Shown: positions 1 to 64,000 of the stretch, one piece after another | Position numbering within the stretch: the first letter of the stretch is position 1 | Layout of the letters: each line of letters starts with the position of its first letter | Origin: Escherichia coli | GTDB lineage: Bacteria > Pseudomonadota > Gammaproteobacteria > Enterobacterales > Enterobacteriaceae | Strand: one strand, 5' to 3' | DNA: 64,000 nucleotides | NCBI RefSeq assembly: GCF_013315695.1 | Contig: NZ_CP054353.1 | Made by a program: the position numbers and the translations under genes | The notes under the pieces: generated by a model | Seen by the model: the letters and a program-made list of their open reading frames with translations, nothing else | What the model was told of the DNA's origin: nothing | Databases searched by the model: none

Positions 1-138
1 GGTTTAAGTGCCGCTCAGGTTGACCGACTACGTGAGGAGTTTGGTGTTTACCTGATTACCAGCGGGCGCATGTGTGTCGCCGGGTTAAATACGGCAAATG
101 TACAACGTGTGGCAAAGGCGTTTGCTGCGGTGATGTAA
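1..138 (+). CDS. tyrB: Aromatic amino acid aminotransferase, 3' end (partial, runs off window start)
   Basis: Frame 1 from position 1 translates without stop to ...[23 protein letters not shown] and ends at TAA 136-138; matches the TyrB C-terminus by recall. Confidence 0.8.
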
Positions 139-148
139 TGCAGGAAAG

Positions 149-171
149 CAGGCTGGAGCTACCCAGCCTGC
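149..171 (+). terminator. Stem-loop downstream of tyrB (gcaggctgg...ccagcctgc); no clear U-tract
   Basis: 9-bp inverted repeat seen directly; the absence of a T-run makes it a weak intrinsic terminator call. Confidence 0.35.
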
Positions 172-360
172 AGTGAAATTAAACTGTCGTCGCTTTCACT
201 CTTGCTTTATAGATGATTTTTTTGATGCCATCGTTTTACGTGAGGGATAATAAAAGGTTGTCAGTTCTTTTATTGTTAAGTTTATCCCAATTATCTGGAA
301 TTCCTTTCCCTGTTTTTTCGTGTGGAGTAATAATTTTTGCACATCTAACCATTATTAAAT

Positions 361-903
361 TTAATAATAAGTATCGGGTTTGTTACGATAGAATATTTCT
401 ATATCCTCAAGAATATGCTTTGCCTTATTGCCTGTGACTTTCTGAGATTCAATTATAGTATCGTTAAATTCTAATGTTAAAGAGAACTCTTTTTTTCCGC
501 TTTGTGTAAGTTTAACCTTATATTGATTACCAATATCAAATAAAAAGGTCCTGTAATGAGAATAATCACCTTTAACCTCCTCGGCAAAACAGCAAAGTGT
601 GCAAATATACATACAATCTTTCTTGCCTCTGATTTTGTTAACTAAATCAATAAATGCATGAAAAACTGTACTTGCAATAGAACTTGATACTTCTTCTCCA
701 GGTCTACAAAAATCTTTTGCAATTTTTAACTGTGTTTCTATATATAAAAAGAAATCTTTGGCATAAGAAAAATCTTTGGAATAAGAGATATCTTTATTAT
801 TTAGTGCATCTAGCTCAACAGGTAAAGATGTCATTTTGTTGCTATTCACATATGATATATTCATATCATCATCTCCTTCGAGAGTAATAAAATTAGTCAC
901 CAT
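361..903 (-). CDS. Hypothetical protein (180 aa), AT-rich orphan ORF between tyrB and aphA
   Basis: Longest ORF in the 1.1-kb tyrB-aphA spacer; Lys/Asn/Ile/Phe-rich composition; no recognisable motif. May correspond to an extended form of the small K-12 gene at this position (recalled as yjbS), uncertain. Confidence 0.35.
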   Translation of the reverse strand: MVTNFITLEGDDDMNISYVNSNKMTSLPVELDALNNKDISYSKDFSYAKDFFLYIETQLKIAKDFCRPGEEVSSSIASTVFHAFIDLVNKIRGKKDCMYICTLCCFAEEVKGDYSHYRTFLFDIGNQYKVKLTQSGKKEFSLTLEFNDTIIESQKVTGNKAKHILEDIEIFYRNKPDTYY

Positions 904-1075
904 TGTAGGGTAGGGTTCTGGTCAACCAGAAATCATCTTTATAAACTTCGATTGTTTTTGTAATGCTGTATCATTAAGTTCATTAAATCGTACAGCAGAT
1001 AAATGTTCTATCAAATTTCGCTCATTTGCAGAGGATTCATCATAATAAACGTAAAATTAATGTATCCTTCATTGA

Positions 1076-1978
<903 letters not shown>

Positions 1979-1983
1979 CAGAG

Positions 1984-2020
1984 CGGGAGAGCGTGACACT
2001 CTCCCGAATGCTGTTTTTTT
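1984..2020 (+). terminator. Intrinsic terminator of aphA
   Basis: Hairpin gggagagcgtgacactctccc followed by ctgttttttt. Confidence 0.6.
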
Positions 2021-2088
2021 AATCACACCTTTATCCTTTCTCTGTCTTGCTGCAAACTGATTAAGAGAGTTTTATCAAGGAGCAGCAC

Positions 2089-2505
2089 ATGTGGTATCAA
2101 AAGACGCTCACGCTTAGCGCCAAATCTCGTGGGTTTCATCTGGTAACGGATGAAATTCTGAATCAGCTGGCTGATATGCCGCGCGTTAACATCGGTTTAC
2201 TGCATCTGTTGCTGCAACATACCTCCGCCTCTCTGACACTTAATGAGAACTGCGATCCCACCGTACGCCACGACATGGAGCGTTTTTTCCTCCGCACCGT
2301 TCCCGACAACGGAAATTATGAGCATGACTATGAGGGAGCAGACGATATGCCTTCTCATATCAAATCCTCAATGCTGGGAACATCGCTTGTATTGCCGGTG
2401 CATAAAGGGCGTATTCAGACCGGCACCTGGCAAGGCATCTGGCTGGGGGAACATCGCATCCACGGCGGATCGCGTCGCATTATCGCGACACTACAAGGGG
2501 AGTAA
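2089..2505 (+). CDS. yjbQ: YjbQ-family protein (138 aa)
   Basis: ORF in conserved position downstream of aphA; translation consistent with E. coli YjbQ by recall. Confidence 0.85.
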
Positions 2506-2508
2506 AAA

Positions 2509-2865
2509 ATGACCATTTCGGAGTTGCTACAATATTGCATGGCAAAACCAGGCGCAGAACAGAGCGTGCATAACGACTGGAAAGCGACGCAGATCAAAGT
2601 GGAAGATGTACTGTTTGCGATGGTGAAAGAAGTAGAAAATCGCCCGGCGGTTTCGCTGAAAACCAGCCCGGAGCTGGCGGAGCTGCTACGTCAGCAGCAC
2701 AGCGATGTGCGTCCAAGCCGCCATCTGAATAAAGCGCACTGGAGCACCGTGTATCTCGACGGTTCGCTGCCAGATTCGCAAATCTATTATCTGGTGGATG
2801 CGTCTTATCAGCAGGCGGTGAATTTGCTGCCGGAAGAAAAACGTAAATTGCTGGTGCAACTCTGA
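2509..2865 (+). CDS. yjbR: YjbR-family protein (118 aa)
   Basis: ORF starts 1 nt after the yjbQ stop (coupled); conserved position. Confidence 0.85.
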   Translation: MTISELLQYCMAKPGAEQSVHNDWKATQIKVEDVLFAMVKEVENRPAVSLKTSPELAELLRQQHSDVRPSRHLNKAHWSTVYLDGSLPDSQIYYLVDASYQQAVNLLPEEKRKLLVQL

Positions 2866-2867
2866 AA

Positions 2868-2892
2868 GGAAAAGGCCGCTCAGAAAGCGGCC
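2868..2892. terminator. Bidirectional terminator between convergent yjbR and uvrA
   Basis: Hairpin aaggccgct-cagaa-agcggcctt in the 34-bp gap between two convergent stop codons. Confidence 0.6.
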
Positions 2893-2899
2893 TTAACGA

Positions 2900-5722
2900 T
2901 TACAGCATCGGCTTGAGGAAGCGTGCCGTATGCGAAGCTTCGCACTCCGCGACGGTTTCTGGCGTACCGGAGACGAGGATCTCGCCGCCGCCACTGCCGC
3001 CTTCCGGTCCCAGGTCGACAATCCAGTCAGCGGTTTTGATCACGTCGAGATTGTGTTCAATCACCACAATGGTATTGCCCTGATCGCGCAGTTTATGCAG
3101 TACGTCGAGCAGTTGCTGAATATCGGCGAAGTGCAGACCGGTGGTCGGCTCGTCGAGAATATACAGTGTCTGCCCGGTGCCGCGTTTTGACAGCTCACGC
3201 GCCAGCTTCACGCGCTGGGCTTCACCGCCTGAAAGGGTGGTTGCGGACTGCCCCAGGCGAATGTACGTCAGGCCAACGTCCATCAACGTTTGCAGCTTAC
3301 GCGCCAGTGCAGGTACGGCATCAAAGAACTCACGCGCCTCTTCGATGGTCATATCCAGCACTTCGTGGATGGTTTTGCCTTTGTACTTAATTTCCAGCGT
3401 TTCACGGTTATAGCGTTTACCTTTACACTGGTCGCACGGTACGTAAATGTCCGGCAGGAAGTGCATCTCCACTTTGATCACGCCGTCGCCCTGACAGGCT
3501 TCGCAGCGTCCGCCACGGACGTTAAAGCTGAAACGTCCCGGCGTATAGCCGCGCGCACGGGATTCCGGTACGCCCGCAAACAGTTCGCGCACAGGCGTAA
3601 ACACGCCGGTATAGGTCGCTGGGTTAGAACGCGGAGTACGACCAATTGGGCTTTGGTCGATATCGATCACTTTATCGAAATGCTCCAGCCCCTGAATATC
3701 GCGATACGGTGCCGGTTCGGCGATGGTCGCACCATTCAACTGGCGTTGGGCAATCGGGAACAGTGTGTCGTTAATCAGTGTCGATTTACCGGAACCTGAA
3801 ACCCCTGTGATGCAGGTAAACAGACCGACTGGCAGCGTTAGCGTCACGTCTTTCAGGTTATTACCGCGTGCACCCGTCAGCTTCAGCACTTTTTCCGGAT
3901 TCGCCGGAACGCGTTTCTTCGGCACTTCAATCTTGCGTTTACCGCTCATGTACTGTCCGGTCAACGACTCCGGCACCGCCATAATCGCTTCCAGTGGACC
4001 TTCCGCGACCACTTCACCGCCGTGAACACCCGCACCAGGACCGATATCGATCACATGGTCAGCCGCGCGAATCGCGTCTTCGTCGTGCTCCACCACAATC
4101 ACGGTATTACCGAGATCGCGCAGATGGATAAGCGTACCCAACAGGCGCTCGTTATCGCGCTGGTGCAGGCCGATAGACGGCTCATCCAGCACGTACATAA
4201 CGCCAACCAGGCCCGCACCAATCTGGCTCGCCAGACGAATACGCTGGGCTTCACCGCCAGAAAGCGTTTCTGCCGAGCGGGAAAGCGTCAGGTAATTCAG
4301 GCCGACGTTAACGAGGAATTTCAAACGATCGCCGATCTCTTTAAGAATTTTTTCCGCAATCTTCGCCCGCTGACCTGCGAGTTTGAGATTGTTGAAGAAT
4401 TCCATCGCATGACCAATGCTCATGTCGGAAATGGCGGGCAGCGGCGTATTCTCGACATACACGTGGCGCGCTTCCCGACGCAGACGCGTCCCTTCGCAGC
4501 TGGCGCACGGGCGATTGCTGATGAACTTGGCTAATTCTTCGCGTACCGCGCTGGACTCCGTCTCTTTATAACGGCGCTCCATATTGTGCAGCACGCCTTC
4601 AAACGGATGACGACGAATGGAGGTATCGCCACGATCGTTCATGTATTTGAATTCAATGTTTTCTTTGCCAGAACCGTACAACACCACTTTATGCACGTTC
4701 GCGCTCAGGCTGCCCCACGGCGCTTCGACGTCGAACTTATAGTGATCTGCCAGCGATTTCAGCATCTGGAAATAATAGAAGTTGCGGCGATCCCAGCCAC
4801 GGATCGCACCGCCAGCCAGCGACAGTTCCGGATTCTGGATCACGCGGTCAGGATCGAAATATTGCTGTACGCCAAGGCCGTCGCAGGTCGGGCAGGCCCC
4901 CGCCGGGTTGTTAAACGAAAACAGTCGCGGCTCCAGCTCGCGCATACTGTAACCGCAAATTGGGCAGGCGAAGTTGGCGGAGAACAGCAGCTCTTCCGCT
5001 TTCGGGTCGTCCATATCCGCCACTACCGCGGTACCACCGGAAAGCTCTAGCGCGGTTTCAAACGACTCGGCCAGACGTTGGGTAAGATCGTCACGCACCT
5101 TGAAGCGATCAACCACCACTTCAATAGTGTGTTTCTTTTGCAGTTCCAGTTTCGGCGGATCGGAAAGATCGCAGACTTCGCCATCAATACGAGCACGGAT
5201 GTAACCCTGGCTTGCCAGGTTCTCCAGCGTTTTGGTGTGTTCGCCTTTGCGCTCTTTAATGATTGGCGCAAGCAGCATCAGACGCTTGCCTTCCGGCTGT
5301 GACAGCACGTTATCCACCATCTGGCTGACGGTTTGCGCCGCCAGCGGGACGTCGTGGTCCGGACAGCGCGGCTCGCCGACGCGGGCGAACAACAAACGCA
5401 AATAGTCGTGGATTTCGGTGATTGTCCCCACCGTAGAACGCGGGTTATGAGACGTTGATTTCTGCTCAATTGAGATGGCAGGAGAAAGCCCCTCAATATG
5501 ATCGACGTCCGGCTTTTCCATCAGTGACAGAAACTGCCGCGCGTAGGCGGAAAGGGATTCAACGTAACGGCGCTGCCCTTCGGCATATAAGGTGTCGAAA
5601 GCGAGCGAGGATTTGCCAGAACCCGAAAGCCCGGTCACGACAATGAGCTTGTCGCGGGGGATAACGAGGTTGATGTTTTTGAGATTATGGGTGCGGGCGC
5701 CCCGAACTTCGATCTTATCCAT
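2900..5722 (-). CDS. uvrA: Excinuclease ABC subunit A (940 aa)
   Basis: Two ABC ATPase modules (GLSGSGKSS and GVSGSGKST Walker A, LSGGE signatures) and zinc-finger Cys clusters ([25 protein letters not shown]); length 940 aa. Confidence 0.97.
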
Positions 5723-5807
5723 TCACCTTTCCCGGATTAAACGCTTTTTTGCCCGGTGGCATGGTGCTACCGGCGATCACAAACGGTTAATTATGACACA
5801 AATTGAC

Positions 5808-5823
5808 CTGAATGAATATACAG
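5808..5823. promoter_or_regulatory. LexA (SOS) box in the divergent uvrA-ssb control region
   Basis: Minus-strand reading CTGTATATTCATTCAG matches the CTGT-N8-ACAG operator; known to control uvrA and ssb. Confidence 0.7.
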
Positions 5824-5976
5824 TATTGGAATGCATTACCCGGAGTGTTGTGTAACAATGTCTGGCCAGGTTTGTTTCCCGGAACCGAGGTCACAACATA
5901 GTAAAAGCGCTATTGGTAATGGTACAATCGCGCGTTTACACTTATTCAGAACGATTTTTTTTCAGGAGACACGAAC

Positions 5977-6513
5977 ATGGCCAGCAGAGGCGTAAACAAG
6001 GTTATTCTCGTTGGTAATCTGGGTCAGGACCCGGAAGTACGCTACATGCCAAATGGTGGCGCAGTTGCCAACATTACGCTGGCTACTTCCGAATCCTGGC
6101 GTGACAAAGCGACCGGCGAGATGAAAGAGCAGACTGAATGGCACCGCGTTGTGCTGTTCGGCAAACTGGCAGAAGTAGCCAGCGAATATCTGCGTAAAGG
6201 TTCTCAGGTTTATATCGAAGGTCAGCTGCGTACCCGCAAATGGACCGATCAATCCGGTCAGGATCGCTACACCACAGAAGTCGTGGTGAACGTTGGCGGC
6301 ACCATGCAGATGCTGGGTGGTCGTCAGGGTGGTGGCGCTCCGGCAGGTGGCAATATCGGTGGTGGTCAGCCGCAGGGTGGTTGGGGTCAGCCTCAGCAGC
6401 CGCAGGGTGGCAATCAGTTCAGCGGCGGCGCGCAGTCTCGCCCGCAGCAGTCCGCTCCGGCAGCGCCGTCTAACGAGCCGCCGATGGACTTTGATGACGA
6501 TATTCCGTTCTAG
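5977..6513 (+). CDS. ssb: Single-stranded DNA-binding protein (178 aa)
   Basis: [32 protein letters not shown]... OB-fold N-terminus, Gly/Gln/Pro-rich linker, acidic tip DFDDDIPF. Confidence 0.97.
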
Positions 6514-6551
6514 AGTTAACTTGTGAGTTATTTGTAAAGAATCCATACGCA

Positions 6552-6580
6552 GGCCCCTGTTAATTCAGGGGTTTTTTGTT
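6552..6580 (+). terminator. Intrinsic terminator of ssb
   Basis: Hairpin caggcccctg-ttaattc-aggggttttttg. Confidence 0.7.
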
Positions 6581-6650
6581 TCTATCGTCGGAAAAAGTGT
6601 CTTGTATAAATTGGTGATTTTTCACATAAAGTGTACCTTGTAATTGTGTA

Positions 6651-7919
6651 ATGTTTATGGGGTGTGAGTGCATGGAAAAGAACTACAGAGTTACAACATT
6701 TGTCATGGATAGTGGCGAGCGCTATTGCATGGTAGTGGATCGTGCTTCTGGGCTTCCCATGTATTACCCCACTCTGTTTCTAACAACTCAAATCCGCAAT
6801 AGAGAGGATGCTTTTTCAACGATGTTGGCGGCGGCTAACAACCTGGTTATGTTGTTACGCTTTGTAGAGAGTCGCGACATTGACCTTGAGCAGCGGTTTT
6901 TGACCAAAGACTTCTTCAAGCCACATGAGCTGGATGATCTGCGAGATTTTGCTCAGTGCAAACAAAGAAAGGGGCCATTAACTGTGTCCTCTACCTCTTG
7001 GTTGGCCGATGCGATGACCGATATCGTTGATAACGGGACACAGCATTCCCGGCTAACAACGTTTGCCAACTATTTACACTGGTATGCGATGCATATCTTA
7101 AAGACGACAGAACTGGAAGTTGTCGAAAAGATCAATGCTATGGCGGCGCAGATAAAGACGCGCCGACCATCTAAAAAGCGCAGAAACCACGACTTACAAG
7201 ACAGGTCATTGAGTGATGTTCAATTGGACGCGCTATTTGAAGTCATCCAGCCTAGATCAGAGTTAAACCCTTTCTCAATAGATGTGCAGCGCCGCAATCG
7301 GCTGATGATCTTACTTCTGTTTTATCTTGGCATCCGAGGTGGTGAATTATTAAATATAAGAATACAGGACATAGATTTTAGCGCTAACAGGATCCGTATC
7401 GTTAGGAGAGCAGATGAACAAGCTGACTCTAGAACCAATGAGCCTAATGCTAAAACTAGAGAACGGCTCTTACCGTTGGCTGAATCCTTAGCTCAAGAAC
7501 TGCATAGTTATATCCTTCAAGATCGCCGGAAAGTCAGAAATGCGAAGAAAAATGACTATCTGTTTGTAACTTACAAGAGTGGACCAACTCTGGGAAATCC
7601 TATCTCCAAAGGGGGATATCATAAAATTTTTTCCGTAGTCAGGTCTATATCACCGCAATTGTATGCAGCGACAGGACATTCGCTCCGCCACACTTGGAAT
7701 CGCAAGTTTTCAGAAAGAATGGATGCCATGAATGAGCAAGTCAGCGAGGAACGCCAAGAGCAACTTCGTTCGTACTTAATGGGCTGGAGAGATGGCTCGG
7801 GAACCGCAGCGACTTACAACAAGCGTTTCATTCGGCAAAAAGGTTTTGAGGCCGCCTTGGCATTACAAGCAGGTAACGGCACTAGCTTGCCAGAGGACTT
7901 CAAGGATGACCATGAATAA
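6651..7919 (+). CDS. Tyrosine recombinase 1 of trio (integrase family, 422 aa; start may be the internal Met at 6672)
   Basis: Catalytic signature seen in translation: ...GIRGGELLNI... (Arg), HSLRHTW (His-x-x-Arg), LMGWRDGSGTAATYNKRF (Tyr nucleophile). Confidence 0.8.
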   Translation: MFMGCECMEKNYRVTTFVMDSGERYCMVVDRASGLPMYYPTLFLTTQIRNREDAFSTMLAAANNLVMLLRFVESRDIDLEQRFLTKDFFKPHELDDLRDFAQCKQRKGPLTVSSTSWLADAMTDIVDNGTQHSRLTTFANYLHWYAMHILKTTELEVVEKINAMAAQIKTRRPSKKRRNHDLQDRSLSDVQLDALFEVIQPRSELNPFSIDVQRRNRLMILLLFYLGIRGGELLNIRIQDIDFSANRIRIVRRADEQADSRTNEPNAKTRERLLPLAESLAQELHSYILQDRRKVRNAKKNDYLFVTYKSGPTLGNPISKGGYHKIFSVVRSISPQLYAATGHSLRHTWNRKFSERMDAMNEQVSEERQEQLRSYLMGWRDGSGTAATYNKRFIRQKGFEAALALQAGNGTSLPEDFKDDHE

Positions 7920-9444
7920 CCTCTTACTTGGGTTAGTACCAGAACGAATCCGTGCCAGGGCCAATGGCTACTCTTTTCTGTTGTATGACACATCGTGGAC
8001 ATTGGATAGAAATATCACTATTAATCTTGCTGATATTCACCATTACTTGTCAGATGGGACGCTAGATGGCTGCCTGCGTACACTGGCGTTTTATGCATCC
8101 AATCGTTCTTCTTCTCATACAAAAAATATTCTTGAACGGTTTCAGCACATGCTGCGTGAGACTGACGCGAGAGAAATTACTGATACGGTATTGATTAATT
8201 ATCGGTCGATGCTGTCGCCTGCAACAGAATGGTATCTAGCAACCATCCGTGGCTTTCTTCGATCCTGGCACGAACTGGGCTATCCCGGCATCAGTAAGGA
8301 GGTGAACCGCTTGCTAGATGGCTGGACGCTAAAGGGTAATCGTAAGGGGGATGCGGTTAAGCGCATGGATCCTCAAGAGGGGCCACTGACGGATAATGAG
8401 CTGACAGCGTTTAACGAGGGGGCTGTTCGGGCTTATGAAAAGAGCTTAATTACTATAGCTGAGTTGGCTATAGCACTTGGCACCAGTCATACAGGACGTC
8501 GTCCCATTCAGATCTCGCTGCTTCGTGTGGTCGATGTCCTTTGTGGTAAAAATGGAAAGGGAGAGCCCTTCTATGTGTTGAATGTGCCGCGAGCCAAGCA
8601 GCGCAGCAGCTCTTTCCGAATAAACTTCAAACCATTTGCAATATCACTGGAACTATGGGCAATCCTGAGTGCTCAGGCAAGAAATGCGATTGCGCAGGTT
8701 GAAAATCGTTTGGGGTTTGAATTGCAGGAAGATGACCGGCAGCAAATCCCTCTTTTTCCTGATCTTGATGTGTTAGATGCCGTCCAATCTCCTTATGAAT
8801 TCCGCCAACTGCATGCTACCGACAAACTCCACATTCCCGCCGCAGAGATAACCGACACCCTCCAATACATCGTAGAAAAGTCCGACATCCGGTCGGAACG
8901 TACCGGTGAGCTATTACATATCAATGCTCGTCGTTTTCGTTATACCACAGGCACACGAGCTGCCCGGGAAGGCTTTGGCGAGCTGGTGATTGCGGAACTG
9001 CTTGACCACGCGGACACCCAAAACGCAGGCGTTTACATCAAGAATATCCCCGAGCATGTGAAAAAGCTTGATGAGGCGGTTGGCTTCCAATTAGCACCAT
9101 ACGCTCAGGCCTTTGTCGGGGCACTTGTCGATTCAGAGAGAGACGCGCATCGAGGTAACGACCCTACCAGTCGTATTCGGACCGAAATGGGTCAGGGTGT
9201 TGGTACTTGTGGAGAACATGGCTTTTGTGGTGCCAATGTTCCTATTCCTTGCTACACCTGCATGCATTTCCAGCCTTGGCTGGACGGCCCACATGAAGAT
9301 GTCTATCAAGGACTGCTCAACGAACGTGAACGGGTGAAAGAGATAACTGGCGACATCCAGATTGCTGCCGTACTTGATCGCAGTATTATCGCGCTGGCAG
9401 ATGTGATCATGCGTTGTGCAAAACGTCGTGAAGAGCTTAGTTAA
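7906..9444 (+). CDS. Tyrosine recombinase 2 of trio (about 513 aa)
   Basis: C-terminal region with RRFRYTTGTRAAREG and LLDHADTQNAGVYI (R/H...Y pattern); ATG at 7906 or 7912 overlaps the upstream stop at 7917-7919. The ORF-track start at 7792 is rejected as an overlap artefact. Confidence 0.75.
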   Translation: MTMNNLLLGLVPERIRARANGYSFLLYDTSWTLDRNITINLADIHHYLSDGTLDGCLRTLAFYASNRSSSHTKNILERFQHMLRETDAREITDTVLINYRSMLSPATEWYLATIRGFLRSWHELGYPGISKEVNRLLDGWTLKGNRKGDAVKRMDPQEGPLTDNELTAFNEGAVRAYEKSLITIAELAIALGTSHTGRRPIQISLLRVVDVLCGKNGKGEPFYVLNVPRAKQRSSSFRINFKPFAISLELWAILSAQARNAIAQVENRLGFELQEDDRQQIPLFPDLDVLDAVQSPYEFRQLHATDKLHIPAAEITDTLQYIVEKSDIRSERTGELLHINARRFRYTTGTRAAREGFGELVIAELLDHADTQNAGVYIKNIPEHVKKLDEAVGFQLAPYAQAFVGALVDSERDAHRGNDPTSRIRTEMGQGVGTCGEHGFCGANVPIPCYTCMHFQPWLDGPHEDVYQGLLNERERVKEITGDIQIAAVLDRSIIALADVIMRCAKRREELS

Positions 9445-9460
9445 CAGGGAGCAATAACCA

Positions 9461-11494
9461 ATGGCTGAGATTTTCCTGTTTAAGCCAAAGGCTACGCTGA
9501 CAGCAGCAGAAAACCTTGAAGCATTCATATCCCAGTGCCGAGATCAATTGACTGTATTCGGCTCTGATCTCACTTGGGAAGATCCTGTTTGGCCAAACAT
9601 AACTGTATTTGCCAAGTTGGGCATTATTACGAGAAAACCCATACTGGAAGAGACGCAAGACCCTGCTTTCATTGATTTTGCCAAAGCCTATTTCCGTTAC
9701 CAGCAGGGGCATAGCCTCTCTAGGGCAAAGAATGAAAGTAAAGCCCTCCGTGCGGTTGAGGCGGCTTTGCTTCAAGTAAATGGAAACGCAAATATTGATG
9801 GCCTGTCGATTTCTGTGCTGGATGAAGCAGCTGAATTGGCAAAGCATTACTACTCCGATGGCTCCGCATATCATTGTGGCCGTGAGATTGAGCGGCTGGC
9901 TAAGTTTGTAGCTGAAAACCAGCTTGTATCAAGTGCTGTACAAAATTGGGTCAATCCAATTAAACGTGCAGAGGATAAGAACAAAACGAGCAGAAAGGCG
10001 AAGAAAAATAGGGAAGATAAACTTCCGAGTGATATTGCTCTTAATGCGTTGGCGGAAATTTTTGCCAACGACCCAATTCATGAGCGAGACATATTTACAA
10101 CATCGGTTTTTGCCATGTTGATGTCGGCACCTTCACGTATTACTGAGGTGTTAGCACTGCCTGTGGATTGCGAGGTTTTTGAAACGGATCGTGAAGGGAT
10201 AGAACGATATGGTTGGCGTTTTTTTGCGGGGAAAGGCTATGAGGGTGATATCAAATGGATACCCACCGTGATGGTCGGTATAGCTAAGACAGCCGTAGCT
10301 AGAGCTAGAGTGCTCTCTGAAAATGCACGACAACTGGCCAAGTGGATCGAGAAACACCCGAATAAGTTTTACCGCCATGCTAACTGTCCCAGTGTAGCCG
10401 ATGATGAGCCATTGACGATGAAGCAGGTTTGTATGGCGCTCGGTTTTGCACATTACTCTAAAAAGACGTGCAGGTCGTGTCTTGGTAATCGAGGTTTAGC
10501 TAAAGAGGATGGTGTACATACTCTAAATAGCCTGTGGCAGCACACAATGGCGCGTTTACCGGATGGCTTTCCGTGGTTTGATAAAGACAAGGGAATTAGG
10601 TACAGCAATGCCTTGTTTGTACTGAACGTAAATCAGTTCCACGGGAACAGAGGATGCATACCAGTTGAGTTACATAAGCCAACCAATAATTTCTTCAACA
10701 GTGATCTGACGCCTCGTCTGTCCTTGAAAGGAAAACATGCCAGTATCTTTGATCGCCATGGTTACCATGCTGTAAACGGAGAGCCGGTGAAATTAACCTC
10801 ACATCAGGCTCGACACCTGCTCAACACCATTATCCAGCGCGGTGGCCTGTCAAACTTGGAAATTGCCAAGTGGTCGGGGCGGGCAGATGTGAAACAGAAT
10901 CGAACTTACAACCACATGACTGAATACGAACTGGTTGGCATTGCTGAACGCCTTGATCCCACAACAGCGCTATTTGGGCCTGCTGGCGAGGTGGCAAAGC
11001 ATCTGCCCGTGACTATGCAGGAGTTCAATACCTTAGAGCATGCCGCAGTCCATGTGACGGAGTATGGCTACTGTGTGCATGATTACACCATGAGTCCTTG
11101 TGAGAAATTCCGAGATTGCGTCAATTGTACCGAACAGGTTTGCATCAAAGGCGATGATGCTGAAAAGTTGGATCGCATTAAGATACGTCTGGAGAAATTA
11201 GAGCGACTGTTTTTTCTTGCTGACGCAGCAGTGGAAAGTGGTGAGATAGGAACTGATCGCTGGTATCAGTACCACAAGAAAACTGTTACCCGGCTTCGTG
11301 AACTAGTGGCTATTTTAGAGAATCCAGACATTGAAAATGGTGTCCAGATTAAGCTCCGGGGCAATGATTTCAGCCAGCTTCGCCGTGTTGTCGCAAAGAC
11401 GTCTATTGTGGCCATCGAGCAAAAAGGCAAAGAAAGTGAAGAAGCTGTGATGTTAGATGATTTGACAACTTTGTTAGGAGGTGGCCTTGGCTAA
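9461..11494 (+). CDS. Tyrosine recombinase 3 of trio (677 aa)
   Basis: LTSHQARHLLNT (H-x-x-R-H) and WSGRADVKQNRTYNHM (Tyr) motifs; RBS-like cagggag 8 nt upstream of ATG. Confidence 0.75.
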   Translation: MAEIFLFKPKATLTAAENLEAFISQCRDQLTVFGSDLTWEDPVWPNITVFAKLGIITRKPILEETQDPAFIDFAKAYFRYQQGHSLSRAKNESKALRAVEAALLQVNGNANIDGLSISVLDEAAELAKHYYSDGSAYHCGREIERLAKFVAENQLVSSAVQNWVNPIKRAEDKNKTSRKAKKNREDKLPSDIALNALAEIFANDPIHERDIFTTSVFAMLMSAPSRITEVLALPVDCEVFETDREGIERYGWRFFAGKGYEGDIKWIPTVMVGIAKTAVARARVLSENARQLAKWIEKHPNKFYRHANCPSVADDEPLTMKQVCMALGFAHYSKKTCRSCLGNRGLAKEDGVHTLNSLWQHTMARLPDGFPWFDKDKGIRYSNALFVLNVNQFHGNRGCIPVELHKPTNNFFNSDLTPRLSLKGKHASIFDRHGYHAVNGEPVKLTSHQARHLLNTIIQRGGLSNLEIAKWSGRADVKQNRTYNHMTEYELVGIAERLDPTTALFGPAGEVAKHLPVTMQEFNTLEHAAVHVTEYGYCVHDYTMSPCEKFRDCVNCTEQVCIKGDDAEKLDRIKIRLEKLERLFFLADAAVESGEIGTDRWYQYHKKTVTRLRELVAILENPDIENGVQIKLRGNDFSQLRRVVAKTSIVAIEQKGKESEEAVMLDDLTTLLGGGLG

Positions 11495-11906
11495 GCATCT
11501 GGACAATAGAGACATTAACGCCATCGTAAATCTAATTCGAGGATGGAAGGAACCAAAACTGTCCTGGTCAGCAATTTGTGAGGCGGCAGAACCATTGGTC
11601 GGAAAGTTGCCGTCAAGACAGTCCCTTAATGCACATGAGGCAATAGTGACTGCCTATCAAACAAAGAAAGAGGCGCTTAAAGGCCGTGGCCCCAAAAATC
11701 CGCGTCCAGCTAGTTTGAACATTGCAGCCGCGAGGATTGTGAATCTTGAAAGCGAAATCGAAGAGCTTAAGGAAGAGAACCGGAGGTACAAACAACAGTT
11801 TGTGATCTGGCAATACAATGCATACAAATATGGAATGACAGAACATCAACTTAATGCGCAGCTGACAAAGATTGACCGTGAGCGCTCTGATGGAGAAAGA
11901 AGATAG
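11481..11906 (+). CDS. Small protein (about 140 aa) coupled to recombinase 3; possible ginD-like accessory factor
   Basis: ORF overlaps the 3' end of recombinase 3 (GTG 11481 or TTG 11487 just after aggagg); C-terminal half has coiled-coil character (LESEIEELKEENRRYKQQ). Function not recognisable. Confidence 0.5.
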   Translation: MALAKHLDNRDINAIVNLIRGWKEPKLSWSAICEAAEPLVGKLPSRQSLNAHEAIVTAYQTKKEALKGRGPKNPRPASLNIAAARIVNLESEIEELKEENRRYKQQFVIWQYNAYKYGMTEHQLNAQLTKIDRERSDGERR

Positions 11907-11981
11907 TTGCTGAGTACGATATCGAGGGTACATTTCTCTGTGTAGGGGTAGTTATTTACAAAAAAATAGGAGAATAATTAA

Positions 11982-14900
11982 ATGGTCAAACCAAACTGGG
12001 ATAACTTTAAAGCTAAATTTAGTGAGAATCCTCAAGGTAATTTTGAGTGGTTTTGCTACTTGTTGTTCTGTCAAGAATTCAAAATGCCCGCAGGTATATT
12101 TAGATATAAGAATCAATCTGGTATCGAAACTAATCCAATAACCAAAGATAATGAAATTATCGGTTGGCAATCTAAATTCTATGACACAAAATTGTCGGAT
12201 AACAAAGCTGATCTTATAGAAATGATTGAGAAAAGCAAAAAGGCTTATCCAGGATTAAGTAAAATCATTTTCTATACTAATCAAGAGTGGGGGCAGGGGA
12301 GAAAGTCCCATGAACCTGAAGGCGATAAGAACGCTGATAATTATTTGGAAACTGTCGGAAATAGTAACGATCCCAAAATAAAAATTGAAGTTGATCAGAA
12401 AGCATATGAGTCGGGTATCGAAATAGTATGGAGAGTTGCTAGTTTTTTTGAATCACCGTTTGTAATAGTTGAGAATGAAAAGATTGCTAAACATTTCTTC
12501 TCCCTTAATGAAAGCATCTTTGATTTATTAGAAGAAAAGCGCAAGCACACAGAAAATGTTTTATATGAAATTCAAACCAATATAGAGTTCAAAGACAGAA
12601 GTATTGAAATTGACAGACGACATTGTATAGAACTTCTACATGAGAATCTAGTTCAGAAAAAAATTGTCATCGTCAGCGGAGAAGGTGGGGTTGGAAAAAC
12701 AGCAGTTATCAAAAAAATTTATGAAGCAGAAAAACAATACACTCCTTTCTATGTCTTTAAGGCTAGCGAGTTTAAAAAGGACAGTATTAATGAGCTATTC
12801 GGTGCGCATGGCTTAGACGATTTCTCTAATGCTCATCAAGACGAATTACGTAAAGTCATAGTCGTAGATTCTGCTGAAAAGCTTTTAGAACTGACCAATA
12901 TCGATCCTTTTAAAGAATTCCTGACTGTTTTAATAAAGGATAAATGGCAGGTTGTTTTCACAACCCGTAACAACTACTTGGCAGATCTGAACTATGCTTT
13001 CATAGATATTTATAATATAACTCCTGGAAACTTAGTAATAAAGAACCTTGAACGCGGCGAGCTAATAGAGTTATCTGATAACAATGGATTTAGCCTTCCT
13101 CAAGATGTTCGATTATTAGAACTAATCAAAAATCCATTTTATCTAAGTGAATATTTGAGGTTCTATACCGGTGAAAGCATCGATTATGTGAGCTTCAAAG
13201 AAAAGCTTTGGAATAAGATTATTGTCAAAAATAAACCTTCTCGGGAGCAGTGTTTCTTAGCGACTGCTTTTCAGCGGGCTAGTGAGGGCCAATTTTTTGT
13301 CTCCCCGGCATGTGATACTGGAATTTTAGATGAGTTAGTTAAAGACGGAATTGTCGGCTATGAAGCTGCTGGTTACTTCATTACACATGATATATACGAG
13401 GAATGGGCATTAGAAAAGAAAATTTCTGTCGATTATATCCGTAAAGCGAACAATAACGAGTTCTTCGAAAAAATAGGAGAATCACTTCCTGTTCGCCGTA
13501 GTTTTCGGAATTGGATATCTGAACGATTGCTTTTAGATGACCAGTCCATAAAGCCTTTTATCGCAGAAATAGTCTGTGGAGAAGGAATATCAAATTTTTG
13601 GAAAGACGAGTTATGGGTAGCTGTCCTTCTTTCCGATAATTCAAGCATATTTTTTAATTACTTTAAAAGATATTTACTTAGTAGTGACCAGAATCTATTA
13701 AAAAGACTTACTTTCTTATTGAGGCTTGCTTGCAAGGACGTTGATTACGATCTGCTTAAACAGTTAGGTGTAAGTAATTCAGATCTGCTTTCCATTAAAT
13801 ATGTTCTTACTAAGCCTAAGGGAACTGGTTGGCAGAGTGTGATCCAATTTATCTATGAAAATTTAGATGAAATAGGGATCAGAAATATTAATTTTATACT
13901 TCCTGTGATTCAGGAGTGGAATCAAAGAAACAAAGTGGGTGAAACGACTCGATTATCTAGTTTGATAGCCCTAAAATATTATCAATGGACTGTAGATGAG
14001 GATGTCTATTTATCCGGAAGGGATAATGAGAAAAATATTCTGCATACGATTCTTCATGGGGCGGCCATGATTAAACCTGAAATGGAAGAGGTTTTAGTTA
14101 AGGTTCTTAAAAATAGGTGGAACGAGCACGGTACCCCATATTTCGACCTTATGACCTTAATCCTTACTGACTTAGATTCATATCCGGTTTGGGCATCTCT
14201 CCCGGAATATGTTCTACAATTGGCAGATCTGTTCTGGTATCGGCCACTTAAAGAAACAGGCGAACGTTATCACAGTATGGATATTGAAGATGAGTTCGGT
14301 CTATTTAGGTCTCATCACGACTATTATCCAGAAAGTCCATATCAGACTCCTATATATTGGTTACTACAATCACAGTTCAAAAAAACAATAGACTTTATTC
14401 TTGATTTTACGAACAAGACAACGATATGTTTTGCCCACTCCCATTTTGCTAAAAACGAAATTGAAGAAGTCGATGTCTTTATTGAAGAAGGAAAGTTTAT
14501 AAAGCAATATATATGCAATCGTCTGTGGTGCTCATATCGAGGAACACAGGTCTCTACCTACTTACTTTCATCAATTCATATGGCATTGGAAAAATTTTTT
14601 CTTGAGAATTTTAAAAATGCAGACTCGAAAGTGTTGGAAAGTTGGCTTCTTTTCTTGTTAAGAAATACCAAGTCAGCTTCTATTTCTGCAGTAGTTACGA
14701 GTATTGTACTTGCATTCCCTGAGAAGACATTCAATGTAGCTAAAGTACTATTCCAAACAAAGGATTTCTTCCGTTTTGATATGAATCGAATGGTTCTAGA
14801 CAGAACACATAAAAGTTCATTAATCTCCCTCAGGGATGGCTTTGGCGGTACAGATTACAGAAACTCTTTGCACGAAGAAGATAGAATTAAAGCTTGCGAT

Positions 14901-16745
14901 GATGTGCATAGAAATACTTATCTTGAAAATCTTGCCTTGCATTATCAAATTTTCAGGAGTGAAAATGTAACGGAGAAAGATGTCATTGAAAGGCAACAAG
15001 TGCTCTGGGGTATTTTCGATAAATACTATAATCAGCTTCCAGATGAAGCTCAAGAAACTGAAGCCGATAAGACGTGGAGGCTCTGCTTGGCAAGAATGGA
15101 TCGGCGAAAGATGAAAATAACTACCAAGGAGAAAGATGAAGGGATTGAGATATCATTCAATCCTGAGATTGACCCTAAACTAAAGCAATATAGTGAGGAA
15201 GCAATAAAGAAAAACTCCGAGCATATGAAGTATGTAACGCTGAAACTATGGGCAAGCTATAAAAGAGAAAAGGATGAACGTTATAAGAATTATGGAATGT
15301 ATGAGGACAATCCGCAAATTGCTTTACAAGAGACCAAAGAAATAATAAAAAAGCTTAATGAGGAAGGGGGTGAAGATTTCAGACTATTAAATGGTAATAT
15401 ACCAGCAGACGTTTGTTCTGTATTACTGTTAGATTACTTTAATCAGTTGAATAATGAAGAGAGAGAATATTGTAAAGATATTGTTCTAGCATATTCTCAA
15501 CTTCCGTTGAAGGAAGGCTATAATTATCAGGTACAAGATGGGACAACCTCGGCAATTTCAGCCTTACCCGTGATTTATCATAATTATCCAATGGAAAGGG
15601 AGACTATAAAAACAATATTACTTTTGACACTGTTTAATGACCACTCTATTGGAATGGCAGGTGGGCGCTACTCAGTATTTCCTAGTATGGTGATTCATAA
15701 ATTATGGCTAGACTATTTTGATGATATGCAGTCTCTATTGTTTGGTTTTTTGATTTTAAAGCCAAAGTATGTAATTCTTTCAAGAAAAATCATTCATGAA
15801 AGTTATCGTCAAGTAGACTATGACATTAAAAAAATAAATATTAATAAGGTGTTTTTAAATAACTATAAGCATTGCATATCAAATGTCATCGATAATAAAA
15901 TATCTATAGATGATTTGGGAAGTATAGATATAGTTGATCTACATATTTTGAACACAGCTTTCCAATTAATTCCAGTTGATACTGTTAATATTGAACATAA
16001 GCAATTGGTTTCCTTAATTGTTAAAAGATTTTCTACAAGCCTATTGTCAAGTGTTCGAGAAGATAGAGTTGATTACGCTCTTCGGCAGTCTTTCTTGGAA
16101 AGATTTGCCTACTTTACGCTTCATGCGCCCGTGAGCGATATTCCCGATTATATAAAACCTTTTCTTGATGGTTTCAACGGTTCAGAGCCTATTTCAGAGT
16201 TATTTAAAAAATTTATTCTCGTCGAAGATAGATTAAATACTTACGCCAAATTTTGGAAGGTTTGGGATTTGTTTTTTGATAAAGTGGTTACTTTGTGCAA
16301 GGATGGAGATAGGTATTGGTATGTAGATAAAATTATAAAAAGTTACCTTTTTGCTGAATCTCCATGGAAAGAAAACTCTAATGGTTGGCACACATTTAAA
16401 GATAGCAATAGTCAATTCTTTTGCGATGTATCTAGGACTATGGGCCATTGCCCTTCAACTTTATATTCTCTTGCCAAATCTTTGAATAACATTGCCAGTT
16501 GCTATCTTAATCAAGGTATAACCTGGCTTTCAGAAATGTTGTCGGTTAATAAAAAGCTATGGGAAAAGAAATTGGAAAATGATACTGTTTATTTTTTAGA
16601 ATGTTTGGTTAGGCGGTATATTAACACTGAGCGTGAGCGAATTAGACGAACCAAACAGTTGAAAGAAGAGGTCTTAGTAATATTGGATTTTTTGGTAGAG
16701 AAAGGATCTGTTGTTGGTTATATGTCACGGGAAAATATTCTGTGA
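11982..16745 (+). CDS. Large STAND-type P-loop NTPase (1587 aa): N-terminal unknown domain (about 1-220), NTPase core (about 225-330), about 1250-aa helical C-terminal region; candidate anti-phage (Avs-like) protein
   Basis: Strong RBS (aggag, 9-nt spacer). Walker A GEGGVGKT (aa 233-240), Walker B VIVVDSAE (aa 292-299), TTR motif in QVVFTTRN (aa 323-330) typical of STAND NTPases. Very AT-rich codon usage; no transmembrane or secretion signals noticed. Confidence 0.8.
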   Translation: MVKPNWDNFKAKFSENPQGNFEWFCYLLFCQEFKMPAGIFRYKNQSGIETNPITKDNEIIGWQSKFYDTKLSDNKADLIEMIEKSKKAYPGLSKIIFYTNQEWGQGRKSHEPEGDKNADNYLETVGNSNDPKIKIEVDQKAYESGIEIVWRVASFFESPFVIVENEKIAKHFFSLNESIFDLLEEKRKHTENVLYEIQTNIEFKDRSIEIDRRHCIELLHENLVQKKIVIVSGEGGVGKTAVIKKIYEAEKQYTPFYVFKASEFKKDSINELFGAHGLDDFSNAHQDELRKVIVVDSAEKLLELTNIDPFKEFLTVLIKDKWQVVFTTRNNYLADLNYAFIDIYNITPGNLVIKNLERGELIELSDNNGFSLPQDVRLLELIKNPFYLSEYLRFYTGESIDYVSFKEKLWNKIIVKNKPSREQCFLATAFQRASEGQFFVSPACDTGILDELVKDGIVGYEAAGYFITHDIYEEWALEKKISVDYIRKANNNEFFEKIGESLPVRRSFRNWISERLLLDDQSIKPFIAEIVCGEGISNFWKDELWVAVLLSDNSSIFFNYFKRYLLSSDQNLLKRLTFLLRLACKDVDYDLLKQLGVSNSDLLSIKYVLTKPKGTGWQSVIQFIYENLDEIGIRNINFILPVIQEWNQRNKVGETTRLSSLIALKYYQWTVDEDVYLSGRDNEKNILHTILHGAAMIKPEMEEVLVKVLKNRWNEHGTPYFDLMTLILTDLDSYPVWASLPEYVLQLADLFWYRPLKETGERYHSMDIEDEFGLFRSHHDYYPESPYQTPIYWLLQSQFKKTIDFILDFTNKTTICFAHSHFAKNEIEEVDVFIEEGKFIKQYICNRLWCSYRGTQVSTYLLSSIHMALEKFFLENFKNADSKVLESWLLFLLRNTKSASISAVVTSIVLAFPEKTFNVAKVLFQTKDFFRFDMNRMVLDRTHKSSLISLRDGFGGTDYRNSLHEEDRIKACDDVHRNTYLENLALHYQIFRSENVTEKDVIERQQVLWGIFDKYYNQLPDEAQETEADKTWRLCLARMDRRKMKITTKEKDEGIEISFNPEIDPKLKQYSEEAIKKNSEHMKYVTLKLWASYKREKDERYKNYGMYEDNPQIALQETKEIIKKLNEEGGEDFRLLNGNIPADVCSVLLLDYFNQLNNEEREYCKDIVLAYSQLPLKEGYNYQVQDGTTSAISALPVIYHNYPMERETIKTILLLTLFNDHSIGMAGGRYSVFPSMVIHKLWLDYFDDMQSLLFGFLILKPKYVILSRKIIHESYRQVDYDIKKININKVFLNNYKHCISNVIDNKISIDDLGSIDIVDLHILNTAFQLIPVDTVNIEHKQLVSLIVKRFSTSLLSSVREDRVDYALRQSFLERFAYFTLHAPVSDIPDYIKPFLDGFNGSEPISELFKKFILVEDRLNTYAKFWKVWDLFFDKVVTLCKDGDRYWYVDKIIKSYLFAESPWKENSNGWHTFKDSNSQFFCDVSRTMGHCPSTLYSLAKSLNNIASCYLNQGITWLSEMLSVNKKLWEKKLENDTVYFLECLVRRYINTERERIRRTKQLKEEVLVILDFLVEKGSVVGYMSRENIL

Positions 16746-16790
16746 TGTAGTTGAAAATAATAATTTTAATGAGAGCTTTTCCAATTTAGG

Positions 16791-16815
16791 CTCCAGGGAT
16801 TGGAGCCTTTTTATT
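16791..16815 (+). terminator. Intrinsic terminator after the large NTPase gene
   Basis: Hairpin ggctccaggg-a-ttggagcc followed by tttttatt. Confidence 0.6.
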
Positions 16816-16840
16816 ATCGAAAAGATTAATATCTTATAAG

Positions 16841-17059
16841 TCAATCAGTAAAACGCAGCAAAGCTCGTTGCTCTTGAATGTTCACTCCGTGATAAATTCT
16901 TTGATTACCACATAAATAACAAGAACAAGCACAAGGGGTGCAGTAAATTTTCCCTACAACTTTTTCAGTTTTAGCCAACGCAATTCGATATGTTTTTCTC
17001 TTAGATTTTAACCGAGATATATGATGACGACGCCATGCCCGATTTCTAACCATTTCCAT
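16841..17059 (-). CDS. Small basic Cys-rich hypothetical protein (72 aa)
   Basis: ORF with GGAG-type RBS; Arg/Lys-rich N-terminus and a CTPCACSCYLCG cysteine cluster (possible zinc ribbon). No family recognised. Confidence 0.3.
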   Translation of the reverse strand: MEMVRNRAWRRHHISRLKSKRKTYRIALAKTEKVVGKIYCTPCACSCYLCGNQRIYHGVNIQEQRALLRFTD

Positions 17060-17283
17060 TCACTCCAATTTTCTACCGCGGTGTTATACCGCGCCCGTAT
17101 CAATCTTTGGAGTTCGATATCGATCTGACCTTTCATGAATACCTCGGAATTTATCAATAAAGTGAGTGCTATATCATAGCTTATGGGATGAAAGTTTGAT
17201 ATTTAGCACTTTTCAGCTTTAGGTAAAGCTGTCCTCAATAAAGCTAATTTCTTGTTTATTAATGGAATTTCTATGTGGAAGTG

Positions 17284-18105
17284 TTAGAAATCCTGTTTTA
17301 CTTTATCCATCGTTAAAACTTTACTTATTATATAAGGATCATAATTTCTTATACTCATAAGGCAATTTATCAAATTGGAAACGTGGCTATCATCAGGTAT
17401 AAGTATATATTTAATATCATCGAAAGAAAAACCAATGCCAAATTCAGAGAATTTTTTACTTAAGACGGCCTTCTGGTTAGGTTCCACCACTCGCTCTAAA
17501 TTTAGGCTAGGCCATAAATCGCCAACAAACGGATGCGGTACATATCTCCATTCTTTTTCGTCAGCGTAGATATAATTCTCAATGGTTTTTTCGTTCGTCC
17601 TTTCTAATTTCCCTTTATAATTTTTCATATAGCGTAATAAATTATAAAGGTCAGCGTACTCTTCTTTAAGGCTTTCAAAATACTTACGCTCTTTATTATC
17701 AAGGATATGCCTTTTCGACCATAGCGGAATTAACGCATCCTTTAGTTTTCTAATTCTTTTATTATACTTTGAAAATAATTCACTGCCTTGATTCATGTAT
17801 AGAACGGGATGGAGATCATTTTTCTCAGCCCATTCTTTTGTTAACCCAAATCCAAATTCACCATATTTTCCACTATGATCTTTAATCTGAGAAAGCTTGA
17901 TGTCACAGAATGAAACCATTGGTACTGCGAAATTTCTTCTTCCTTTTACTCCGACTATGCGTTCACGGGCAAGAAATGGTTTAAAATAGAGTTCTGTTAA
18001 AATGCTATAGAATGCCTCTTCATTTTTAGTAAAGTGAAACAACGTTGTTGGATGTAAACTATTAACTGCTTGTATAACTGTTTCTTGGTTTTCTATAGCA
18101 CTCAT
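17284..18105 (-). CDS. AbiGi-like abortive-infection family protein (273 aa)
   Basis: N-terminal LFHFTKNEEAFYSILTE... resembles, by recall, the FHFT-type N-terminus of AbiGi-family proteins; AT-rich; convergent with the NTPase gene. Confidence 0.55.
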   Translation of the reverse strand: MSAIENQETVIQAVNSLHPTTLFHFTKNEEAFYSILTELYFKPFLARERIVGVKGRRNFAVPMVSFCDIKLSQIKDHSGKYGEFGFGLTKEWAEKNDLHPVLYMNQGSELFSKYNKRIRKLKDALIPLWSKRHILDNKERKYFESLKEEYADLYNLLRYMKNYKGKLERTNEKTIENYIYADEKEWRYVPHPFVGDLWPSLNLERVVEPNQKAVLSKKFSEFGIGFSFDDIKYILIPDDSHVSNLINCLMSIRNYDPYIISKVLTMDKVKQDF

Positions 18106-18483
18106 ATATTAACTGTTCCATAGTGTAAAACCTGACTTAGCAAAGGTTATCATACTAGTCTTTGTACTGTAAGCACACTTGGTTTAATTCCACGCACTTT
18201 TTGAGATTTCCGGTTTTTTGATCTCTTACCAAAATCTATGCCAGATTGAATCAAAGGTCCGAGCTGGGTCACCAAAAAAAGTAAAATTATGCACTTTGAT
18301 AGATTATATTTTAACTAAATTCTTTACAGTTAAATCATTTCTTATGCCTTAGTTTCTGATAAAAAAGGTTTTTTTTCACGATTTATAAGTATCAGGTTAT
18401 GTGAACCGTTCTGATTTGTCGTTAAAACAATAGGTTATATTGTTTTAAGGTGGATGATTAAAGCATCTGCCAGCCATAAAAAA

Positions 18484-18506
18484 GAAGCCTCCGTTTTGGA
18501 GGCTTC
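18484..18506 (-). terminator. Terminator downstream of yjcB (backbone)
   Basis: Hairpin gaagcctccg-ttt-tggaggcttc with an A-run on the plus strand (U-run on the minus strand), immediately after the yjcB stop. Confidence 0.5.
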
Positions 18507-18512
18507 TACATA

Positions 18513-18794
18513 TCAAGTCAAAATCATTGGCCATTGTGGCGGTGTCTGATTCATCTCTTCTATCATCACCGACTCGATGTTGTGCCAGATGGCGGTGATA
18601 TCCGCCATTGTGATGCCAAGCAACCCCATTGCGAACCAGCAGGCAGAAACCACGCCCAGACCGCTGCTGATCACTGCAAGCCCGACATAATCAGACCGAC
18701 GAAAACGGATGTTGAGTGTGCTGGCCAGAAACATCATTACGGCACTAAGAAGTTGCCAGCGAAGAAGAACCACGCCAGTGGTGAGGGTAGCCAT
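18513..18794 (-). CDS. yjcB: Small inner-membrane protein YjcB (93 aa)
   Basis: Hydrophobic ORF MATLTTGVVLLRWQLL...; position after ssb as in K-12. The ORF track extends to 18893, but a 93-aa product starting at the internal Met is expected. Confidence 0.8.
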   Translation of the reverse strand: MATLTTGVVLLRWQLLSAVMMFLASTLNIRFRRSDYVGLAVISSGLGVVSACWFAMGLLGITMADITAIWHNIESVMIEEMNQTPPQWPMILT

Positions 18795-19223
18795 CAAACA
18801 ATTCCTCTGAAAAGAGCCGATGCCTCGGACAGCGCGGCGTTGTTCACGGGAGGCGTGATACAATCTGGCTATCGCGGGGCTTGCAGAACACAAAAAAGAA
18901 ACACTCTGTTTGTTTCATTAATTTTGTGAACTATATCACAATTGATTGTTTGTTAGCCAGATTAGGCCGTGACTTTTATTGCCGTACAGATTATGTGTTT
19001 TTTCAGCGGCATTAAGGGTATATCTTCCCACCGCCTCTGCATTCCTGTAGGAAATTAGTTTTGAATATCAATGAATTATTTTTATTCAGGTGACGATTAA
19101 AAAGGTATCAATTTCAAATCAGGCAAAAGTGCTATTTATACCGTAAGATTTATCTAAAGACGTCGATAACCAGGGTTCTCGCCTTGCAATGACCGGGTAT
19201 AAACAAGCAGGAAATTGATAGCA

Positions 19224-20810
19224 ATGAGTCATCGTGCACGACACCAATTACTGGCGTTGCCGGGCATTATCTTTTTAGTTCTCTTTCCCATCATTCTGTC
19301 GCTATGGATTGCCTTCTTTTGGGCAAAATCAGAAGTGAATAATCAGCTCCGAACCTTTGCTCAGCTGGCGTTGGATAAATCTGAGCTGGTCATTCGTCAG
19401 GCAGATTTAGTGAGCGATGCAGCTGAACGCTATCAGGGGCAAGTTTGCACCCCAGCCCATCAAAAGCGAATGTTGAATATTATTCGTGGCTATCTTTATA
19501 TTAATGAATTGATCTATGCCCGTGATAACCATTTTTTATGCTCATCGCTGATAGCGCCTGTAAACGGCTATACGATTGCACCGGCCGATTATAAGCGTGA
19601 ACCTAACGTTTCTATCTATTATTACCGCGATACGCCTTTTTTCTCTGGCTATAAAATGACCTATATGCAGCGGGGAAATTATGTGGCGGTCATCAACCCT
19701 CTCTTCTGGAGTGAAGTGATGTCTGATGATCCGACATTGCAATGGGGTGTATATGATACGGTAACGAAAACCTTTTTCTCGTTAAGCAACGAGGCCTCGG
19801 CAGCAACGTTTTCTCCACTGATTCATTTGAAGGATTTAACTGTACAAAGAAATGGCTATTTATATGCGACAGTTTATTCGACAAAACGCCCAATTGCGGC
19901 CATTGTTGCGACTTCATATCAACGTCTTATAGCGCATTTTTATAATCATCTTATTTTTGCGTTACCCGCCGGTATTTTGGGGAGTCTTGTTCTGCTATTA
20001 CTCTGGCTACGTATTCGACAAAACTATTTGTCTCCCAAACGCAAATTGCAACGCGCCCTCGAAAAACATCAACTTTGCCTTTATTACCAGCCAATAATCA
20101 ATATCAAAACAGAAAAATGTATCGGGGCTGAAGCATTGTTACGTTGGCCTGGTGAGCAGGGGCAAGTAATGAATCCGGCAGAGTTTATTCCGCTGGCAGA
20201 AAAGGAGGGGATGATCGGACAGGTAACTGATTATGTTATTGATAATGTCTTCCGCGATCTGGGCGCATACCTGGCAACACATGCCGATCGCTATGTTTCT
20301 ATTAACCTGTCGGCCTCCGATTTTCATACGTCACGGTTGATAGCGCGAACCAATCAGAAAACAGAGCAATACGCGGTGCGTCCACAGCAAATTAAATTTG
20401 AAGTGACTGAACATGCATTTCTTGATGTCGACAAAATGACACCAATTATTCTGGCTTTCCGCCAGGCTGGTTACGAAGTGGCAATTGATGATTTTGGTAT
20501 TGGCTACTCTAACTTGCATAACCTTAAATCATTGAATGTCGATATTTTGAAAATCGATAAATCGTTTGTTGAGACGCTGACCACCCATAAAACCAGTCAT
20601 TTGATTGCGGAACACATCATCGAGCTGGCGCACAGTCTGGGGTTAAAAACGATCGCTGAAGGCGTCGAAACTGAGGAACAGGTTAACTGGCTGCGCAAAC
20701 GCGGCGTGCGCTATTGCCAGGGATGGTTCTTTGCGAAGGCGATGCCGCCGCAGGTGTTTATGCAATGGATGGAGCAATTACCCGCGCGGGAGTTAACGCG
20801 CGGGCAATAA
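19224..20810 (+). CDS. pdeC: Cyclic-di-GMP phosphodiesterase (N-terminal membrane/periplasmic sensor domain plus C-terminal EAL domain)
   Basis: EAL-domain hallmarks ([31 protein letters not shown]) seen in translation; two TM segments flank a periplasmic domain. Confidence 0.9.
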
Positions 20811-20812
20811 AA

Positions 20813-21136
20813 CTACAGGCGGTGGCGATAATCGCTTGGAGTGCGATCAAACTGCCGACGGAAAACGCGGGAGAAGGTCTGCTGCGAGACATAACCCAGG
20901 TCCATTGCGATATCAAAAATCGGACGCTCGGTGGTGCGCAACTCAACGGCGGCCAGTAACAGGCGGCGTTGGCGAATGTAATCACCAAGTGTCTGATGCG
21001 TCACCGTGCGGAACATCCGCTGTAAGTACCACTTTGAATAGCCTGATTTTTTTGCGACGACATCAATGTTAAGCGGCTGGTCAATATGCTCGTCAATCCA
21101 TGCGATAAGATCCTGAATAATTTTCTGATGGGACAT
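20813..21136 (-). CDS. soxS: AraC-family superoxide response regulator SoxS (107 aa)
   Basis: MSHQKIIQDLIAWIDEHIDQPLNIDVVAKKSGYSKWYLQRMFR...; divergent from soxR. Confidence 0.95.
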   Translation of the reverse strand: MSHQKIIQDLIAWIDEHIDQPLNIDVVAKKSGYSKWYLQRMFRTVTHQTLGDYIRQRRLLLAAVELRTTERPIFDIAMDLGYVSQQTFSRVFRRQFDRTPSDYRHRL

Positions 21137-21192
21137 AAATCTGCCTCTTTTCAGTGTTCAGTTCGTTAATTCATCTGTTGGGGAGTATAATT

Positions 21193-21210
21193 CCTCAAGT
21201 TAACTTGAGG
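21193..21210. promoter_or_regulatory. SoxR operator in the soxS promoter spacer
   Basis: Perfect palindrome CCTCAAGTTAACTTGAGG seen directly; the known SoxR binding site. Confidence 0.75.
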
Positions 21211-21221
21211 TAAAGCGATTT

Positions 21222-21686
21222 ATGGAAAAGAAATTACCCCGCATTAAAGCGCTGCTAACCCCCGGCGAAGTGGCGAAACGCAGCGGTGTGGCGGTATCGG
21301 CGCTGCATTTCTATGAAAGCAAAGGGTTGATTAGCAGTATCCGTAATAGTGGCAATCAGCGGCGATATAAACGTGATGTGTTGCGATATGTCGCAATCAT
21401 CAAAATTGCTCAGCGTATTGGCATTCCGCTGGCGACCATTCGTGAAGCATTTGGCGTGTTGCCCGAAGGGCATACATTAAGTGCGAAAGAGTGGAAACAG
21501 CTTTCGTCCCAATGGCGAGAAGAGTTGGATCGGCGCATTCATACCTTAGTGGCGCTGCGTGACGAACTGGACGGATGTATTGGTTGTGGCTGCCTTTCGC
21601 GCAGTGATTGCCCATTGCGTAACCCGGGCGACCGCTTAGGAGAAGAAGGCACAGGCGCACGCTTGCTGGAAGATGAACAAAACTAA
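21222..21686 (+). CDS. soxR: MerR-family redox sensor SoxR (154 aa)
   Basis: MerR HTH at the N-terminus and the C-terminal [12 protein letters not shown] [2Fe-2S] cluster motif. Confidence 0.95.
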
Positions 21687-21830
21687 AGCGCCACAAGGGC
21701 GCTTTAGTTTGTTTTCCGGTCTTTGTCTTTCTCTCTATCCCGCTGGTACACAGGAGGGTTTCCCCCGACGTCAACACACCTCATTCGAGCACGTGGTGGA
21801 GGTTCCGGTTGGTGTTGATGCTTTAATTGT
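21687..21830 (-). ncRNA. ryjA: Candidate small RNA RyjA (convergent with the soxR 3' end); coordinates approximate
   Basis: From recall of the K-12 map only (sRNA between soxR and the ghxP gene); the soxR terminator hairpin aaagcgccacaagggcgcttt is present. Not verifiable by eye. Confidence 0.3.
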
Positions 21831-22231
21831 ATGTTACCGGCGTTTCTTCGCCAGTGTAAAAGTACACTTTTTAGCCGCAATATTTTTGTCATCTCAGACG
21901 ATTTTTTATCGCAATCCTGAACGGTATACGGTTCGATAACGCTGCAATCTTGCGCATCGACGATAACGTTTGCGCATCAATTGCCTGGTTTTTCATCGTC
22001 AAGACAATAAAAGAGAAAAAAGCAGCAAACTTCGGTTGAAAAAGCCGCTATGATCGCCGGATAATCGTTTGCTTTTTTTACCACCCGTTTTGTATGCGCG
22101 GAGCTAAACGTTTGCTTTTTTGCGACGCACCAATTTGTCGCAAACCTGGAGCAGGAAGATAACGTTTCGCTGGCAGGGGATTGTCCGCCACGCATCTTGA
22201 CGAAAATTAAACTCTCAGGGGATGTTTTCTT

Positions 22232-23581
22232 ATGTCTACGCCATCAGCGCGTACCGGCGGTTCACTCGACGCCTGGTTTAAAATTTCACAACGTGGAAGC
22301 ACTGTCCGTCAGGAAGTGGTTGCCGGGTTAACAACGTTTCTGGCGATGGTCTACTCGGTTATCGTCGTTCCAGGCATGTTGGGTAAAGCGGGCTTCCCGC
22401 CTGCGGCAGTTTTCGTTGCGACCTGTCTGGTTGCCGGACTCGGTTCTATCGTGATGGGTCTGTGGGCTAATCTGCCGTTGGCGATTGGTTGCGCCATCTC
22501 CCTGACGGCGTTTACCGCATTCAGTCTGGTGCTGGGGCAACATATTAGCGTACCTGTCGCGCTGGGTGCCGTGTTCCTGATGGGTGTGCTGTTTACGGTC
22601 ATTTCTGCCACGGGTATCCGTAGCTGGATTTTGCGCAACTTGCCGCACGGTGTGGCGCACGGCACGGGGATCGGTATCGGTCTGTTCCTGCTGCTGATTG
22701 CTGCGAATGGTGTCGGTCTGGTGATTAAAAACCCGCTTGATGGTCTGCCCGTTGCGCTGGGTGATTTCACGACCTTTCCGGTGATGATGTCACTGGTAGG
22801 TCTGGCGGTGATCATCGGCCTGGAAAAACTGAAAGTCCCTGGTGGCATTCTGCTGACCATTATCGGTATCTCAATTGTCGGTTTGATCTTCGATCCTAAC
22901 GTCCATTTCTCCGGCGTTTTCGCTATGCCTTCATTGAGCGATGAAAACGGCAATTCACTGATTGGCAGCCTGGATATTATGGGCGCGCTGAATCCTGTAG
23001 TCCTGCCAAGCGTTCTGGCGCTGGTGATGACGGCAGTATTTGATGCCACCGGAACTATCCGCGCCGTCGCCGGTCAGGCGAACCTGCTGGATAAAGACGG
23101 GCAGATCATCGACGGCGGGAAAGCACTGACCACTGACTCCATGAGTAGCGTTTTCTCTGGCCTGGTGGGTGCAGCTCCGGCAGCGGTATACATCGAGTCT
23201 GCGGCGGGTACGGCGGCGGGCGGTAAAACCGGGTTGACGGCTATCACCGTTGGCGTGCTGTTCCTGCTGATTCTGTTCCTCTCTCCGCTCTCTTACCTCG
23301 TTCCGGGGTACGCAACGGCTCCGGCGTTGATGTACGTTGGCCTGCTGATGCTGAGCAACGTGGCGAAAATCGACTTTGCTGATTTTGTTGATGCGATGGC
23401 GGGTCTGGTTACGGCGGTATTCATCGTGCTGACCTGTAACATCGTAACAGGCATCATGATCGGCTTCGCGACTCTGGTGATTGGTCGTCTGGTTTCCGGC
23501 GAATGGCGCAAGTTGAACATCGGTACGGTCGTTATTGCCGTGGCGCTGGTGACCTTCTATGCGGGTGGCTGGGCTATCTAA
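22232..23581 (+). CDS. ghxP: Guanine/hypoxanthine permease (NCS2 family, 449 aa)
   Basis: Polytopic membrane protein of 449 aa in the conserved position after soxR. Confidence 0.92.
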
Positions 23582-23605
23582 TCTTACATAGGATTCTGAA
23601 AACGG

Positions 23606-23618
23606 GTGGCAATGGCTG
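23606..23618. repeat. IS4 target-site duplication, left copy (gtggcaatggctg)
   Basis: Identical 13-mer directly abuts both IS4 ends. Confidence 0.8.
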
Positions 23619-25044
23619 TAATGCCAGTCAGTTAAGCAACTGACTGGCTCTTTTTCGGGGCTGTGGGGTATTTCCAGGGCCTCTCCTTTACCACTCTCGG
23701 GAAGGCCCTTTCCCTTCTTGTCGGTAATTTCACAAGTTGTCCCATACTTGCAAGATCGCGCATCAGCTCCGGTATACGTCCCGGTGAAGCGCCCTGCAAT
23801 GTCATCAGCATTCTCATCACCATTCCGCATGATTCTGAGAAACTCAGTTGATTCGGCCAGTAACCTTTCAGATGTTCCGCCATTTTAATCATCTGATATC
23901 TCACCAGATTATAAGCCAGTAAGACACCCCACAGCTCTTGCTCCACAAGCTCCGGTTTTTTACTTCTCAGCGTCAGCCTGCTCAGTTGCATCGTCTGTTT
24001 TATCTCCCTGTATCCCAGTTCGATTTCCCAGCGATGACTGTACAGATCCGCCATTTCTCCTCCGGGGAAGCGCATGGCGTCCGTCATCGACGTCAGCAGA
24101 TGGCAGACTTTTCCTTTGCGCGTCACGGTCAGCAGGCGGGCTGTCACTTCATTTCCCAGTCCCGGCCACTTTTTTCGTGCCTGCGGGCTGGTTTTCAGCT
24201 TCACCAGATGATCGCCTTTACCCAGTTTTCTGATCTCTTCATATTGCGCTCCCTTTCTGAGAGGTATCATCCAGTGGCGGTGTTCTCCCGCCAGGCTCCA
24301 GGCATTTAACAGTCCCAGTGAGTAATAACCTTTATCCATTAACGTCAGAGTGTTATCGCCGGTTTGTTCTATAAGTTGCTCAGCAAGCTCATTTTCGCTG
24401 TTCTTCATCGTGCCGAAGGCTGCAGCCGTCAGCAGATGGCTGGTCAGTTCCATCTGGCAGACCATTTTGACCTGCGGGTAGAGCGCCGGGTTCCCGGCAT
24501 GTGTCTGGCGGGGGAAGGCTGCATCGTTCTCTGGTGTATCCGGTGTGCGCCAGAACACACCATCGATGGCCAGCAGGGTCAGGCCGCACCAGTGCGGATG
24601 CGGCGTGGCGTTATGCCAGAGCTGCGCTGTTTTCGTGAACACGCGGCGGACAGCCTCACTTCCCAGGCGCTGGCGGGCCTGAATAACGGCACTGGGGGCA
24701 ACGAAGGGGCGATTGCCCGGCAGCATGATGTCCAGGCGATTCACAATCTGGTGAAGAGGTTCTTTACGCTCAAGCGCCATGCCAACAATACACCAGACCA
24801 TCATTTCGAGGGGAAGACGGCGCTTGCGTAGCGTTACAGTACCTGATTCGGCAAGGCAACGAGAGATGAGTTCGGGGTCGAGGTAATCCCCCAGAGAAGT
24901 CAGTGGGTTACGCAGAGAATCGTAACGGGATACCAGATCAAGAGCCTGTCCAATGTGCATAAAAAAATCCGGAAACAAGTGAGCGTTTCCGGATTCTTAC
25001 ACAGCCACTGGATCGGTCAACTGATCCTTAACTGATCGGCATTA
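23619..25044 (-). mobile_element. Insertion sequence IS4, complete (1426 bp)
   Basis: Terminal inverted repeats TAATGCCAGTCAGTTAAG (left) and CTTAACTGATCGGCATTA (right, 16/18 match); length 1426 bp equals canonical IS4; single transposase ORF. Confidence 0.9.
23632..24978 (-). CDS. insG: IS4 transposase (DDE family, 448-aa ORF)
   Basis: ORF fills the IS; translation recognised as IS4 transposase by recall. Confidence 0.88.
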
Positions 25045-25057
25045 GTGGCAATGGCTG
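25045..25057. repeat. IS4 target-site duplication, right copy (gtggcaatggctg)
   Basis: Identical to 23606-23618. Confidence 0.8.
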
Positions 25058-25170
25058 CCCGTTTTTATTTTCTCCGCACATTGTGTGAGCTTTTGCGATA
25101 TTCTGAAAAAATGAGAATTCAGGCATAACGCCTTTCTCAGATCATAAAAAACATCGCAAACAGGGAACGC

Positions 25171-26820
25171 ATGGAAATCTTCTTCACCATACTGATAATG
25201 ACCCTCGTGGTCTCGCTGTCCGGGGTGGTCACTCGTGTCATGCCCTTTCAGATCCCGCTTCCGCTTATGCAAATCGCCATCGGTGCGCTACTGGCGTGGC
25301 CGACGTTTGGTTTGCATGTGGAGTTTGATCCTGAACTCTTTTTAGTCTTGTTTATCCCGCCGTTGCTGTTCGCTGATGGCTGGAAAACGCCGACCCGTGA
25401 ATTTCTCGAACATGGGCGAGAGATTTTCGGCCTCGCGCTGGCGCTGGTGGTGGTCACCGTGGTCGGCATTGGCTTCCTTATTTACTGGGTGGTGCCGGGC
25501 ATTCCGCTGATCCCCGCCTTTGCGCTGGCGGCGGTGCTTTCTCCGACCGATGCTGTGGCGCTCTCCGGGATTGTTGGCGAAGGGCGCATCCCGAAAAAAA
25601 TCATGGGCATTTTGCAGGGCGAAGCGTTGATGAATGACGCCTCTGGCCTGGTGTCGTTGAAGTTTGCCGTAGCAGTGGCGATGGGGACGATGATCTTCAC
25701 CGTCGGTGGTGCGACGGTCGAATTTATGAAAGTGGCCATTGGCGGTATTCTCGCCGGTTTTGTGGTGAGCTGGCTGTACGGTCGCTCGCTGCGATTCCTC
25801 AGCCGCTGGGGCGGTGATGAACCCGCGACGCAGATCGTCCTGCTGTTCCTGCTGCCATTCGCTTCTTATCTGATTGCCGAACATATTGGCGTTTCCGGTA
25901 TCCTCGCTGCGGTTGCCGCCGGGATGACCATCACCCGCTCCGGTGTGATGCGCCGTGCGCCGCTGGCAATGCGCCTGCGCGCAAACAGTACCTGGGCGAT
26001 GCTGGAATTTGTCTTTAACGGCATGGTATTCCTGCTGTTAGGTCTGCAGCTGCCGGGTATTCTGGAGACATCGCTGATGGCGGCAGAAATCGACCCTAAC
26101 GTCGAAATCTGGATGCTGTTTACCGATATCATTCTGATTTATGCGGCGCTGATGCTGGTCCGTTTCGGCTGGCTGTGGACGATGAAAAAGTTCAGCAACC
26201 GCTTCCTGAAGAAGAAGCCGATGGAGTTTGGTTCGTGGACCACACGAGAAATCCTGATCGCGTCTTTCGCCGGGGTGCGTGGGGCGATCACTCTGGCTGG
26301 TGTGCTCTCTATCCCGCTGCTCTTGCCGGATGGTAACGTCTTCCCGGCGCGCTATGAGCTGGTATTCCTGGCGGCTGGTGTCATTCTCTTCTCGCTGTTT
26401 GTCGGCGTGGTGATGTTGCCTATTCTGCTACAACACATTGAAGTCGCGGACCATTCGCAACAATTGAAAGAGGAACGTATTGCGCGAGCGGCAACGGCAG
26501 AAGTGGCGATTGTGGCGATCCAGAAAATGGAGGAGCGTCTGGCGGCGGATACCGAAGAGAATATCGATAACCAGCTGCTCACAGAGGTTAGTTCTCGCGT
26601 CATTGGTAACCTGCGTCGTCGCGCCGATGGACGTAACGACGTTGAAAGTTCCGTGCAGGAAGAGAACCTTGAGCGTCGCTTCCGTCTGGCGGCATTGCGT
26701 TCTGAACGTGCTGAACTGTACCACCTGCGCGCCACGCGGGAGATCAGCAACGAAACGCTGCAAAAATTACTGCACGATCTCGATTTGCTTGAAGCGTTGT
26801 TGATTGAAGAGAACCAATAA
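25171..26820 (+). CDS. yjcE: Putative Na+/H+ (cation/proton) exchanger, CPA1 family (549 aa)
   Basis: Polytopic membrane N-terminal domain plus charged C-terminal tail; conserved position. Confidence 0.9.
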   Translation: MEIFFTILIMTLVVSLSGVVTRVMPFQIPLPLMQIAIGALLAWPTFGLHVEFDPELFLVLFIPPLLFADGWKTPTREFLEHGREIFGLALALVVVTVVGIGFLIYWVVPGIPLIPAFALAAVLSPTDAVALSGIVGEGRIPKKIMGILQGEALMNDASGLVSLKFAVAVAMGTMIFTVGGATVEFMKVAIGGILAGFVVSWLYGRSLRFLSRWGGDEPATQIVLLFLLPFASYLIAEHIGVSGILAAVAAGMTITRSGVMRRAPLAMRLRANSTWAMLEFVFNGMVFLLLGLQLPGILETSLMAAEIDPNVEIWMLFTDIILIYAALMLVRFGWLWTMKKFSNRFLKKKPMEFGSWTTREILIASFAGVRGAITLAGVLSIPLLLPDGNVFPARYELVFLAAGVILFSLFVGVVMLPILLQHIEVADHSQQLKEERIARAATAEVAIVAIQKMEERLAADTEENIDNQLLTEVSSRVIGNLRRRADGRNDVESSVQEENLERRFRLAALRSERAELYHLRATREISNETLQKLLHDLDLLEALLIEENQ

Positions 26821-26840
26821 CGCTTGGCGGTGTAATCGGT

Positions 26841-26867
26841 AAAAAGGTGCAGTACATCGCACCTTTT
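26841..26867. terminator. Bidirectional terminator between convergent yjcE and actP
   Basis: Hairpin aaaaggtgc-agtacatc-gcaccttttt with A/T runs on both sides. Confidence 0.6.
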
Positions 26868-26901
26868 TACCGTTGGTCAGGTGACCAGAGGCTAGTGGAG
26901 A

Positions 26902-28862
<1,961 letters not shown>

Positions 28863-29044
28863 CACAGATTCTCCAGAGGTTCCCCGTCGTCTTTCACGCC
28901 GCAGGTTCGTCAGCCGCACTCGCCTCCCCCAGTCACATAGTTTTCTATGCTCCTGGGGAGATGCTCGCTTGCTTCCTTCCTGCAACGCGAAATACTTAGG
29001 GGAATTTTTATATTTGCCCTTTCCCACTATAAAGAAAGGGGCGT

Positions 29045-29079
29045 GTAGACCGGATAAGGCGTTATACGCCGCATCCGGC
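29045..29079. repeat. REP (palindromic unit) element between acs and yjcH
   Basis: gtagaccggataaggcgttatacgccgcatccggc is the reverse complement of the canonical REP consensus GCCGGATGCGGCGT.AACGCCTTATCCGG.CTAC. Confidence 0.7.
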
Positions 29080-29088
29080 AATTGTGGG

Positions 29089-31047
29089 TTACGATGGCAT
29101 CGCGATAGCCTGCTTCTCTTCAAGCAGCTTCTCGACCACGCCAGGATCGGCAAGCGTCGAGGTATCGCCCAGGTTGCTGGTATCGCCCGCCGCAATTTTG
29201 CGCAGAATACGGCGCATAATTTTGCCGGAGCGGGTTTTAGGCAGGGAGTCGGTCCAGTGCAGCACGTCTGGCGTCGCCAGCGGGCCAATCTCTTTACGCA
29301 CCCAGTTGCGGACTTCTGCGTACAGTTCTGGTGACGGTTCCTCCCCGTGATTAAGCGTGACGTAGGCGTAGATCGCCTGACCTTTAATATTGTGCGGAAT
29401 ACCGACGACAGCGGCTTCGGCAATCTTCGGATGGGCCACCAGCGCCGACTCAATCTCCGCCGTCCCCAGACGGTGACCAGAGACGTTCAGCACGTCGTCC
29501 ACGCGCCCGGTGATCCAGTAATAGCCATCTTCATCGCGACGCGCGCCGTCGCCGCTGAAATACATATTTTTGAAGGTGGAAAAATAGGTCTGCTCAAAAC
29601 GTTCGTGATCGCCAAACAGCGTACGCGCCTGACCCGGCCAGGAGTCGGTGATCACCAGACTGCCTTCGGTGGCCCCCTCCAGCGGATGACCTTCGTTATC
29701 GACCAGCGCCGGTTGTACGCCGAAGAACGGACGTGTTGCCGAACCGGCTTTCAGCTCGGTAGCGCCAGGCAGTGGGGTGATCATGAAACCGCCAGTTTCG
29801 GTCTGCCACCAGGTATCGACCACTGGGCATTTCTCGTTGCCGATTTTTTTCCAGTACCACTCCCACGCTTCCGGGTTGATTGGCTCGCCTACGGAACCGA
29901 GAATGCGCAGCGACGAACGGTCAGTGCCTTCGATCGCTTTATCGCCTTCCGCCATCAGCGCGCGAATCGCCGTGGGCGCGGTATAGAGAATATTGACCTG
30001 ATGCTTGTCCACCACCTGCGCCATACGGGCAGGCGTCGGCCAGTTCGGTACGCCTTCAAACATCAGCGTGGTCGCGCCGCAGGCCAACGGGCCGTACAGC
30101 AAATAACTGTGTCCGGTAACCCAACCCACATCGGCGGTGCACCAGTAGATATCGCCCGGATGATAATCAAAGACATATTTAAAGGTCAGCGCCGCGTACA
30201 CCAGATAACCGCCGGTAGTGTGCAGTACGCCTTTCGGCTTACCGGTAGAACCGGAGGTATAGAGAATAAACAGCGGATCTTCGGCGTTCATCTCTTCCGC
30301 CTGGTGCTGATCGCTCGCTTGCTCAACCAGGTCGTGCCACCACAGGTCGCGCCCTTCCTGCCAGTCAATTTTTCCGCCAGTACGCTTCAGTACCACCACA
30401 TGCTCTACGCTGGTGACGTTCGGGTTTTTCAGCGCGTCATCAACGTTTTTCTTCAGCGGAATACTACGCCCGGCACGCACACCTTCGTCGGAAGTGATCA
30501 CCAGTCGTGAACTGGAGTCGATAATGCGTCCGGCAACGGCTTCCGGCGAGAAGCCGCCGAAAATCACCGAATGTACCGCGCCAATGCGGGCGCAGGCCAG
30601 CATCGCGACCGCGGCTTCCGGTACCATCGGCATATAAATCGCAACTACGTCACCTTTTTTAATGCCCAGTTCGAGCAGGGTATTGGCGAAGCGGCAGACG
30701 TCGCGGTGCAGCTCTTTATAGCTAATATGTTTGCTCTGGCTGGCGTCGTCGCCTTCCCAGATGATGGCGGTACGATCGCCGTTTTCTTGCAGATGGCGGT
30801 CAAGGCAGTTTGCCGCCAGATTCAGCGTGCCGTCCTCGTACCATTTAATGGACACATTACCGGGGGCAAAGGAGGTGTTTTTCACCTTCTGGTAAGGTTT
30901 GATCCAGTCGAGAATTTTTCCCTGTTCGCCCCAGAAGGTATCTGGTGCGTTAATAGATTGTTGATACATCGCCTCGTACTGCTGAGGGTTTATCAGGCAA
31001 CGGTCTGCGATGTTGGCAGGAATGGTGTGTTTGTGAATTTGACTCAT
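29089..31047 (-). CDS. acs: Acetyl-CoA synthetase (652 aa)
   Basis: [31 protein letters not shown]...; AMP-binding signature [12 protein letters not shown]. Confidence 0.97.
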
Positions 31048-31298
31048 GCTTTTGTTCTCCTTGTAGGATGTTAATAATATGTGGCATAAGCGTTAAATGT
31101 AGGGGTATTGGCAGTTTTGTTTAGTATTTGGGCGACAGATCACGCAAAAGTAGAATTGTGCAAATAAACGGCAGGGTAATTTTTGAAGGTCAGCAACAAA
31201 AGTTAATTAATTCTTTGAGGAACATGCAGTTATGCATGCTGTTGAAAAAGAGGAAGATACTGACTAACTCTAAAGTGGTATTTTACATGCACTTACAA

Positions 31299-31312
31299 TT
31301 GATTAAAGACAA
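31299..31312. promoter_or_regulatory. Possible FNR-type half-site pair (TTGATTAAAGACAA) in the nrfA promoter region
   Basis: TTGAT-N4-(g)ACAA about 130 bp upstream of the nrfA start; nrfA is known to be FNR-dependent. Weak match. Confidence 0.3.
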
Positions 31313-31397
31313 CATTCACAGTGTGGTTATTTGTTACACATAGGGGCGAGCAATGTCATGACAGTGTAGGTGCGGTTACTGTCGTGAAAAACAATAA

Positions 31398-32876
<1,479 letters not shown>

Positions 32877-32921
32877 CCCCCGTTCCGCCTCGCAAGGGGC
32901 GGAAAACACAATGGAGTGAAT

Positions 32922-33488
32922 ATGAGCGTATTACGTTCGTTATTAACTGCCGGGGTGCTGGCGTCGGGCCTGTTGTGGAGCCTGAACGGAATTACCGCTA
33001 CCCCTGCGGCGCAGGCATCTGGTGATCGCTATGAAGTTACCCAGCAGCGTAACCCGGATGCCGCCTGTCTGGACTGTCATAAACCAGATACCGAAGGTAT
33101 GCATGGCAAACATGCTTCCGTTATCAACCCGAATAACAAACTGCCGGTCACCTGCACCAACTGTCACGGTCAGCCATCACCGCAACACCGCGAAGGGGTG
33201 AAAGATGTGATGCGCTTTAACGAGCCGATGTACAAGGTTGGAGAGCAGAACAGCGTCTGTATGTCCTGCCATTTGCCGGAACAGTTGCAAAAAGCGTTCT
33301 GGCCACACGATGTCCACGTAACCAAAGTGGCGTGCGCCAGCTGCCATTCCCTGCATCCACAGCAAGATACGATGCAGACGTTAAGTGACAAAGGACGGAT
33401 TAAGATTTGCGTCGATTGCCACAGCGATCAGCGCACCAATCCGAACTTTAACCCGGCGTCTGTTCCGTTGCTTAAGGAGCAGCCATGA
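32922..33488 (+). CDS. nrfB: Pentahaem cytochrome c NrfB
   Basis: Five CxxCH motifs (CLDCH, CTNCH, CMSCH, CASCH, CVDCH) in about 188 aa. Confidence 0.9.
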
Positions 33489-34156
33489 CCTGGTCTCGTC
33501 GCCAGTTTCTCACCGGCGTCGGCGTGCTGGCAGCCGTCAGCGGCACCGCAGGACGCGTGGTGGCGAAAACGTTGAATATCAATGGGGTGCGTTACGGCAT
33601 GGTGCATGACGAGTCGTTATGCATCGGCTGTACTGCCTGTATGGATGCTTGTCGGGAAGTGAACAAGGTGCCGGAAGGCGTCTCGCGCCTGACAATTATT
33701 CGTAGCGAGCCGCAGGGCGAATTTCCTGATGTGAAATATCGCTTCTTTCGTAAGTCTTGCCAGCACTGCGATCGTGCGCCGTGCGTTGACGTCTGCCCGA
33801 CCGGTGCGTCTTTTCGCGATGCCGCCAGCGGGATTGTCGATGTAAATCCGGATCTCTGCGTCGGTTGTCAGTACTGCATCGCCGCCTGTCCGTACCGCGT
33901 GCGCTTTATCCATCCGGTCACGAAGACAGCGGACAAATGCGATTTCTGCCGTAAGACCCATTTGCAGGCCGGTAAGCTGCCCGCGTGCGTTGAGGCTTGC
34001 CCGACGAAGGCGCTGACGTTTGGCAATCTGGACGATCCCAACAGTGAGATTTCGCAACTGCTGTGCCAGAAACCCACTTATCGCTACAAGCTGGCGCTGG
34101 GAACCAAACCGAAGCTGTACCGCATACCGTTTAAATACGGGGAGGTGAGCCAATGA
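33485..34156 (+). CDS. nrfC: 4Fe-4S ferredoxin-type subunit NrfC (Tat signal)
   Basis: Twin-arginine motif SRRQFLTG; four Cys clusters ([27 protein letters not shown]). Confidence 0.93.
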
Positions 34157-35109
34157 CGCAGACTTCCGCATTTCATTTTGAATCGCTGGTGTGGGACTGG
34201 CCGATTGCCATCTACCTGTTTTTGATTGGTATTTCTGCCGGTCTGGTGACGCTGGCCGTGCTGTTACGTCGCTTCTACCCGCAGGCGGGCGGTGCAGACA
34301 GTACGTTGCTGCGCACCACGCTGATTGTCGGGCCTGGTGCGGTGATCCTTGGTCTGTTGATCCTCGTCTTCCACCTGACAAGACCGTGGACCTTCTGGAA
34401 GCTGATGTTCCACTACAGTTTTACCTCGGTGATGTCGATGGGGGTGATGCTGTTTCAGCTCTACATGGTGGTGCTGGTGCTGTGGCTGGCGAAAATCTTT
34501 GAACATGATTTGCTTGCCCTGCAACAACGCTGGTTGCCGAAGCTGGGGATCGTGCAAAAGGTTCTGAGCCTGCTGACGCCCGTTCATCGCGGACTGGAAA
34601 CATTGATGCTGGTGCTGGCGGTGTTGTTGGGGGCTTATACCGGCTTTCTGCTGTCGGCGCTGAAATCGTATCCGTTCCTCAATAACCCGATCCTGCCGGT
34701 GCTGTTCCTCTTCTCCGGCATCTCGTCCGGTGCGGCGGTGGCGCTGATCGCCATGGCGATATGTCAGCGCAAAAATCCGCATTCCACGGAAGCGCACTTT
34801 GTACACCGTATGGAGATCCCTGTGGTATGGGGAGAAATTTTCCTGCTGGTGGCGTTTTTTGTCGGTCTGGCGCTGGGCGATGACGGTAAAGTGCGTGCGC
34901 TGGTGGCGGCATTGGGCGGCGGTTTCTGGACGTGGTGGTTCTGGCTTGGTGTCGCCGGGCTGGGGTTGATTGTGCCAATGTTGCTCAAACCGTGGGTCAA
35001 TCGCAGTTCCGGCATTCCTGCCGTGCTGGCGGCGTGTGGGGCCAGCCTGGTCGGCGTGTTGATGCTGCGCTTTTTCATTCTCTACGCCGGGCAGTTAACG
35101 GTGGCGTAA
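34153..35109 (+). CDS. nrfD: Membrane quinol dehydrogenase subunit NrfD
   Basis: Polytopic membrane ORF overlapping the nrfC stop. Confidence 0.93.
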   Translation: MTQTSAFHFESLVWDWPIAIYLFLIGISAGLVTLAVLLRRFYPQAGGADSTLLRTTLIVGPGAVILGLLILVFHLTRPWTFWKLMFHYSFTSVMSMGVMLFQLYMVVLVLWLAKIFEHDLLALQQRWLPKLGIVQKVLSLLTPVHRGLETLMLVLAVLLGAYTGFLLSALKSYPFLNNPILPVLFLFSGISSGAAVALIAMAICQRKNPHSTEAHFVHRMEIPVVWGEIFLLVAFFVGLALGDDGKVRALVAALGGGFWTWWFWLGVAGLGLIVPMLLKPWVNRSSGIPAVLAACGASLVGVLMLRFFILYAGQLTVA

Positions 35110-35164
35110 GCCAGAACAGAGGTGGTTTCTGGACGTATTCCTTCCTGAAGTCGGTTTTCTGGCG

Positions 35165-36847
35165 TTGTTGTTAAGTCTCGGGGTCAACGTGTTGACCCCG
35201 TTGACGGCCTTTGCGGGAGTGCGGTTGCGCTGGCCTGCCATGATGCGACTCACTTGCATCGGCATTCTGGCGCAGTTCGCGCTCCTGCTGCTCGCCTTTG
35301 GCGTACTGACGTATTGTTTTCTCATCAGCGATTTCTCGGTCATTTATGTCGCCCAACATAGCTACAGCCTGCTGTCGTGGGAACTCAAACTGGCGGCGGT
35401 GTGGGGCGGTCATGAAGGTTCGCTGCTGCTTTGGGTGCTGCTGCTTTCCGCCTGGAGCGCGCTGTTTGCCTGGCATTATCGGCAGCAAACCGATCCGCTA
35501 TTTCCGCTGACGCTAGCCGTTTTATCTCTCATGCTCGCCGCACTGCTACTGTTTGTAGTGCTGTGGTCCGATCCCTTCGTGCGGATATTTCCGCCAGCAA
35601 TCGAAGGCCGCGATCTCAATCCGATGCTGCAACATCCCGGTCTTATCTTTCATCCACCGCTGCTTTATCTCGGCTACGGCGGTTTGATGGTGGCGGCGAG
35701 CGTGGCGCTGGCGAGTTTACTGCGCGGCGAGTTTGATGGTACCTGCGCCCGAATTTGCTGGCGCTGGGCACTACCAGGCTGGGGGGCATTAACGGCGGGG
35801 ATCATCCTCGGTTCCTGGTGGGCCTATTGCGAACTGGGCTGGGGCGGCTGGTGGTTCTGGGATCCGGTGGAAAACGCCTCTTTATTACCCTGGCTTTCTG
35901 CCACTGCGCTGCTGCACAGTTTGTCCCTGACACGCCAGCGGGGGATTTTCCGCCACTGGTCGCTGTTACTGGCGATAGTTACTCTGATGCTGTCGCTGCT
36001 GGGCACCTTAATTGTCCGTTCTGGCATTCTGGTTTCGGTTCATGCGTTCGCTCTGGATAACGTCCGCGCCGTGCCGTTGTTCAGCCTGTTTGCACTGATT
36101 AGCCTTGCGTCTCTGGCTCTGTATGGCTGGCGAGCGCGGGACGGTGGCCCGGCGGTGCGTTTTTCGGGGTTATCGCGGGAAATGTTAATCCTCGCTACGC
36201 TGTTGCTGTTTTGCGCAGTGCTACTGATCGTGCTGGTGGGAACGCTTTATCCGATGATTTACGGCCTGCTGGGCTGGGGACGCCTCTCCGTTGGTGCGCC
36301 ATATTTTAACCGCGCAACGTTACCGTTTGGTCTGTTGATGCTGGTGGTGATTGTGCTGGCGACGTTTGTCTCTGGCAAACGCGAGCAGCTTCCGGCGCTG
36401 CTGGCGCATGCGGGCGTGCTGTTATTTGCCGCAGGGATCGTGGTCTCCAGCGTCAGCCGTCAGGAGATCAGCCTGAATTTACAGCCGGGTCAGCAGGTGA
36501 CGCTGGCAGGATACACCTTCCGTTTTGAGCGTCTCGATCTGCAAGCCAGAGGCAATTACACCAGCGAAAAAGCGATAGTGGCACTGTTTGACCATCAGCA
36601 ACGTATTGGTGAACTGACGCCGGAGCGGCGTTTTTACGAAGCACGTCGTCAGCAAATGATGGAACCGTCAATTCGCTGGAACGGCATCCATGACTGGTAT
36701 GCGGTCATGGGCGAGAAAACCGGACCGGATCGTTACGCTTTTCGTTTGTATGTACAAAGCGGTGTGCGCTGGATCTGGGGGGGAGGATTGTTGATGATTG
36801 CGGGCGCATTGTTAAGCGGATGGCGGGGGAGGAAGCGCGATGAATAA
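35165..36847 (+). CDS. nrfE: Haem lyase / CcmF-like NrfE (start codon uncertain; ORF begins with TTG at 35165, GTG at 35189 possible)
   Basis: CcmF-like polytopic protein with WGGWWFWDPVEN motif. Confidence 0.88.
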   Translation: MLLSLGVNVLTPLTAFAGVRLRWPAMMRLTCIGILAQFALLLLAFGVLTYCFLISDFSVIYVAQHSYSLLSWELKLAAVWGGHEGSLLLWVLLLSAWSALFAWHYRQQTDPLFPLTLAVLSLMLAALLLFVVLWSDPFVRIFPPAIEGRDLNPMLQHPGLIFHPPLLYLGYGGLMVAASVALASLLRGEFDGTCARICWRWALPGWGALTAGIILGSWWAYCELGWGGWWFWDPVENASLLPWLSATALLHSLSLTRQRGIFRHWSLLLAIVTLMLSLLGTLIVRSGILVSVHAFALDNVRAVPLFSLFALISLASLALYGWRARDGGPAVRFSGLSREMLILATLLLFCAVLLIVLVGTLYPMIYGLLGWGRLSVGAPYFNRATLPFGLLMLVVIVLATFVSGKREQLPALLAHAGVLLFAAGIVVSSVSRQEISLNLQPGQQVTLAGYTFRFERLDLQARGNYTSEKAIVALFDHQQRIGELTPERRFYEARRQQMMEPSIRWNGIHDWYAVMGEKTGPDRYAFRLYVQSGVRWIWGGGLLMIAGALLSGWRGRKRDE

Positions 36848-37223
36848 AGGGCTTCTCACGCTACTGCTGTTATTTACCTGTTTTGCGCGCGCTCAGGTTG
36901 TAGACACCTGGCAATTCGCCAATCCGCAACAACAGGAACAGGCGTTAACTATTGCCAGCCAGTTACGCTGCCCGCAGTGCCAGAATCAGAACTTACTGGA
37001 ATCCAATGCGCCGGTGGCAGTCAGTATGCGCCATCAGGTTTACAGCATGGTGGCGGAGGGGAAAAGTGAAGTCGAAATCATTGGCTGGATGACCGAACGC
37101 TACGGAGATTTTGTTCGCTATAACCCACCGTTAACCGGTCAGACGCTGGTGTTGTGGGCGCTGCCAGTGGTGTTGTTACTGCTGATGATACTGATCCTCT
37201 GGCGAGTGAGGGCGAAGCGATGA
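36840..37223 (+). CDS. nrfF: CcmH-like thiol-disulfide protein NrfF (127 aa)
   Basis: LRCPQCQNQ motif; overlaps the nrfE stop. Confidence 0.88.
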
Positions 37224-37816
37224 AACAGCCTCAAATACCGGTGAAAATGCTGACAACACTCACGATTTTGATGGTATTTCTCTGTGTCGGCAGTTATCTG
37301 CTTAGTCCAAAATGGCAGGCGGTGCGTGCGGAGTATCAGCGTCAGCGCGATCCGCTACATCAGTTTGCCAGCCAGCAGACCCCGGAAGCGCAGCTTCAGG
37401 CATTGCAGGATAAAATCCGCGCTAATCCACAAAACAGCGAACAATGGGCGTTACTGGGCGAGTATTATCTGTGGCAAAACGATTACAGCAATTCGCTGCT
37501 GGCGTACCGTCAGGCGTTGCAACTACGTGGTGAGAACGCTGAACTGTATGCGGCGCTGGCGACGGTGCTTTATTACCAGGCCAGCCAGCATATGACCGCC
37601 CAGACTCGCGCAATGATCGACAAAGCCCTCGCGCTGGACTCTAACGAAATCACCGCTCTGATGCTGCTGGCTTCCGATGCGTTTATGCAGGCGAATTACG
37701 CGCAAGCCATCGAACTATGGCAAAAAGTGATGGATCTCAACTCACCCCGGATCAACCGGACACAGCTGGTCGAGTCGATTAATATGGCGAAATTGTTGCA
37801 GCGGAGATCAGATTAA
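37220..37816 (+). CDS. nrfG: TPR-containing haem lyase accessory protein NrfG
   Basis: Starts at ATG overlapping the nrfF stop; TPR-like repeats ([25 protein letters not shown]...). Confidence 0.88.
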
Positions 37817-38157
37817 TCATCTGGTGATGAAGATTATGTTATTGAGCTGCATAAAAAATAATCGAATGAACATATGCCAAAAATAATCACCAATCAGTAT
37901 TATTGCAGATTAAACAAATAAAAATCTTTCCATAACAAATGGTTATTCATTAATCCTGCCATAAACTCGCGTTATTATGCATTAATGCAGCGAAAAGCTC
38001 TGTTGTTAAAGGGTTGCGCAACATACCGCGCAAATGATACTGATCATAAGCGTTAAAAAAATCTACAAACCAACGCAACACAATTCATGCCCTGGCAGTA
38101 TGTCACGTTCTCGCGTTTCTGAACGGGGAACGGCGCTCCATTGAGGAAGTTATTCTG

Positions 38158-39471
38158 ATGAAAAATATAAAATTCAGCCTGGCCTGGCAGATTCTGTTTG
38201 CTATGGTGCTGGGCATTCTCCTGGGAAGCTACCTGCACTACCATAGCGACAGCCGCGACTGGCTGGTCGTCAATTTGCTCTCTCCGGCGGGTGATATCTT
38301 CATCCATCTGATCAAAATGATTGTTGTGCCGATTGTGATCTCCACGCTGGTGGTGGGTATCGCGGGTGTTGGTGATGCCAAACAGCTCGGGCGTATTGGC
38401 GCGAAAACCATTATCTACTTCGAGGTGATCACCACCGTCGCCATCATTTTGGGGATCACTCTGGCGAACGTCTTCCAGCCCGGTGCCGGGGTGGATATGT
38501 CGCAGCTGGCGACCGTCGATATCTCGAAATATCAGAGCACTACGGAAGCGGTACAAAGCAGTTCCCACGGCATTATGGGCACGATTTTGTCGCTGGTGCC
38601 GACGAACATTGTGGCGTCGATGGCGAAAGGCGAAATGCTGCCGATCATCTTCTTCTCGGTGCTGTTTGGTCTGGGGCTTTCCTCCCTGCCCGCGACGCAT
38701 CGTGAACCGCTGGTGACCGTGTTCCGCTCCATCTCTGAAACCATGTTTAAAGTGACTCATATGGTGATGCGTTATGCGCCGGTGGGTGTGTTTGCGCTGA
38801 TTGCGGTGACGGTGGCTAACTTTGGTTTCTCGTCTCTGTGGCCACTGGCGAAACTGGTGCTGCTGGTGCATTTCGCCATTCTGTTCTTCGCGCTGGTAGT
38901 GCTGGGAATTGTGGCGCGCCTGTGCGGGTTAAGCGTCTGGATCCTGATTCGTATTCTGAAAGATGAGCTGATTCTGGCGTACTCCACTGCCAGTTCTGAA
39001 AGCGTGCTGCCGCGAATTATTGAGAAGATGGAAGCCTACGGTGCACCGGCGTCGATCACCAGTTTCGTGGTGCCGACCGGTTACTCTTTTAACCTTGATG
39101 GTTCGACGCTGTATCAAAGTATTGCCGCTATTTTCATCGCGCAGTTGTATGGCATTGACCTGTCCATCTGGCAGGAAATCATTCTGGTGCTGACGCTGAT
39201 GGTGACCTCGAAAGGGATTGCTGGCGTGCCGGGCGTGTCGTTTGTGGTGCTGCTGGCAACGCTGGGTAGCGTAGGTATTCCGCTGGAAGGTCTGGCATTT
39301 ATTGCCGGTGTTGACCGTATCCTCGATATGGCGCGTACTGCGCTGAACGTGGTGGGTAATGCGCTGGCGGTGCTGGTGATTGCCAAGTGGGAACACAAAT
39401 TTGACCGTAAGAAAGCGCTGGCTTATGAGCGCGAAGTGCTGGGCAAATTTGATAAAACTGCGGATCAATAA
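38158..39471 (+). CDS. gltP: Proton glutamate/aspartate symporter (437 aa)
   Basis: DAACS family signatures in translation; 437 aa. Confidence 0.95.
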   Translation: MKNIKFSLAWQILFAMVLGILLGSYLHYHSDSRDWLVVNLLSPAGDIFIHLIKMIVVPIVISTLVVGIAGVGDAKQLGRIGAKTIIYFEVITTVAIILGITLANVFQPGAGVDMSQLATVDISKYQSTTEAVQSSSHGIMGTILSLVPTNIVASMAKGEMLPIIFFSVLFGLGLSSLPATHREPLVTVFRSISETMFKVTHMVMRYAPVGVFALIAVTVANFGFSSLWPLAKLVLLVHFAILFFALVVLGIVARLCGLSVWILIRILKDELILAYSTASSESVLPRIIEKMEAYGAPASITSFVVPTGYSFNLDGSTLYQSIAAIFIAQLYGIDLSIWQEIILVLTLMVTSKGIAGVPGVSFVVLLATLGSVGIPLEGLAFIAGVDRILDMARTALNVVGNALAVLVIAKWEHKFDRKKALAYEREVLGKFDKTADQ

Positions 39472-39510
39472 TTGAAGATTGCCGGGGATATCCACCCGGC
39501 AATGTGTGGA

Positions 39511-39548
39511 TGCCTGATGCGACGCTTGCCGCGTCTTATCAGGCCTAC
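39511..39548. repeat. REP element between gltP and yjcO
   Basis: tgcctgatgcgacgcttgccgcgtcttatcaggcctac matches the REP consensus GCCTGATGCGACGCT.GCGCGTCTTATCAGGCCTAC. Confidence 0.65.
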
Positions 39549-39549
39549 A

Positions 39550-40239
39550 TTAACCGTTAGTTAATTTTTCAAACTCTTCACACCCGGTATCAAACCCTTC
39601 CATACAGCTCAGATTCAACCAGTGCAGCGCCTTTTGCTTGTTCTTCTCGATAAAACCTTCTTCACCGTTTAAGAACATCATTCCCGCCCAGTACTCGGAA
39701 TAACCGGTTCGGGAAATCGCAGAGCTGCGTTTGAAATACCAGGTTGCCTTGTCATCGTCGGCCTTAATGCCCACGCCGTTGGCGTAAATCAAACCAAGCA
39801 GCATTTGGGCATCGACGGCAGAGTCGTTCTCCAGATCTTCCGAGGCGTTTTCTAACAGCGAAATCGCCTTTGGATAATCCGGTTTACCCGCTTGCGTATT
39901 TACCAGAATATGCGCCAGCGTTACTTCACCTTCTTTACTGCCCGCTTGCGCCGCTTTCTCTGCAAGAACTTTTGCTTGTGGATAGTCCAGACTGACCGGA
40001 TTGGTGATTTTGATCTGCGCTAACAGCGCGCAGGCATCAGCATCACCGCTGTCGGCGGCTTTCTGTGCCCAATATTCGGCTTTGCTCAAATCGCCGGAGC
40101 TAAACCAGCTGTCGGCAAGAAAATATTGTGCGCGTCGGTCCCCGGCCTCTGCTGCCTTTAAATACTGGCTGCCAGGCTCGGAGTCGTTCGCGTGGGCAAA
40201 GAATGTCAAAAACAACATCAATGCGATAATTTTTTTCAT
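39550..40239 (-). CDS. yjcO: Sel1-repeat (TPR-like) periplasmic protein YjcO (229 aa)
   Basis: Signal peptide plus repeated A..G...A...(Y/W)...A motifs typical of Sel1 repeats. Confidence 0.85.
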   Translation of the reverse strand: MKKIIALMLFLTFFAHANDSEPGSQYLKAAEAGDRRAQYFLADSWFSSGDLSKAEYWAQKAADSGDADACALLAQIKITNPVSLDYPQAKVLAEKAAQAGSKEGEVTLAHILVNTQAGKPDYPKAISLLENASEDLENDSAVDAQMLLGLIYANGVGIKADDDKATWYFKRSSAISRTGYSEYWAGMMFLNGEEGFIEKNKQKALHWLNLSCMEGFDTGCEEFEKLTNG

Positions 40240-40295
40240 TTTGATAATACGATTGGGTAGGGAGTAACCAGTATAAAGAGTTCGAATGGATAAAA

Positions 40296-40320
40296 AAACA
40301 GCCTCCGAAAGGAGGCTGTA
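40296..40320 (-). terminator. Intrinsic terminator of fdhF
   Basis: Hairpin cagcctcc-gaaa-ggaggctg preceded on the plus strand by aaaaaaa (U-tract on the minus strand). Confidence 0.6.
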
Positions 40321-40332
40321 GAAAGGACTGTA

Positions 40333-42480
40333 TTACGCCAGTGCCGCTTCGCGCAGGCGAGTTTTCAACTTGTTGTACTCGTCAATCACGTACTGCTCGG
40401 CGGCGCGCTGATCGGCGATCGGCTCGACGCGCACGGCGCAGTATTTGTATTCCGGCGTTTTCGTAATCGGGCTTAAGTTTTCGGTAACCAGCTCGTTACA
40501 GGCACCAATCCACCACTGGTAGGTCATGTAAATCGCCCCTTTGTTCGGACGATCGCTGACCTGCGCACGGGTGATAATTTTGCCTTTACGCGAGTGCACC
40601 CAAACCAATGCCTCATCTTCAATACCCAGACGTTTGGCGTCTTCGGTATTGATTTGTGCGTAGCCAGGTTCATCAGCCAGCGCCGCCAGTGCCGCACAGT
40701 TACCGGTCATCGAACGGCAAGAGTAGTGACCAACTTCACGCACCGTTGACAGTACCATCGGATACTCGTCGGTGAGTTTGTCGATTGGCGCTACCCAGTC
40801 GCAGGTGAAGAACTGCGCCAGACCGTTCGGGGTATCAAACTTCTCTTTAAACAGATAAGAAGTCCCCTGATCGGCATCTGAAGTATCGCGGCAAGGCCAC
40901 TGAATGAAGCCCAGTTCGCCCATTTTCTCGTAAGTCGCACCGTAGAAATCCGGGCACAGATGACGCAACTCATCCCAGATCTCCTGGGTGTTGTTGTAGT
41001 GCATCGGATAACCCATACGGGTGGCGATTTCACTGATGATTTGCCAGTCCGTTTTCAAATCCCATTTCGGTTCAACTGCTTTAAAGAAACGCTGGAAGCC
41101 ACGGTCAGCCGCAGTAAACACGCCTTCATGCTCGCCCCATGACGTTGACGGTAAAATGACATCCGCCGCCGACGCGGTTTTGGTCATAAAGATGTCCTGA
41201 ACGATGACCAGTTCCAGATCTTCAAAGGCTTTACGTACTGCCGACAGCTCCGCGTCAGTTTGTAGCGGATCTTCGCCCATAATGTACGCGGCACGCACTT
41301 CACCATGCTCTGCGCGGTGCGGCAGCTCGCTGATGCGATAACCGGTATGAGCGGGCAGGCTTTCCACGCCCCAGGCTTTGGCGAATTTCTCGCGGTTAGC
41401 CGGATCTTTCACATACTGGTATCCCGGATACGTATCCGGCAGCGCGCCCATATCGCAGGCACCCTGCACGTTGTTCTGACCACGAACCGGGTTTACACCC
41501 GCATGCGGCTTACCGAGGTTACCAGTCAGCATCGCGAGGCTGGTCAGAGAACGCACGGTTTCCACGCCCTGGTAGAACTGGGTTACACCCATGCCCCACA
41601 GGATGGCGGCGCTTTTCGCCTGGGCATACATCCGCGCCGCCTGACGAATCTCACTGGCGCTGACGCCGGTGATATCTTCAACCGACTCCGGCGTGTAGCC
41701 TTCAACGATTTTACGATACTCTTCAAAGCCTTCTGTACGGGAAGCGACGAACGCTTTGTCGTACAGATTTTCTTCAATAATGACATGGCCCATCGCATTC
41801 AACAGCGCGATGTTCGAGCCGTTTTTCAATGCAATGTGCATGTCAGCAATGCGCGCAGTTTCAATTTTGCGCGGATCGCAGACGATAATTTTCGCCCCGT
41901 TACGTTTAGCGTTAATTACGTGATTCGCCACGATTGGGTGGGAATCCGCCGGGTTATACCCGAAAACGAACACTAAATCGGTATTATCAATTTCGTTAAT
42001 AGCATTGCTCATTGCGCCATTACCGACCGATTGGTGCAGACCTGCAACCGATGGGCCGTGTCAGACACGAGCGCAGCAGTCAACGTTATTGGTACCAATA
42101 ACGGCGCGCGCAAATTTTTGCATTACATAGTTGGTTTCGTTACCCGTACCACGCGAGGAGCCGGTCGTCTGGATGGCATCCGGACCGTACTTCTCTTTGA
42201 TGGCGCTCAGGCGCTCGGCAACGTAATTCAGTGCCTCATCCCAGGAAACAGGTTCGAGTTTGCCGCCACGCTGGCGACGGATCATGGGGGTTTTCAGGCG
42301 CGGGGTCAGGATCTGGGTATCGTTAATGAAGTCCCAGCCATAATAACCCTTCAGACACAGGGTACCCTGGTTGGTTTTCCCCTGCGCTGCCTCCGCCCGG
42401 ACGATTTTGCCGTTATCGACGACCAGGTTGATTTTGCAACCTGATGCGCAATAGGGGCAAACCGTGACGACTTTTTTCAT
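40333..42480 (-). CDS. fdhF: Formate dehydrogenase H, selenoprotein (715 aa; in-frame UGA at 42058-42060 decoded as selenocysteine)
   Basis: Two ORF-track segments (42061-42480 and 40333-42012) are in the same frame and separated only by TGA; N-terminus MKKVVTVCPYCASGCKINLVV...; SECIS-like hairpin immediately 3' of the UGA. Confidence 0.95.
42010..42057 (-). other. SECIS element (selenocysteine insertion hairpin) within the fdhF mRNA
   Basis: mRNA sense reads UGA CAC GGC CCA UCG GUU GCA GGU CUG CAC CAA UCG GUC GGU AAU; matches the fdhF SECIS stem-loop by recall. Confidence 0.75.
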
Positions 42481-42529
42481 CGGTCTCGCTCCAGTTAATC
42501 AAATCACGCATACGCGCTCTCGACTACAG

Positions 42530-42547
42530 TATGCATCTTTTATGCCA
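42530..42547 (-). promoter_or_regulatory. Sigma-54 (-24/-12) promoter of fdhF
   Basis: Minus-strand TGGCAT-AAAAGA-TGCATA fits the TGGCAC-N5-TTGCA consensus about 50 bp upstream of the fdhF start; FhlA-dependent by established knowledge. Confidence 0.7.
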
Positions 42548-42677
42548 CATTTTATTTGGGGTCATTCCCTGATATTACGGGCACTATTTATTCAAAACTC
42601 TGACGAAAAACAGGCTGTCGTCAGTTTTGACGTGACGAAACGAAATACCGCGTGACAGCCATCACGCGGTAGACATT

Positions 42678-44144
42678 TTATTTTTTCTCGACGACGGGAG
42701 CCGCCTGATACCCGCCGCCCAGCGATTTCATCAACTGAATGCTTTGGATCACCCGGCGGCTGTCCAGCATCAGTAATGACATCTCCTCGGCAAGCACTGG
42801 CAACCGGGCTTCGGTGGCCTGTAAGCGGCTGGTTAAGCCGCGTTGATAGGCGGCCTCGGCAGCGCGCTGGGTGAAGCGCGTTGCTTCCACGCGTTCAGCC
42901 TGCATCTCTCGCTCGTCGTTAAGCGTTTGCAGACGCGTGCCGTTGACGGCAACGTCGCGCACCGCGTTCAGTACTGACTGGTTGTAACGTTCAATCATCA
43001 TGTTGCTGGCGGCGCGCGTGCCTTCGAGATTGGCATTCAACCGTCCACCGTCAAACAGCGGCAATTTCAGACCTGGGATAAAGTTGAACTGGCGACTGGT
43101 TTTTTTGAATAAGGTATCCAGGTGGATAGAATCCAGGCCGAAAAACGCTTTGATATCAAAGCTCGGATAGAACAGCGCCCGCGCGGAATCCACCTGATCT
43201 AATGACGCCTGAACATACCAGCGCATGGCTTGCAGATCCGGGCGTCTGGCGAGCAACTCATAAGAGAGTGTTGCCGGAATGCCGGTCTGGACTCGCGGTA
43301 ATGCCACCGGTTTGAGCTCCGGCATATCGCTGGCGCCCGCGCCAATCAATGCGCGCAGAGATTCCCGCGTTTCAGTGATTTGCCCTTTAACGGCAGCAAT
43401 TTGTTTATCGACCGCCAGAATCTGTGCCCGCGCGCCGTGGAAAGGCACTTGCGCTTCCAGACCGTGCGCCACTTTACTCTGGTGCGCTTTTACCGCGTAA
43501 TCAATCACATTGCGTGTTTGTTCTAACAGATCGAGCATCTGATAGCTGGCCTGCATACTGTAATAAAGCTGCGCTACGCCCGTGGTCAGCGATAGCTCTA
43601 CTGCTGCGGTTTCTGCCAGCGCGGCATTATGCGCGCCAATGGCGGCGGCAACCGCTGAGCGATGCACACCCCACAAATCGAGATCCAGTCCGGCAAACAA
43701 ACCTACTGTGGCTTCCGTATAGTACGGCCCGTCCATCCCCAGTGCGGGCGCATCCATCGCATAAGGGCTTAAAAAGCCGTTCGCCGAGACGCGTTGGCGG
43801 TTAAGCATCCCTAACGCTGCCACCTGCAACTGTGAACCGGCATCTAACAAATCGGCCTGCGATTGCGCTTTTTCTTCCCGCAGTTTCGCTTCGGCGAGGG
43901 TGTGTGAACCACTTAGCGTCCGTTGGATCAAAGCATCCAACTGCGGGTCATTGAGTTGTTTCCACCACTGCGCCTGCGGCCAGACGGAGCTGGCAAGATG
44001 AATATCATCGGCCAGTTTGATTTGTTCCGGTTTGAGCTGTTGATGAGGCGCAGAATCCTTACGTACCAGGGCACAGCCGGAAATCAGCGTCGTGCTGCCG
44101 AGAATGCTGCACAACAGCAGGCGTGAAAGTTGACGATTGATCAT
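42678..44144 (-). CDS. mdtP: Outer-membrane efflux channel (TolC-like), multidrug resistance MdtP (488 aa)
   Basis: Lipoprotein signal (LISGCAL); OMF family; last gene of mdtNOP. Confidence 0.9.
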   Translation of the reverse strand: MINRQLSRLLLCSILGSTTLISGCALVRKDSAPHQQLKPEQIKLADDIHLASSVWPQAQWWKQLNDPQLDALIQRTLSGSHTLAEAKLREEKAQSQADLLDAGSQLQVAALGMLNRQRVSANGFLSPYAMDAPALGMDGPYYTEATVGLFAGLDLDLWGVHRSAVAAAIGAHNAALAETAAVELSLTTGVAQLYYSMQASYQMLDLLEQTRNVIDYAVKAHQSKVAHGLEAQVPFHGARAQILAVDKQIAAVKGQITETRESLRALIGAGASDMPELKPVALPRVQTGIPATLSYELLARRPDLQAMRWYVQASLDQVDSARALFYPSFDIKAFFGLDSIHLDTLFKKTSRQFNFIPGLKLPLFDGGRLNANLEGTRAASNMMIERYNQSVLNAVRDVAVNGTRLQTLNDEREMQAERVEATRFTQRAAEAAYQRGLTSRLQATEARLPVLAEEMSLLMLDSRRVIQSIQLMKSLGGGYQAAPVVEKK

Positions 44145-46192
44145 TGCGTGGCTCCTTGTGCCTGTTCCGTGGCGGGCGTTAATGCCGGGGCTGTCCAGTC
44201 TGGCAAGCGGGCGAAAAGCTGGCAGACGTGTTGCTCCTGTTTTAATAAGGTCGGCAGGATGGCCTGCGAGGCGGGTGTTTCTTCAAGCGTTATTTGAGGA
44301 GAACGACTGAGTGCGGTTGCCAGACCGGCGGCGTATTTCTCCAGGGCGTCGGCAAACTGACCAGCTCTGTCCGGCTGTAGTGCGTTATCCAGCGCCTGCG
44401 CCGAGTTCCAGGTGGCATCCCAGGCGTGAAGAATATCGCGACCCTGACGAATAACCGTTTGCGAACGTTCAATCAGTAAGGCGCGTTCTTCGCTGTCCAG
44501 TTGACGCTCCAGCGCCACGCGTTGGCACATCTCTTCACAGGCATTAAACGCCGCATGCAGACCTATGCGAATTTGCAGATAAGTGCGCAGAGCCGTGACT
44601 TCCTGCTGCCGTGGGATCCGCATTACTTTACTTAACATACCCAGCGCGCCAGCCAGTTTTTGCGGCAGGGTGCGCGCTTCACTTTCAGGCCAGACAAAGG
44701 TGTAAATCACCGCGGACACCACGGTACCAATAATGATACCCAGGGCGCGATCGCGAATTTCCACCAGGTCGTACACCGGGCCAAAAACGTTTTCGAGCGT
44801 GGCGAGCGCGAAGGTGACCACCATCTGTGTGCCGATATAAGAAGAGCGTTCAGAGCTGGTGGCAATCCATGCGCCCAACAGGAAAATCGGTGCCAGCACA
44901 AACAGCAATTCGACAATATTGTCCAGCCAGGGCATGACCAGTAGCGTGAATAACAGCGCCAGAATCGCGCCGCAAAAGGCCCCGCCAAAACGCAGCACCA
45001 TCTTCTGGTACGACGAACCAACATTCGGGTTAGCGACGATCACGCAGGTCAGCATACAGGTGTGAATGCCTTCCCAGTCCACGCCGCTGTAGAAGGTGTA
45101 ACAGATCAAACAGGCGAGCAGCGTTTTTACCGCGTAGCGCATATAGTCTGGATTGGTAAAAGCGTCGGCGACCATTGATGGCGGTTTGGTGGCGGGCGTT
45201 GGCGGCGTATTCGGGTCCATCTGACCCAGTTGCAACAATGTCTGGCAGATATTCTCCAGGTTACATTCCCGTGCCGCCATCGCTTCACTTTCAGTGATCC
45301 GCCAGTCGCTTTGCCAGCACTGACCTTCGGCAATGGCATGCTGCAGCTTGTTGATTTCTGAGGCTAATTTTTGCCGGAATTCAATAATTGCCTGAGAATC
45401 AGCAAAAGAGGTGGGATCGTAGCGATTCAGCGTCGAGTAAATGTAGGTTACCGTTGCCACACAGCTTTGCCACCATGCGCTCTGAGTACGCCAGTCGGCA
45501 TCGTCCGCGAGGCAAAAGACATTGAGTTTTTGCAGCGCCAGCGCCTCTCTTTCAATCCGCGTTTCGGGTAGCGGTGTGAGGCTGTTCGTCAGGTGGCTAA
45601 TGGCATCATCAAGCCGATCATTAAGCGCCTGATGCATCTGCGTGATAGCGCGGCTGGGAAACCACAGCACGCCGATTAACGTCATCAGCAAGGTTGGATA
45701 GAGGCCAACAACGATACACCACAGCGTTAAGCGCACGACCACTTCCGGATAGTCGAGCATGGCGGGGAAGGTTTGCCCGTAAATGGCGACAATGGCGACA
45801 GCGAAAAAGACCAGTCCCAGCCGATGGGTGCGCATCAAAAACATACATCCCATCAGGATCGGCCCTGCGATGATCAATCGGATCAACGGTTCGCCGTATG
45901 ACCATTTGTAGATCAAAAACAGGCTGCCGATCTCCAGCACCGTGGCAACCACAAACAAGATCGCGACAAATTTGGTGTAAAACGCGTTGGACTGAATACC
46001 GTAAAACAGCACCGCCAGCGATAACGCCACAAAGGGGATCTCGAAGGTCATCGAGATCAGAATCACCAGCAGGCAGCCTACCCAGAGTTGCACGGTCTGC
46101 GGCACACGACCTGGCCGCCGCTCGCTTAACTCTTCATGAAAGAACGCCAGCAGCCTGACCACCGGTAATGGCAGGGAGTTGAGCGCGCTCAT
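44141..46192 (-). CDS. mdtO: Inner-membrane efflux component MdtO (FUSC/AaeB-like, 683 aa)
   Basis: Polytopic ORF overlapping mdtP (ATGA) and mdtN. Confidence 0.9.
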   Translation of the reverse strand: MSALNSLPLPVVRLLAFFHEELSERRPGRVPQTVQLWVGCLLVILISMTFEIPFVALSLAVLFYGIQSNAFYTKFVAILFVVATVLEIGSLFLIYKWSYGEPLIRLIIAGPILMGCMFLMRTHRLGLVFFAVAIVAIYGQTFPAMLDYPEVVVRLTLWCIVVGLYPTLLMTLIGVLWFPSRAITQMHQALNDRLDDAISHLTNSLTPLPETRIEREALALQKLNVFCLADDADWRTQSAWWQSCVATVTYIYSTLNRYDPTSFADSQAIIEFRQKLASEINKLQHAIAEGQCWQSDWRITESEAMAARECNLENICQTLLQLGQMDPNTPPTPATKPPSMVADAFTNPDYMRYAVKTLLACLICYTFYSGVDWEGIHTCMLTCVIVANPNVGSSYQKMVLRFGGAFCGAILALLFTLLVMPWLDNIVELLFVLAPIFLLGAWIATSSERSSYIGTQMVVTFALATLENVFGPVYDLVEIRDRALGIIIGTVVSAVIYTFVWPESEARTLPQKLAGALGMLSKVMRIPRQQEVTALRTYLQIRIGLHAAFNACEEMCQRVALERQLDSEERALLIERSQTVIRQGRDILHAWDATWNSAQALDNALQPDRAGQFADALEKYAAGLATALSRSPQITLEETPASQAILPTLLKQEQHVCQLFARLPDWTAPALTPATEQAQGATQ

Positions 46193-47223
46193 TATTGTGG
46201 CTCAAGATTAGCGACTGCCGAAGCGCCGATGCGGAACATTTCCGGGTCAGGTTTTTCAACCATGATTTTGACCGGAAAACGCTGGGCAACGCGGACCCAG
46301 TTAATAGAACGAGACACTTTCGGCAGGCCGCCCAGCACCAGGCCGCCGTCATCCGGTAGCACGCCGTAGCCAATCGAATCCACTTTACCCTCGAAGGTTT
46401 TGCCGCTGTCGCTCATCAGGCGAATCGTTGCGGGTGTACCTGAGCGAATATTTTTCAGATCGGTTTCGCGGAAGTTGGCGATCACGTACCAGTGACGAGT
46501 GTCGATTAGGGTAAAAATAGGGCGCATGGCAGAAGCAAATTGCCCGACGGAGGTTTTGAGGGAAATGACCCGGCCATCAAACGGCGCGCGAACGGTCGCC
46601 ATTTCCAGATGCAGTTTGGTCAGGGCAATATCCGCTTCGACCGCCGCACGTTGGGCGACCAGCGCATCGACGCCGCTGACGGCACTGGCGGCTGACTGCG
46701 CCTGCAACAATACGGCATTAAGATCGGCTTCTGCGGCGCGCTGCGCAGTTCTTGCACGGTCAACGTCTTCCGCTGAGACAAAACCTTCTTTCAGTAATGG
46801 CTCGGTGCGGCGTAATGTATCTGTGGCCTGTTTCGCGGCGGCACGGGCTTTTTCTACCGTGGCATTAACCGAGTCGGCACCAAACTGTTGCGCGTCAACG
46901 CTACGTTGGGTGAGCATAATTTGCTTATCCAGCGCCGCGAGGGAGGCTTCGGCTTTCGCCAGATTGGCTTCGTACGGGCGCGGGTCGATGCGGAACAGCA
47001 AATCGCCCTGTTTCACCGCCTGGTTGTCGGTGACCGCCAGTTCTACAATGCGACCGCTGACTTCCGGCACCACATCAATGGTATCTGCTGACGCGTAGGC
47101 GTCATTAGTTGATGGCGCACTGTCTACGCGCCAGATAACGAAAACAAGGGCAACCAGCGCCAACGCAACCACTAACAGAGCAGGGAATTTACTGCGAGGA
47201 GCTTTTTTCGGCGTACTTTCCAT
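46192..47223 (-). CDS. mdtN: Membrane fusion protein MdtN (HlyD family, 343 aa)
   Basis: Single N-terminal TM segment plus coiled-coil; HlyD-like. Confidence 0.9.
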   Translation of the reverse strand: MESTPKKAPRSKFPALLVVALALVALVFVIWRVDSAPSTNDAYASADTIDVVPEVSGRIVELAVTDNQAVKQGDLLFRIDPRPYEANLAKAEASLAALDKQIMLTQRSVDAQQFGADSVNATVEKARAAAKQATDTLRRTEPLLKEGFVSAEDVDRARTAQRAAEADLNAVLLQAQSAASAVSGVDALVAQRAAVEADIALTKLHLEMATVRAPFDGRVISLKTSVGQFASAMRPIFTLIDTRHWYVIANFRETDLKNIRSGTPATIRLMSDSGKTFEGKVDSIGYGVLPDDGGLVLGGLPKVSRSINWVRVAQRFPVKIMVEKPDPEMFRIGASAVANLEPQ

Positions 47224-47241
47224 GAGCGCGTCTCAAATAGA

Positions 47242-47517
47242 TTAGAAAAATGCCAGCCAGAACAGCATGGCGTAGAGAGCAAAAAGGGCGGTATAAATAA
47301 TTCCGACAAATGCCAGATTGATATTTGCCCTCTGAATAATTCGCCTCGTGATGAGCGTCAAAATAAGGCTGGCAATGGCGCAGAAAAACCAGCTGGGATA
47401 ATAAGCGCCGATCACCGGGATTGCCGGAGATAATGAGCATCCCGAAACCATGAAGACGGGAATTATCCAGGCTGTTTTTTTGAGTTGCATCGCCATGCGA
47501 GAGAGAACTGGTGGCAT
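47242..47517 (-). CDS. ytcA: Small lipoprotein YtcA (91 aa)
   Basis: Lipobox (VSGCSL) and hydrophobic C-terminus, immediately upstream of mdtN. Confidence 0.75.
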   Translation of the reverse strand: MPPVLSRMAMQLKKTAWIIPVFMVSGCSLSPAIPVIGAYYPSWFFCAIASLILTLITRRIIQRANINLAFVGIIYTALFALYAMLFWLAFF

Positions 47518-47725
47518 ATTAAATACATCCTGTCTGCTGCGAACAATATCTGTAGTGAATATCAATATCCATTGAAGGCGTCAGTATGGCTATTTTCTCG
47601 ATGAATAAAAATAGCTTTATTCAGCCACCGCATTCATAACTTATATATTTTATTTATTAATTGTCTGTATATATTTTTAAAATAAATGCTTTTGGGGGCT
47701 TCAGCGCCCCCAAAAGCGAGTGGCA

Positions 47726-49711
47726 TTAATTTGGGGTTACGATATTCACCCACAAATCGAAATTATCCAGACAGGCAATAATTTCTTCCAGTTTTGCGCC
47801 ATTGCCAATAATTTTGGCTTTCTTCGCCTTTACCAGATCCGCCATTTTGGCTTGTCCGACCAGCACGTCGTGCAGATCGCTGCGGCTCATGTAAAACGAT
47901 GCGTCTACCTTCGGTTGCAGTACTTTACGGTAGTTCAATACGCTATTGTTGAGTGAGAGGTTCAGGTTATCGTTGTCAGAGAGATTGAAGTTCAGGCTGA
48001 TGGATTTGCCCGCGGCTTTCTCACTGTTCAGACGAACAGCCATGTAATCAAGCAGCATCTCGACGGTCATACCCTTGATGGTGTCAGGAGAGGCGGTGCT
48101 GGCGTGTTCGATTTTCTTCGCGCCCTCACGCAGTTCTTTCGCTCCCGTCAGGTAGAAGCCGCGCCAGGTGGCTGATTCGGCCTGATAACCCAATTGTTCG
48201 AAGGTATCGGCCTGTAGGTTTTTCGCCACCTGGTCTCCCGGATTGGCAGCAATCACCTGTTTCAGCAGTTCAGAGGCCCAGCGGTAGTCGCCCTGGTTAT
48301 AGGCTTCACGCGCCAGATTGATAGCATGTGCGGAACCTCCCAGCGCTTTGACATAACGTTTACCCATATCGACCTGGCCATACGGATTCAGGTTTGCTGG
48401 GTTACCGTCGTAGTAGCCGAGGTAAAAGTTATATACCGCGCGAGCGTTATGACTGACGGAGCCATAATAGCCACGGCTGGCCCAGTTTTTATCCAGCGTT
48501 TCCGGCAGATGAATCATGTTGCCGATTTCATTCATGGTGTAACCCTGGTTCGCCAGGTGCAGGGTCTGGTCGTGAATATACTTAATGGTGTCGCGATATT
48601 TTCCAATATAATCATTGATATGTTGATTACCCCATACTGGCCAGGTATGTGGCATAAACAGCACTTCTGCTTGTGATCCCCACTTATCCAGCGTTTCATT
48701 CAGGTAATCGGTCCACTTCGCGGTATCACGGGTTTTCGCGCCACGCAGGGTGTAGAAGTTATGCAGGGTATGGGTGCTGTTTTCCGCTGTGCACAGGGCT
48801 TTCAACGCCGGAATATAGAGGTGCATTTCAGACGGCGCTTCGCTGCCTGGAGCCATCAGGAATTCGAAATCCAGCCCGTCGATATTGAGTTTCTCTCCTG
48901 TCTTGGTGATAGATCGCGTCGGCGCGATAATTGTCGGGCCGCCGGTAGTAAGCGTAACACCCAGCCCGTTGCCGATATCTCCCTGTGCATTATGCGGGAG
49001 TAGCAGGCCGTAAGAGTAAAATGCACGGCGACTCATGATATTACCCGCCAGCACGTTTTCACTGATGGCTTCGTCCATAAAGCCTGCCGGGGCGATGATC
49101 TGCACTTTGCCTGCTTTTACATCGGCTTCTGAGACAATACCTTTTACGCCGCCATAGTGGTCAGTGTGGCTGTGGGTGTAGATAACGGCCACAATCGGTT
49201 TTTGTGGGCGGTGTTTGAAATAGAGATCAAGGCTGGCTTTTGCTGCATTTGGCGTCACCAGCGGGTCAATGACGATGATGCCCGTATCACCTTCAATGAA
49301 GGTGATGTTCGAGATATCCTGGCTGCGCACCTGATACATGCGGTCGGTGACTTTAAACAGGCCAGAAATGCCGTTGATCTGCGACTGACGCTACAGGCTT
49401 GGGTTAACGGTTTCGGGCGCGGGCGCATTGATATCAAATTTATAATCTTCTCCGAGATAATATGGTTTGCCATTAGCATCGCGCAGAATACCTTCATCCA
49501 GCAGCGGAGCGATAAATCCACGCTGAGCATCGTCAAAATCCTGACGATCGCTAAACGGTAATGATTTGGCGTAATTCTGATTAACCTGTTGGGTATATTG
49601 AGTGGCGGCTTTCGCTTCATCTGTTGCGTTAGCGGTATTTACCATCATGCCGCTGGCGGCAGTTAACGCAATAACAATCCTGCTCAAACGGAATAACCGA
49701 GAGTTATTCAT
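47726..49711 (-). pseudogene. yjcS: Alkyl/aryl-sulfatase family (MBL-fold) yjcS interrupted by an in-frame TAG at 49391-49393
   Basis: ORFs 49391-49723 and 47726-49339 are in the same frame; direct translation across the gap gives ...[31 protein letters not shown]...; MBL motif [11 protein letters not shown] is downstream of the stop. Confidence 0.8.
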
Positions 49712-49983
49712 ATAAATCTCCATTTATCATTTATGTCGTAAATATGTAATCCATGCAAAATACGTCATTTGAAGCTGGCGTTATCATAATTGGGAATTTG
49801 CGATTTTAATAAGTGGAAGTGTGAGCGGAACGCGCCATTTTATTAGGCATTTGTGCTGAAGAGGGGAAATTACAGTAGAACTATCATTGCTGAAAATAAT
49901 ATGAGCTGTTTTATGTGTTTATTATATATATTGTACTTGTCGTTGGCACAGCGGGACATTGCGTTACGGTGCCAACGCTTTAC

Positions 49984-51592
<1,609 letters not shown>

Positions 51593-51602
51593 GTTTAATT
51601 CC

Positions 51603-52583
51603 TTACTTACTGATAAGACGGTCAAGGGCGACAGCCGCGATAATTAATCCGCCCATCACCACCAGTTGGTAATAGGTTTGTACCTGCAAAATATTCAGAC
51701 CGTTGTTGATGGTGCCGATGATCAACCCGCCAATCACCACAGAGAAAATGCGCCCCTTGCCGCCGAAGAAACTGGTGCCGCCAATGATGGCGCTGGCAAT
51801 GGCATAGGTTTCAAAACCCATACCGGCAAGCGGTTCTGCGGCACCGAGTCGTGCAGTTGAGACGACGCCTGCCAGACCTGCACAAACACCGGAGATGATA
51901 AACACCACCAGGATGTGGAATTTCACGTCAATCCCGGAATAGAACGCCGAGTTTTTGTTGCCGCCCAGTGCGTAGATGTTGCGTCCGAGCCGCATACGCG
52001 TTGTCAGAAACCAAAGGATGAGCGCGACAATTAGCGAGAAGATAACGGGAACAGGTATCCCAATTACGCTGGCGGCAAAGAAGTTCACGAAGTCAAATTA
52101 GAAGCCGTATACCGAGTTGGCATCGGAGATCACCAGCGTGATCCCACGGAAAATAGCGTTGGTACCAAGGGTGATAATAAATGGGTGTAGCCCCGTCCAG
52201 TTGACCAGGCAGCCGTTGATCGCCCCCAGTGCACCGCCAACCAGTACACCGCCAATCAGCGCCGCGAGAAACGGGTCAACACCTGCCAACATCAGTTTGG
52301 CGGTCACCATACCGGAAAGCGCCAGAATCGCGCCAACCGAGAGGTCGATACCAGCGACCAGGATAGCGAAAAACTCGCCCATGCCGATCAATACCGTCAC
52401 GGAGCTTTGCACAAAAATCTGGGTAATATTATTGGTGGTCAGAAAATATTCTGGTGACAGCGAACCAAAGATGGCGACGATGATCGCCAGGATAAAAAAG
52501 GTGCCGTATTTATCCCAGAACAGCGCAAAGTTGAACGGTTTCTTCTCGCTCGCTTCGCTTTTTACTCGTGTGGTAAAGCCCAT
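51603..52583 (-). pseudogene. alsC: D-allose ABC transporter permease alsC interrupted by an in-frame TAA at 52098-52100
   Basis: ORFs 52098-52583 and 51603-52088 are in the same frame; translation reads ...SDANSVYGF*FDFVNFFAASVIG...; total span equals 326 codons, as expected for AlsC. Confidence 0.8.
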
Positions 52584-54094
52584 GCCATAATCTCCTCTTC
52601 GCTCATGTCATCGCGATTCGTCAGGATTTGCGTCAGTCGTCCTTCGCAGAACACGGCGATGCGGTCGCAGACGGTGATAATTTCAGGTAGTTCAGATGAC
52701 ACCATCAGGATGACTTTTCCGTCGTCCGCCAGTTGGCGCATCACTTTGTAAATTTCGGCTTTCGCGCCAACGTCGATGCCGCGGGTAGGTTCATCGAAAA
52801 TGATCACTTCCGGGCAACAGCACAGCCATTTGGAGATCAGGACTTTCTGCTGATTCCCCCCGGAGAGTTCGGTGATATTCTGGTTTATCGAATGACATTT
52901 CAGTGCCAGCAGTTCGCGTTGATTTTCAGCGGTACGTTGCTCGTCAACTTCATGAAACAAGCCCATCGCGCCTTTATAGCCGCCGTCTTTCAGACTGCGG
53001 CTGATCGCCATGTTCTGAGCGATGGAAAAGTTGGGGAAAAAACCGTTATCCCGGCGGCTTTCAGTGATGTAAGCCATCCCTTTTTTCACGGCATCCAGGG
53101 GTGAGCGTGGAGAGATATCTTTGTCATTAAGACGGATTTCTCCGCCAGCGCGTTTATCAACGCCAAACAGGCAGTTCATCAGTTCAGTACGTCCGGAACC
53201 GACCAGTCCGGCAAAGCCTAATATTTCTCCCCGGCAGACGCTAAATGAGATATCCCGGACCTTTTTTCTGTCACGGCTGGTGACGTTGCGCACCTCAAAA
53301 ACCGTATCGTGCGCAAGGTTGCTGACATTCTCCTTCATCGCGTTAAAACGGTTTTGCAGTTCGCGGCCTACCATCAGACGGACGATATCGTCATTTGACA
53401 CATCGCTCACCATGCCGCTGCAAACGCTGCTGCCGTCTTTCATCACCGTATAGCGGTCGCAAATACGGCGAATTTCCGCCAACTTATGCGAGATATAGAC
53501 GATGGCCGTACCCTCTTTACGCAACTGATTCATGATCAGAAACAGATAGTCCACCTCTTTATTGGTGAGTGAGGAGGTGGGTTCATCCATGATGATGACT
53601 TTGGCGTCGAGCATCAGCGTTTTGGCAATTTCCAGCATCTGCTTGTGGCTGATAGATAAGTTCGCCACTTTCTCATCTAAATCAACTTTCAAGCCCACGC
53701 GTAATAACATCATGGCGGCGCGGACACGCATTTCTCGCCAGTCGATAATATTGACGCCACAGATTTTTTTCGTCAGATGACGACCAATATATAAATTTTC
53801 CAGTACGGTTAATTCATCAATAACGCTGAGTTCCTGATAAATGATCCCGATACCGAGTTGTGCCGCTAATTTATGATCCAGCTTGTTATAGTTAATGTTA
53901 TTAATGGTAATGGTGCCTTTGGTTGGCTCATGTATTCCGGATAACACTTTCATTAGCGTGGATTTACCCGCGCCATTTTCTCCTAGTAATGCATGTATTT
54001 CACCAGGATAAACCGTTAAATTAACCGACTTTAATGCGTGAACCGGACCAAAGGACTTGCCGATCCCCGCCATCGATATATATGGCGTGGCCAT
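52562..54094 (-). CDS. alsA: D-allose ABC transporter ATP-binding protein (duplicated ABC domains, 510 aa)
   Basis: Two Walker A motifs (GENGAGKST, GLVGSGRTE) and LSGGNQQK signature. Confidence 0.92.
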   Translation of the reverse strand: MATPYISMAGIGKSFGPVHALKSVNLTVYPGEIHALLGENGAGKSTLMKVLSGIHEPTKGTITINNINYNKLDHKLAAQLGIGIIYQELSVIDELTVLENLYIGRHLTKKICGVNIIDWREMRVRAAMMLLRVGLKVDLDEKVANLSISHKQMLEIAKTLMLDAKVIIMDEPTSSLTNKEVDYLFLIMNQLRKEGTAIVYISHKLAEIRRICDRYTVMKDGSSVCSGMVSDVSNDDIVRLMVGRELQNRFNAMKENVSNLAHDTVFEVRNVTSRDRKKVRDISFSVCRGEILGFAGLVGSGRTELMNCLFGVDKRAGGEIRLNDKDISPRSPLDAVKKGMAYITESRRDNGFFPNFSIAQNMAISRSLKDGGYKGAMGLFHEVDEQRTAENQRELLALKCHSINQNITELSGGNQQKVLISKWLCCCPEVIIFDEPTRGIDVGAKAEIYKVMRQLADDGKVILMVSSELPEIITVCDRIAVFCEGRLTQILTNRDDMSEEEIMAWALPHE

Positions 54095-54127
54095 AAATAA
54101 CCTCTCTGCACGAAATATCGTATTATT

Positions 54128-54210
54128 GCCTGATGGGCTACACTTATCAGGTCTACGTTCAGGTTATTTTGTTGGCCGGATAAGACACTTCATTAGCATC
54201 ATCATCCGGC
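54128..54210. repeat. Two REP-like palindromic units between alsB and alsA
   Basis: gcctgatgggctacacttatcaggtctac and ggccggataagacacttcattagcatcatcatccggc; partial matches to REP consensus. Confidence 0.5.
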
Positions 54211-54221
54211 ATCATTCAGTT

Positions 54222-55157
54222 TTATTGAGTGACCAGGATTGAATCGACCAGTTTAAATTCCGGTGCTTTATCCAGCGGGATAACCTTGCCGGATTTCTCA
54301 GCGTCAACCATCAGCTTCAGACCCGTTGCACCGATATCCGCCGGGTTCTGGGCAACCGTCGCGGTCATTTGTCCGGCTTCCACCATTTTGCGGGCTTCCG
54401 GAATTCCATCTGTACCGACGACCAACACTTTGCCCGTTTTTCCGGCGTTTGCGACTGCCTGAGCAACACCCATTGCCATCGTGTCATTCGCGCAATAGAT
54501 CGCTTTAATATTCGGATTACGTTGCAACACGTTAGTGGCGACATCCAGTGCTTTAATACGGTCCCAGTCGGCAGGCTGGCTGGCGACAAGCTTGATCTGG
54601 CTTGCTTTTTTGAAGGCTTCGGTGGCACCATTACGACGCGCTTCACCGGAGGCGTTACCGGCTTTACCCTCAATGATTGCGACTTCACCCCCTTCGGCAC
54701 CCAGCTTGTCAATAATGAATGACGCGCCTTTCGCCCCGACGGCAACATTATCGGTGGTGACAAAACCTTCCACATTACCGCCTGCTTTTTTCAGATTATC
54801 CATGTCGATTTTTTCATCGAGATTGACCAGATAAATGCCTTTTTTCCATGCGCGGGCGACAGGCATGACCAGATTTACTGAGGATAATGGCGCGAAGGCG
54901 ATACCTTTGTAATTTTTATTACTGAGATCTTCAAATAACTGCAATTGAGATTGAAAATCGCCTTCTGAAGGAGAGGCAAAAATATCAACGCTGACGCCTA
55001 GCGTTTTTGCTTCATCTTCAATGCCTTTTTTCATATCTACCCAAAATGGATTGGAGAGTGTTTTCAATACGACGGCATATTCGGCGGCAGCAAAAGCGCT
55101 GGTTGACAACATTAAGCCCACGAGTGTGCCGCTGAAATATTTCAGATATTTATTCAT
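54222..55157 (-). CDS. alsB: D-allose periplasmic binding protein (311 aa)
   Basis: Signal peptide (LMLSTSAFAAA) plus periplasmic sugar-binding fold. Confidence 0.9.
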   Translation of the reverse strand: MNKYLKYFSGTLVGLMLSTSAFAAAEYAVVLKTLSNPFWVDMKKGIEDEAKTLGVSVDIFASPSEGDFQSQLQLFEDLSNKNYKGIAFAPLSSVNLVMPVARAWKKGIYLVNLDEKIDMDNLKKAGGNVEGFVTTDNVAVGAKGASFIIDKLGAEGGEVAIIEGKAGNASGEARRNGATEAFKKASQIKLVASQPADWDRIKALDVATNVLQRNPNIKAIYCANDTMAMGVAQAVANAGKTGKVLVVGTDGIPEARKMVEAGQMTATVAQNPADIGATGLKLMVDAEKSGKVIPLDKAPEFKLVDSILVTQ

Positions 55158-55215
55158 AATCATGTTCTCACGGTAAGGGGAGAGGTAACTCCGCGATGGC
55201 GGAATTACCTTTTTC

Positions 55216-56106
55216 TTATTTCAGCGCGCCTGGTGAGAAGAAATCAACAATTGCGCCGGTTTTTTGCATATTAATATTAGCTTGTTCAATGTTGAGCTGG
55301 GCGACAGAGACAAAAAACGCGTCCAGCAAAGTTAGTTGTAATATTCTTGCCGAGGCATTACGACCTAATAACGGTGTTTCCGGGGCCGGTGAGCAAATAA
55401 TATAATCGGCCAGCTTCGCTATCGGTGAATGGTAGCTATGCGTTATACAAATAATCTTTGCCCCGTTCTTTTTTGCCAGTTCTACAGCCGCTTTTACATC
55501 ACTGGTTCGCCCGGAATGGGTCACCACCAGCACCACATCTCCTTCCTGTAACAACGAAGCAGACATCATCATGATGTGAGCGTCCGGATAGGCCTGGCAG
55601 CGTACGCCAATGCGTAAAAACTTGTGCTGTACATCAGCACAGATAGCATTTGATCCTCCGGCACCGTACAAATCCCGCTGTCTGGCCTGATAGAAAAAGC
55701 GGGCGGCACGGTGGATCTCATCAACGTTGACGATCGACTGACCTTCCATAATGGTGCGTAAAGTGATGTTAAATACCTTATTCACCACATCCTGCGGCGC
55801 TTCATCAAAAGCCAACTCGGACGGCAATACCTGTTCTGACTGAGAAAAATAATCTTCCAGCGCACTGCGTAAGTTACGAAAGCCGCTAAACCCCAGCAGC
55901 TTTGATACCTTAACGATCATCGCTTCAGATACCGCCAGAGCTTCTGCGACATCTTTAATTGCGGGTGCACAACTCAGGTTACCGGGTTTGAGTAACCACT
56001 CCACGATGCGGCTTTCGTTTTCTGTCATTCCTTCCTGCTTCATTCGCAGGTAAGGCGCTAACCCGATACCGTTCGGAAGCGCTGAATCAAACTCTGACTG
56101 GCTCAT
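55216..56106 (-). CDS. rpiR: RpiR/AlsR transcriptional repressor (HTH plus SIS domain)
   Basis: N-terminal HTH, C-terminal SIS-like region; divergent from rpiB. Start taken at the internal Met for a 296-aa product. Confidence 0.88.
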   Translation of the reverse strand: MSQSEFDSALPNGIGLAPYLRMKQEGMTENESRIVEWLLKPGNLSCAPAIKDVAEALAVSEAMIVKVSKLLGFSGFRNLRSALEDYFSQSEQVLPSELAFDEAPQDVVNKVFNITLRTIMEGQSIVNVDEIHRAARFFYQARQRDLYGAGGSNAICADVQHKFLRIGVRCQAYPDAHIMMMSASLLQEGDVVLVVTHSGRTSDVKAAVELAKKNGAKIICITHSYHSPIAKLADYIICSPAPETPLLGRNASARILQLTLLDAFFVSVAQLNIEQANINMQKTGAIVDFFSPGALK

Positions 56107-56464
56107 CACGTTCTCTTGTCCTTGAATTGAAGACGCCACTATATCACCACAGCAAGAACAGAAAAGATGCTGGCAACTTCATAAAAAAATAAAATTTATA
56201 AAGTTTATTTTGTTGTGAATAATGGAGAGTGGCTTAAAATTTCATTTCATTTAATCACTTTAAAAACATGATGTTATTTGTTTTTCTGGTTTATTGGATG
56301 ATAGATGTTGCTGGATAGTGAGTGTCTTTAACGCTATTGCGCTGCCAGATGTAACTCTGTAAAACAGATCAGGAAGGCGGATTTCATCGATTTTGGGTGT
56401 TTTTAATTCATTAACATCACAAATGTTTTTTGATTGTGAAGTTTTGCGCGGGCGGAGAAGATGA

Positions 56465-56914
56465 ATGAAAAAGATTGCATTAGGCTGTGATCATGTCGGT
56501 TTCATTTTAAAACATGAAATAGTGGCACATTTAGTTGAGCGTGGCGTTGAAGTGATTGATAAAGGAACCTGGTCGTCAGAGCGTACTGATTATCCGCATT
56601 ACGCCAGTCAAGTCGCACTGGCAGTTGCTGGCGGAGAGGCTGATGGCGGGATTTTGATTTGTGGCACTGGCGTCGGTATTTCGATAGCGGCGAACAAGTT
56701 TGCCGGAATTCGCGCCGTCGTTTGTAGCGAACCTTATTCCGCGCAACTTTCGCGGCAGCATAACGATACCAACGTGCTGGCTTTTGGTTCACGAGTGGTT
56801 GGCCTCGAACTGGCAAAAATGATTGTCGATGCGTGGCTGGGCGCACAGTACGAAGGCGGTCGTCATCAACAACGCGTGGAGGCGATTACGGCAATAGAGC
56901 AGCGGAGAAATTGA
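56465..56914 (+). CDS. rpiB: Ribose-5-phosphate isomerase B / allose-6-phosphate isomerase (149 aa)
   Basis: MKKIALGCDHVGFILKHEIVAHLVERGVEVIDKG...; RpiB/LacAB family. Confidence 0.93.
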   Translation: MKKIALGCDHVGFILKHEIVAHLVERGVEVIDKGTWSSERTDYPHYASQVALAVAGGEADGGILICGTGVGISIAANKFAGIRAVVCSEPYSAQLSRQHNDTNVLAFGSRVVGLELAKMIVDAWLGAQYEGGRHQQRVEAITAIEQRRN

Positions 56915-56982
56915 GATTCATCCACTACTTGCATGGATGAGTAATGACTAATGTGGATAGAGTTTCTTTTTGAGGTTGGCTA

Positions 56983-57312
56983 ATGAAACGCTTTCCGCTA
57001 TTTCTTTTATTCACCCTGTTCACGCTGTCCACCGTTCCGGCCCAGGCCGATATTATCGATGACACCATTGGCAATATTCAGCAGGCGATTAACGACGCTT
57101 ATAACCCTGACCGTGGGCGAGACTATGAAGATTCGCGCGACGACGGCTGGCAGCGTGAAGTGAACGACGATCGGCGCAGACAATATGACGATCGCCGCCG
57201 CCAGTTTGAAGATCGCCGCAGGCAGCTGGACGATCGCCAGCGCCAGCTGGATCAGGAGCGTCGGCAGCTAGAAGATGAAGAGCGGAGAATGGAAGATGAG
57301 TATGGGCGGTGA
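56983..57312 (+). CDS. yjdP: Small secreted low-complexity protein YjdP (109 aa)
   Basis: Signal peptide followed by tandem DDRRRQ(Y/F/L)(D/E)DR repeats. Confidence 0.75.
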   Translation: MKRFPLFLLFTLFTLSTVPAQADIIDDTIGNIQQAINDAYNPDRGRDYEDSRDDGWQREVNDDRRRQYDDRRRQFEDRRRQLDDRQRQLDQERRQLEDEERRMEDEYGR

Positions 57313-57346
57313 TGTTGAGTCTAGAGCAGGCATCGCCCCTCACCCA

Positions 57347-58105
57347 TCACTCCACCCCAATCACCATCCCATCAAAACCCGCCTCAAACCCCGACGGCAG
57401 TGCGTTTTCCATCAGCCACGCATCAAACTGGTGGCTGATATGGGTCAGAATCACCCGTGGCGAGCGGATAACCTGATTCAGCGCAAGCACGGTATTTAAA
57501 TCACAGTGATTACGCGGTGCATCCTCGCGCGGCGGGTGGCTGCAATCAATCACCATTACCTGCGGCTGATTATTGCGTAAAAATTTCAGCGTTTTTTCCG
57601 GCAAGCCAGCGGTGTCAGACAGCCACGCCACCCGGCTGTGTGCCGTTTCCAGCAGATAACCGAAGGTCAGTTTTGAGTGGTTGAGCGGCAGGGGCGTGAC
57701 CTGTAACCCCTGTAAATCAAACACCACAAACGGTTCCATCGTGTGGCTGAAATCAAGCAGGCCCGGATGTTTAAACAGATCGTCGCAGCCCTGTTCATCC
57801 GGCGGGCCGTAGACCGGGATCTGATCGCCCACGCCCCAGCGCAGCGGAAACAGCCCCTGGACGTGATCCATATGATAATGCGTCAGCAAAAACTGCTGGA
57901 ACGATCCTGGCGACCAGCGATCGGCGAGATCGTGCAGCCCGGCGTCGATCAGGGTGATTGCGTCGTTAAACTTTACTACGCCGCTGCATGGCTGGCGGCG
58001 ATACTGCGGCGAGCGTCGTGCTCTGGCGCAGGCCACGCACTCACAGCCCCATGCGGGAACGCCCTGTGCGCCGCCAGTGCCAGTAAGTGTGAGGGTCAGG
58101 CTCAT
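57347..58105 (-). CDS. phnP: Phosphonate metabolism phosphodiesterase PhnP (MBL fold, 252 aa)
   Basis: HYHMDH motif; last gene of the phn operon. Confidence 0.92.
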
Positions 58106-58106
58106 G

Positions 58107-58541
58107 TTACAGCGCCTTGGTGAAGCGGAAGTGGCTCTGCTCGTAGCCTTCGCGCAGATAGAAACGGTGCGCGTCGTGGCGCTTGACGTTGGTGGAAAGC
58201 TCAGTCATTTCGGCCCCGGCCTGGCGGGCTTCTTCTTCTGCCCATGCCAGTAATTTGCTGCCGACATTCAGACCGCGCGCCTGCGGCATCACCACCAGTT
58301 CCTGAATTTCGCCGATCCAGTTGACATGATGCAGATGAAACTGCAAATGCAGGCCGATCATGCCGACAACTTCGCCATCCAGCAGCGCCAGATGGTAGCG
58401 CATGTACGGATCGCGCAGATTGGCGTTAAACCCCACGCGAAACGCGTGGTGGTCAAACTCCGCCTGTTTTAGCTCACAAATCAGCGCGTAAACTGCGTCG
58501 GTGTCGTACTGCGTAGCCGGGCGAAGCTCACAAGCAGGCAT
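58107..58541 (-). CDS. phnO: Aminoalkylphosphonate N-acetyltransferase PhnO (GNAT, 144 aa)
   Basis: GNAT fold signatures; 144 aa. Confidence 0.92.
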
Positions 58542-59085
58542 GGTGTTTCTCCTTCTGATGAATCAGCGTCAGCAGCTTGTCGACCGACTGGCGCAGGCTG
58601 CCGTCATTATTGAGCGTAAGACAATCCTGAGGAGTATAGCGGGCAGCGCGCGCCAGCCGGGCGTTAATTTCACTGGCATTTTCACGACCACGGTTTTCCA
58701 GGCGCTGGCGCAGGATCTCTGGCGAAACCTGTAAACAAACGGGCAGCAGCGCCGATTGATAGCGCGCCCGCGCCTGCGGCAGATGGGCGCGTGAGCCGTT
58801 GACCACCACGTCAAATCCAGCGTGCAGCCAGAGGTCAATCTCGACGCCGACGCCATAATACAGACCGTTAGCGTGCCAGCTTAAGGCCAGAAGGTTCTGC
58901 CCCGCGCGGGTAAAAAACTCCTGCTCGCTCAGGGCGATATGGTTTTCACTTCCGGCGCTGGCGGCGCGCGTGATGTAGCGATGCGCTACCAGTAGCTGAG
59001 TTTGTTCCCGCTGGCGGAGTTCCGTCAACAGACTGTCTTTTCCGGAGCCAGAGGCCCCCATTAACCAAATCAGTTTTCCCGTCAT
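58528..59085 (-). CDS. phnN: Ribose 1,5-bisphosphate phosphokinase PhnN (185 aa)
   Basis: P-loop GASGSGKDS; guanylate-kinase-like. Confidence 0.92.
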
Positions 59086-60221
59086 CAGAACACCCTTTTA
59101 CCCTGACGCCAGACGTGGTCGATATGAATGTGGTTGCCCTTGCGATGCGCCAGCACCAGGTCGGCGCGTTTGCCCTCGCCAATCACCCCGCGATCCTGAA
59201 GATTAAGCGCCTGCGCCGGATTTTTAGTCACCAGCTTCACCGCCTGCGGCAGCGTAAAGCGGTTGCTCTCGTCATCGGCGACGCGAAATGCCGCATCGAG
59301 CAGGCTGGCGGGGTAGTAGTCGGAAGAGAGGATATCCAGCAGGCCAAGCTGCGCCAGTTCACTGGCCGCCACGTTGCCGGAGTGCGAACCGCCGCGCACG
59401 ATATTCGGCGCGCCCATCAGCACGTTCATGCCATGCTTGCGCGAGGCTTCTGCCGCTTCGAACGTGGTGGGAAATTCGGCGATCACGCTGCCAAGTTGGT
59501 GGGATTCGGCAACGTGGGCGTGCGTGGCGTCATCGTGGCTGGCGAGGGCAATGTGTCGCGCGCGGCACATTGCGGCGATAGTTTCGCGATTAGGCTGTGA
59601 CCAGCGTGCGGCAAGCGCCAGCTGTTCCTCTTCGTACTGCTGCATCTGCGCATCGGTGAGGGAATATTTGCCCTGATAATATTCGCGATACTTCTCGCGA
59701 TTGGCGAACTGGCGCTGGCCTGGCGAGTGGTCCATCAGCGATACCAGCGTCACCGGTTCGCGCTGCACCAGTTTTTCAAACAGCGGCAACGTGGTGTGGT
59801 GCGGCAGTTCGCAGCGCAGGTGCAGGCGGTGCTCGGCGCGGTTGACGCCGCGTTTCTGCGTCTCTTCGATGGCGTTGATCATCTTCTCCAGATTCTCCAG
59901 CCGATCGCCGCCGTCGCGCACGTCGCCAATCGCCACGGCGTCCAGTACGGTGGTTATGCCGCTTGCCACCATCAGCGCGTCGTGGCTACTCATTGCCGAA
60001 TGGGCGGGCCAGTCGACTTTCGGGCGCGGGGTGAAGAATTTATCGAGGTTGTCGGTATGCAGCTCAATCAGCCCCGGCAGCAGCCAGCCACCTTCGCCGT
60101 CCATCGCTTCCGGCTGGCAGCTCTGGCTTTCGGCAAAGGCGCGAATTTCGCCATCCTGTACTTCCAGTGAACCGTGCACCACTTCGTTTTCCAGCACCAG
60201 TTTGACGTTATTGATAATCAT
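59085..60221 (-). CDS. phnM: Phosphonate pathway amidohydrolase-family enzyme PhnM (378 aa)
   Basis: Metal-dependent hydrolase motifs (HTD...); 378 aa. Confidence 0.92.
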
Positions 60222-60898
60222 GAAGAGACTCCCATTGGGTGCAGGCGGTCGGCGACGTCATTGCGTATGGCTTCGTCATGGAAGATACCGACGATGGCCG
60301 CGCCACGGGCTTTGGCTTCGCGAATGAGTTCCACCACCGCGGCGCTGTTTTTGGCGTCCAGCGAGGCGGTGGGTTCATCCAGCAGCAGAATCGGATAGTC
60401 GACGATAAAGCCACGGGCGATGTTGACGCGCTGCTGTTCGCCGCCGGAGAAGGTCGAGGGTGCCAGGTGCCACAGGCGTTCAGGCACGTTCAGGCGCGTC
60501 AGTAATCGGGCGGCTTTAGCGGCGCAGGCTTCACGCGGTACGCCGGTATCGAGCAGCGGCTGCATCACCACTTCCAGTGCCGAAATACGCGGGATGACGC
60601 GCAGAAACTGGCTCACCCAGCCGATGGTGGTTTTGCGGATCTCCACCACTTTGCGGGCTGGCGCGGTGACCAGGTCTACCCATTCCTCACCGTGTTTGAT
60701 CTGGATTTGCCCTTCGTTGGGCAGATAGTTGGCGTACAGCGAGCGCAGCAGGGTTGATTTTCCGCTGCCGGAGTGGCCGTGAAGCACCACGCATTCGCCT
60801 GCGTTGACGGTGAGCGAGGCACGTTGTAAGACGGGCAGGCGCACGCCGTTTTGCTGGTGCAGGATGAAGGTTTTACTGACGTTTTGTACGTTAATCAT
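60218..60898 (-). CDS. phnL: C-P lyase ABC-type ATPase PhnL (226 aa)
   Basis: Walker [10 protein letters not shown], signature FSGGEQQR. Confidence 0.9.
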
Positions 60899-60924
60899 TT
60901 TTCGCCTCGTGGTTCGCATATTGG

Positions 60925-61074
60925 GGATCGGCGCGCGCATTGCCCCTCACCCTAACCCTCTCCCCGAAGGGGCGAGGGGACCGATTGTGCGCGGTGTTGA
61001 ATACGGCACGTTTTTCTCCCTCTCCCTCCGGGAGAGGGCCGGGGTGAGGGGACCAGCGCGCACGGTGTTGCAAC
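60925..61074. repeat. GC-rich palindromic repeat element (two related units) in the phnK-phnL intergenic spacer
   Basis: Unit 1 ccctctcccc-gaa-ggggcgaggggacc...gcgcggtgttg; unit 2 ccctctccctccgggagaggg...ggggtgaggggaccagcgcgcacggtgttg; outer arms gcccctcaccc / gggtgagggg are mutually complementary. Confidence 0.6.
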
Positions 61075-61833
61075 TCAATTCTGCAAAACAGATGACACCA
61101 GCAGCTGGGTATACGGGTGATGCGGGTCGTCGAGCACGCGGTCGGTTAACCCACTCTCCACTACTTGCCCCTGCTTCATCACCAGCAAACGGTCCGCCAG
61201 CAGGCGGGCGACGCCTAAATCGTGGGTGACAATCACCACCGCCAGGTTCAGCTCCACCACCAGGCCGCGCAGCAGGTCGAGCAGGCGCGCCTGCACAGAT
61301 ACATCCAGCCCGCCGGTTGGCTCGTCCATAAATACCAGCTTCGGATGCGTCGCCAGGTTGCGGGCAATCTGCAAACGCTGCTGCATACCGCCGGAAAAGG
61401 TGGTCGGCAGGTCGTCGATCCGGTTGGCGGGAATTTCCACCTCTTCCAGCCACTTCTGCGTGGTGGCACGAATATCGCCGTAATGACGCGCCCCGGTCGC
61501 CATCAGCCGCTCGCCGATATTGCCGCCTGCCGACACCTGGCGGCGCAGGCCGTCGAGTGGATGCTGATGCACCACGCCCCATTCGGTGCGCAGCAGGCGA
61601 CGGCGGTCGGCCTCGCTCATGCCATAGAGGGAACGGTTTTCATAGCGAATCTCCCCCTGCTGCGGCGTCAGGCGCGCGGAGATCGACTTCAGCAGCGTGG
61701 TCTTCCCGGAGCCGGATTCCCCGACGATGCCCAGCACTTCCCCCGGCCATAAATCAAAAGAGACATCGCTAAAGCCTTTGCCCGGCGCGTAAAGGTGGGT
61801 CAGGTTATTGACCGAAAGTAACGGTTGATTCAT
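61075..61833 (-). CDS. phnK: C-P lyase ABC-type ATPase PhnK (252 aa)
   Basis: Walker A GESGSGKTT, signature FSGGMQQR; start overlaps the phnJ stop. Confidence 0.9.
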   Translation of the reverse strand: MNQPLLSVNNLTHLYAPGKGFSDVSFDLWPGEVLGIVGESGSGKTTLLKSISARLTPQQGEIRYENRSLYGMSEADRRRLLRTEWGVVHQHPLDGLRRQVSAGGNIGERLMATGARHYGDIRATTQKWLEEVEIPANRIDDLPTTFSGGMQQRLQIARNLATHPKLVFMDEPTGGLDVSVQARLLDLLRGLVVELNLAVVIVTHDLGVARLLADRLLVMKQGQVVESGLTDRVLDDPHHPYTQLLVSSVLQN

Positions 61834-62675
61834 TGGTTTTTTGCCTCGCTCTGTTGGCGGCAATAATCGGTATCGGAGCAGACAAACATGCGGTTTCCGG
61901 CGTCATCCAGCACCACTTCATCAAGATAGCTGTGGGTCGATCCGCAGATGGCGCATGGCTCATTCCACTGCTGAACGGTGAACGGGTGATCGTCGAAATC
62001 TAGGCTTTCCACGCGGGTAAACGGCGGCACCGCATAGATGCGCTTCTCGCGCCCCGCGCCGAACAGTTGCAGGGCGGGCATCATGTCCATTTTTGGGTTA
62101 TCGAATTTCGGGATCGGCGACGGGTCCATTACGTAGCGCCCGTTTACCTTCACCGGATAGGCGTAGGTGGTGGCGATATGACCGAAGCGGGCGATATCTT
62201 CATACAGTTTCACCTGCATCACGCCGTACTCCTCCAGCGCGTGCATGGTGCGGGTTTCCGTTTCGCGCGGCTCGATAAAGCGCAGCGGTTCGGGGATCGG
62301 CACTTGGAAAATAATGATCTGATCTTCGGTCAGCGGCGTTTCGGGGATGCGGTGGCGCGTCTGGATAAGCGTCGCATCGTCCGTACGTTCAGTGGTGTTT
62401 ACCCCGGTCACGCGCTTAAAGAAGTTACGGATCGACACCGCGTTGGTGGTGTCGTCCGCGCCCTGGTCAATCACCTTCAGCACATCGCTTTCGCCAATCA
62501 CGCTGGCGGTAAGCTGTATGCCGCCGGTTCCCCAGCCGTAGGGCATCGGCATCTCGCGCCCGCCAAACGGCACCTGATAACCGGGGATCGCCACCGCTTT
62601 TAAGATGGCGCGGCGGATCATGCGTTTGGTCTGCTCGTCGAGGTAGGCAAAGTTGTAGCCGCTCAGATTAGCCAT
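61830..62675 (-). CDS. phnJ: C-P lyase catalytic subunit PhnJ (281 aa)
   Basis: MANLSGYNFAYLDEQTKRMIRRAILKAVAIPGYQVPF...; C-terminal Cys cluster CAICGSTHSYLDEV...CSDTDYC. Confidence 0.93.
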   Translation of the reverse strand: MANLSGYNFAYLDEQTKRMIRRAILKAVAIPGYQVPFGGREMPMPYGWGTGGIQLTASVIGESDVLKVIDQGADDTTNAVSIRNFFKRVTGVNTTERTDDATLIQTRHRIPETPLTEDQIIIFQVPIPEPLRFIEPRETETRTMHALEEYGVMQVKLYEDIARFGHIATTYAYPVKVNGRYVMDPSPIPKFDNPKMDMMPALQLFGAGREKRIYAVPPFTRVESLDFDDHPFTVQQWNEPCAICGSTHSYLDEVVLDDAGNRMFVCSDTDYCRQQSEAKNQ

Positions 62676-63732
62676 GGTTCTGCTCCTGTTGCAGACGTTT
62701 GAGTAGCTCCAGTTCGGCCTGGAAATCGACGTAGTGCGGGAGTTTAAGGTGCGAGACAAAGCCTGCGGCTTCGACGTTGTCGGCATGCGCCAGCACGAAC
62801 TCTTCATCCTGCGCCGGGCCTGTCGCGTGCTCGCCGTACTCCGGGGCTTGTAGAGCGCGGTCAACCAGCGCCATCGCCATCGCTTTGCGCTCGCTCATGC
62901 CGAACACCAGCCCGTAGCCGCGCGTGAAGTGCGGCGGCTCATCCGGCGGGTCGATAAAACCGTTGACCATTTCACATTCGGTCATCAGCAGTTCGCCGAC
63001 GTTCACCGCAAATCCCAGCTCTTCCGGCACAATCGACACGTCGATATAGCCGCTGCGGATTTCGCCTGCGAACGGATGATTGCGTCCGTAACCACGCTGG
63101 GTGGAGTAGGCCAGCGCCAGCAAATAGCCTTCGTCGCCGCGCATTAATTGTTGCAGGCGGGAGGAGCGTGAGCAGGGGTAAACCGGCGGCGTGCGGGTGA
63201 TGTCGTCCGGCTGTGCGCCGCTATCTTCTTCAAACTTCGCCAGCCCCTGACGCGCCAGCAGGCTGAAAACGTGCGGCGACGGCTGTTGTTCGCTGTCGGC
63301 TGTGGTCAGCGTCGGCGCTTCGCCGTTTGCCAGCAGGGTGAAATCGAGCAGGCGATGGGTGTAGTCGTAGGTTGGGCCAAGCAGCTGGCCGCCGGGAATA
63401 TCTTTATAAACCGCTGAAATACGCCGTTCGAGACGCATCTCCGTGGTGTCGAGCGGCTCGCTTACTGCGAGCTTCGCCAGCGTGGTGCGGTAGGCGCGCA
63501 GCAGGAAAATTGCTTCGACGTTATCGCCGCTGGCCTGTTTCAGCGCCAGCGCCGCCAGTTCGCGATCGGCAATGCCGCCTTCGGTCATCACGCGATCTAC
63601 TGCAAGATTAAGCTGCTGTTCAATCTGGGCGACGCTCAGTTCAGGCAAATCGGTATTGCCCCGGCGTCGGCTCTCTTGCAGGGCGTGGGCGGCGTCGATC
63701 GCCTTTTCGCCCCCTTTCACGGCAACGTACAT
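62668..63732 (-). CDS. phnI: C-P lyase core complex subunit PhnI (354 aa)
   Basis: [25 protein letters not shown]...; overlaps the phnJ start. Confidence 0.93.
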   Translation of the reverse strand: MYVAVKGGEKAIDAAHALQESRRRGNTDLPELSVAQIEQQLNLAVDRVMTEGGIADRELAALALKQASGDNVEAIFLLRAYRTTLAKLAVSEPLDTTEMRLERRISAVYKDIPGGQLLGPTYDYTHRLLDFTLLANGEAPTLTTADSEQQPSPHVFSLLARQGLAKFEEDSGAQPDDITRTPPVYPCSRSSRLQQLMRGDEGYLLALAYSTQRGYGRNHPFAGEIRSGYIDVSIVPEELGFAVNVGELLMTECEMVNGFIDPPDEPPHFTRGYGLVFGMSERKAMAMALVDRALQAPEYGEHATGPAQDEEFVLAHADNVEAAGFVSHLKLPHYVDFQAELELLKRLQQEQNHG

Positions 63733-64000
63733 CAGCACACCTCCACATGAGTGGTTCGCGGGATAGCCAGCAGACGCTCGCCGCAAGTCAGGATCAGGTC
63801 GATGCCGAGCGGGAATGGGTGCGGGCGCTCGGTGAGTTCGTGCAGAATGCACTCTGGCAGCTGCGGGGCGATCATTCGTTCTTCGGCAATGCCCGCGCCG
63901 GTAAGGCGCAACATACGCCCGCCGCTCAGGCTGGCGACCTGTAAAATCAGCGTCGCACCTGCTTCCGGCGCAACAGCGGTGCCGGTGGAAAGGGCGTTGA
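63732..64000 (-). CDS. phnH: C-P lyase subunit PhnH, 3' part (partial, runs off window end)
   Basis: C-terminal translation ...[62 protein letters not shown]; stop overlaps the phnI start (ATGA). Confidence 0.85.

Follow-up and report, generated by a model that had tools for sequence, protein, structure and literature searches.

The gene at 11982..16745 (+) of the window, by which we mean the whole 64,000-nucleotide stretch of Escherichia coli DNA that was analysed, is almost certainly avs4, a single-gene AVAST type 4 anti-phage system, as the open reading frame, PADLOC, NCBIfam, PDB chain 8DGF_A and RefSeq all indicate. The allele is near-identical to that of the characterised EcAvs4, and from this likeness its function is predicted to be the same. 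Avs4 is already known: it has been discovered, its mechanism has been dissected, its structure has been solved, curated HMMs describe it, and RefSeq annotates it routinely. An earlier note on this DNA, made from the letters alone, had proposed a candidate novel antiviral protein of the Avs/AVAST-type STAND NTPase class, with an effector, an NTPase and a sensor in that order. The class was recognised correctly, and the layout is borne out by the Avs4 assignment, but the claim of novelty was false, so that the gene has little weight as a discovery.

Identity and integrity of the avs4 gene

The PADLOC search that the earlier note had recommended returned the Avs4 model (PDLC02169), which matched the protein over its full length (aa 1-1587) with 2361 bits and was the sole PADLOC defence model to match it. 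The NCBIfam equivalog NF041815, “AVAST type 4 anti-phage nuclease Avs4,” aligned aa 5-1587 to model positions 1-1579 with 2065.9 bits, relative to a curated cut-off of 1500 bits. A sequence search of the PDB likewise gave a single match, the 1587-aa chain A of 8DGF, “ATP-binding protein Avs4,” from an entry released in 2022 under the title “Avs4 bound to phage PhiV-1 portal.” The window protein is colinear with this chain from end to end, with no gaps and 13 substitutions (N345K, V671I, N714K, V1001A, G1010D, Q1173K, I1315M, I1317K, Q1341K, M1519I, F1538Y, T1549N and E1562Q), which corresponds to 99.2% identity. Ten of the 13 lie in the C-terminal region, at aa 1001-1562, and several of the residues that differ from 8DGF_A are in the state seen in other natural avs4 alleles.

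The gene is also common. Its 4764-nt DNA was found in 358 of 5426 complete E. coli genomes (about 7%); 361 of the 373 matching records were at least 99% identical to it, and 25 copies were on plasmids. These matches carry the RefSeq label “avs4: AVAST type 4 anti-phage nuclease Avs4.” A score above the NF041815 cut-off, near-identity to 8DGF_A and an existing RefSeq name identify the protein as Avs4 and dispose of the “candidate novel” label; none of our results spoke against this assignment.

In agreement with the earlier note, the open reading frame is unbroken, running from an ATG start through 1587 codons to a stop codon. It is preceded by a Shine-Dalgarno sequence, AGGAG (11968..11972, +), read from the sequence 9 nt before the ATG, and is followed, 43 nt past the stop, by a terminator-like hairpin (16788..16808, +) with a 9-bp stem containing 5 GC pairs and then TTTTATTAT. 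A hairpin followed by a T-run is the typical form of a terminator, and the hairpin is kept in strain E8, whose Avs4 is 96% identical to the window protein. The AT-rich composition remarked on earlier was also found: avs4 has a GC content of 34.9%, versus about 54% in the flanking core genome, where the gene order (aphA-yjbQ-uvrA-ssb ... yjcB-pdeC-soxS-soxR-ghxP) is that of E. coli.

These features bear on whether the window's avs4 might be decaying or inactive and no longer confer defence, a reading we regard as highly improbable. The 13 substitutions relative to the characterised protein could be taken as signs of decay, and avs4 is interrupted by insertion sequences in some strains, for example by IS903B in one E. 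coli match. However, the window's reading frame is intact and is flanked by a ribosome-binding site and a terminator, no catalytic or NTP-binding residue is missing, and several of the “variant” residues are shared with other natural alleles. Moreover, exactly the same avs4 DNA recurs at 100% identity on chromosomes and plasmids of unrelated strains. We therefore treat the window's avs4 as an intact allele in what follows.

The STAND NTPase core occupies about aa 212-361 (12615..13064, +), as judged from motif positions, conservation in 74 homologues and weak Pfam matches. Two of the motifs on which the earlier note based its class assignment are present as it gave them, namely Walker A (GEGGVGKT, aa 233-240, including K239) and the TTR motif, which we locate as sensor-1 within QVVFTTRN at aa 323-330 (TTR at 327-329, including R329). 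The Walker B stretch VIVVDSAEK is present as well, but its span is aa 292-300 and not 292-299; the motif itself covers 292-297 and includes D296. The query was aligned over its first 520 aa with 74 full-length homologues (1400-1700 aa long, 25–61% identical over that part); K239 was kept in 71, D296 in 72 and R329 in 68 of the 75 sequences. Absence of the NTPase motifs on alignment, which the earlier note had named as grounds for abandoning its reading, was thus not what we observed; because these three residues are conserved in homologues, the motifs are not chance matches. A Pfam search with the first 1200 aa of the query gave only sub-threshold P-loop/STAND matches (nSTAND1, nSTAND3 and NB-ARC), which do not conflict with the Avs4 assignment, since the curated Avs4 models cover the full length.

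The rest of the NOD and the long helical C-terminal sensor (about aa 362-1587; 13065..16742, +) are colinear with 8DGF_A. The sensor region is ~99% identical to that of the chain solved together with the PhiV-1 portal, and by extension from EcAvs4 we predict that it binds phage portal proteins. Because 10 of the 13 substitutions fall in this region, the portal target range of the window allele could differ from that of EcAvs4.

The N-terminal nuclease domain

The first 215 residues of the protein (11982..12626, +), which the earlier note had left unassigned and suggested to be an uncharacterised effector, form an Mrr-like PD-(D/E)xK effector domain with the conserved residues E22, E49 and Q63-x-K65, and the domain is a predicted nuclease. 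Four lines of evidence agree on this: residue conservation, Mrr_cat_2 matches among relatives, an AlphaFold2 model and fold comparison. Searching 1.84 billion representative proteins with aa 1-215 yielded 571 relatives; as the complete ones are mostly 1500–1660 aa long, the domain is all but bound to the Avs4 architecture. Among 42 of these domains that were aligned (36–62% identical), W6, F9, F21, F29, E49, Q63, K65 and F173 do not vary, and 40 of the domains have E22. Position 56, in contrast, is an aspartate in merely 14 of the 42, the invariant acidic residue being E49. This divides the tentative PD-(D/E)xK reading that had been offered for KDNEIIGWQSK (aa 55-65): its QSK end stands, with Q63 and K65 invariant, but the D56 that it implied does not. 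We regard it as a minor gain of this analysis that the conserved nuclease residues of the Avs4 family can now be named: E22, E49 and Q63-x-K65, and not D56.

Pfam gave no match to aa 1-215 of the query, nor to aa 1-200 when the 1200-aa segment was searched. Eight of the 42 family members, tested individually, matched the Pfam restriction endonuclease family Mrr_cat_2 at E ≤0.1, the best at 1.7e-4. Sequence-only searches of the PDB with the domain, either as a single sequence or as a profile, returned nothing beyond Avs4 itself. The structure-based check that the earlier note had called for was more informative. An AlphaFold2 model built from the alignment reached a mean pLDDT of 87.9 and a pTM of 0.77, with low confidence confined to a lineage-specific insert at about aa 105-130. 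In fold comparison, every match to the domain was a PD-(D/E)xK enzyme, and the top matches contain nuclease domains of the Mrr type. It took this comparison to bring out the nuclease family of the domain.

The blank Pfam result for aa 1-215 and a PDB search that leads from the domain only to Avs4 are what one would expect of a novel STAND sensor-effector whose uncharacterised N-terminal effector is unlike the known Avs families. We give that reading a next to negligible probability: the fold of the domain is that of PD-(D/E)xK enzymes and its Q-x-K motif is of the Mrr type, the whole length of the protein is covered by curated Avs4 models, the protein is 99.2% identical to one that has been solved and published, and RefSeq already names the gene avs4. 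An Mrr-like nuclease at the N-terminus of Avs4 is the reading we retain.

The Mrr family is marked by replacement of the motif III acidic residue with glutamine (Q-x-K), together with a glutamate in motif I (PMC2790908); in the window protein this signature corresponds to Q63-x-K65 and E22. The 14-residue spacing from E49 to Q63 equals that from D78 to Q92 in LlaGI. In motif II, canonical Mrr domains have an absolutely conserved aspartate, which is D74 in LlaGI (PMC2790908). By spacing, this essential residue aligns to Q45 of the window protein, which would make Q45 its equivalent and the Avs4 active site a variant of the Mrr pattern.

The carrier island and its cargo

The avs4 gene lies on a GInt-type genomic island of about 11.9 kb (6505..18412, +). 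The mobile-island location that the earlier note had proposed is confirmed by the empty site in K-12, by duplicated junctions and by a copy of the element on a plasmid. In K-12, yjcB comes directly after ssb, and the K-12 sequence ...ATTCCGTTCTGATTTGTC... is split by the island in the window. The island is bounded by a duplicated CCGTTCT (6505-6511 and 18406-18412) that belongs to the last codons of ssb; the left copy is followed by an island-encoded TAG stop and the right copy by the original TGA and the K-12 spacer. The SSB C-terminus, DDDIPF, is unchanged by the insertion. The same element, with the same left junction, was also found on an 82-kb plasmid, behind the ssb gene of its leading region (ssb ... 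parB-like, psiB, psiA). There, the right junction (attR) keeps the plasmid's own TAA stop, which shows an independent integration into a second ssb gene.

The left part of the island is a module of four co-oriented recombination genes resembling ginABCD (6672..11906, +, taking RefSeq gene starts). The first encodes a tyrosine recombinase (6672-7919, +) and the second a site-specific integrase (7906-9444, +; 677 bits to NF041502). The third encodes a large recombinase-fold protein of 677 aa that is annotated as hypothetical (9461-11494, +) and has a faint Phage_integrase match (E 0.55), and the fourth a small protein of 139 aa (11487-11906, +). The module is followed by avs4, a 72-aa open reading frame, a convergent AbiGi-family gene and an AT-rich end. 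GInts have been described as carrying a ginABCD operon at the 5′ end, then cargo and an AT-rich 3′ end, and as preferring the end of ssb without altering its product; GinC was described with a faint Phage_integrase signal, like the third gene here (PMC5385486). We class the carrier as GInt-type by gene order, anatomy and ssb target rather than by sequence homology to GinA-D.

Other classes of element fitted less well. When GmtY, GmtZ and GmtX, the recombination trio of gamma-mobile-trio (GMT) islands, were sought, the sole match was that of the first recombinase to recomb_GmtY, at 17 bits versus a cut-off of 340, and the other genes gave none. RIT and SE elements were set aside because the gene order (two recombinases, a large non-catalytic protein and a small protein) and the ssb target fit GInts better. 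The window's recombination module is present in 379 of 5426 genomes, in line with a survey that found GInts in 7.5% of Escherichia replicons (PMC10214605). That this GInt-type carrier targets the universally conserved end of ssb, on chromosomes and plasmids alike, explains the spread of avs4 through about 7% of E. coli genomes, and its identification is a second minor gain.

The gene convergent with avs4 (17284..18105, −; 273 aa) belongs to the AbiGi family according to PADLOC (AbiGi, 1.6e-44), which upholds the earlier description of an adjacent Abi-like gene. It also matches phrog_13416 (3e-98), its RefSeq family name is “abortive infection system antitoxin AbiGi,” and against NCBIfam AbiGI it scores 45 bits, far under the cut-off of 300. 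A search for the AbiGii partner beside the gene found neither an AbiGii match nor an adjoining reading frame longer than 72 aa, and we therefore rejected the two-gene AbiG abortive infection system as a description of this locus.

Whether Avs4 and the AbiGi-like gene, possibly together with the 72-aa reading frame, might constitute one functional unit, with AbiGi acting for example as a modulator or antidote, depends on how closely the genes keep company. Both E. coli island lineages have the AbiGi-like gene beside avs4: the copies at least 99% identical to the window's, and the copy in strain E8, in which the gin module is 86% identical. The RefSeq family name of the gene, moreover, is that of an antitoxin. 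Yet such co-occurrence within a single island lineage is expected from hitch-hiking, and the two genes are convergent, with a terminator between them. In strain N32, the AbiGi-like gene is a pseudogene with an internal stop beside an avs4 that is 100% identical to the window's, and at three distant avs4 loci from other organisms no AbiGi-like or related neighbour was found. The literature treats Avs4 as a single-gene system (PMC11897194; bioRxiv 10.64898/2026.04.30.721860). We consider a joint unit very unlikely; the N32 pseudogene and the three distant loci, which mean that adjacency is no evidence of a joint system, lead us to conclude that the AbiGi-like gene is further cargo of the same island and does not belong to the Avs4 system.

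The 72-aa reading frame between avs4 and the AbiGi-like gene is Cys-rich and unannotated and belongs to the phage family phrog_4499. Compared with its copy in strain E8 for signs of purifying selection, it showed only 4 differences, all of them nonsynonymous.

A more novel reading would concern the allele and its setting and not the protein family: the 13 substitutions, of which 10 are in the sensor half, may shift the range of phage portals recognised; the orphan AbiGi-like gene and the 72-aa reading frame may be an undescribed accessory or a second defence module that cooperates with Avs4; and this ssb-targeting GInt-type island, which also lands behind ssb in the leading region of conjugative plasmids, puts a defence gene at the usual site of anti-defence genes. 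We think this reading unlikely.

Proposed mechanism and comparison with known systems

AVAST systems reportedly go back to Gao et al. (Science, 2020), who discovered and defined them; terminase and portal recognition and the structure of EcAvs4 were reportedly described by Gao et al. (Science, 2022). According to later work, Avs proteins have a variable effector at the N-terminus, an NTPase in the centre and an extended sensor at the C-terminus, and Avs4 is activated by phage portal proteins, whereupon tetramers switch on the N-terminal nucleases (PMC11897194). A second report describes EcAvs4 as a portal sensor in which tetramerisation of the ATPase domain gathers the N-termini, so that the nuclease domains tetramerise and become active (bioRxiv 10.64898/2026.04.30.721860). 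According to a third, oligomerisation of Avs4 requires ATP but not its hydrolysis, and related effectors of the Mrr type degrade host as well as phage DNA (PMC12236752).

The 99.2% identity leads us to extend this mechanism of portal sensing, ATP-dependent tetramer formation and DNA cleavage, established for EcAvs4, to the window allele as a prediction. The long helical C-terminal sensor would bind the portal protein of an infecting tailed phage, and portal binding would allow the ATP-bound STAND NTPase module to assemble into a tetramer. In the tetramer, the Mrr-like PD-(D/E)xK nuclease domains of the four N-termini would come together and so become active. They would then degrade double-stranded DNA indiscriminately, which would end phage replication but sacrifice the infected cell.

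The closest known relative of the window protein is thus EcAvs4 (8DGF), with which it shares length, colinearity, the nuclease/STAND/sensor layout and species, and from which it differs by the 13 substitutions described above, 10 of them at aa 1001-1562. SeAvs3 and the other members of Avs1-3 resemble Avs4 in having an effector, a STAND NTPase and a sensor, and in having an N-terminal nuclease that is activated through tetramerisation. They sense the large terminase subunit, however, whereas Avs4 senses the portal, and among the PADLOC models the window protein matched Avs4 alone. The Mrr domains of Type ISP and Type IV restriction enzymes (LlaGI/LlaBIII, AspBHI, MspJI and Mrr) have D-x-x-x-D in motif II, in contrast to N44-Q45-x-x-I-E49 here. 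They also work in a different setting: the Avs4 nuclease domain is fused to a STAND NTPase and activated by oligomerisation, whereas the Type ISP and Type IV enzymes couple theirs to translocation or to the reading of DNA modification.

The island, for its part, resembles the ginABCD elements of Bardaji et al. 2017 (PMC5385486) in the layout of its 5′ module, with two tyrosine recombinases, a large recombinase-fold protein annotated as hypothetical and a small protein, and in having cargo and then an AT-rich 3′ end behind it; it also shares with them insertion at the end of ssb with no change to SSB and short flanking direct repeats. It differs in its repeats, which are 10–17 nt and imperfect in the described GInts but have a duplicated core of 7 bp here, and in its cargo, which in the window consists of defence genes.

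Island ends and the ssb target

The avs4-carrying GInt-type island spans window 6505-18412, with its junctions at 6505-6511 and 18406-18412. The integration point is the last codons of ssb, where the core CCGTTCT codes for the final residues of the conserved DDDIPF tail. This element was also found on plasmid NZ_LR898876.1, in the leading region and behind a different ssb (plasmid locus L003, 3490-3560 and about 15349-15480); there, attR retains the plasmid's own TAA stop codon. NZ_LR898876.1 is a conjugative-type plasmid. Because the target is the end of ssb, the island can occupy chromosomes and plasmids alike.

Elsewhere in the window, we observed that its start (1-2000), upstream of aphA, has a low GC content of 39.9% and includes a 180-aa ORF on the minus strand (361-903). 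Downstream of ghxP, a 448-aa minus-strand ORF (23632-24978) resembles an IS4-family transposase; in strain N32 this ORF is missing at the matching position, and ghxP is followed there by yjcE.

Variation and disruption of avs4 and its island

The Avs4 of strain E8, which lies in a diverged island (locus L004, 14432-19192), was 96% identical to the window's protein (11982-16742), with 1525 of 1587 residues shared. At K345, I671, A1001, D1010, K1173 and K1317, E8 agrees with the solved EcAvs4 structure (PDB 8DGF), and the window differs from both. Because E8 carries the 8DGF residue at several window-variant positions, sequence comparison points away from random drift and towards Avs4 variation that is mosaic, combining natural alleles.

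IS elements have entered the island in several strains (comparison locus L001, 5182-6395; record H8, NZ_CP116094.1; records H36, H37 and H40). IS3-family insertions break its second recombinase gene, and in one strain (H8) avs4 itself is split by IS903B. These insertions suggest that in some lineages the island is being immobilised and the defence gene is being lost.

Genes flanking avs4

Between avs4 and the AbiGi-like gene lies an unannotated, putative 72-aa ORF on the minus strand (16841-17059), whose predicted product is cysteine-rich and basic (CTPCACSCYLCGN) and matches phrog_4499, a phage protein family of unknown function (E = 5.7e-16). E8, whose island is diverged, retains this ORF uninterrupted; its copy has four nucleotide differences from the window's, all nonsynonymous. 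Beyond it is an orphan AbiGi-family gene (17284-18105, minus strand), which is without an AbiGii partner and strongly matches phrog_13416 (3e-98). In strain N32 the AbiGi-family gene is a pseudogene, adjoining an avs4 identical to that of the window.

Genes 3 and 4 of the recombination module

Gene 3 (9461-11494, 677 aa) and gene 4 (11487-11906, about 140 aa) of the recombination module, both on the plus strand, are annotated as hypothetical in RefSeq; neither had a match in NCBIfam or PADLOC, or a significant one in Pfam. Likened by description to the reference GInt recombination proteins (PMC5385486), gene 3 agrees with GinC as published, which has a recombinase fold without the catalytic motif, and gene 4 agrees with the published GinD.

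Follow-up and report, generated by a model that had tools for sequence, protein, structure and literature searches.

With moderate confidence, we favor a joint reading in which the small open reading frame between the Avs4 and AbiGi-like genes of the window, the 64,000-nucleotide stretch of E. coli DNA analyzed here, is a real gene of the phage T5.055 family that is linked to the backbone of its host island and independent of the island's cargo, has its own promoter and a leader that gates its Shine-Dalgarno (SD) sequence, and encodes a predicted metal-binding protein engaged in conflict. An earlier note on this DNA had left open whether the frame was a regulator or third component of the flanking defense module, or was spurious. 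The coordinates on which the argument rests are collected in Table 1.

Table 1. Features of the island and of the small gene with its leader (positions in the window; strand where one applies)
Feature	Coordinates	Strand	Remarks
ginABCD operon	6651..11906	+	two tyrosine recombinases, 677-aa GinC-like and 141-aa GinD-like proteins; immediately downstream of ssb
Cargo slot 1, Avs4	11982..16745	+	NCBIfam NF041815, 2066 bits
GC-rich hairpin between the convergent Avs4 and small genes	16788..16808		T-run on + strand only
Small CDS	16841..17053	-	70 aa, MVRNRAW...RFTD; stop 16841-16843; T5.055 / PHROG 4499 family
Candidate leader ORF, 42 codons	17008..17136	-	ATG 17136; SD GAGG 17142-17145; stop 17008-17010
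Shine-Dalgarno arm UUGGAGU	17062..17068	-	GGAG 17063-17066; 3′ arm of outer leader helix
Inner leader hairpin CGCGGU-AUAAC-ACCGCG	17077..17093	-	arms 17077-17082 and 17088-17093; within palindrome 17076-17094
Anti-SD ACUCCAA	17107..17113	-	5′ arm of outer leader helix; codons 8-10 of the upstream ORF
Putative extended -10, TGaTATAGC	17168..17176	-	TGnTATAAT in homologues; conserved though upstream sequence differs between islands
Cargo slot 2, AbiGi-like gene	17284..18105	-	no AbiGii partner
GInt right end	~18381-18416

Judged by its pattern of change among relatives, the small frame is a genuine, conserved protein-coding gene. Twelve close homologues of 68-72 aa, at 64-99% identity, give dN/dS values of 0.11-0.34 for divergent pairs and a third-position excess in the minimum number of substitutions (48/43/77 by codon position). 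Both frame and length are kept down to 57% identity, in Ewingella, and similarity visible only at the protein level extends to phage genes that are annotated as coding sequences. Across 264 family sequences specific residues are 98-100% invariant. The suspicion of a spurious frame, in which conservation would reflect a non-coding element such as a recombination landing pad or small RNA, draws on the segment being a homology block between variable flanks, on a leader that resembles structured RNA, and on the silence of RefSeq/PGAP, which leaves the frame unannotated in all E. coli records inspected; the coding signatures above nevertheless contradict it, and as far as sequence analysis allows it is refuted and scarcely credible. 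A frameshifted remnant of a fusion with the upstream ORF was considered separately and rejected, the main frame alone having the family motif and a conserved start and SD.

Of the 72-codon frame originally drawn at 16841-17059 the frame itself stands and the start does not. Every homologue begins with MVRNRAW, and the GGAG ribosome-binding site, found as the earlier note had described it, lies 9 nt from ATG 17053 and only 3 nt from ATG 17059, the start used in the longer version; for these reasons we set the start at ATG 17053, which gives a protein of 70 aa. Its Arg/Lys-rich N-terminal half and the cysteine cluster CTPCACSCYLCG are present as described, and the attention the frame was given as a small basic protein with a Cys motif was justified. 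The product is highly basic and soluble-looking, without a hydrophobic segment. Some copies are truncated or frameshifted (locus L037; homologue P0012), so the gene must be dispensable, at least in the short term. Searches of Pfam, NCBIfam and PADLOC with the protein returned no match. Because PGAP does not call the gene, surveys of defense islands have missed it; about 7% of complete E. coli genomes (368/5426) carry it as a conserved but unannotated gene. Copies with 100% identity were recorded in numerous isolates of human and animal origin.

The surrounding island, inserted next to ssb, is an E. coli GInt (a three-integrase island); the identification draws on annotation and synteny read against the GInt definition and the literature on E. 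coli hotspots. GInt or Tn6571-family elements consist of ginABCD, cargo and an AT-rich 3′ end (Bardaji et al. 2017; PMC5385486), and the E. coli location corresponds to hotspot #39 (Hochhauser et al. 2023; PMC10121019). Like that family, the island has at its 5′ end three integrase-like genes and a fourth, small one; it also shares with it cargo directly after ginD, site-specific insertion, and defense cargo that includes AVAST and Hachiman systems. We read its gene order as ginABCD, a first cargo slot occupied here by Avs4, the oppositely oriented small gene, a second cargo slot occupied here by the AbiGi-like gene, and the 3′ end. The GC-rich hairpin that separates Avs4 from the small gene converging on it is, from the placement of its T-run on the Avs4 strand only, a canonical terminator for Avs4.

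Comparison of related GInts separates the small gene from both cargoes. The first slot holds Avs4 in the window and in four further loci (L010, L011, L014, L020), DRT3 in L015, L018 and L036, an AAA_13 ATPase in L002-7, Y4jQ with response regulators in L016, and SIR2 with HerA in L023; the second holds AbiGi, a DEAD helicase, Hachiman, an IS or AAA_15/21, or is empty (L036). The small gene is always convergent to the first slot, in 6 cargo combinations and also in Ewingella and Enterobacter, and the homology blocks around it break at ~16774/16872 and 17127-17193. Among complete E. coli genomes the small-gene cassette was located 389 times, in 368 genomes, and ginCD 405 times, in 380. A plasmid copy of the whole unit is inserted after the plasmid's ssb. 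A strict-pattern scan for more loci yielded 2 in genome contigs and a DNA-pattern scan 2 in metagenomes, and a search for att direct repeats at the two GInt junctions found only trivial 8-mers. On this comparative evidence the small gene is a backbone-linked accessory of the ssb-targeting GInt lineage, independent of cargo.

That the protein might be a third component or dedicated regulator of an Avs4/AbiGi defense module is an understandable suggestion, given a small frame between two defense genes that is co-directional with the AbiGi-like gene and 224 nt downstream of it, an AbiGi without its usual AbiGii partner, and an Avs4-ORF-AbiGi block that is intact in Pantoea, on a plasmid and in metagenomic contigs. 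It is nonetheless very improbable and largely refuted by the comparative data, since the small gene is retained in related GInts whatever the cargo: frame and leader stay when DRT3, SIR2-HerA, AAA_13 or Y4jQ replaces Avs4, and when Hachiman, a helicase, an IS or nothing stands in place of AbiGi. In the comparison with other genomes that the earlier note had proposed, the frame followed the GInt and neither cargo gene. Homologues also stand alone in virulent T5-like phages, a prophage and integron cassettes, and the 224-nt spacer holds a conserved -10 element between the small gene and AbiGi. By the features expected of an AbiG system, we found no AbiGii-like partner, no PADLOC, Pfam or NCBIfam match for the small protein and no conserved co-occurrence with AbiGi; as an Avs4 accessory the gene likewise lacks conserved co-occurrence with Avs4. 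Avs4 is reportedly a single-protein system, which also speaks against a module. A false lead is thus removed, and neither Avs4 nor the orphan AbiGi-like gene requires an explanation by way of the small ORF.

The linkage to the island backbone raises the alternative that the protein is a GInt accessory factor, either an excisionase-like directionality factor or a gin regulator, whose gene would face the attachment site and ginA in the excised circle. Such a role would suit a gene that accompanies ginCD almost one for one in E. coli, has no further gene between itself and the 3′ end in the minimal island L036, stays conserved while both flanking cargoes turn over, and encodes a small, strongly basic protein. 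We consider it improbable, however, as the family occurs in strictly virulent phages (T5-like and jumbo) and in integron cassettes, where such a role does not exist; homologues are thus not restricted to integrative elements, and the protein has no Xis, AlpA, winged-helix or HTH match in Pfam or NCBIfam. A minimal Pseudomonas GInt of only ginABCD and ends integrates and excises (PMC5385486), and in the portions of the GInt descriptions that were consulted no conserved gene is described between cargo and 3′ end. In this the ssb-targeting enterobacterial lineage differs: the small gene adds a fifth, almost constant landmark and divides the cargo into two defense slots that can be exchanged independently, which should help to delimit cargo and to mine new systems in those slots. 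Under our preferred reading the protein would instead serve in conflict between phage and host, or between element and host, and not in recombination of the island.

The family to which the gene belongs is widespread, uncharacterized and composed of single-gene units. The window protein matches PHROG 4499 over its full length (E=5.7e-16; its residues 5-67 align with positions 6-71 of the 88-position profile) and is 48% identical to T5.055 of phage T5 (BLASTP, E=2e-14). A profile search collected 553 cluster representatives at E<=1e-3, all unnamed; 1214 proteins match by way of the profile, all of them 'hypothetical' and without Pfam assignment, and tblastn found matches in 461 phage records. 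Settings include the tRNA region of T5, jumbo phage Ea35-70, the nin region of a Salmonella lambdoid prophage, and Vibrio integron cassettes, and tRNA gene clusters of phages host the family repeatedly (T5-like phages and four other lineages). A search for a neighbor gene conserved across clades found none, and a literature search on T5.055 or the CSCWMCG motif returned no papers. The family thus moves among several kinds of carrier, namely virulent phages, the accessory regions of prophages, integron cassettes and GInts. The window copy shares with PHROG 4499/T5.055 the motif RRHH...RLK.KR..Y...TP.CSCxxCGN.R...G.T.QE.R and the organization of its members as single-gene units of 60-100 aa; it differs in residing in a chromosomal or plasmid GInt and not a phage, in having CSCYLCGN where CSCWMCGN is commoner, and in a further two Cys that are not conserved. 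Though the family gives no mechanism, the link connects one gene of a chromosomal island with T5.055 and with hundreds of orphan genes of phages, prophages and integron cassettes, so that what is learned of any member informs all.

All residues that are invariant in the family (R8, R9, R14, R19, P40, C43, S44, C45, C48, R52 and E61; 91-100% conserved over the 264 sequences) are found in the window protein, with C43, S44, C45 and C48 at 98-100%, R14 and R52 at 98% and E61 at 95%. The triad C43-x-C45-x-x-C48 is the sole invariant set of cysteines; C38 is not conserved, and the conceivable fourth ligands occur in 86% (H10), 84% (H11) and 41% (C41) of members. The cluster had earlier been likened to a zinc ribbon, a comparison that the data do not bear out: there is no second knuckle, and the structure prediction that had been proposed as a check gives a helical model with no structural neighbor that would support metal or nucleic-acid binding. 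A helical model of this kind, together with CxCxxC as the only invariant cysteines, argues that the protein is not a zinc ribbon. A profile search against PDB sequences gave only noise (E>=0.4). A predicted N-terminal helix rich in Arg and Lys and the invariant loop C-S-C-x-x-C-G-N characterize the protein, which is putatively a small metal-binding protein whose target may be a nucleic acid or else some conserved machine of host or phage. Mu Com, P2 Ogr/P4 Delta and the small CPxCG zinc-finger proteins contain two CxxC pairs (C4). By general description rather than alignment, these resemble the small protein in size (~60-70 aa), basicity, a Cys cluster with a CxxCG knuckle and carriage by phages or mobile elements; they differ in that here only CxCxxC is invariant, the prediction is helical, and there is no sequence or fold match.

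Upstream of the coding sequence, a conserved element suggests that the small gene has its own extended -10 promoter, with a predicted transcript start at ~17160; the window allele reads TATAGC, without the final T. The resulting leader of ~90-100 nt appears, from its predicted fold, to gate translation of the small gene, as the GGAG would pair with the anti-SD and the stem so formed would enclose a second hairpin. The palindrome CCGCGGTGTTATACCGCGC to which attention had been drawn is real and unique in the window, though it lies at 17076-17094, 17 nt away from the 17093-17111 first given, and it is best interpreted as forming the inner hairpin in this SD-sequestering leader, not as an operator above the start. 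With the GGAG paired in the predicted fold, translation of the small gene would be blocked by default. Pairing of ACUCCAA with UUGGAGU is predicted in every GInt variant, and the nested fold is the minimum free energy structure in all 8 of the GInt variants folded; RNAalifold recovers both helices from the GInt leaders. In their alignment 94% of cells are paired, against 31-51% with slid partners; at the top of the hairpin the pair is U-A, U-G or C-G, and one pair changes from C-G to U-A. Support for structure from these leaders is modest (z=-2.1), with double changes in only 2 pairs.

Distant relatives have different leader sequences and the same nested design, and in predicted folds the architecture recurs across the family. 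The median SD pairing probability is 0.85 in the family and 0.67 in controls (p=0.003), and 14 of the 26 family leaders have the nested architecture against 37 of the 230 control genes (p=5e-5), members and controls being phylogenetically non-independent in both comparisons. A sequestered SD is absent in about half of the non-redundant family leaders. A covariance model built from GInt leaders matched GInt-type leaders only, and RNAalifold gave no consensus from a MAFFT alignment of cross-clade leaders in which the SD arms were misaligned; the cross-clade evidence consequently takes the form of per-sequence folds with gene controls and not of a formal covariation test. Rfam has no match on either strand of 16600-17400 and finds only tRNAs in six viral loci; this recurrent SD-sequestering leader, absent from Rfam, is a candidate new translational control element.

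How the SD might be released is suggested by the candidate leader ORF, which overlaps the start of the small gene in another frame. Rare codons (AGA..AUA-CGG..CGG) follow directly after the anti-SD, and rare codons number 35 in this frame, compared with 12 and 13 in its two alternatives. In 10 distinct leaders the start codon of the leader ORF is placed between -82 and -87, and its SD is present in the GInt and Vibrio versions and absent in prophage versions. The leader ORF may conceivably be a second protein gene, but its substitutions by codon position (20/14/18) have no third-position excess, and in L016 the ORF is shortened to 20 codons. A ribosome that translates the leader ORF, or that pauses at the rare Arg/Ile codons past the anti-SD, could free the SD, and opening may therefore depend on the leader ORF. 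The arrangement is reminiscent of ermC/cat attenuation, mok-hok coupling and the masked SDs of T4 late genes, where the SD pairs with an upstream segment inside a short upstream ORF, an inner hairpin stabilizes the closed form, and rare codons lie just past the anti-SD; it differs in having no known inducer, stalling peptide, antisense RNA or Rfam family, and in that the leader ORF is a candidate.

The resemblance to mok/hok suggests in turn that the protein could be a toxin or addiction module silenced by the leader and the overlapping upstream ORF, which would stabilize the island or kill infected cells. Tight predicted gating conserved across the family, the overlap of the upstream ORF with the start, and the presence of the family in TA-rich Vibrio integron cassette arrays and among abortive-infection genes in the GInt are in keeping with this idea. 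We give it little credence, because the protein is highly basic and soluble-looking where a type I toxin would be a hydrophobic membrane peptide, because virulent phages carry the family, and because the analysis turned up neither an antisense RNA nor an antitoxin gene nor a conserved partner; there is no Rfam sRNA on either strand, and a non-exhaustive search saw no antisense promoter.

An extension of the preferred reading, in which a backbone-linked gene is gated by its leader, can be offered only tentatively, and we think it rather unlikely as a whole. The gene and its ~90-nt leader would form a self-contained, mobile 'sensor-effector' cassette, in which an undescribed cis-regulatory RNA senses the tRNA pool or the state of translation and the protein acts on the translation or RNA machinery. 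A ribosome slowed at AGA, AUA or CGG/AGG would cover the anti-SD and so permit translation of the CxCxxC protein, whose expression would then reflect conditions such as phage infection, tRNA cleavage by anticodon nucleases, or a phage-encoded tRNA supply. Such a sensor would fit the repeated placement of the family in phage tRNA clusters, and, if true, would explain its retention in phages, integron cassettes and the defense-carrying GInt.

On comparative sequence grounds, the minus-strand ORF between the Avs4 and AbiGi-like genes, a place where no PGAP feature stands in any record inspected, is a real gene. The 72-codon frame from ATG 17059 (stop 16841-16843; product MEMVRNRAWRRHHISRLKSKRKTYRIALAKTEKVVGKIYCTPCACSCYLCGNQRIYHGVNIQEQRALLRFTD) had been described in the earlier note as basic, with a Cys motif and perhaps spurious. 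The ORF itself holds, and its start moves to ATG 17053, giving 70 aa, because all homologues begin with MVRNRAW and this codon lies 9 nt from the GGAG, versus only 3 nt for ATG 17059. A search of 5.8 billion proteins returned 12 relatives at 64-99% identity, the intact ones 68-72 aa long and drawn from E. coli, Pantoea, Enterobacter and metagenomes. Among eight DNA variants, dN/dS is 0.11-0.34 in divergent pairs, and the three codon positions show minimum substitution counts of 48/43/77. A PHROG 4499 match spans the whole protein (E=5.7e-16). Homologues, dN/dS and this match together bear out an ORF that is not spurious; its product is basic and has a Cys motif. Profile searching of 1.84 billion cluster representatives gave 553 matches at E<=1e-3, and a second profile search 1214 proteins, none of them named and none with a Pfam domain. 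By tblastn the family is present in 461 phage records, chiefly T5-like phages and Erwinia jumbo phages; the T5-like member is gene T5.055, in the tRNA region. Disrupted forms also occur: L037 (plasmid NZ_CP180634.1, 8001-8419) lacks the 5′ part of the small gene and the whole of slot 2, and the PGAP annotation at this place is a chimeric 'hypothetical protein' of 61 aa; P0012, a homologous protein on 8 contigs, is a frameshifted 56-aa variant.

Features of the small-gene region and occupants of the two cargo slots (L numbers are related loci)
Feature	Coordinates	Strand	Remark	Loci
Two tyrosine recombinases, 677-aa and 141-aa proteins	6651-11906		directly after ssb	window
GinC-like (677 aa) and GinD-like (141 aa)	9461-11906			window
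Hairpin between convergent genes	16788-16808			window
Small gene	16841-17053	-	70 aa	window
GGAG of small gene	17063-17066			window
Outer leader stem	17113-17107 / 17068-17062		ACUCCAA / UUGGAGU	window
Inner leader hairpin	17093-17077		CGCGGU-AUAAC-ACCGCG	window
uORF	ATG 17136 to stop 17010-17008	-	42 codons; overlaps main start, different frame	window
Putative extended -10	17176-17168	-	TGaTATAGC (conserved form TGnTATAAT); alignment of eight variants	window
10-nt repeat, 90%	17165-17174 / 17201-17210		overlaps putative -10	window
Perfect 8-bp hairpin	17214-17231		AbiGi-to-ORF spacer	window
AbiGi-like gene	17284-18105		PADLOC AbiGi E=1.6e-44; PHROG 13416 E=3e-98	window
52-nt block	18166-18217		probable IS-end remnant	window
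Slot 1 (after ginD)			Avs4	window, L010, L011, L014, L020
Slot 1			DRT3	L015, L018, L036
Slot 1			802-aa AAA_13 ATPase	L002-L007
Slot 1			Y4jQ protein with response regulators	L016
Slot 1			SIR2 + HerA	L023, Ewingella
Slot 2 (other side)			AbiGi	window, L010, L014, L020
Slot 2			824-aa DEAD helicase	L011, L013
Slot 2			Hachiman	L015, L018
Slot 2			IS elements	L002-L004, L007
Slot 2			AAA_15/21 pair	L023
Slot 2			nothing; small gene last before 3′ end	L036

The gene lies within a GInt. The 1587-aa window protein is Avs4 (NCBIfam NF041815, 2066 bits; PADLOC, 2361 bits), the 273-aa protein is AbiGi-like, and the island lies between uvrA-ssb and yjcB-pdeC-soxSR, in a region to which many E. coli chromosomes are 100% identical. 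PMC5385486 defines a GInt as ginABCD, cargo and a short AT-rich 3′ end, and PMC10121019 reports the element, with defence genes on board, from an E. coli hotspot. One plasmid carries the whole ginA-to-AbiGi unit just after its own ssb, with homology stopping at window 18412, and the element therefore spans roughly 6600-18400 with the small gene internal. Insertion is immediately downstream of chromosomal ssb in the window (5977-6651; right end about 18381-18416) and immediately downstream of plasmid ssb, in the leading region, in F-like plasmids (L014/L025, plasmid NZ_CP122931.1), so the 3′ flank of ssb genes appears to be the target of this lineage; no att direct repeats were identified at the two junctions. 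The GinC-like and GinD-like proteins, though element-defining, have no Pfam or NCBIfam match and are labelled 'hypothetical protein' in most RefSeq records. Pantoea locus L010 retains Avs4, the small gene and AbiGi and has lost ginA-D except for a 75-aa stub.

Across related islands the small gene keeps a constant place, convergent with whatever comes after ginD, as the cargo on either side changes (table). At the DNA level these islands are homologous only in the gin operon and in one block, which in every case includes the small gene. One edge of this block falls at about 16774 or 16872, the other at 17127-17193. Complete E. coli genomes have the block at 389 places (368 genomes) and the ginCD segment at 405 places (380 genomes). 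From these comparisons we conclude that the small gene is backbone-linked and divides the cargo into two exchangeable slots. The earlier proposal of a third component of the defence module, to be judged by conservation beside homologues of the 273-aa and 1587-aa genes, is contradicted: the ORF is also kept beside other slot cargo, while Avs4 and AbiGi are each replaced. The AbiGi-like gene has no AbiGii partner anywhere in the window's island, its slot is filled elsewhere by Hachiman, a DEAD helicase or nothing, and it may constitute a one-gene system, different from the AbiG of lactococci.

Among 264 family members, C43, S44, C45 and C48 are invariant (98-100%), as are R14 and R52 (98%), E61 (95%) and R8/R9 (94%), with R19, P40, K16 and G49 also counted among the invariant positions; H10 and H11 are conserved in 86% and 84%. 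The window protein has five Cys, of which C38 is not conserved and C41 occurs in 41% of members. An AlphaFold2 model built with 149 diverse sequences (pLDDT 84) has four helices (5-19, 30-38, 51-55 and 59-67), and the Cys loop, 39-50, is its lowest-confidence part. We infer that the CxCxxC motif forms a putative metal-binding loop carried by a basic, helical scaffold. The protein is not the zinc ribbon suggested earlier: the model is helical, and of the Cys residues only the CxCxxC triad is invariant in the family; with cargo turnover also against a tie to the neighbouring defence genes, what survives of the earlier interpretation is a real, basic, Cys-motif protein.

Upstream of the start, alignment of eight variants reveals 80 highly conserved nt, a conserved GAGG and start codon (ATG, GTG or TTG) at 17136, and a putative extended -10 retained even next to unrelated upstream DNA. 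All eight variants, in their minimum-free-energy folds, form the outer leader stem, which buries the GGAG and encloses the inner hairpin. The latter is the palindrome noticed earlier upstream of the start; it exists and is unique in the window, at 17076-17094 rather than 17093-17111. RNAalifold on 12 distinct GInt leaders independently recovered both helices, with 94% of cells pairing versus 31-51% when partners are slid; the top hairpin pair varies (U-A, U-G, C-G), one other pair changes from C-G to U-A, and the covariation score is beaten by only 5 of 500 shuffles. The window leader's own fold (z=-2.1) is modest taken alone, and an Rfam search of the window leader region and viral loci found no family match. 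The hairpin between the convergent genes has a T-run on the Avs4 strand only. Both extra spacer repeats (17165-17231) lie in sequence common only to the AbiGi-type islands closest to the window.

The design recurs in distant relatives. The covariance model from GInt leaders matches GInt-type leaders only, and cross-clade MAFFT alignment misplaces the helices; the cross-clade comparison is of individual folds against control genes, using non-redundant family leaders with a strong SD. Leaders of the Salmonella prophage, Vibrio cassette, Ea35-70 and other copies are unrelated in sequence, and per-sequence folds give the order anti-SD, strong inner hairpin, SD, start, each outer stem complementary to its own SD flank (GAACUCC/GGAGUUC, GCUUCUUC/GGAGAAGC, UUAUCCC/GGGAUAA, UUCUUCAUAU/AUAUGAGGAA). 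Median SD pairing probability is 0.85 versus 0.67 in 194 other strong-SD genes from the same loci (p=0.003), exceeding 0.9 in half of the family versus 14% of controls, and the nested architecture is present in 14/26 family leaders versus 37/230 controls (Fisher p=5e-5).

The leader also holds the uORF, predicted by the gene caller in three related contigs. Its translation is favoured by a start codon 82-87 nt before that of the small gene in 10 distinct leaders, among them those of Vibrio and of a Rhodocyclales genome; by an anti-SD always at about codons 8-10; and by enrichment in rare Arg/Ile codons (35 in the uORF frame versus 12 and 13 in the other two), which follow the anti-SD as AGA .. 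AUA CGG .. CGG in the window and AGG CGG in prophage versions. It is disfavoured by the lack of a third-position excess in the uORF (20/14/18), by shortening to 20 codons in one variant and by prophage-version uORFs without an SD. A ribosome translating or pausing on the uORF would mask the anti-SD and release the small gene's SD, a plausible step in its expression.

Relatives occur outside GInts in the nin-type accessory region of a Salmonella lambdoid prophage, in Vibrio parahaemolyticus integron cassette arrays, in an ordinary chromosomal neighbourhood of one Pantoea and on many phage contigs. When every ORF neighbouring the family gene in 80 viral loci was clustered, no cross-clade partner gene emerged, only T5-internal synteny. 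These stand-alone relatives, with the sufficiency of ginABCD and ends for integration and excision of a minimal Pseudomonas GInt (as PMC5385486 describes), argue against a role in GInt recombination. The best reading is a stand-alone T5.055/PHROG 4499 accessory gene, its translation predicted to be gated, that has become a fixed landmark in the GInt lineage targeting ssb. Our preferred role for the protein is in the conflict of a phage or element with its host, through binding to nucleic acid or machinery; toxin-like and GInt-regulatory roles are the rivals. The phage tRNA-cluster position and the rare-codon leader suggest a link of the family to translation.

In Vibrio parahaemolyticus (L027-L029) an identical 72-aa member lies at three positions and contexts of the chromosomal cassette arrays, beside HNH/SRA, SIR2-like and acetyltransferase cassettes, and is preceded by a short ORF of 10 codons that has a strong GGAGG. 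The 52-nt block shares 90% identity with DNA next to IS3-family transposase genes in three Enterobacter loci (L002, L003 and L005), inverted relative to the small gene, and homology with L020 ends at 18218, where L020 has an IS; the block is probably what is left of an IS end. In T5-like phages (L026, T5, 27263-27574) and in 4/35 non-T5 loci checked, on unrelated viral contigs (L070, L089, L093 and L098), the family gene falls within a cluster of tRNA genes or directly adjoins one. In L093 tRNA-His begins at the last base of the family gene, and in L098 three tRNAs precede it, ending about 80 nt away.

Follow-up and report, generated by a model that had tools for sequence, protein, structure and literature searches.

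An AbiGi-family gene of Escherichia coli, situated in a 64,000-nucleotide stretch of DNA that was analysed as a whole (the window), appears to be a functional, solitary member of its family. We put a probability of roughly 60% on the reading that its product, with a predicted ADP-ribosyltransferase (ART) fold, is carried as a stand-alone cargo cassette beside EcAvs4 and acts alone as an abortive infection (Abi)-type effector. The gene and its Avs4 neighbour are already annotated in RefSeq, and the ssb-yjcB hotspot in which they lie has been published (PMC11728103). Added here are the solitary status of the AbiGi gene, the conflict of an ART/DarT-like fold with its "antitoxin" label, the borders of the cassette together with natural swap variants that show its independence from Avs4, and an unannotated, conserved backbone ORF, denoted orf72. 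The positions of the features are listed in Table 1.

Table 1. Features of the island and of the AbiGi cassette, in window coordinates.
Feature	Position	Strand	Description
Whole island	6512..18405	.	11.9 kb, three-recombinase; compared with the empty K-12 site
Recombinase module	6651..11906	+	Two tyrosine recombinases, 677-aa protein, 141-aa ORF
avs4	11982..16745	+	AVAST type 4 STAND NTPase with N-terminal nuclease, 1587 aa; structurally solved EcAvs4
Terminator-like site	16788..16808	+	GC-rich hairpin, then T-run; after avs4, between the convergent genes
orf72	16841..17059	-	Unannotated 72-aa Cys-rich ORF between avs4 and the AbiGi gene
42-aa ORF (putative)	17008..17136	-	Overlaps the orf72 start in another frame; within the conserved backbone segment 16774-17159
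Swappable AbiGi cassette	17160..18388	.	CDS plus flanking DNA of its own on either side
AbiGi-family CDS	17284..18105	-	Intact, 273 aa, ATG to stop; RefSeq WP_001272932.1; predicted DarT-like ADP-ribosyltransferase fold
Upstream region of the AbiGi gene	18106..18405	-	Extends to the right end of the island; GC 31%

The 273-aa reading frame described in the earlier note is real, as confirmed by the ORF listing and the translation, and its assignment to the AbiGi family was borne out by profile searches. Pfam AbiGi (PF10899) matched residues 60–236 with an i-E-value of 1.4e-24, the PADLOC AbiGi model (PDLC02331) matched residues 19–273 of the 273 at 1.6e-44, and phrog_13416 matched at 3e-98; all 57 of the 57 aligned homologues match PF10899. 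With the NCBIfam equivalog for lactococcal AbiGI (NF042957), the protein scored 45.2 bits against a cutoff of 300, which makes it a member of the family and not an AbiGI orthologue. In tblastn, lactococcal AbiGI aligned with residues 15–273 at 26% identity. RefSeq names the protein "abortive infection system antitoxin AbiGi family protein", and the segment of the window from 16700 to 18500 is 100% identical to E. coli strain MSB1_4I. The string TTLFHFTKNEEAFYSILTELYF, which the earlier note had quoted as a hallmark of AbiGi proteins, corresponds to residues 20–41. As a hallmark it held only in part, because AbiGi proteins that are paired with AbiGii read LF[N/K]FM at this position; the His of the LFHFT motif is typical of the solitary AbiGi subfamily. 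Compared with an 89% identical allele in L044, a metagenome contig carrying a sister island, the gene has a dN/dS of 0.136 at a dS of 0.43 and is under purifying selection.

The family comprises 3782 clusters at 50% identity (E ≤ 0.001), and among the best 150 clusters listed nearly all members are single-domain proteins of about 250 aa. A few members are fusions (P0087, and also P0149, P0175 and P0234). In P0087 (411 aa), the Pfam HNH-endonuclease domains PF01844 and PF14279 precede the AbiGi region at residues 161–411, while P0175 (550 aa) has two stretches that match the AbiGi profile.

Upstream of the gene, the AT-rich character noted previously for 18106–18370 was reproduced (31.7% GC), but it is not special to that region: the gene itself has 33.1% GC and avs4 34.9%. 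The whole cargo is AT-rich (31–36% GC) relative to the window (50%), the recombinase module having 47% GC. The upstream region holds one sigma-70-like site, at 18314–18286 (TTAAAA-17-CATAAT); a promoter scan of the region showed no enrichment above shuffle expectation, and an Rfam scan of 16600–18550 returned no RNA family at E ≤ 1.

On plasmids of Lactococcus, Enterococcus and Bacillus, the AbiGi gene is followed after 1–3 nt by a gene for an AbiGii protein of about 400 aa. Neither tblastn with three AbiGii proteins nor an HMM made from them picked up an AbiGii at E ≤ 1, be it in the window or among 60 further loci retrieved, a count that leaves aside the three AbiGii-containing plasmid loci. 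No abiGii lies directly downstream of the E. coli gene in the same operon, and the canonical two-gene AbiG system is thus not present; the solitary gene falls outside the AbiG system definition used by defence-finding tools. The downstream spacer is only 538 bp long and holds orf72 and the 42-aa ORF. Two proteins encoded downstream of homologues elsewhere were considered as decayed partners and rejected for want of a tblastn match in the window: a 403-aa protein downstream of a 70% homologue on the phage-plasmid pEc2-51408, and an M48/Lit-like protease downstream of the P2-prophage homologue. Neither is AbiGii, and in Pfam they gave only weak HSDR_N matches. The homologues on Klebsiella phage-plasmids have no called gene immediately downstream.

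Lactococcal AbiG (AbiGi plus AbiGii; pCI750 and relatives, e.g., pLLUC320A) is the closest described relative by its AbiGi component, which is homologous at 26% identity (PF10899) and has the motifs PM..FCDI, YG and DExEWR in common with the E. coli protein. Both are found on mobile DNA, and the E. coli protein is presumed to have an abortive infection role as well. Unlike lactococcal AbiG, the E. coli gene is monocistronic and lacks AbiGii, and its product has LFHFT instead of LF[N/K]FM in β1. The DExEWR motif is common to paired Firmicute and solitary AbiGi proteins. In the three paired AbiGi proteins (L061–L063), Asn or Lys takes the place of the His that is nearly invariant in the solitary family, while Glu-x-Glu is common to both; as judged from these residues, catalytic competence may not be the same in paired and solitary AbiGi proteins. 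AbiG of Lactococcus acts on phage transcription, and a major tail protein triggers it (PMC13064643). AbiGi and AbiGii of Lactococcus are each non-toxic alone in E. coli (PMC3985639), and the toxin and antitoxin assignment of AbiG has never been demonstrated.

An AF2 model of the E. coli protein, built from the 57 homologues, was confident (pLDDT 91.3, pTM 0.85), and fold comparison placed it closest to the toxin DarT, which modifies DNA, and to other ADP-ribosyltransferases. According to the model, the protein has the ART core fold. A Foldseek search of AFDB50 yielded AbiGi proteins, many of which carry an automatic name (DUF4433, DarT or DUF2971). Among 115 diverse members, E48, F66, Y81, G82, W92, Y103, K161, E183, E185, R187 and D272 are invariant, and H24 (at least 90%), T26 and D68 are nearly so; R47 and S65 are conserved in a closer set of homologues. 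The β1 His of LFHFT, the Tyr and the E-x-E that precedes a β-strand would fit an ART active site of the H-Y-E or ExE type (see PMC11543638 and PMC8120803 for the motifs of each class). When the PDB was searched with profiles from the 57- and 115-sequence alignments, no match was obtained at E ≤ 10, and the ART assignment therefore rests on the fold comparison and on the literature. AbiGi has already been placed among the ART families, as "poorly studied" (PMC12522546), and a 2026 review noted no significant PDB match for lactococcal AbiGi (PMC13064643). The DarT-like model, the invariant Glu183-x-Glu185 and Tyr81 and the near-invariant His24 together render the "antitoxin" label of the solitary subfamily doubtful.

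Sequence identity to DarT (PDB 7OMV, 8BAQ and 7YK3) is only 10–13%, and the protein differs from DarT in having a long helical insertion (residues 110–157) and about 70 additional C-terminal residues. DarTG comes with an adjacent macrodomain or NADAR antitoxin, whereas the AbiGi gene has none: no gene for a DarG macrodomain or NADAR antitoxin was found among the ORFs of the island, which comprise the recombinases, the 141-aa ORF, avs4, AbiGi, and orf72 together with the 42-aa ORF that overlaps it.

The earlier note had taken AbiGi and its neighbour to be defence cargo delivered by a recombinase module, and comparison with the empty K-12 site upheld this. The insertion point lies in the last codons of ssb, where the island supplies ssb with a TAG stop instead of TGA, and the 7-bp sequence CCGTTCT is present at both junctions (6505–6511 and 18406–18412). 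The same island is found directly 3' of a plasmid ssb in an F-type leading region, and the element appears to target the 3' ends of ssb genes on chromosomes and plasmids. The site, between uvrA-ssb and yjcB-pdeC, is the defence island integration hotspot described as "hotspot 39" (PMC11728103). Mobility genes and defence cargo are found in the published islands and here; the published example carries Detocs and a dGTPase, and the island in the window carries Avs4 and the AbiGi cassette.

In the recombinase module, NCBIfam returned XerA/XerC-like matches and a match to NF041502 at 677 bits. The 677-aa protein (9461–11494, plus strand) is a "hypothetical protein" in one RefSeq record and an "integrase" in another, and the 141-aa ORF (11481–11906, plus strand) has 139 aa according to RefSeq. 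Neither had an NCBIfam or PADLOC match, and weak PHROG matches were obtained for the 677-aa protein only. An imperfect 19-nt inverted repeat (84% complementary) is located near the ends of the island, at 6524–6542 and 18319–18337; it could represent putative recombinase-binding sites or have arisen by chance. The last 17 nt of the island (18389–18405) are also conserved in a variant with different cargo.

The borders of the AbiGi cassette were defined by comparison with the L058 variant of the island, which is homologous to the window through 17159 and again from 18389. Between the homologous parts, L058 has about 3.1 kb encoding PDC-S28, a DinG-like helicase, on the opposite strand. In the window, AbiGi is the sole gene of the cassette, which spans some 1.2 kb and occupies the cargo slot at the right end of the island. 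Relative to L044, the recombinases and avs4 are 98–99% identical at the DNA level, and the identity falls to 73–95% exactly past the avs4 stop. Islands of Enterobacter keep orf72, with PDC-S06 and PDC-S15 as cargo and neither Avs4 nor AbiGi. PDC-S28 and PDC-S06, the latter a PrrC-like ATPase, are PADLOC single-gene candidates whose proteins are unrelated to AbiGi. They fill the equivalent cargo slots by orf72 in the sister islands, and this use of the slots implies that they follow the "one gene, one cassette" logic of AbiGi.

The translation of orf72 contains …GKIYCTPCACSCYLCGNQRI… and matched phrog_4499 (6e-16); searches of Pfam and NCBIfam returned nothing for it. The ORF is intact in the diverged L044 island, with a dN/dS of 0.20, and accompanies varying cargo in Pantoea, E. 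coli and Enterobacter: Avs4 with AbiGi, Avs4 with PDC-S28, and PDC-S06 with an IS. It thus seems to belong to the backbone of this family of islands, set between two cargo slots, and is perhaps a regulator or excision factor. A role as a conserved partner of AbiGi was discarded, since orf72 travels with the island backbone and not with AbiGi. The 42-aa ORF that overlaps its start is 71% identical in variant islands.

We compared the neighbours of 38 AbiGi-family loci from diverse phyla by all-against-all BLASTP. No neighbour family occurred at more than three of the 38 loci, and the check for co-occurring genes that the earlier note had called for thus brought out no conserved neighbour family. 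Defence genes of varied types are nonetheless frequent among the genes that flank the homologues. In Kaistella chaponensis (L022, 7619–13923), the AbiGi homologue sits between hsdR and hsdM-hsdS in a type I restriction-modification operon, a placement that resembles that of the anticodon nuclease PrrC. Another homologue adjoins the gene of a UvrD/GajB-like helicase, which is accompanied by a type III methyltransferase, and others adjoin HEC-05, AbiTii or TIR effector genes. Further homologues are located within a Lamassu-like island, in a P2-prophage hotspot with the M48/Lit-like protease, and on SSU5-like phage-plasmids.

The neighbour of AbiGi in the window is a STAND NTPase defence gene, as the earlier note had proposed, and was identified as Avs4 by NCBIfam NF041815 (2066 bits; cutoff 1500) and by PADLOC (2361 bits). 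PDB entry 8dgf_A (EcAvs4) matched it over residues 1–1587 at 3629 bits, and RefSeq names it "AVAST type 4 anti-phage nuclease Avs4". The convergent orientation of the two genes was likewise confirmed. EcAvs4 has been described as a portal-sensing Avs, which tetramerises and thereby activates its own N-terminal nuclease, which is consistent with its working as a self-contained sensor-nuclease. The hairpin between the two genes is fully conserved in L044.

Could AbiGi and Avs4 form one two-gene system, in which AbiGi modulates, backs up or is activated by Avs4, and selection keeps the pair? The suggestion that the two act together, left open in the earlier note, draws on their adjacency: avs4 is present in 358 of 5426 complete E. 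coli genomes, and the AbiGi-containing segment (at least 80% coverage) in 356 of those. Equal numbers of records were retrieved with the avs4 and AbiGi queries in matching identity bands (361 at ≥99% and 12 at 95–99%, 373 records in all). The two genes also occur together on F-type plasmids, and in Pantoea vagans with ssb and orf72 and without the recombinases; they are similarly low in GC, and Enterobacter cloacae has a 68% homologue of AbiGi 2 kb upstream of an Avs2 gene. The E. cloacae locus leaves a loose association with Avs genes some probability. However, the co-occurrence in E. coli is explained by the near-clonal spread of a single element, as 361 of the 373 records are at least 99% identical. 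In the draft E. coli genomes L058–L060, Avs4 (89% aa identity) and orf72 are kept while PDC-S28 occupies the place of AbiGi. Co-occurrence beyond one element lineage, the mark of an Avs4-associated accessory gene, was not seen among the 38 diverse loci: 37 lack an Avs4 or Avs2 relative, the exception being the Avs2 locus of E. cloacae. The two genes have also diverged discordantly, with protein identities of 97.4% for Avs4 and 89% for AbiGi in L044 against 95.5% and 97.4%, respectively, in Pantoea, and a recombination breakpoint coincides exactly with the stop of avs4. Furthermore, the genes are convergent, with the terminator-like hairpin and a backbone ORF between them, and EcAvs4 was solved as a homotetramer with its own nuclease effector. 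The swap variants, the Avs-free loci and the discordant divergence indicate that AbiGi and Avs4 are linked cargo and not a functional pair, and we regard a joint system as highly improbable, the least likely of the alternatives.

Slightly less improbable, but still quite unlikely, is that the gene encodes the orphan antitoxin of a type IV AbiGi/AbiGii pair, either as the remnant of a decayed operon or as protection against incoming AbiGii-type toxins. The Pfam and RefSeq names say antitoxin, in Firmicutes AbiGi leads a tightly spaced two-gene operon with AbiGii, and the homology to lactococcal AbiGI covers almost the whole protein (residues 15–273). Against this, neither AbiGii nor a remnant of it was found in the window or the 60 other loci, and the downstream spacer is occupied by another small ORF, which is conserved. 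AbiGi proteins of about 250 aa are generally solitary in thousands of clusters, a pattern that decay does not produce. Purifying selection, the DarT-like fold and invariant residues of an enzyme-like kind (E-x-E, Tyr and His) point to an effector enzyme. Moreover, the lactococcal toxin and antitoxin roles were never demonstrated, neither protein being toxic in E. coli (PMC3985639). The leading alternative, though an unlikely one, is that the ART fold serves the mobile element, for addiction or exclusion, as an anti-defence modifier in the manner of AcrIF11, a phage ART, or as a catalytically inert scaffold. The gene is invariably carried by mobile DNA (islands, F-type plasmids, SSU5-like phage-plasmids and a P2-like prophage), and ART folds are used in anti-defence too (PMC8120803). 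Yet two tblastn runs against 50,697 deposited phage genomes found no homologue, and a viral structure library contained no match at E ≤ 0.001. Chromosomal homologues are found within defence loci, e.g., between hsdR and hsdM or beside HEC-05, AbiTii or TIR genes, and the cargo slot is otherwise taken by the candidate single-gene defence systems PDC-S28 and PDC-S06. The founding member of the family is, in addition, a proven Abi system (PMC13064643).

By analogy with DarT, and with what has been reported of lactococcal AbiG as regards phage transcription and the tail-protein trigger, the most likely role of the E. coli protein would be that of a stand-alone, infection-triggered ADP-ribosylating Abi effector. 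Acting alone, the protein would be latent in uninfected cells until a phage product (a structural protein in the case of lactococcal AbiG) released its activity; nucleic acid, or a protein belonging to the expression machinery, would then be ADP-ribosylated in an NAD+-dependent reaction, and phage transcription or replication would stop. A mechanism of latency has to be assumed, because an unregulated ART without an antitoxin would be expected to be toxic. The helical insertion and the C-terminal extension are candidate autoinhibitory or sensor parts.

More tentatively, and at somewhat less than even odds, the 3782 clusters of solitary, LFHFT-type AbiGi proteins may constitute a widespread class of one-gene anti-phage ARTs that have neither AbiGii nor an antitoxin and restrain themselves until triggered by a phage protein. 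If single-gene ADP-ribosylating Abi is the function, a large and misnamed family would gain one, the repertoire of ART-based immunity would extend beyond DarTG, and thousands of database entries would bear a wrong "antitoxin" annotation. As a convenient model in a tractable host, there would then be the E. coli copy beside EcAvs4.

Outside the island, the window contains an IS4-family transposase gene (23632–24978, minus strand), unrelated to AbiGi, which is a RefSeq pseudogene with an internal stop in the identical strain. On the metagenome contigs L043 and L044, the sister island continues past AbiGi, on the near side of yjcB, with IS fragments and with genes for a 611-aa Peptidase_C14 (caspase-like)-WD40 protein and a weakly putAbiC-like protein. 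The avs4 gene of L043 is broken into two ORFs, of 1072 and 510 aa.

Follow-up and report, generated by a model that had tools for sequence, protein, structure and literature searches.

On its minus strand at 21679..21819, the 64,000-nucleotide stretch of Escherichia coli DNA analysed here (the window) carries the known sRNA gene ryjA, also called sraL; both names refer to the same RNA (PMC3753932). When the whole window was scanned with Rfam, a single match was obtained in this region, RF01408 (sraL, described in Rfam as "sraL Hfq binding RNA"), at 21819..21679. It scored 153.3 bits (gathering score 39, E = 1.1e-34), and the match covered model positions 1-142 of 142, not truncated. The sequence is identical at 141 of 141 positions to ryjA of K-12 MG1655 (b4459, annotated at NC_000913.3 4277926-4278066, minus strand), and its ends coincide with those of the annotated ncRNA feature, with the +1 nucleotide, an A, at 21819 and the 3′ end (...GCGCUUUAGUUUU) at 21679. 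K-12 soxR (4277469-4277933) is annotated as overlapping ryjA by 8 nt. The same overlap was found in the window, and in the alignment the flank downstream of the ryjA 3′ end is identical to that of K-12. The genes are arranged in the order soxR (plus), ryjA (minus), ghxP (plus), as follows.

21222..21686, plus strand: soxR coding sequence, from the ORF list and K-12 annotation; convergent with ryjA, its last 8 nt overlapping the RyjA 3′ end
21679..21819, minus strand: ryjA/sraL sRNA gene, 141 nt, from the Rfam match and K-12 identity
22232..23581, plus strand: ghxP (permease), from the ORF list and K-12 annotation

The sequence-only reading had suggested a possible RyjA gene between soxR and a permease gene, transcribed toward soxR. 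Both statements were borne out by the full-length sraL match and the K-12 identity, with ghxP as the permease gene and with ryjA and soxR on opposite strands; alignment to annotated ryjA, which had been named as the check, left no mismatch. The interval given there, 21687-21830 and called approximate, had the right location, with the 3′ end 8 nt short and the 5′ end 11 nt long. Taken as a whole, the stretch is almost certainly best explained as the gene for the Hfq-binding RNA RyjA/SraL, with a sigma-S-type promoter, a terminator shared with soxR and action in trans on tig and rho. Known since 2001, RyjA/SraL has a K-12 annotation, a curated Rfam family and published targets. The feature is thus already known, annotated and functionally studied, and it sits at its canonical place; nothing about its identity is new, and the interest of the finding is low because a known RNA was found in its usual location.

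Of 5426 complete E. coli genomes, 5420 had a match to the 141-nt ryjA query, and in 5400 the identity was 99% or higher, whereas a 641-nt query that included the neighbouring spacer was mostly only 95-99% identical. The RNA is therefore more constrained than its surroundings. In the complete genome NZ_CM132948.1, the RyjA match was split into two places, the best of which contained query positions 1-112 only, and this suggests an insertion or rearrangement inside ryjA. Loci beyond E. coli were collected, with one genome per species, by a pattern consisting of ACCGGAACCTCC, a gap of 22-42 nt and GGGGGAAACCC. The scan returned 55 loci from about 20 genera, essentially all Enterobacteriaceae, including Escherichia, Salmonella, Citrobacter, Enterobacter, Klebsiella, Raoultella, Leclercia, Lelliottia, Cedecea, Trabulsiella, Atlantibacter and others. 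The pattern requires the motifs at RNA nt 11-22 and 54-64, and by construction, therefore, the columns of these motifs do not vary, and neither do helices 2 and 5.

The window and 54 loci were aligned with MAFFT, and the Rfam consensus structure was projected onto this alignment. Standard pairs were formed in 96.5% of the alignment cells, compared to 41-54% when the 3′ partners were slid by 1-3 columns. Eight pairs were changed on both sides, compared to 4.1 +/- 1.2 in column shuffles, and none of 500 shuffles reached eight. The compensatory support sits in helices 1 and 6 and in the terminator helix 7 (one pair), while helices 2, 4 and 5 never vary in the alignment and are hence uninformative on covariation, 2 and 5 lying within the search pattern. 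In helix 1, for example, an AU pair in 21 sequences is replaced by GC in 29, and UCAACAC/GUGUUGA appears elsewhere as UCAGCAC/GUGCUGA or UCGGCGC/GNGCCGA. The conserved secondary structure is supported by covariation. A single-sequence fold of the whole RNA was modestly better than shuffles (z = -1.9), and a modest fold score of this kind is usual for sRNAs with long single-stranded segments. The structural parts of RyjA are located as follows.

21771..21818, minus strand: 5′ domain, helix 1 (RNA nt 2-8 with nt 43-49); 4 of 7 pairs compensatory, 96.9% paired
21738..21755, minus strand: internal stem-loop, helix 6 (nt 65-70 with nt 77-82); 3 of 6 pairs compensatory, 98.5% paired
about 21711..21737, minus strand: purine-rich single-stranded linker (GAUAGAGAGAAAGACAAAGACCGGAAAACAAAC region, with the stretch GAUAGAGAGAAAGACAAAGACCGGAAA); nearly every alignment column invariant, outside the search pattern
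21680..21710, both strands: bidirectional intrinsic terminator of soxR (plus) and ryjA (minus); 13-bp stem, G+C core, T runs on either side

An (ARN)x motif flanked by two stem-loops has been described at RyjA nt 84-117 (PMC5575007), and from its sequence the linker is expected to be such a motif for the distal face of Hfq. The sequence features of an Hfq module, namely a 3′ hairpin with a U tail and an internal ARN motif, are present and conserved, and in Salmonella SraL is stabilised by Hfq (PMC3753932).

A terminator scan of the minus strand identified at 21680..21710 a stem of 13 bp closed by a loop of 5 nt, with U-rich sequence after it. The soxR terminator hairpin had been placed at about 21685-21705; aaagcgccacaagggcgcttt lies exactly at those positions and makes up the G+C core of the longer inverted repeat 21680..21710, with the soxR stop codon (21684-21686) inside the stem. 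When 51 nt around the hairpin were folded, the plus strand reached -22.6 kcal/mol (z = -6.0) and the minus strand -20.5 kcal/mol (z = -5.4), and for either strand none of 200 shuffles was as good. The hairpin is also the RyjA terminator helix of the Rfam model (positions 111-141), that is, helix 7 of the Rfam structure, 97.3% paired in the alignment of 55 sequences. The earlier suggestion that it could serve both transcripts agrees with its folding on both strands, and by these predictions one hairpin is the terminator of both convergent transcripts, soxR and ryjA.

Open reading frames cover the same stretch on both strands. On the plus strand, an 88-aa ORF (21673..21939) runs intact from ATG to stop through 88 codons and is given as a CDS in NZ_OZ546925.1 and other RefSeq E. 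coli records (WP_001330155.1, 'hypothetical protein'). That it is a real protein is scarcely credible on the evidence of the alignment: it has no Pfam match, its frame is single and stop-free in 3 of 55 loci, all of them near-identical Escherichia, and a 1-nt indel shifts the frame even in E. albertii and in a divergent E. coli lineage. The frame is open because it lies on the pyrimidine-rich complement of a purine-rich RNA, and conservation tracks the RNA helices, not codons. These counts come from a tblastn frame test, which was used because composition makes the counting of stop-free stretches uninformative as a test of an antisense ORF. WP_001330155.1, antisense to ryjA, is probably a spurious call and an annotation artefact. 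A 62-aa ORF on the minus strand was also considered, and a coding function for it was rejected.

The RNA itself contains a 26-aa ORF from AUG to UAA (RNA nt 36-116, MRCVDVGGNPPVYQRDREKDKDRKTN), by which RyjA would be a dual-function RNA that also encodes a peptide. The start codon is found at that alignment column in just 14 of the 55 loci, however, and ORF length ranges from 15 to 43 codons. The AUG lies within the predicted helix 3, and the sequence before it, CACGUGCUCGA-AUG, is without an upstream Shine-Dalgarno. We consider a peptide-coding role for RyjA extremely improbable, and the preferred reading is the Hfq-binding sRNA.

Upstream of the RNA start, the following elements were identified.

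21820..21825, minus strand: A/T-rich discriminator TTAAAG, directly after the -10 element; conserved in the alignment
21826..21831, minus strand: -10 hexamer TACAAT (-12..-7); conserved in the alignment
21849..21854, minus strand: weak -35-like element CTGGCG with a 17-nt spacer to the -10 element; -35 assignment by spacing
21867..21889, minus strand: conserved A/T-rich element at -48..-70, consensus CGAAAAAATTTCGGCnAAAAA; several nearly invariant columns in the alignment

Across the 55 Enterobacteriaceae loci the -10 element has the consensus TAsAmT, with A at position 2, A at position 4 and T at position 6 invariant, followed by TTAAAG. The -35-like element is weakly conserved (CTGGCr). It reads CTGGCA in most genera, its GG is invariant or nearly so, and the flanking bases are conserved. 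This matches the RpoS-type arrangement described in PMC3753932, in which the -10 is conserved, the discriminator A/T-rich and the -35 degenerate. Judged by its sequence, the ryjA promoter appears to be of the sigma-S (RpoS) type, which fits the published RpoS dependence. A consensus promoter scan proposed TTTACA-18-TAACAT instead, and this candidate was rejected. Its TAACAT lies 5 nt upstream of the conserved TACAAT and is itself not conserved; it was set aside because in the cross-genus alignment TACAAT is conserved and at the correct distance from +1.

The A/T-rich block at -70..-48 is near-palindromic in many genera, and it could be an UP element or a regulator site. In Salmonella, SraL was still expressed and detected when a cassette was inserted at -59 (PMC3753932), and the -48..-70 element is therefore not essential under those conditions.

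Compared to K-12, the window has four substitutions upstream of +1, at 21874, 21865, 21840 and 21835 (-55, -46, -21 and -16). All four lie within 80 nt of the start, and they could in principle have inactivated the promoter, so that ryjA would be silent in this strain and the stretch would be the soxR terminator only. We regard this as very unlikely: none of the four falls in the -10 or -35 hexamer, and the conserved -10 (21826..21831) and the -35-like element are left untouched. The same upstream sequence is present in other Escherichia loci and also, with 100% identity, in several clinical E. coli genomes, and across E. coli strong purifying selection acts on the transcribed part. We infer that ryjA is transcribed in this strain, because its sequence is identical to that of the K-12 gene.

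The spacer between ryjA and ghxP gave no Rfam match at gathering threshold for a riboswitch or other cis-regulatory RNA. Within it (21940..22180), AACGTTTGC-type motifs are clustered at 21965, 22064 and 22107, and with at most 1 mismatch only 27 such matches occur in the whole 64 kb. The first spacer motif, ACGATAACGTTTGCGC, resembles ACGCAAACGTTTGCGT, which we take to be the PurR operator consensus. A PurR-like motif would fit purine control of ghxP, a guanine/hypoxanthine transporter gene. On the other side of ghxP, before yjcE, lies a complete IS4 (1426 bp, 23619..25044; region 23606..25057), with its transposase on the minus strand at 23632..24978 and a 13-bp target duplication (GTGGCAATGGCTG) on its flanks. 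IS4 was found at the ghxP-yjcE site in 3 of 5426 complete E. coli genomes, for example MSB1_4I (NZ_LR898874.1), and this rare site hints at the lineage of the window.

Two further features were observed elsewhere in the window. An integrase-bearing island of about 12 kb (6651..18105) is located between ssb and yjcB/pdeC and is missing in the otherwise syntenic strain MS 21-1. By its gene content, it looks like a mobile anti-phage defence island.

6651..7919: tyrosine integrase (PF00589)
7792..9444 and 9461..11494: two large ORFs with no Pfam or PADLOC match
11982..16745: full-length Avs4 antiviral STAND NTPase (PADLOC PDLC02169, 2361 bits)
17284..18105, minus strand: AbiGi-like protein

Additionally, Rfam SECIS_2 was matched at 42014..42068 on the minus strand (87.1 bits, gathering score 70), immediately upstream of a 559-aa ORF on the same strand (40333..42012). 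Together they form the pattern expected for an fdhF-type (formate dehydrogenase H) selenoprotein gene with an in-frame UGA.

The RyjA/SraL transcript is documented in both K-12 and Salmonella (PMC3753932, PMC5389530, PMC12956327). Its +1 nucleotide is an A, confirmed by TSS use, and RyjA is not natively NAD-capped (PMC12956327). In Salmonella, where the evidence comprises Northern blots, lacZ fusions and compensatory tig mutations, SraL accumulates in stationary phase, its level is about 500-fold lower in an rpoS mutant, and RpoS ChIP enriches its promoter more than 100-fold (PMC3753932). K-12 RyjA is likewise induced in stationary phase and is included in a list of RpoS-regulated sRNAs (PMC12266141); the RNA is polyadenylated, and its stability is strongly increased in a pcnB mutant (PMC5389530). 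Salmonella SraL represses tig; its 5′ region pairs with the mRNA in two blocks, of 7 and of 3 bp, that lie a few nucleotides before the Shine-Dalgarno (PMC3753932). According to Silva 2019, as cited in two reviews (PMC6582626, PMC12360218), SraL also pairs with the rho leader and blocks premature Rho-dependent termination. Regulation of tig and rho was shown in Salmonella, and in the literature searched we found no direct demonstration of either in E. coli.

We compared RyjA to the K-12 tig and rho leaders by 16x16-nt window scans, with 25 shuffles as controls. In the best tig duplex, RyjA nt 28-34 (GUGCUCG) pair with tig -29..-23 and, beyond a 1-nt bulge, nt 25-27 pair with tig -21..-19; the duplex marks a candidate site in the RNA.

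21786..21795, minus strand: candidate tig-pairing segment, RNA nt 25-34 (CACGUGCUCG), from the best local duplex with the K-12 tig leader

This duplex of 7+3 bp ends 7 nt upstream of the GAGG Shine-Dalgarno of K-12 tig, and so has the published geometry. Its energy is -16.4 kcal/mol, and 17 of 25 shuffled sRNAs were as good. For such short seeds, an energy indistinguishable from that of shuffles is expected. The tig pairing is consistent with the published mechanism and is no independent proof of it. With the K-12 rho leader, the window scan gave no outstanding duplex (7 of 25 shuffles as good), and whole-molecule RNAduplex runs of RyjA against the tig and rho leaders produced meaningless full-length zippers that shuffles equalled.

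In the mechanism that we propose, transcription would start at the A at 21819 from the sigma-S-type promoter (TACAAT, A/T-rich discriminator, weak -35) and would stop at the intrinsic terminator whose hairpin serves the convergent soxR on the other strand. The RNA so formed would consist of the covarying 5′ stem domain, the small internal stem-loop, the (ARN)x linker and the terminator hairpin with its U tail, and the expected contacts are of the linker with the distal face of Hfq and of the U tail with the proximal face. RyjA would accumulate in stationary phase and act in trans through short imperfect base pairing: it would repress tig, which encodes trigger factor, through pairing with the mRNA shortly upstream of its ribosome-binding site, and its pairing with the rho leader would prevent premature Rho-dependent termination there. 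Its end would come by polyadenylation-initiated decay. By analogy with the published systems, we infer that RpoS dependence, stabilisation by Hfq, regulation of tig and rho, and polyadenylation-initiated decay hold in this E. coli strain.

Compared to known RyjA/SraL (RF01408, b4459), the gene in the window has the same sequence, consensus structure, terminator, sigma-S-type -10 and soxR overlap, and it differs from K-12 only by the four substitutions upstream, outside the promoter core. The functional data on SraL (tig, rho, RpoS ChIP) come from Salmonella, in which the upstream neighbour is STM4267 and not ghxP. OxyS, MgrR, MicM (ChiX) and OhsC have, like RyjA, an (ARN)x motif between two stem-loops (PMC5575007), but they are unrelated to it in sequence, and regulons and inducing signals differ. 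SdsR/RyeB and GadY resemble RyjA in their sigma-S-dependent promoter, stationary-phase accumulation and Hfq association (PMC3753932, PMC12266141), although they have no sequence relationship to it and different targets. DsrA, ArcZ and RprA suppress premature Rho-dependent termination by pairing in the long 5′ leader of rpoS, ahead of the ribosome-binding site, much as is reported for SraL on rho (PMC6582626, PMC12360218). The sRNAs and targets differ, however, and since the target of SraL is rho itself, a feedback on the termination factor results.

The arrangement with soxR raises the question of an action in cis. RyjA might act on termination or stability of the soxR mRNA in stationary phase, either in addition to its trans action or instead of it. 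Over about 30-37 nt at their 3′ ends, in the terminator, the convergent transcripts are perfectly complementary; RyjA also overlaps the soxR coding sequence by 8 nt, and the hairpin is common to both. The complementary region, however, is held in a very stable intramolecular hairpin in both RNAs. A soxR homologue lies convergent just past the RNA 3′ end in 54 of 55 loci, whereas the gene on the other side varies: ghxP was detected in only about 42 of the 55 loci, some of which are too short to show it, at variable distance, and in Salmonella that neighbour is STM4267 (PMC3753932). In 42 of the 54 loci with soxR, the gene ends 135-161 nt from the RNA start, which implies that the terminator is shared there, but in the other 12 it ends about 30-520 nt beyond the RNA, so that the overlap is not universal. 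Bidirectional terminators are common between convergent genes and do not require a regulatory meaning, and none of the papers found in the literature search reports an effect on soxR. We consider a cis action improbable. The more specific proposal, that the near-universal ryjA-soxR coupling is functional and RpoS-driven ryjA transcription modulates soxR mRNA termination or stability, is slightly less probable still; the route may be collision of transcription complexes or a 3′-3′ RNA duplex. The preferred reading remains a trans-acting, Hfq-binding RyjA.

In the PGAP-annotated RefSeq E. coli records examined, ryjA was not annotated. The practical value of the finding is thus one of annotation: it gives the exact coordinates of ryjA (21679..21819, minus strand) for records in which the sRNA is missing and in some of which a probably spurious 88-aa CDS is present. 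If the coupling to soxR were true, it would tie the stationary-phase response to the superoxide response, besides the known trans targets of RyjA.

Follow-up and report, generated by a model that had tools for sequence, protein, structure and literature searches.

An IS4 element interrupts the spacer between ghxP and yjcE in the Escherichia coli stretch presented here (64,000 nucleotides, referred to below as the window), and it lies within the hairpin that appears to end ghxP transcription. This position raises the question of how the element came to be there, and whether either of the neighboring genes would be affected by it. The reading that we hold with high confidence is that an apparently functional IS4 recently transposed into the ghxP terminator at a site typical of its targets, and that the insertion is likely near-neutral, with termination probably supplied by a substitute hairpin.

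The IS4 element and its empty site

The element and its surroundings comprise the following features (window coordinates).

22232–23581, plus strand: ghxP coding sequence (guanine/hypoxanthine transporter), an open reading frame annotated as ghxP in the collinear genomes MSB1_4I and AF3
23599–23618, plus strand: left half of the split ghxP terminator, with A-tract, ascending stem, loop and the first bases of the descending stem; contains the left duplication (the hairpin is intact in K-12)
23606–23618, no strand: target-site duplication, left copy, GTGGCAATGGCTG
23619–25044, minus strand: IS4, 1426 bp, transposase reading towards ghxP
23619–23636, no strand: IRR, terminal inverted repeat at the transposase 3' end, TAATGCCAGTCAGTTAAG
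23632–24960, minus strand: IS4 transposase gene (InsG-type), 442 amino acids plus stop, no internal stop in the translation
25027–25044, no strand: IRL, terminal inverted repeat at the transposase 5' end
25045–25057, no strand: target-site duplication, right copy, GTGGCAATGGCTG
25045–25071, plus strand: right half of the split ghxP terminator, with the duplicated 13-mer, the remaining descending stem and the T-tract, leaving a 5-bp mini-hairpin and T-tract
25171–26820, plus strand: yjcE (Na+/H+ antiporter family), the downstream gene

Direct reading and a script both identified positions 23619–25044 as a complete IS4 of exactly 1426 bp in minus orientation. The element opens with TAATGCCAGTCAGTTAAG and closes with the reverse complement of TAATGCCGATCAGTTAAG, and the two terminal repeats match at 16 of 18 positions, in agreement with an earlier note on this DNA, which had described a complete 1426-bp IS4 with 18-bp imperfect inverted repeats. 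The end motif occurs at two places in the 64-kb window, namely the two ends of IS4, compared with 0.06 expected by chance. The length lies inside the range of the IS4 subgroup (1400–1650 bp; PMC2266710), and the ends, with AATG at positions 2–5 and TTA at positions 14–16, agree with the subgroup signature -AATR--------WTW- (Table 1 of PMC2266710). The target duplication, perfect over 13 bp at ghxP, likewise falls within the 10–13 bp that define the subgroup.

The transposase gene starts with an ATG at 24960 on the minus strand, and its 442-codon frame closes at 23632 as a single, unframeshifted reading frame. Its product matched the NCBIfam model NF033592 (IS4 family transposase) with 304.5 bits against a cut-off of 115, and the Pfam domains Nterm_IS4 (PF13006) and DDE_Tnp_1 (PF01609) are recorded for a protein identical to it. 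A 15-residue stretch of the translation also fits Y(2)R(3)E(6)K, the signature of the IS4 family (PMC2266710), with the DDE assignment made at the domain level. As far as a sequence can show, the element has all the defining features of IS4, and it is 100% identical in nucleotides to copies in IAI39, CE10, NCTC86 and many other E. coli genomes.

The 13-mer GTGGCAATGGCTG at 23606–23618 is repeated perfectly at 25045–25057; the adjoining bases differ on either side, and the 13-mer has no further exact occurrence in the window. When the IS4 flanks are joined, they give GAAAACGGGTGGCAATGGCTGCCCGTTTTT, which was found at the same position in K-12 MG1655, FDAARGOS_497, MS 21-1, AF14 and AF10. In K-12 MG1655, yjcE directly follows ghxP with the spacer GGATTCTGAAAACGGGTGGCAATGGCTGCCCGTTTTTATTTTCTCC, and the 13-mer is present once there, as in all the other empty sites examined. 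Because the joined flanks equal the sequence of genomes with an empty site, the 13-mers represent a true target-site duplication, as had been claimed. The comparison with reference genomes that the earlier note had proposed gave the same picture beyond K-12: the 400-bp reconstructed empty site was uninterrupted in 5,412 of 5,426 complete E. coli genomes.

These comparisons also bear on the idea that no real transposition took place, the 13-mers on either side being a chance repeat or one that was already there, or the element being an artefact of assembly. Every empty site examined has a single copy of the 13-mer, about 0.09 chance occurrences would be expected in the window with one mismatch allowed, and the junction is common to three independently assembled complete genomes. 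Nothing was found in favor of this idea, and we regard it as ruled out by the empty-site comparisons with K-12, FDAARGOS_497, MS 21-1, AF14 and AF10 for all practical purposes.

Distribution, age and recurrence of the insertion

The ghxP–IS4 junction was present in only 3 of the 5,426 complete E. coli genomes: MSB1_4I, AF3 and PK6. Of these, MSB1_4I, from a rectal swab in Australia, and AF3, from a blood culture in the UK, belong to the same clone as the window strain, and MSB1_4I differs from the window by six SNPs across the entire 64 kb. MS 21-1, AF14 and AF10 are nearly identical as well, with 10–12 SNPs relative to the window over approximately 25 kb of flanking DNA, yet they carry the empty site with one 13-mer; the insertion therefore arose within this clone. 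FDAARGOS_497 also has an empty site; it was dropped as a close empty-site relative in favor of these three genomes, being about 0.5% diverged from the window. The insertion is thus recent, within one E. coli clone comprising the window strain, MSB1_4I and AF3.

Within this clone, MSB1_4I and AF3 each have one private substitution in the ghxP-site IS4. Codon reading assigned these to a W124-to-stop change in the MSB1_4I transposase, which carries the "internal stop" flag from PGAP, and to R84S in AF3, with the window copy unmutated at both sites. The window lineage had 18 IS4 matches compared with a median of 1 per genome, hinting indirectly, together with the empty sites of the near relatives, that the element is mobile; the 5,426 complete genomes hold about 5,300 chromosomal copies in all. 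In this human-associated E. coli lineage, whose IS4 content is expanded, the ghxP-site IS4 is a rare marker of a single sub-clone. PGAP has already annotated the insertion in two public genomes, and both the element and the insertion are ordinary. Our literature search returned no paper mentioning both IS4 and yjcE, nor one on this insertion.

The third genome, PK6 (a pig isolate from Cuba), matches the window in the nucleotide at which IS4 is inserted, in the orientation of the element and in its 13-bp duplication. Such coincidence might suggest that PK6 and the window lineage share one ancestral insertion, passed on by homologous recombination, in which case the ghxP site would be no hot spot. 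However, the PK6 flanks are about 2% diverged from the window (29 of 1,350 positions in ghxP and 30 of 1,650 in yjcE), and they differ right up to the element, the nearest substitutions lying 29 and 33 bp away on the left and 87 bp on the right. The two IS4 copies differ at 9 nucleotides and represent two transposase alleles, each of them widespread. In addition, the site is empty in the genomes closest to the window strain, and independent repeated IS4 insertions are directly visible at other terminators (described below). A single event spread by recombination seems very unlikely to us in light of these differences. Because its flanks are diverged and its IS4 allele is a different one, PK6 probably represents an independent insertion rather than shared ancestry.

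A further strain, 23CRST011, carries IS200C in the ghxP–yjcE spacer, where its match to the empty site runs to position 212, which is 12 nt past the 13-mer. For annotation, this spacer can be viewed as a recurrent landing pad, occupied twice by IS4 and once by IS200C. The earlier note had called the insertion strain-specific, which the genome counts bear out; as the unrelated PK6 is occupied at the same site, "rare, recurrent hot-spot insertion" would be a better description.

Expected effects on ghxP and yjcE

The empty site reads as a convincing intrinsic (Rho-independent) terminator of ghxP. It starts 17 nt past the ghxP stop codon and consists of a 14-bp stem followed by TTTTTATTTT, with UUUUUAUUUU as the U-tract after the 14 pairs. 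The target folds with −18.4 kcal/mol, and the intact terminator has a z-score of −4.75 relative to shuffled sequences. K-12 and the near relatives carry this 14-bp stem and T-tract, confirming the earlier proposal that the joined flanks restore a ghxP terminator hairpin with a U-tract. A literature search on the transcription units of ghxP or yjcE found nothing. Three features within IS4 are relevant to transcription across the two junctions.

23623–23655, plus strand: IS4-borne terminator-like hairpin with an 11-bp stem (23623–23648), loop AAGC, then TCTTTTT (terminator scan; retained in the junction RNA fold)
24961–24995, minus strand: hairpin with an 11-bp stem and a seven-U run, directly upstream of the transposase ATG (RNA fold of 24950–25057, minus strand, and sequence)
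24993–25020, minus strand: promoter-like site for the transposase, TTGACC, 16-nt spacer and AAGAAT, with TG before the second hexamer (consensus scan, pattern match only)

The hairpin at the ghxP-facing end, GCCAGTCAGTT-AAGC-AACTGACTGGC followed by TCTTTTT, starts 5 nt inside the element. Because this end of IS4 has its own terminator-like hairpin, termination of ghxP has probably been replaced rather than lost, with the IS4-borne hairpin as the likely substitute. Transcripts of ghxP would then be expected to end approximately 30–40 nt further downstream, at this hairpin and without read-through. More generally, since IS4 appears to bring its own terminator-like hairpin, an insertion sequence inside a terminator need not imply read-through.

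At the opposite end, the hairpin and U7 run at 24995–24961 are placed between the promoter-like TTGACC-16-AAGAAT and the transposase ATG. This hairpin looks terminator-like for transcription arriving from the yjcE side, and the arrangement would block outside transcription and hold transposase expression low. IS4 would in this way have terminator-like hairpins just inside both ends, each facing incoming transcription.

On the yjcE side, 126 nt lie between the last IS4 base at 25044 and the ATG at 25171, which fits the distance of 127 bp given previously. The 113 bp from the old terminator stem to the yjcE ATG are unchanged, and the spacer is identical in empty-site relatives. A consensus scan of the plus strand from 24900 to 25170 detected no consensus-level outward promoter towards yjcE, and an outward or hybrid IS4 promoter was rejected as a candidate within this region. 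Because a consensus scan of the ghxP–yjcE spacer in both the window and K-12 detected no yjcE promoter, an upstream yjcE element displaced by 1.44 kb, or the loss of read-through from ghxP, could matter.

The insertion might instead be regulatory or adaptive, kept because, through loss of the terminator and the 1.4 kb of foreign DNA placed 126 nt ahead of yjcE, it alters ghxP 3'-end formation or stability, drives antisense transcription into ghxP, or changes yjcE expression. Consistent with such a role, the native 14-bp-stem terminator is physically split, the insertion is retained in all three sub-clone members (window strain, MSB1_4I and AF3), and PK6 is occupied at the same site. RNA folding also indicated no U-run after the minus-strand hairpin past the transposase stop codon, so transposase transcripts could run on as weak antisense transcription into ghxP. 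However, the ghxP side of the element carries a hairpin and T-tract of its own, no outward promoter-like site faces yjcE, and the yjcE-proximal 113 bp are intact. Presence in so few genomes gives no sign of selective spread, the ghxP-site IS4 is already mutated in both MSB1_4I (W124-to-stop) and AF3 (R84S), and the recurrence is accounted for by target preference. We consider a regulatory or adaptive role improbable. Recent transposition into a typical target remains the preferred reading, and its net effect is most likely that of a near-neutral insertion, where we infer both the neutrality and the substitute termination from sequence.

IS4 target preference and comparison with known systems

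Target preference was assessed with 34 IS4 copies having recognizable duplications, which represent 24 distinct loci with the ghxP locus counted; this sample came from a few genomes picked by a look-up tool and is no census. Duplications ranged from 11 to 14 bp across the 24 loci. When the 48 arms were aligned on the cut, A occupied positions −8 to −4 in 34, 38, 46, 45 and 37 of the 48 arms, respectively. Positions −3 to −1 were mostly G or C, and C was found at +1 and at +4 in 35 of 48 arms each. A hairpin fold of −11 kcal/mol or lower was present in 15 of 24 reconstructed targets compared with 2.9% of random window sites (p = 7e-18), and an A-tract together with a T-tract was present in 14 of 24 compared with 0.6% of random sites (p = 3e-25).

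Many of these targets lie between convergent genes or just past the 3' end of a gene (eno, rpoD-mug, degS-mdh, raiA-bamD and adhE-tdk), and the sampled targets look like bidirectional intrinsic terminators. A strong hairpin was missing in 9 of the 24, including the K-12 site (−8.1 kcal/mol), and recognition therefore appears to depend on the arm sequence, not on terminator function. Different strains were found to be occupied at the same terminators, with other duplications, cut positions or orientations, namely four times at eno and twice each at adhE-tdk and raiA-bamD. Given this re-use with differing cuts and orientations, recurrent independent IS4 insertions are the norm.

When a weight matrix was trained with the ghxP site left out, it placed the ghxP terminator second among the loci of the IS-free window (62.6 kb) and the actual ghxP cut pair 7th of 250,084. 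The ghxP target, AAAA plus 20 nt plus TTTTT, is an exact fit to AAA-N20-TTT, the target consensus for IS4 that Mayaux and co-workers reportedly described in 1984. Classical IS4 insertions are likewise said to lie at specific sites (galT and the pheST attenuator), as reportedly found by Klaer and co-workers in 1981 and by Mayaux and co-workers in 1984. The earlier note was correct in locating the insertion in the ghxP terminator, whereas it treated that location as incidental; judging from the 24-locus sample, it is a typical IS4 target.

Partial similarity to the flanks was also seen elsewhere, in matches starting some 20 nt ahead of the end of the IS; this reflects the IS4 target consensus shared between sites, one instance being CGGCAATGGCTG at the php site. 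A REP-like or multi-copy target was ruled out, as each genome has the 400-bp empty site only once. The target preference seen here agrees with De Palmenaer et al. A literature search for IS4 in connection with terminators or target specificity found nothing specific; eight new IS4 insertions, four of them non-coding, were recorded in mutation-accumulation lines in a study that mentions IS4 in passing (PMC5009759), and another contains only a passing mention (PMC11708052).

Based on these patterns, the IS4 transposase prefers pseudo-palindromic targets whose arms approximate AAAAA-N-S-S, cut, C-N-S-C, with the two cuts 11–14 bp apart. In E. coli, this arm pattern is mostly provided by terminator hairpins with an A-tract and a T-tract, and the ghxP terminator is one of these. 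An apparently functional IS4 copy transposed into the intrinsic terminator hairpin behind ghxP, and staggered cuts 13 bp apart, once filled in, produced the GTGGCAATGGCTG duplication. The ghxP insertion illustrates IS4 target choice in clean, textbook fashion, and has little significance beyond bookkeeping. A preference for terminators flanked by A- and T-tracts could, however, help to predict IS4 hot spots and to interpret IS4-mediated rearrangements.

A broader proposal is that IS4 is "terminator-homing." It would recognize bidirectional intrinsic terminators by their A/T-tract arms, the cuts falling about 3 nt inside the tracts, the duplication length would be set by the size of the hairpin, and the inward-facing terminators at both ends of the element would restore the lost function. 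We offer this tentatively and would not quite favor it; the homing rule and the terminator-replacement idea rest on a small, non-random sample and on readings of sequence. If true, terminator-homing would amount to a safe-harbor strategy and would explain the repeated use of eno, adhE-tdk, raiA-bamD and ghxP in unrelated strains. While the arm consensus has long been known, a genome-wide terminator rule and functional replacement by the element may never have been spelled out.

The closest comparison is with the IS4 of K-12 MG1655 (insG, b4278), annotated as "insertion sequence:IS4" at 4502090–4503515 of NC_000913.3, beside nanX and 222 kb from ghxP–yjcE; K-12 thus has its single IS4 elsewhere, as the earlier note had stated, and an empty ghxP–yjcE site. 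The two copies share the length of 1426 bp, the same terminal repeats, a 442-amino-acid transposase and 1,422 of 1,426 bases (4 differences), and the AAA...TTT arm pattern is found at the K-12 target as well. They differ in setting, with nanX as neighbor in K-12 and the ghxP terminator in the window, and in duplication length, which is 12 bp in K-12 compared with 13 bp here. The K-12 target is also the weaker hairpin, at −8.1 compared with −18.4 kcal/mol for the ghxP target. The pheST attenuator resembles the ghxP target in being a terminator hairpin, and the classical duplications are likewise said to be 11–13 bp long. Relative to the classical AAA-N20-TTT, the 24-locus sample suggests a sharper rule, in which each cut lies about 3 nt inside its tract, with a flexible spacing of 11–14 bp.

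Other insertion sequences are also known to use hairpin-forming targets. IS1397 and ISKpn1 insert in REP sequences or BIMEs, and ISRm22, a member of the IS4 family, inserts in Sinorhizobium REPs (Tobes & Pareja 2006, PMC1525189). These elements and the IS4 described here have in common the insertion into intergenic, hairpin-forming palindromes, which limits gene disruption. In contrast to the targets of the REP-homing elements, the IS4 targets here are single-copy terminators with A- and T-tracts rather than members of a repeat family. The IS200C of 23CRST011 represents a different insertion sequence in the same ghxP terminator region; it belongs to the IS200/IS605 family and, unlike the IS4 of the window, is inserted after the T-tract and not within the hairpin.

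Occupants of the ghxP–yjcE spacer

The 400-bp empty-site query, which reconstructs the uninterrupted ghxP–yjcE site, was searched in complete E. coli genomes, and the site was non-intact in 9 of the 5421 genomes that matched it. The occupant was identified in four of these nine, as IS4 in three and as IS200C in one:

NZ_AP045770.1, strain 23CRST011, locus 4200-5025: IS200C copy in the ghxP–yjcE spacer

The insertion point of this IS200C lies directly past the T-tract of the ghxP terminator, with the match to the empty-site query stopping at query position 212.

The ghxP IS4 copies of both clone-mates of the window strain, MSB1_4I and AF3, already carry private mutations. In MSB1_4I, a C>T change at window position 24590 converts W124 to an amber codon and the copy is annotated as a pseudogene, and in AF3 a G>T change at 24711 gives R84S. 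Over the 64 kb compared, one of the six SNPs between MSB1_4I and the window is located within the 1.4-kb IS4.

The ssb island and the surrounding genes

Another insertion was identified in the window:

6512-18405: island of 11.9 kb inserted at the ssb 3' end, with a CCGTTCT repeat on each border
11982-16745, + strand: AVAST type 4 (Avs4) anti-phage nuclease, in the island
17284-18105, - strand: AbiGi-family protein, in the island

Besides the Avs4 nuclease and the AbiGi-family protein, the island encodes two tyrosine recombinases and two hypothetical proteins. The insertion leaves ssb with TAG, not TGA, as its stop codon. Genome comparison showed that MSB1_4I and AF3 also carry the island; it is absent in MS 21-1, AF14 and AF10, the near-identical relatives with an empty ghxP–yjcE site, nor in K-12, PK6 (a diverged third carrier of the ghxP IS4) or FDAARGOS_497 (about 0.5% diverged, empty site). 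Given its presence in the clone-mates and absence from close relatives, the island is a further recent acquisition of the sub-clone that holds the ghxP IS4.

The remaining annotated features of interest are as follows:

21679-21819, - strand: SraL/RyjA, an Hfq-binding sRNA (Rfam), between soxR and ghxP
42014-42068, - strand: SECIS element of fdhF (Rfam)
47726-49711, - strand: alkyl/aryl-sulfatase gene, internal stop annotated in MSB1_4I
51603-52583, - strand: alsC (D-allose permease), internal stop annotated in MSB1_4I

None of the six differences between the window and MSB1_4I falls inside the alsC or sulfatase intervals, and the window therefore has both pseudogenes too. SraL/RyjA is overlapped on the opposite strand by an ORF that PGAP annotates as a hypothetical protein (21673-21939). 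The 64-kb window contains no tRNA genes. Downstream of the IS4, yjcE directly adjoins actP, with 26821-26901 between them. The pentapeptide-repeat gene yjcF/espX5 lies between these two genes in K-12 and PK6; it is missing there in the window lineage and FDAARGOS_497.

IS4 targets and copy number across E. coli

The ssb/yjcB hairpin AAAAAGAAGCCTCCGTTTTGGAGGCTTCT, at about 18479-18511, is unoccupied in the window, and its equivalent in another strain (GCA_964053375.1) holds an IS4 flanked by a duplication of 13 bp. A weight matrix of IS4 target arms, run over the IS-free window, places this hairpin among the top loci, although its training set included the locus itself. One copy elsewhere has no target duplication:

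NC_011750.1, 3330711-3334131, E. coli IAI39: IS4 copy without target duplication

It is flanked on the left by a truncated phosphodiester-glycosidase gene and on the right by half of the eno terminator (CAGCCCGAAGGCTGgcattttt). This pattern is the mark left when two IS4 copies recombine, and so of an IS4-mediated rearrangement.

IS4 copy number is very uneven across E. coli, with a median of 1 place per IS4-carrying genome and a maximum of 32. A genome-wide IS4 search found 15-16 places in IAI39 and CE10, and a junction search found 18 in the window's clone (MSB1_4I, AF3). With 18 places against a median of 1, the window lineage is therefore a member of the IS4-expanded minority of E. coli.

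Follow-up and report, generated by a model that had tools for sequence, protein, structure and literature searches.

The in-frame UGA at codon 140 of fdhF in an Escherichia coli genome reads as the known bacterial selenocysteine recoding signal

Does the TGA that interrupts fdhF in this E. coli genome mark a broken gene, or a codon that is read as an amino acid? The question arises in a stretch of 64 kb, here called the window, in which a mechanical listing of open reading frames breaks the gene on the minus strand into two parts. The 5′ piece (42061..42480, stop included) encodes 139 aa, and the 3′ piece (40333..42012, listed from its first ATG) encodes 559 aa. The initial annotation, made from the letters of the DNA, had explained this split as recoding and not as a pseudogene. 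That explanation has held: the UGA at codon 140 is almost certainly the known bacterial signal for selenocysteine (Sec), decoded by means of a selenocysteine insertion sequence (SECIS) 3′ of the UGA. The evidence consists of identity with the SECIS of E. coli K-12, a match to the Rfam model SECIS_2, the presence of the published minimal string, alignment to Sec140 of the enzyme, conservation in E. coli and at 119 loci elsewhere, and the RefSeq annotation.

The gene as a whole encodes formate dehydrogenase H (FDH-H), as indicated by its translation, by comparison with K-12 and PDB 1AA6, by TIGR01591 and by RefSeq. The CDS occupies 40333..42480 on the minus strand and specifies 715 aa including Sec140, followed by the terminal stop. 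Read from 42480 down to 40333, it comprises 716 codons counting this stop, and its only internal stop is the TGA at codon 140; translation and ORF pieces therefore agree with the earlier statement that an in-frame TGA at this codon splits the gene. The 3′ frame is in fact open from 42060, upstream of the ATG from which the 3′ piece was listed, and past the TGA there are 575 codons of open and conserved frame. The NCBIfam equivalog model TIGR01591, which describes the Mo-bisPGD enzyme FdhF, scores the protein at 1087.9 bits (cutoff 666.25). The Fe-S cluster cysteines C8, C11, C15 and C42 and the active-site residues His141 and Arg333 are all found in the translation. Compared with K-12, the gene differs at 24 nt, of which 23 are synonymous and one causes the substitution A391E. 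Accordingly, the protein equals the crystallised FDH-H (PDB 1AA6) at all residues but A391E, with a match that runs from 1 to 715 (E = 0). None of the differences from K-12 falls in the first 524 nt of fdhF, and the SECIS in the window is therefore 100% identical to the element that has been studied experimentally. The window is also 100% identical to the chromosome of E. coli strain MSB1_4I across the 23.7 kb that were compared (40333-64000), and for this identical strain RefSeq lists fdhF as a single intact CDS (WP_077626661.1).

The selenocysteine codon itself is located at 42061..42063 on the minus strand, with T at 42063, G at 42062 and A at 42061. It is found by direct reading as the stop that closes the ORF 42061..42480, and it aligns with selenocysteine 140 of the crystallised enzyme (PDB 1AA6), which was written as X at position 140 in the protein query. 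The initial annotation had placed the TGA at 42058-42060, which is wrong by one codon, as these positions hold CAC (His141). The span that it gave for the element, 42010-42060, does bracket the hairpin but omits the UGA. The RNA that it quoted (UGA CAC GGC ... AAU) is, on the other hand, an exact reading of the minus strand from 42063 downward.

Directly 3′ of this codon lies the SECIS. The Rfam model SECIS_2 (RF01988) matches at 42014..42068 on the minus strand, including an outer helix that spans the UGA. The match spans the full model (positions 1-55 of 55) and, at 87.1 bits (E = 1.7e-18), exceeds the gathering score of 70; it is the only SECIS match within the 64 kb window. The UGA and the classical hairpin of about 40 nt directly 3′ of it, with a lower and an upper helix, occupy 42021..42063 (minus strand), as delimited by the minimum free energy (MFE) fold and the literature (PMC8659212). 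In this literature, the bacterial fdhF SECIS is described as a 40-nt hairpin with its upper stem-loop 11 nt after the UGA (PMC8659212, section 13). The definitions of the features used here (nt 15-31, U17 and G23) are taken from the same review, which names U17 and G23 as the binding sites of SelB on the SECIS (PMC8659212). The minimal SelB-binding upper stem-loop, GGUUGCAGGUCUGCACC, corresponds to nt 15-31 in a numbering that begins at the U of the UGA, and lies at 42033..42049 on the minus strand (read from 42049 to 42033). It is 17 nt long and starts 11 nt past the UGA, as published, and its delimitation follows from the published geometry, the published string and compensatory changes between species. 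The bulged U17 is at 42047, identified by direct reading, an invariant column and cross-species pairing. The apical loop GGUC (nt 22-25) is at 42039..42042, with G23 at 42041 and U24 at 42040, and its columns are invariant; both features are on the minus strand. Direct reading thus finds the stem-loop at nt 15-31, the 11-nt spacing, U17 and the loop bases G23/U24 as published. Moreover, the published minimal SECIS, ATCGGTTGCAGGTCTGCACC, which contains the upper stem-loop, is present exactly once in the window, at 42033-42052 (string from PMC10945757). The RNA 3′ of the TGA is base for base the same as the K-12 fdhF SECIS. With this identity, the SECIS_2 score and the minimal string, the earlier assertion that the mRNA at this place matches the known fdhF SECIS is well founded.

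Folding of the 43-nt stretch (42021..42063) gives an MFE structure that is one hairpin, at -14.9 kcal/mol. The check by folding that had been proposed with the initial annotation therefore yields a stem-loop, and the loop nucleotides are kept in the alignment as well. The stability of the structure is not distinctive compared with dinucleotide shuffles, with z-scores of -0.56 (57 nt), -1.28 (43 nt) and -0.67 (the 17-nt upper stem). Support for the SECIS comes from the match in sequence and structure and from conservation, not from folding energy.

The region of the SECIS is conserved beyond protein-coding need, and its upper stem covaries. A pattern scan for fdhF returned 119 loci from other species; the TGA was demanded by the pattern, whereas the GGUC loop was outside it. 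These loci and the window make up 47 distinct orthologous sequences; one locus (L021), a chance match to the search pattern, was dropped. Besides the pattern-required TGA, all 119 loci have the GGUC loop unchanged; U17 and the four loop columns do not vary in any of the 47 distinct sequences. U24 is the four-fold-degenerate third position of Gly147, and it is U in 100/100 orthologues. Among about 100 other species, the mean entropy at four-fold third positions is 0.41 bits within codons 141-153, vs 1.37 elsewhere (Mann-Whitney p = 1.3e-6). Three of the four-fold sites in these codons are fully invariant, compared to none among the 107 outside, and the 10-site run with the lowest entropy within codons 40-340 is 139-152. 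Two Coriobacteriales loci (L028 and L083) were left out of this synonymous-site analysis. They have the UGA and the bases of the GGUC loop in common with the other loci, yet they form no hairpin of the E. coli type when folded, and they probably carry a different type of SECIS.

Compensatory changes are present in two pairs of the upper stem, nt15-31 and nt18-29. The former is G-C, U-A, U-G or C-G in 33, 10, 2 and 1 sequences, respectively. Changes on both sides affect three pairs and 26 cells of the 47-sequence alignment. In these 47 sequences, 89.9% of the pair cells do pair, vs 23-46% when the partners are slid; the shuffle control used with this alignment takes no account of kinship among the sequences. 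With U17 as the bulged base, the pair nt18-29 is UA in 34, AU in 9 and CG in 2 of the 47 distinct sequences. The register with U18 bulged, which is that of the Rfam consensus and of the single-sequence MFE fold, fits the other species less well, as the affected pair does not form in 11 sequences. Pairing across species favours U17, not U18, as the probable bulged base. The lower stem is only weakly conserved, with the column pair 17-39 unpaired in 30/47 sequences and the column pair 8-47 in 16/47. An unpaired lower region has been reported to cost only about 25% of read-through (PMC8659212).

Consensus folding depends on the set of sequences that is used. With all 47 distinct orthologous 55-mers, RNAalifold did not recover the SECIS hairpin and returned a weak alternative of -4.0 kcal/mol. 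This alternative helix, columns 9-15 with 27-32, was rejected, as it consists of invariant columns only and has no covariation; columns 9-16 were fixed by our own search pattern, so that the helix is not assessable on this alignment. On the same full set, the mean energy of the SECIS hairpin is -14.0 kcal/mol, vs -3.7 for the structure that RNAalifold itself chose. With the 29 sequences that have an upper stem of the E. coli type, the SECIS hairpin was recovered, at -18.9.

Two other explanations of the locus have to be weighed. One of them holds that fdhF, like yjcS and alsC, is a pseudogene, with codon 140 mutated to a stop that truncates it. The break into 139 aa and 559 aa made by the mechanical ORF caller speaks for it, and so does the presence of two true nonsense pseudogenes nearby in the same strain. 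Against it, the TGA is found at the same codon in K-12, fdhF is found in 5419/5426 complete E. coli genomes, and the 91-nt SECIS region around the TGA has zero mismatches in 5392/5420 E. coli fdhF records. The same TGA is present in fdhF at the 119 loci of other species, and it aligns with a Sec140 that has been observed crystallographically. Besides, the 575 downstream codons are open, and the ratio of 23 synonymous changes to one non-synonymous change against K-12 indicates purifying selection on the downstream frame. RefSeq flags both yjcS and alsC as pseudogenes with an 'internal stop' but leaves fdhF intact. The stops of these two genes are moreover strain-specific and of another kind, being TAG in yjcS (Trp107, TGG to TAG) and TAA in alsC (codon 162); strain MS 21-1 has an intact yjcS. 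Truncation of fdhF is thus vanishingly improbable, a reading that conservation, as judged from these comparisons, has already refuted. The initial annotation was right to set fdhF apart from yjcS and alsC, but it gave the wrong reason, namely that the latter lack a structure. The Rfam search of the 64 kb window indeed has no SECIS match at either stop, and the folds downstream of them are unremarkable. Selenocysteine recoding there was nevertheless rejected because the stop codons are TAG and TAA, which excludes it prior to any question of structure. The stops in yjcS and alsC are ordinary nonsense mutations, and both genes, unlike fdhF, come under the definition of a nonsense pseudogene.

According to the other explanation, what is conserved after the TGA is only the peptide HGPSVAGLHQSVGNG near the active site, without a functional RNA, and the UGA is read in another way, e.g., by a near-cognate tRNA. 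The high conservation of the peptide around Sec140, the unremarkable z-scores of the folds and the failure of RNAalifold to find the hairpin on the full diverse set would all suit this idea. It leaves unexplained, however, why four-fold sites, on which the protein places no constraint, are near-frozen only in codons 141-153. When the synonymous third base of Val145 changes, the middle base of codon 149 (which encodes His, Leu or Arg) changes with it, so that a Watson-Crick pair is kept; the same is true of Ser144 (third base) and codon 150 (first base). Changes of the stem that are synonymous and abolish FDH-H activity have already been reported in the literature. The 87 bits from the Rfam model reflect structure in addition to sequence. 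In addition, published mutagenesis of this exact sequence found that U17 and G23 are needed (Liu et al., 1998, as cited in PMC8659212), and reporters with a scrambled SECIS have been used (PMC10945757). Conservation of the peptide alone is, with these points taken together, a very improbable account of the locus.

Under the favoured explanation, selenocysteine recoding, UGA codon 140 would be read as selenocysteine, the active-site residue of FDH-H that coordinates molybdenum. Immediately downstream, the mRNA would fold into the SECIS hairpin, with its 17-nt upper stem-loop, bulged U17 and GGUC loop. SelB, the elongation factor that carries GTP and Sec-tRNA(Sec), would bind this stem-loop through its C-terminal domain. 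SelB would thereby hold the charged tRNA beside the oncoming ribosome, and at the UGA this tRNA would compete with release factor 2 for the A site. Published experiments on the K-12 element, which has the same sequence, report that SelB binds it and that read-through of the UGA depends on selenium (PMC4513850; PMC10945757; PMC8659212), with an efficiency of selenocysteine insertion of about 30-40% (PMC4513850). For the genome analysed here, SelB binding, Sec insertion and its efficiency are inferred by analogy from this published work on an identical sequence. None of the genes selA, selB, selC and selD is inside the window; an annotated selC (tRNA-Sec) gene is found in 5424/5426 complete E. 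coli genomes.

The closest relative of the element is the SECIS of K-12 fdhF, the prototype of the bacterial family (RF01988). It shares codon 140, the 11-nt spacing, U17, the GGUC loop and the minimal string, and all differences between the two genes, the 23 synonymous ones and A391E, fall outside the element. In other Gammaproteobacteria (Enterobacterales, Pasteurellaceae and Shewanella), the fdhF SECIS has the same UGA codon, the invariant GGUC and U17, and the same geometry of the upper stem. It differs in its stem pairs: at nt18-29 Pasteurellaceae have A-U and Shewanella has C-G, and both have U-A at nt15-31. These compensatory changes of the stem alter protein residues 149 and 150. Another curated bacterial family, SECIS_3 (RF01989), also has its hairpin directly 3′ of the UGA in a formate dehydrogenase-like context. 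It gives only a weak cross-match of 35.8 bits, below its gathering score of 63, and membership in it was rejected. Outside bacteria, SECIS elements of eukaryotes and archaea usually sit in untranslated regions. Their role is the same, namely to designate a UGA for Sec insertion by way of a dedicated elongation factor (PMC10778597). The bacterial element, in contrast, is part of the reading frame, beside the UGA, and SelB binds it directly (PMC8659212; PMC10778597), whereas the eukaryotic one is bound by a separate protein, SBP2 (PMC10778597).

A variant form is seen in fdhF of Morganella, Providencia, Proteus, Hafnia and Edwardsiella (16/119 loci), where codons 149-150 are CAG CGN and G16 is therefore no longer able to pair with nt 30. 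In these five genera, the predicted upper stem is a continuous helix of 6 bp without a bulge, in which U17 takes part in a U-G wobble. The bulged U is reported to be essential in the E. coli SECIS. If the predicted fold is real, SelB of these genera would recognise a SECIS without a bulged U, implying co-evolution of SelB and its RNA, which we regard as unlikely. This bulge-less variant may already have been described.

The element in the window is already known biology: the gene is whole, and nothing about it is new. Selenocysteine recoding of fdhF has been in textbooks since about 1990. As the RefSeq annotation of this exact sequence is already correct and no open question is made testable, the value of the finding is one of annotation quality control only. 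In the output of a simple ORF caller, fdhF is cut in two at UGA140, which an unwary reader could mistake for the mark of a pseudogene. Recognition of the SECIS averts this error and cleanly sets fdhF apart from the true nonsense pseudogenes yjcS and alsC in the same window.

The gene fdhF, encoding formate dehydrogenase H (FDH-H), lies on the minus strand at 42480-40333 and appears in a mechanical ORF list as two pieces, 42061..42480 (minus strand, 139 aa, stop included) and 40333..42012 (minus strand, 559 aa, from the first ATG). Translated in a single frame, 42480..40333 gives 716 codons, with two stops, one at codon 140 and one at the terminus. From this translation, the ORF list and a direct read of the minus strand over 42070-42021 (TCGTGTC TGA CAC GGC CCA TCG GTT GCA GGT CTG CAC CAA TCG GTC GGT A), the internal stop is a TGA at 42061-42063. 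The split of fdhF at an in-frame TGA, as described in the initial annotation, is thus confirmed with a coordinate correction of 3 nt, as the position given there, 42058-42060, is CAC (His141) by direct computation. The RNA string it quoted matches the minus strand exactly, and the span it assigned, 42010-42060, includes the hairpin but misses the UGA.

Several E. coli chromosomes match the fdhF stretch at 100% identity, and strain MSB1_4I (NZ_LR898874.1) matches the flank at 42481-64000 (21.5 kb), likewise at 100%. The RefSeq annotation of that record has fdhF as one intact 2148-nt CDS (WP_077626661.1), with mdtP and yjcO on either side. The product scores 1087.9 bits against the NCBIfam equivalog TIGR01591 (cutoff 666) and aligns to PDB 1AA6, formate dehydrogenase H, from residue 1 to 715; X140 of that chain, the unknown residue representing selenocysteine, is opposite the TGA. 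Compared to K-12 MG1655 there are 24 nt differences, of which 23 are synonymous and one causes A391E. As the first of these is at nt 525, the UGA and the entire SECIS, the recoding hairpin 3′ of it, are identical to the experimentally characterized element. The Ala391 to Glu change (GCG to GAG, 41309, minus strand) is the sole residue change relative to K-12 and the crystallized FDH-H, and WP_077626661.1, which carries it, is annotated in both strain records examined (MS 21-1 and MSB1_4I).

The Rfam family SECIS_2 (RF01988) matches end to end at 42068..42014 on the minus strand (87.1 bits vs a gathering score of 70, E = 1.7e-18), which is the sole SECIS hit within the 64-kb window; the related family SECIS_3 was rejected (35.8 bits vs 63). 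The minimal SECIS as published, ATCGGTTGCAGGTCTGCACC (PMC10945757), is present exactly once in the window, at 42033-42052. The review PMC8659212 defines the element as a 40-nt hairpin with its upper stem-loop at nt 15-31 (the U of UGA being nt 1), 11 nt between UGA and upper stem-loop, a bulged U17 and a loop carrying G23 and U24. By direct reading, all of these features are present in fdhF of the window: the upper stem-loop, GGUUGCAGGUCUGCACC, occupies 42049-42033, with U17 at 42047, G23 at 42041 and U24 at 42040 (all minus strand). Folding by minimum free energy yields the expected hairpin. The folding energy is undistinctive by itself (z-scores of -0.56, -1.28 and -0.67 for 57, 43 and 17 nt), and the case for a SECIS rests on the match in sequence and structure and on conservation.

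Within E. coli, fdhF is found in 5419 of 5426 complete genomes and was not found in the other 7. Four of the E. coli matches are plasmid-borne, and the gene is present twice in at least one genome. A 91-nt stretch spanning the SECIS is without mismatch in 5392 of 5420 E. coli records; over the full gene, only 2068 records reach 99% identity or more. The single variant inspected, from strain 14EC007, has only three synonymous differences, all outside the upper stem-loop. For a comparison across species, one genome of each was scanned with the pattern TGYGCNCGNGTNTGACAYGGNCC (C-A-R-V-UGA-H-G-P), which covers no part of the upper stem-loop; this returned at least 120 loci. Among the matches listed, 119 of 120 are fdhF-like genes, mostly from Enterobacterales, with some from Pasteurellaceae and Shewanella and two from Coriobacteriales; the GGUC loop and U17 are invariant across their 47 distinct 55-mers.

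An in-frame stop could make fdhF a nonsense pseudogene, a reading that is excluded: the TGA is universal and aligned with an observed selenocysteine, and the frame 3′ of it is open and under purifying selection (synonymous to non-synonymous differences of 23:1 vs K-12). The stops in yjcS and alsC differ from it in kind, even more strongly than the initial annotation held, as neither is a UGA. In the yjcS-like sulfatase gene (47726-49711), Trp107 is changed from TGG to TAG (49391-49393, minus strand); the near-identical strain MS 21-1 has an intact copy, from which R86L is a further difference. In alsC, the D-allose ABC transporter permease gene (51603-52583), codon 162 is an in-frame TAA (52098-52100, minus strand), and allose uptake is probably inactive in a strain with this stop. 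RefSeq labels both genes in MSB1_4I as pseudogenes with 'internal stop'.

Conservation after the TGA might also reflect coding constraint only. This explanation is excluded as well, being contradicted by frozen four-fold sites and compensatory pairs. Among 100 distinct orthologues, which share a median 83% of nucleotides with the window over 301 codons, the mean entropy of four-fold-degenerate third positions is 0.41 bits in codons 141-153 vs 1.37 bits at 107 sites elsewhere (Mann–Whitney p = 1.3e-6). Ala146, Gly147 and Leu148 show no third-base variation, none of the 107 outside sites is invariant, and 139-152 is the lowest-entropy 10-site run in codons 40-340, a pattern beyond what protein constraint can explain. 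In the alignment of orthologous 55-mers, 89.9% of cells pair in the hairpin with U17 bulged, vs 23–46% when the 3′ partners are slid by 1–3 columns. Both sides of a pair have changed in 26 cells, the shuffle control for this covariation taking no account of shared ancestry. At nt18-29, 34 sequences have U-A, 9 (Pasteurellaceae) A-U and 2 (Shewanella) C-G; at nt15-31, 33 have G-C, 10 U-A, 2 U-G and 1 C-G. Synonymous third positions of Val145 and Ser144 pair with first or second codon positions that alter residue 149 (His/Leu/Arg) or 150 (Gln/Lys), and therefore the RNA helix dictates the amino acids at these two residues.

The Rfam consensus line and the single-sequence minimum-free-energy fold place the bulge at U18 instead (42046-42047, minus strand; alignment columns 22-23), and for the E. 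coli sequence by itself both registers are indistinguishable. As the U18 register leaves 11 sequences unpaired at the affected position, and as nt18-29 shows compensatory U-A, A-U and C-G pairs, the comparative data favor the published U17 bulge. The lower stem is far less conserved, columns 17-39 being unpaired in 30 of 47 sequences, which fits the statement in the review PMC8659212 that unpairing this region lowers read-through by only ~25%. RNAalifold recovered the hairpin from 29 E. coli-type sequences (-18.9 kcal/mol). Applied to the whole diverse set, it did not find the hairpin and chose a weak helix of invariant columns, some of them fixed by the search pattern; evaluated on this set, the hairpin has -14.0 kcal/mol vs -3.7 for that choice.

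The UGA, hairpin geometry, conserved contact bases and RNA-level selection are demonstrated in fdhF; the points on SelB, efficiency and Sec140 come from published work on the identical sequence. SelB with GTP and Sec-tRNA(Sec) would bind the SECIS stem-loop. The C-terminal WH3/4 domains of E. coli SelB contact SECIS RNA (PMC7590224), thereby positioning the charged tRNA at the adjoining UGA (PMC10778597). Against competition from release factor 2, the complex achieves an in vivo recoding efficiency of 30–40% (PMC4513850), and in FDH-H it is Sec140 that is catalytically active (PMC10945757). Genes for the selenocysteine machinery are absent from the 64-kb window; of 5426 E. coli genomes, 5424 have an annotated selC (tRNA-Sec).

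Control of fdhF is sigma-54- and FhlA-dependent. About 50–65 nt upstream of its start codon lies TGGCAT-N5-ATGCA (42532-42547, minus strand), with the GG/GC spacing of a sigma-54 (-24/-12) promoter, and TCGTCA/TGACGA motifs are repeated further upstream (42590-42650, minus strand); presumably, these putative elements serve that control. Besides SECIS_2, the sole RNA family match above threshold in the window is sraL, an Hfq-binding small RNA (21679-21819, minus strand, 153.3 bits vs 39). A sub-threshold naRNA4 match (39480-39545, plus strand, 46.7 bits vs 59.5) lies in the gap that follows the yjcO ORF (39550-40239, minus strand), with gltP beyond this gap in strain MS 21-1, and is probably a REP-type extragenic palindrome.

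Selenocysteine recoding through an intact SECIS, without pseudogene status, is thus supported by K-12 identity, the Rfam match, conservation and covariation. The element is the prototype bacterial SECIS, already known and correctly annotated in public records, and the mildly interesting by-products are confined to other species. Two fdhF-like loci from uncultured Coriobacteriales/Slackia (L028 and L083) have UGA-His-Gly-Pro and a GGUC equally distant from the UGA. The flanking sequence does not fold into the enterobacterial hairpin (minimum-free-energy fold -8.1 kcal/mol, z = +0.9), and the SECIS of these loci is presumably built differently. In Morganella, Providencia, Proteus, Hafnia and Edwardsiella (16 of the 119 loci among the matches listed, namely L016, L017, L027, L049 and loci of identical sequence), codons 149-150 read CAG CGN. 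Here the pairing of G16 with nt 30 is lost, and the upper stem, corresponding to 42033-42049, is predicted to form 6 bp without interruption, with U17 in a U-G wobble. This variant is predicted to lack the U17 bulge, whereas a bulged U17 is reported as required in E. coli, and SelB may have co-evolved with its SECIS target in these lineages.
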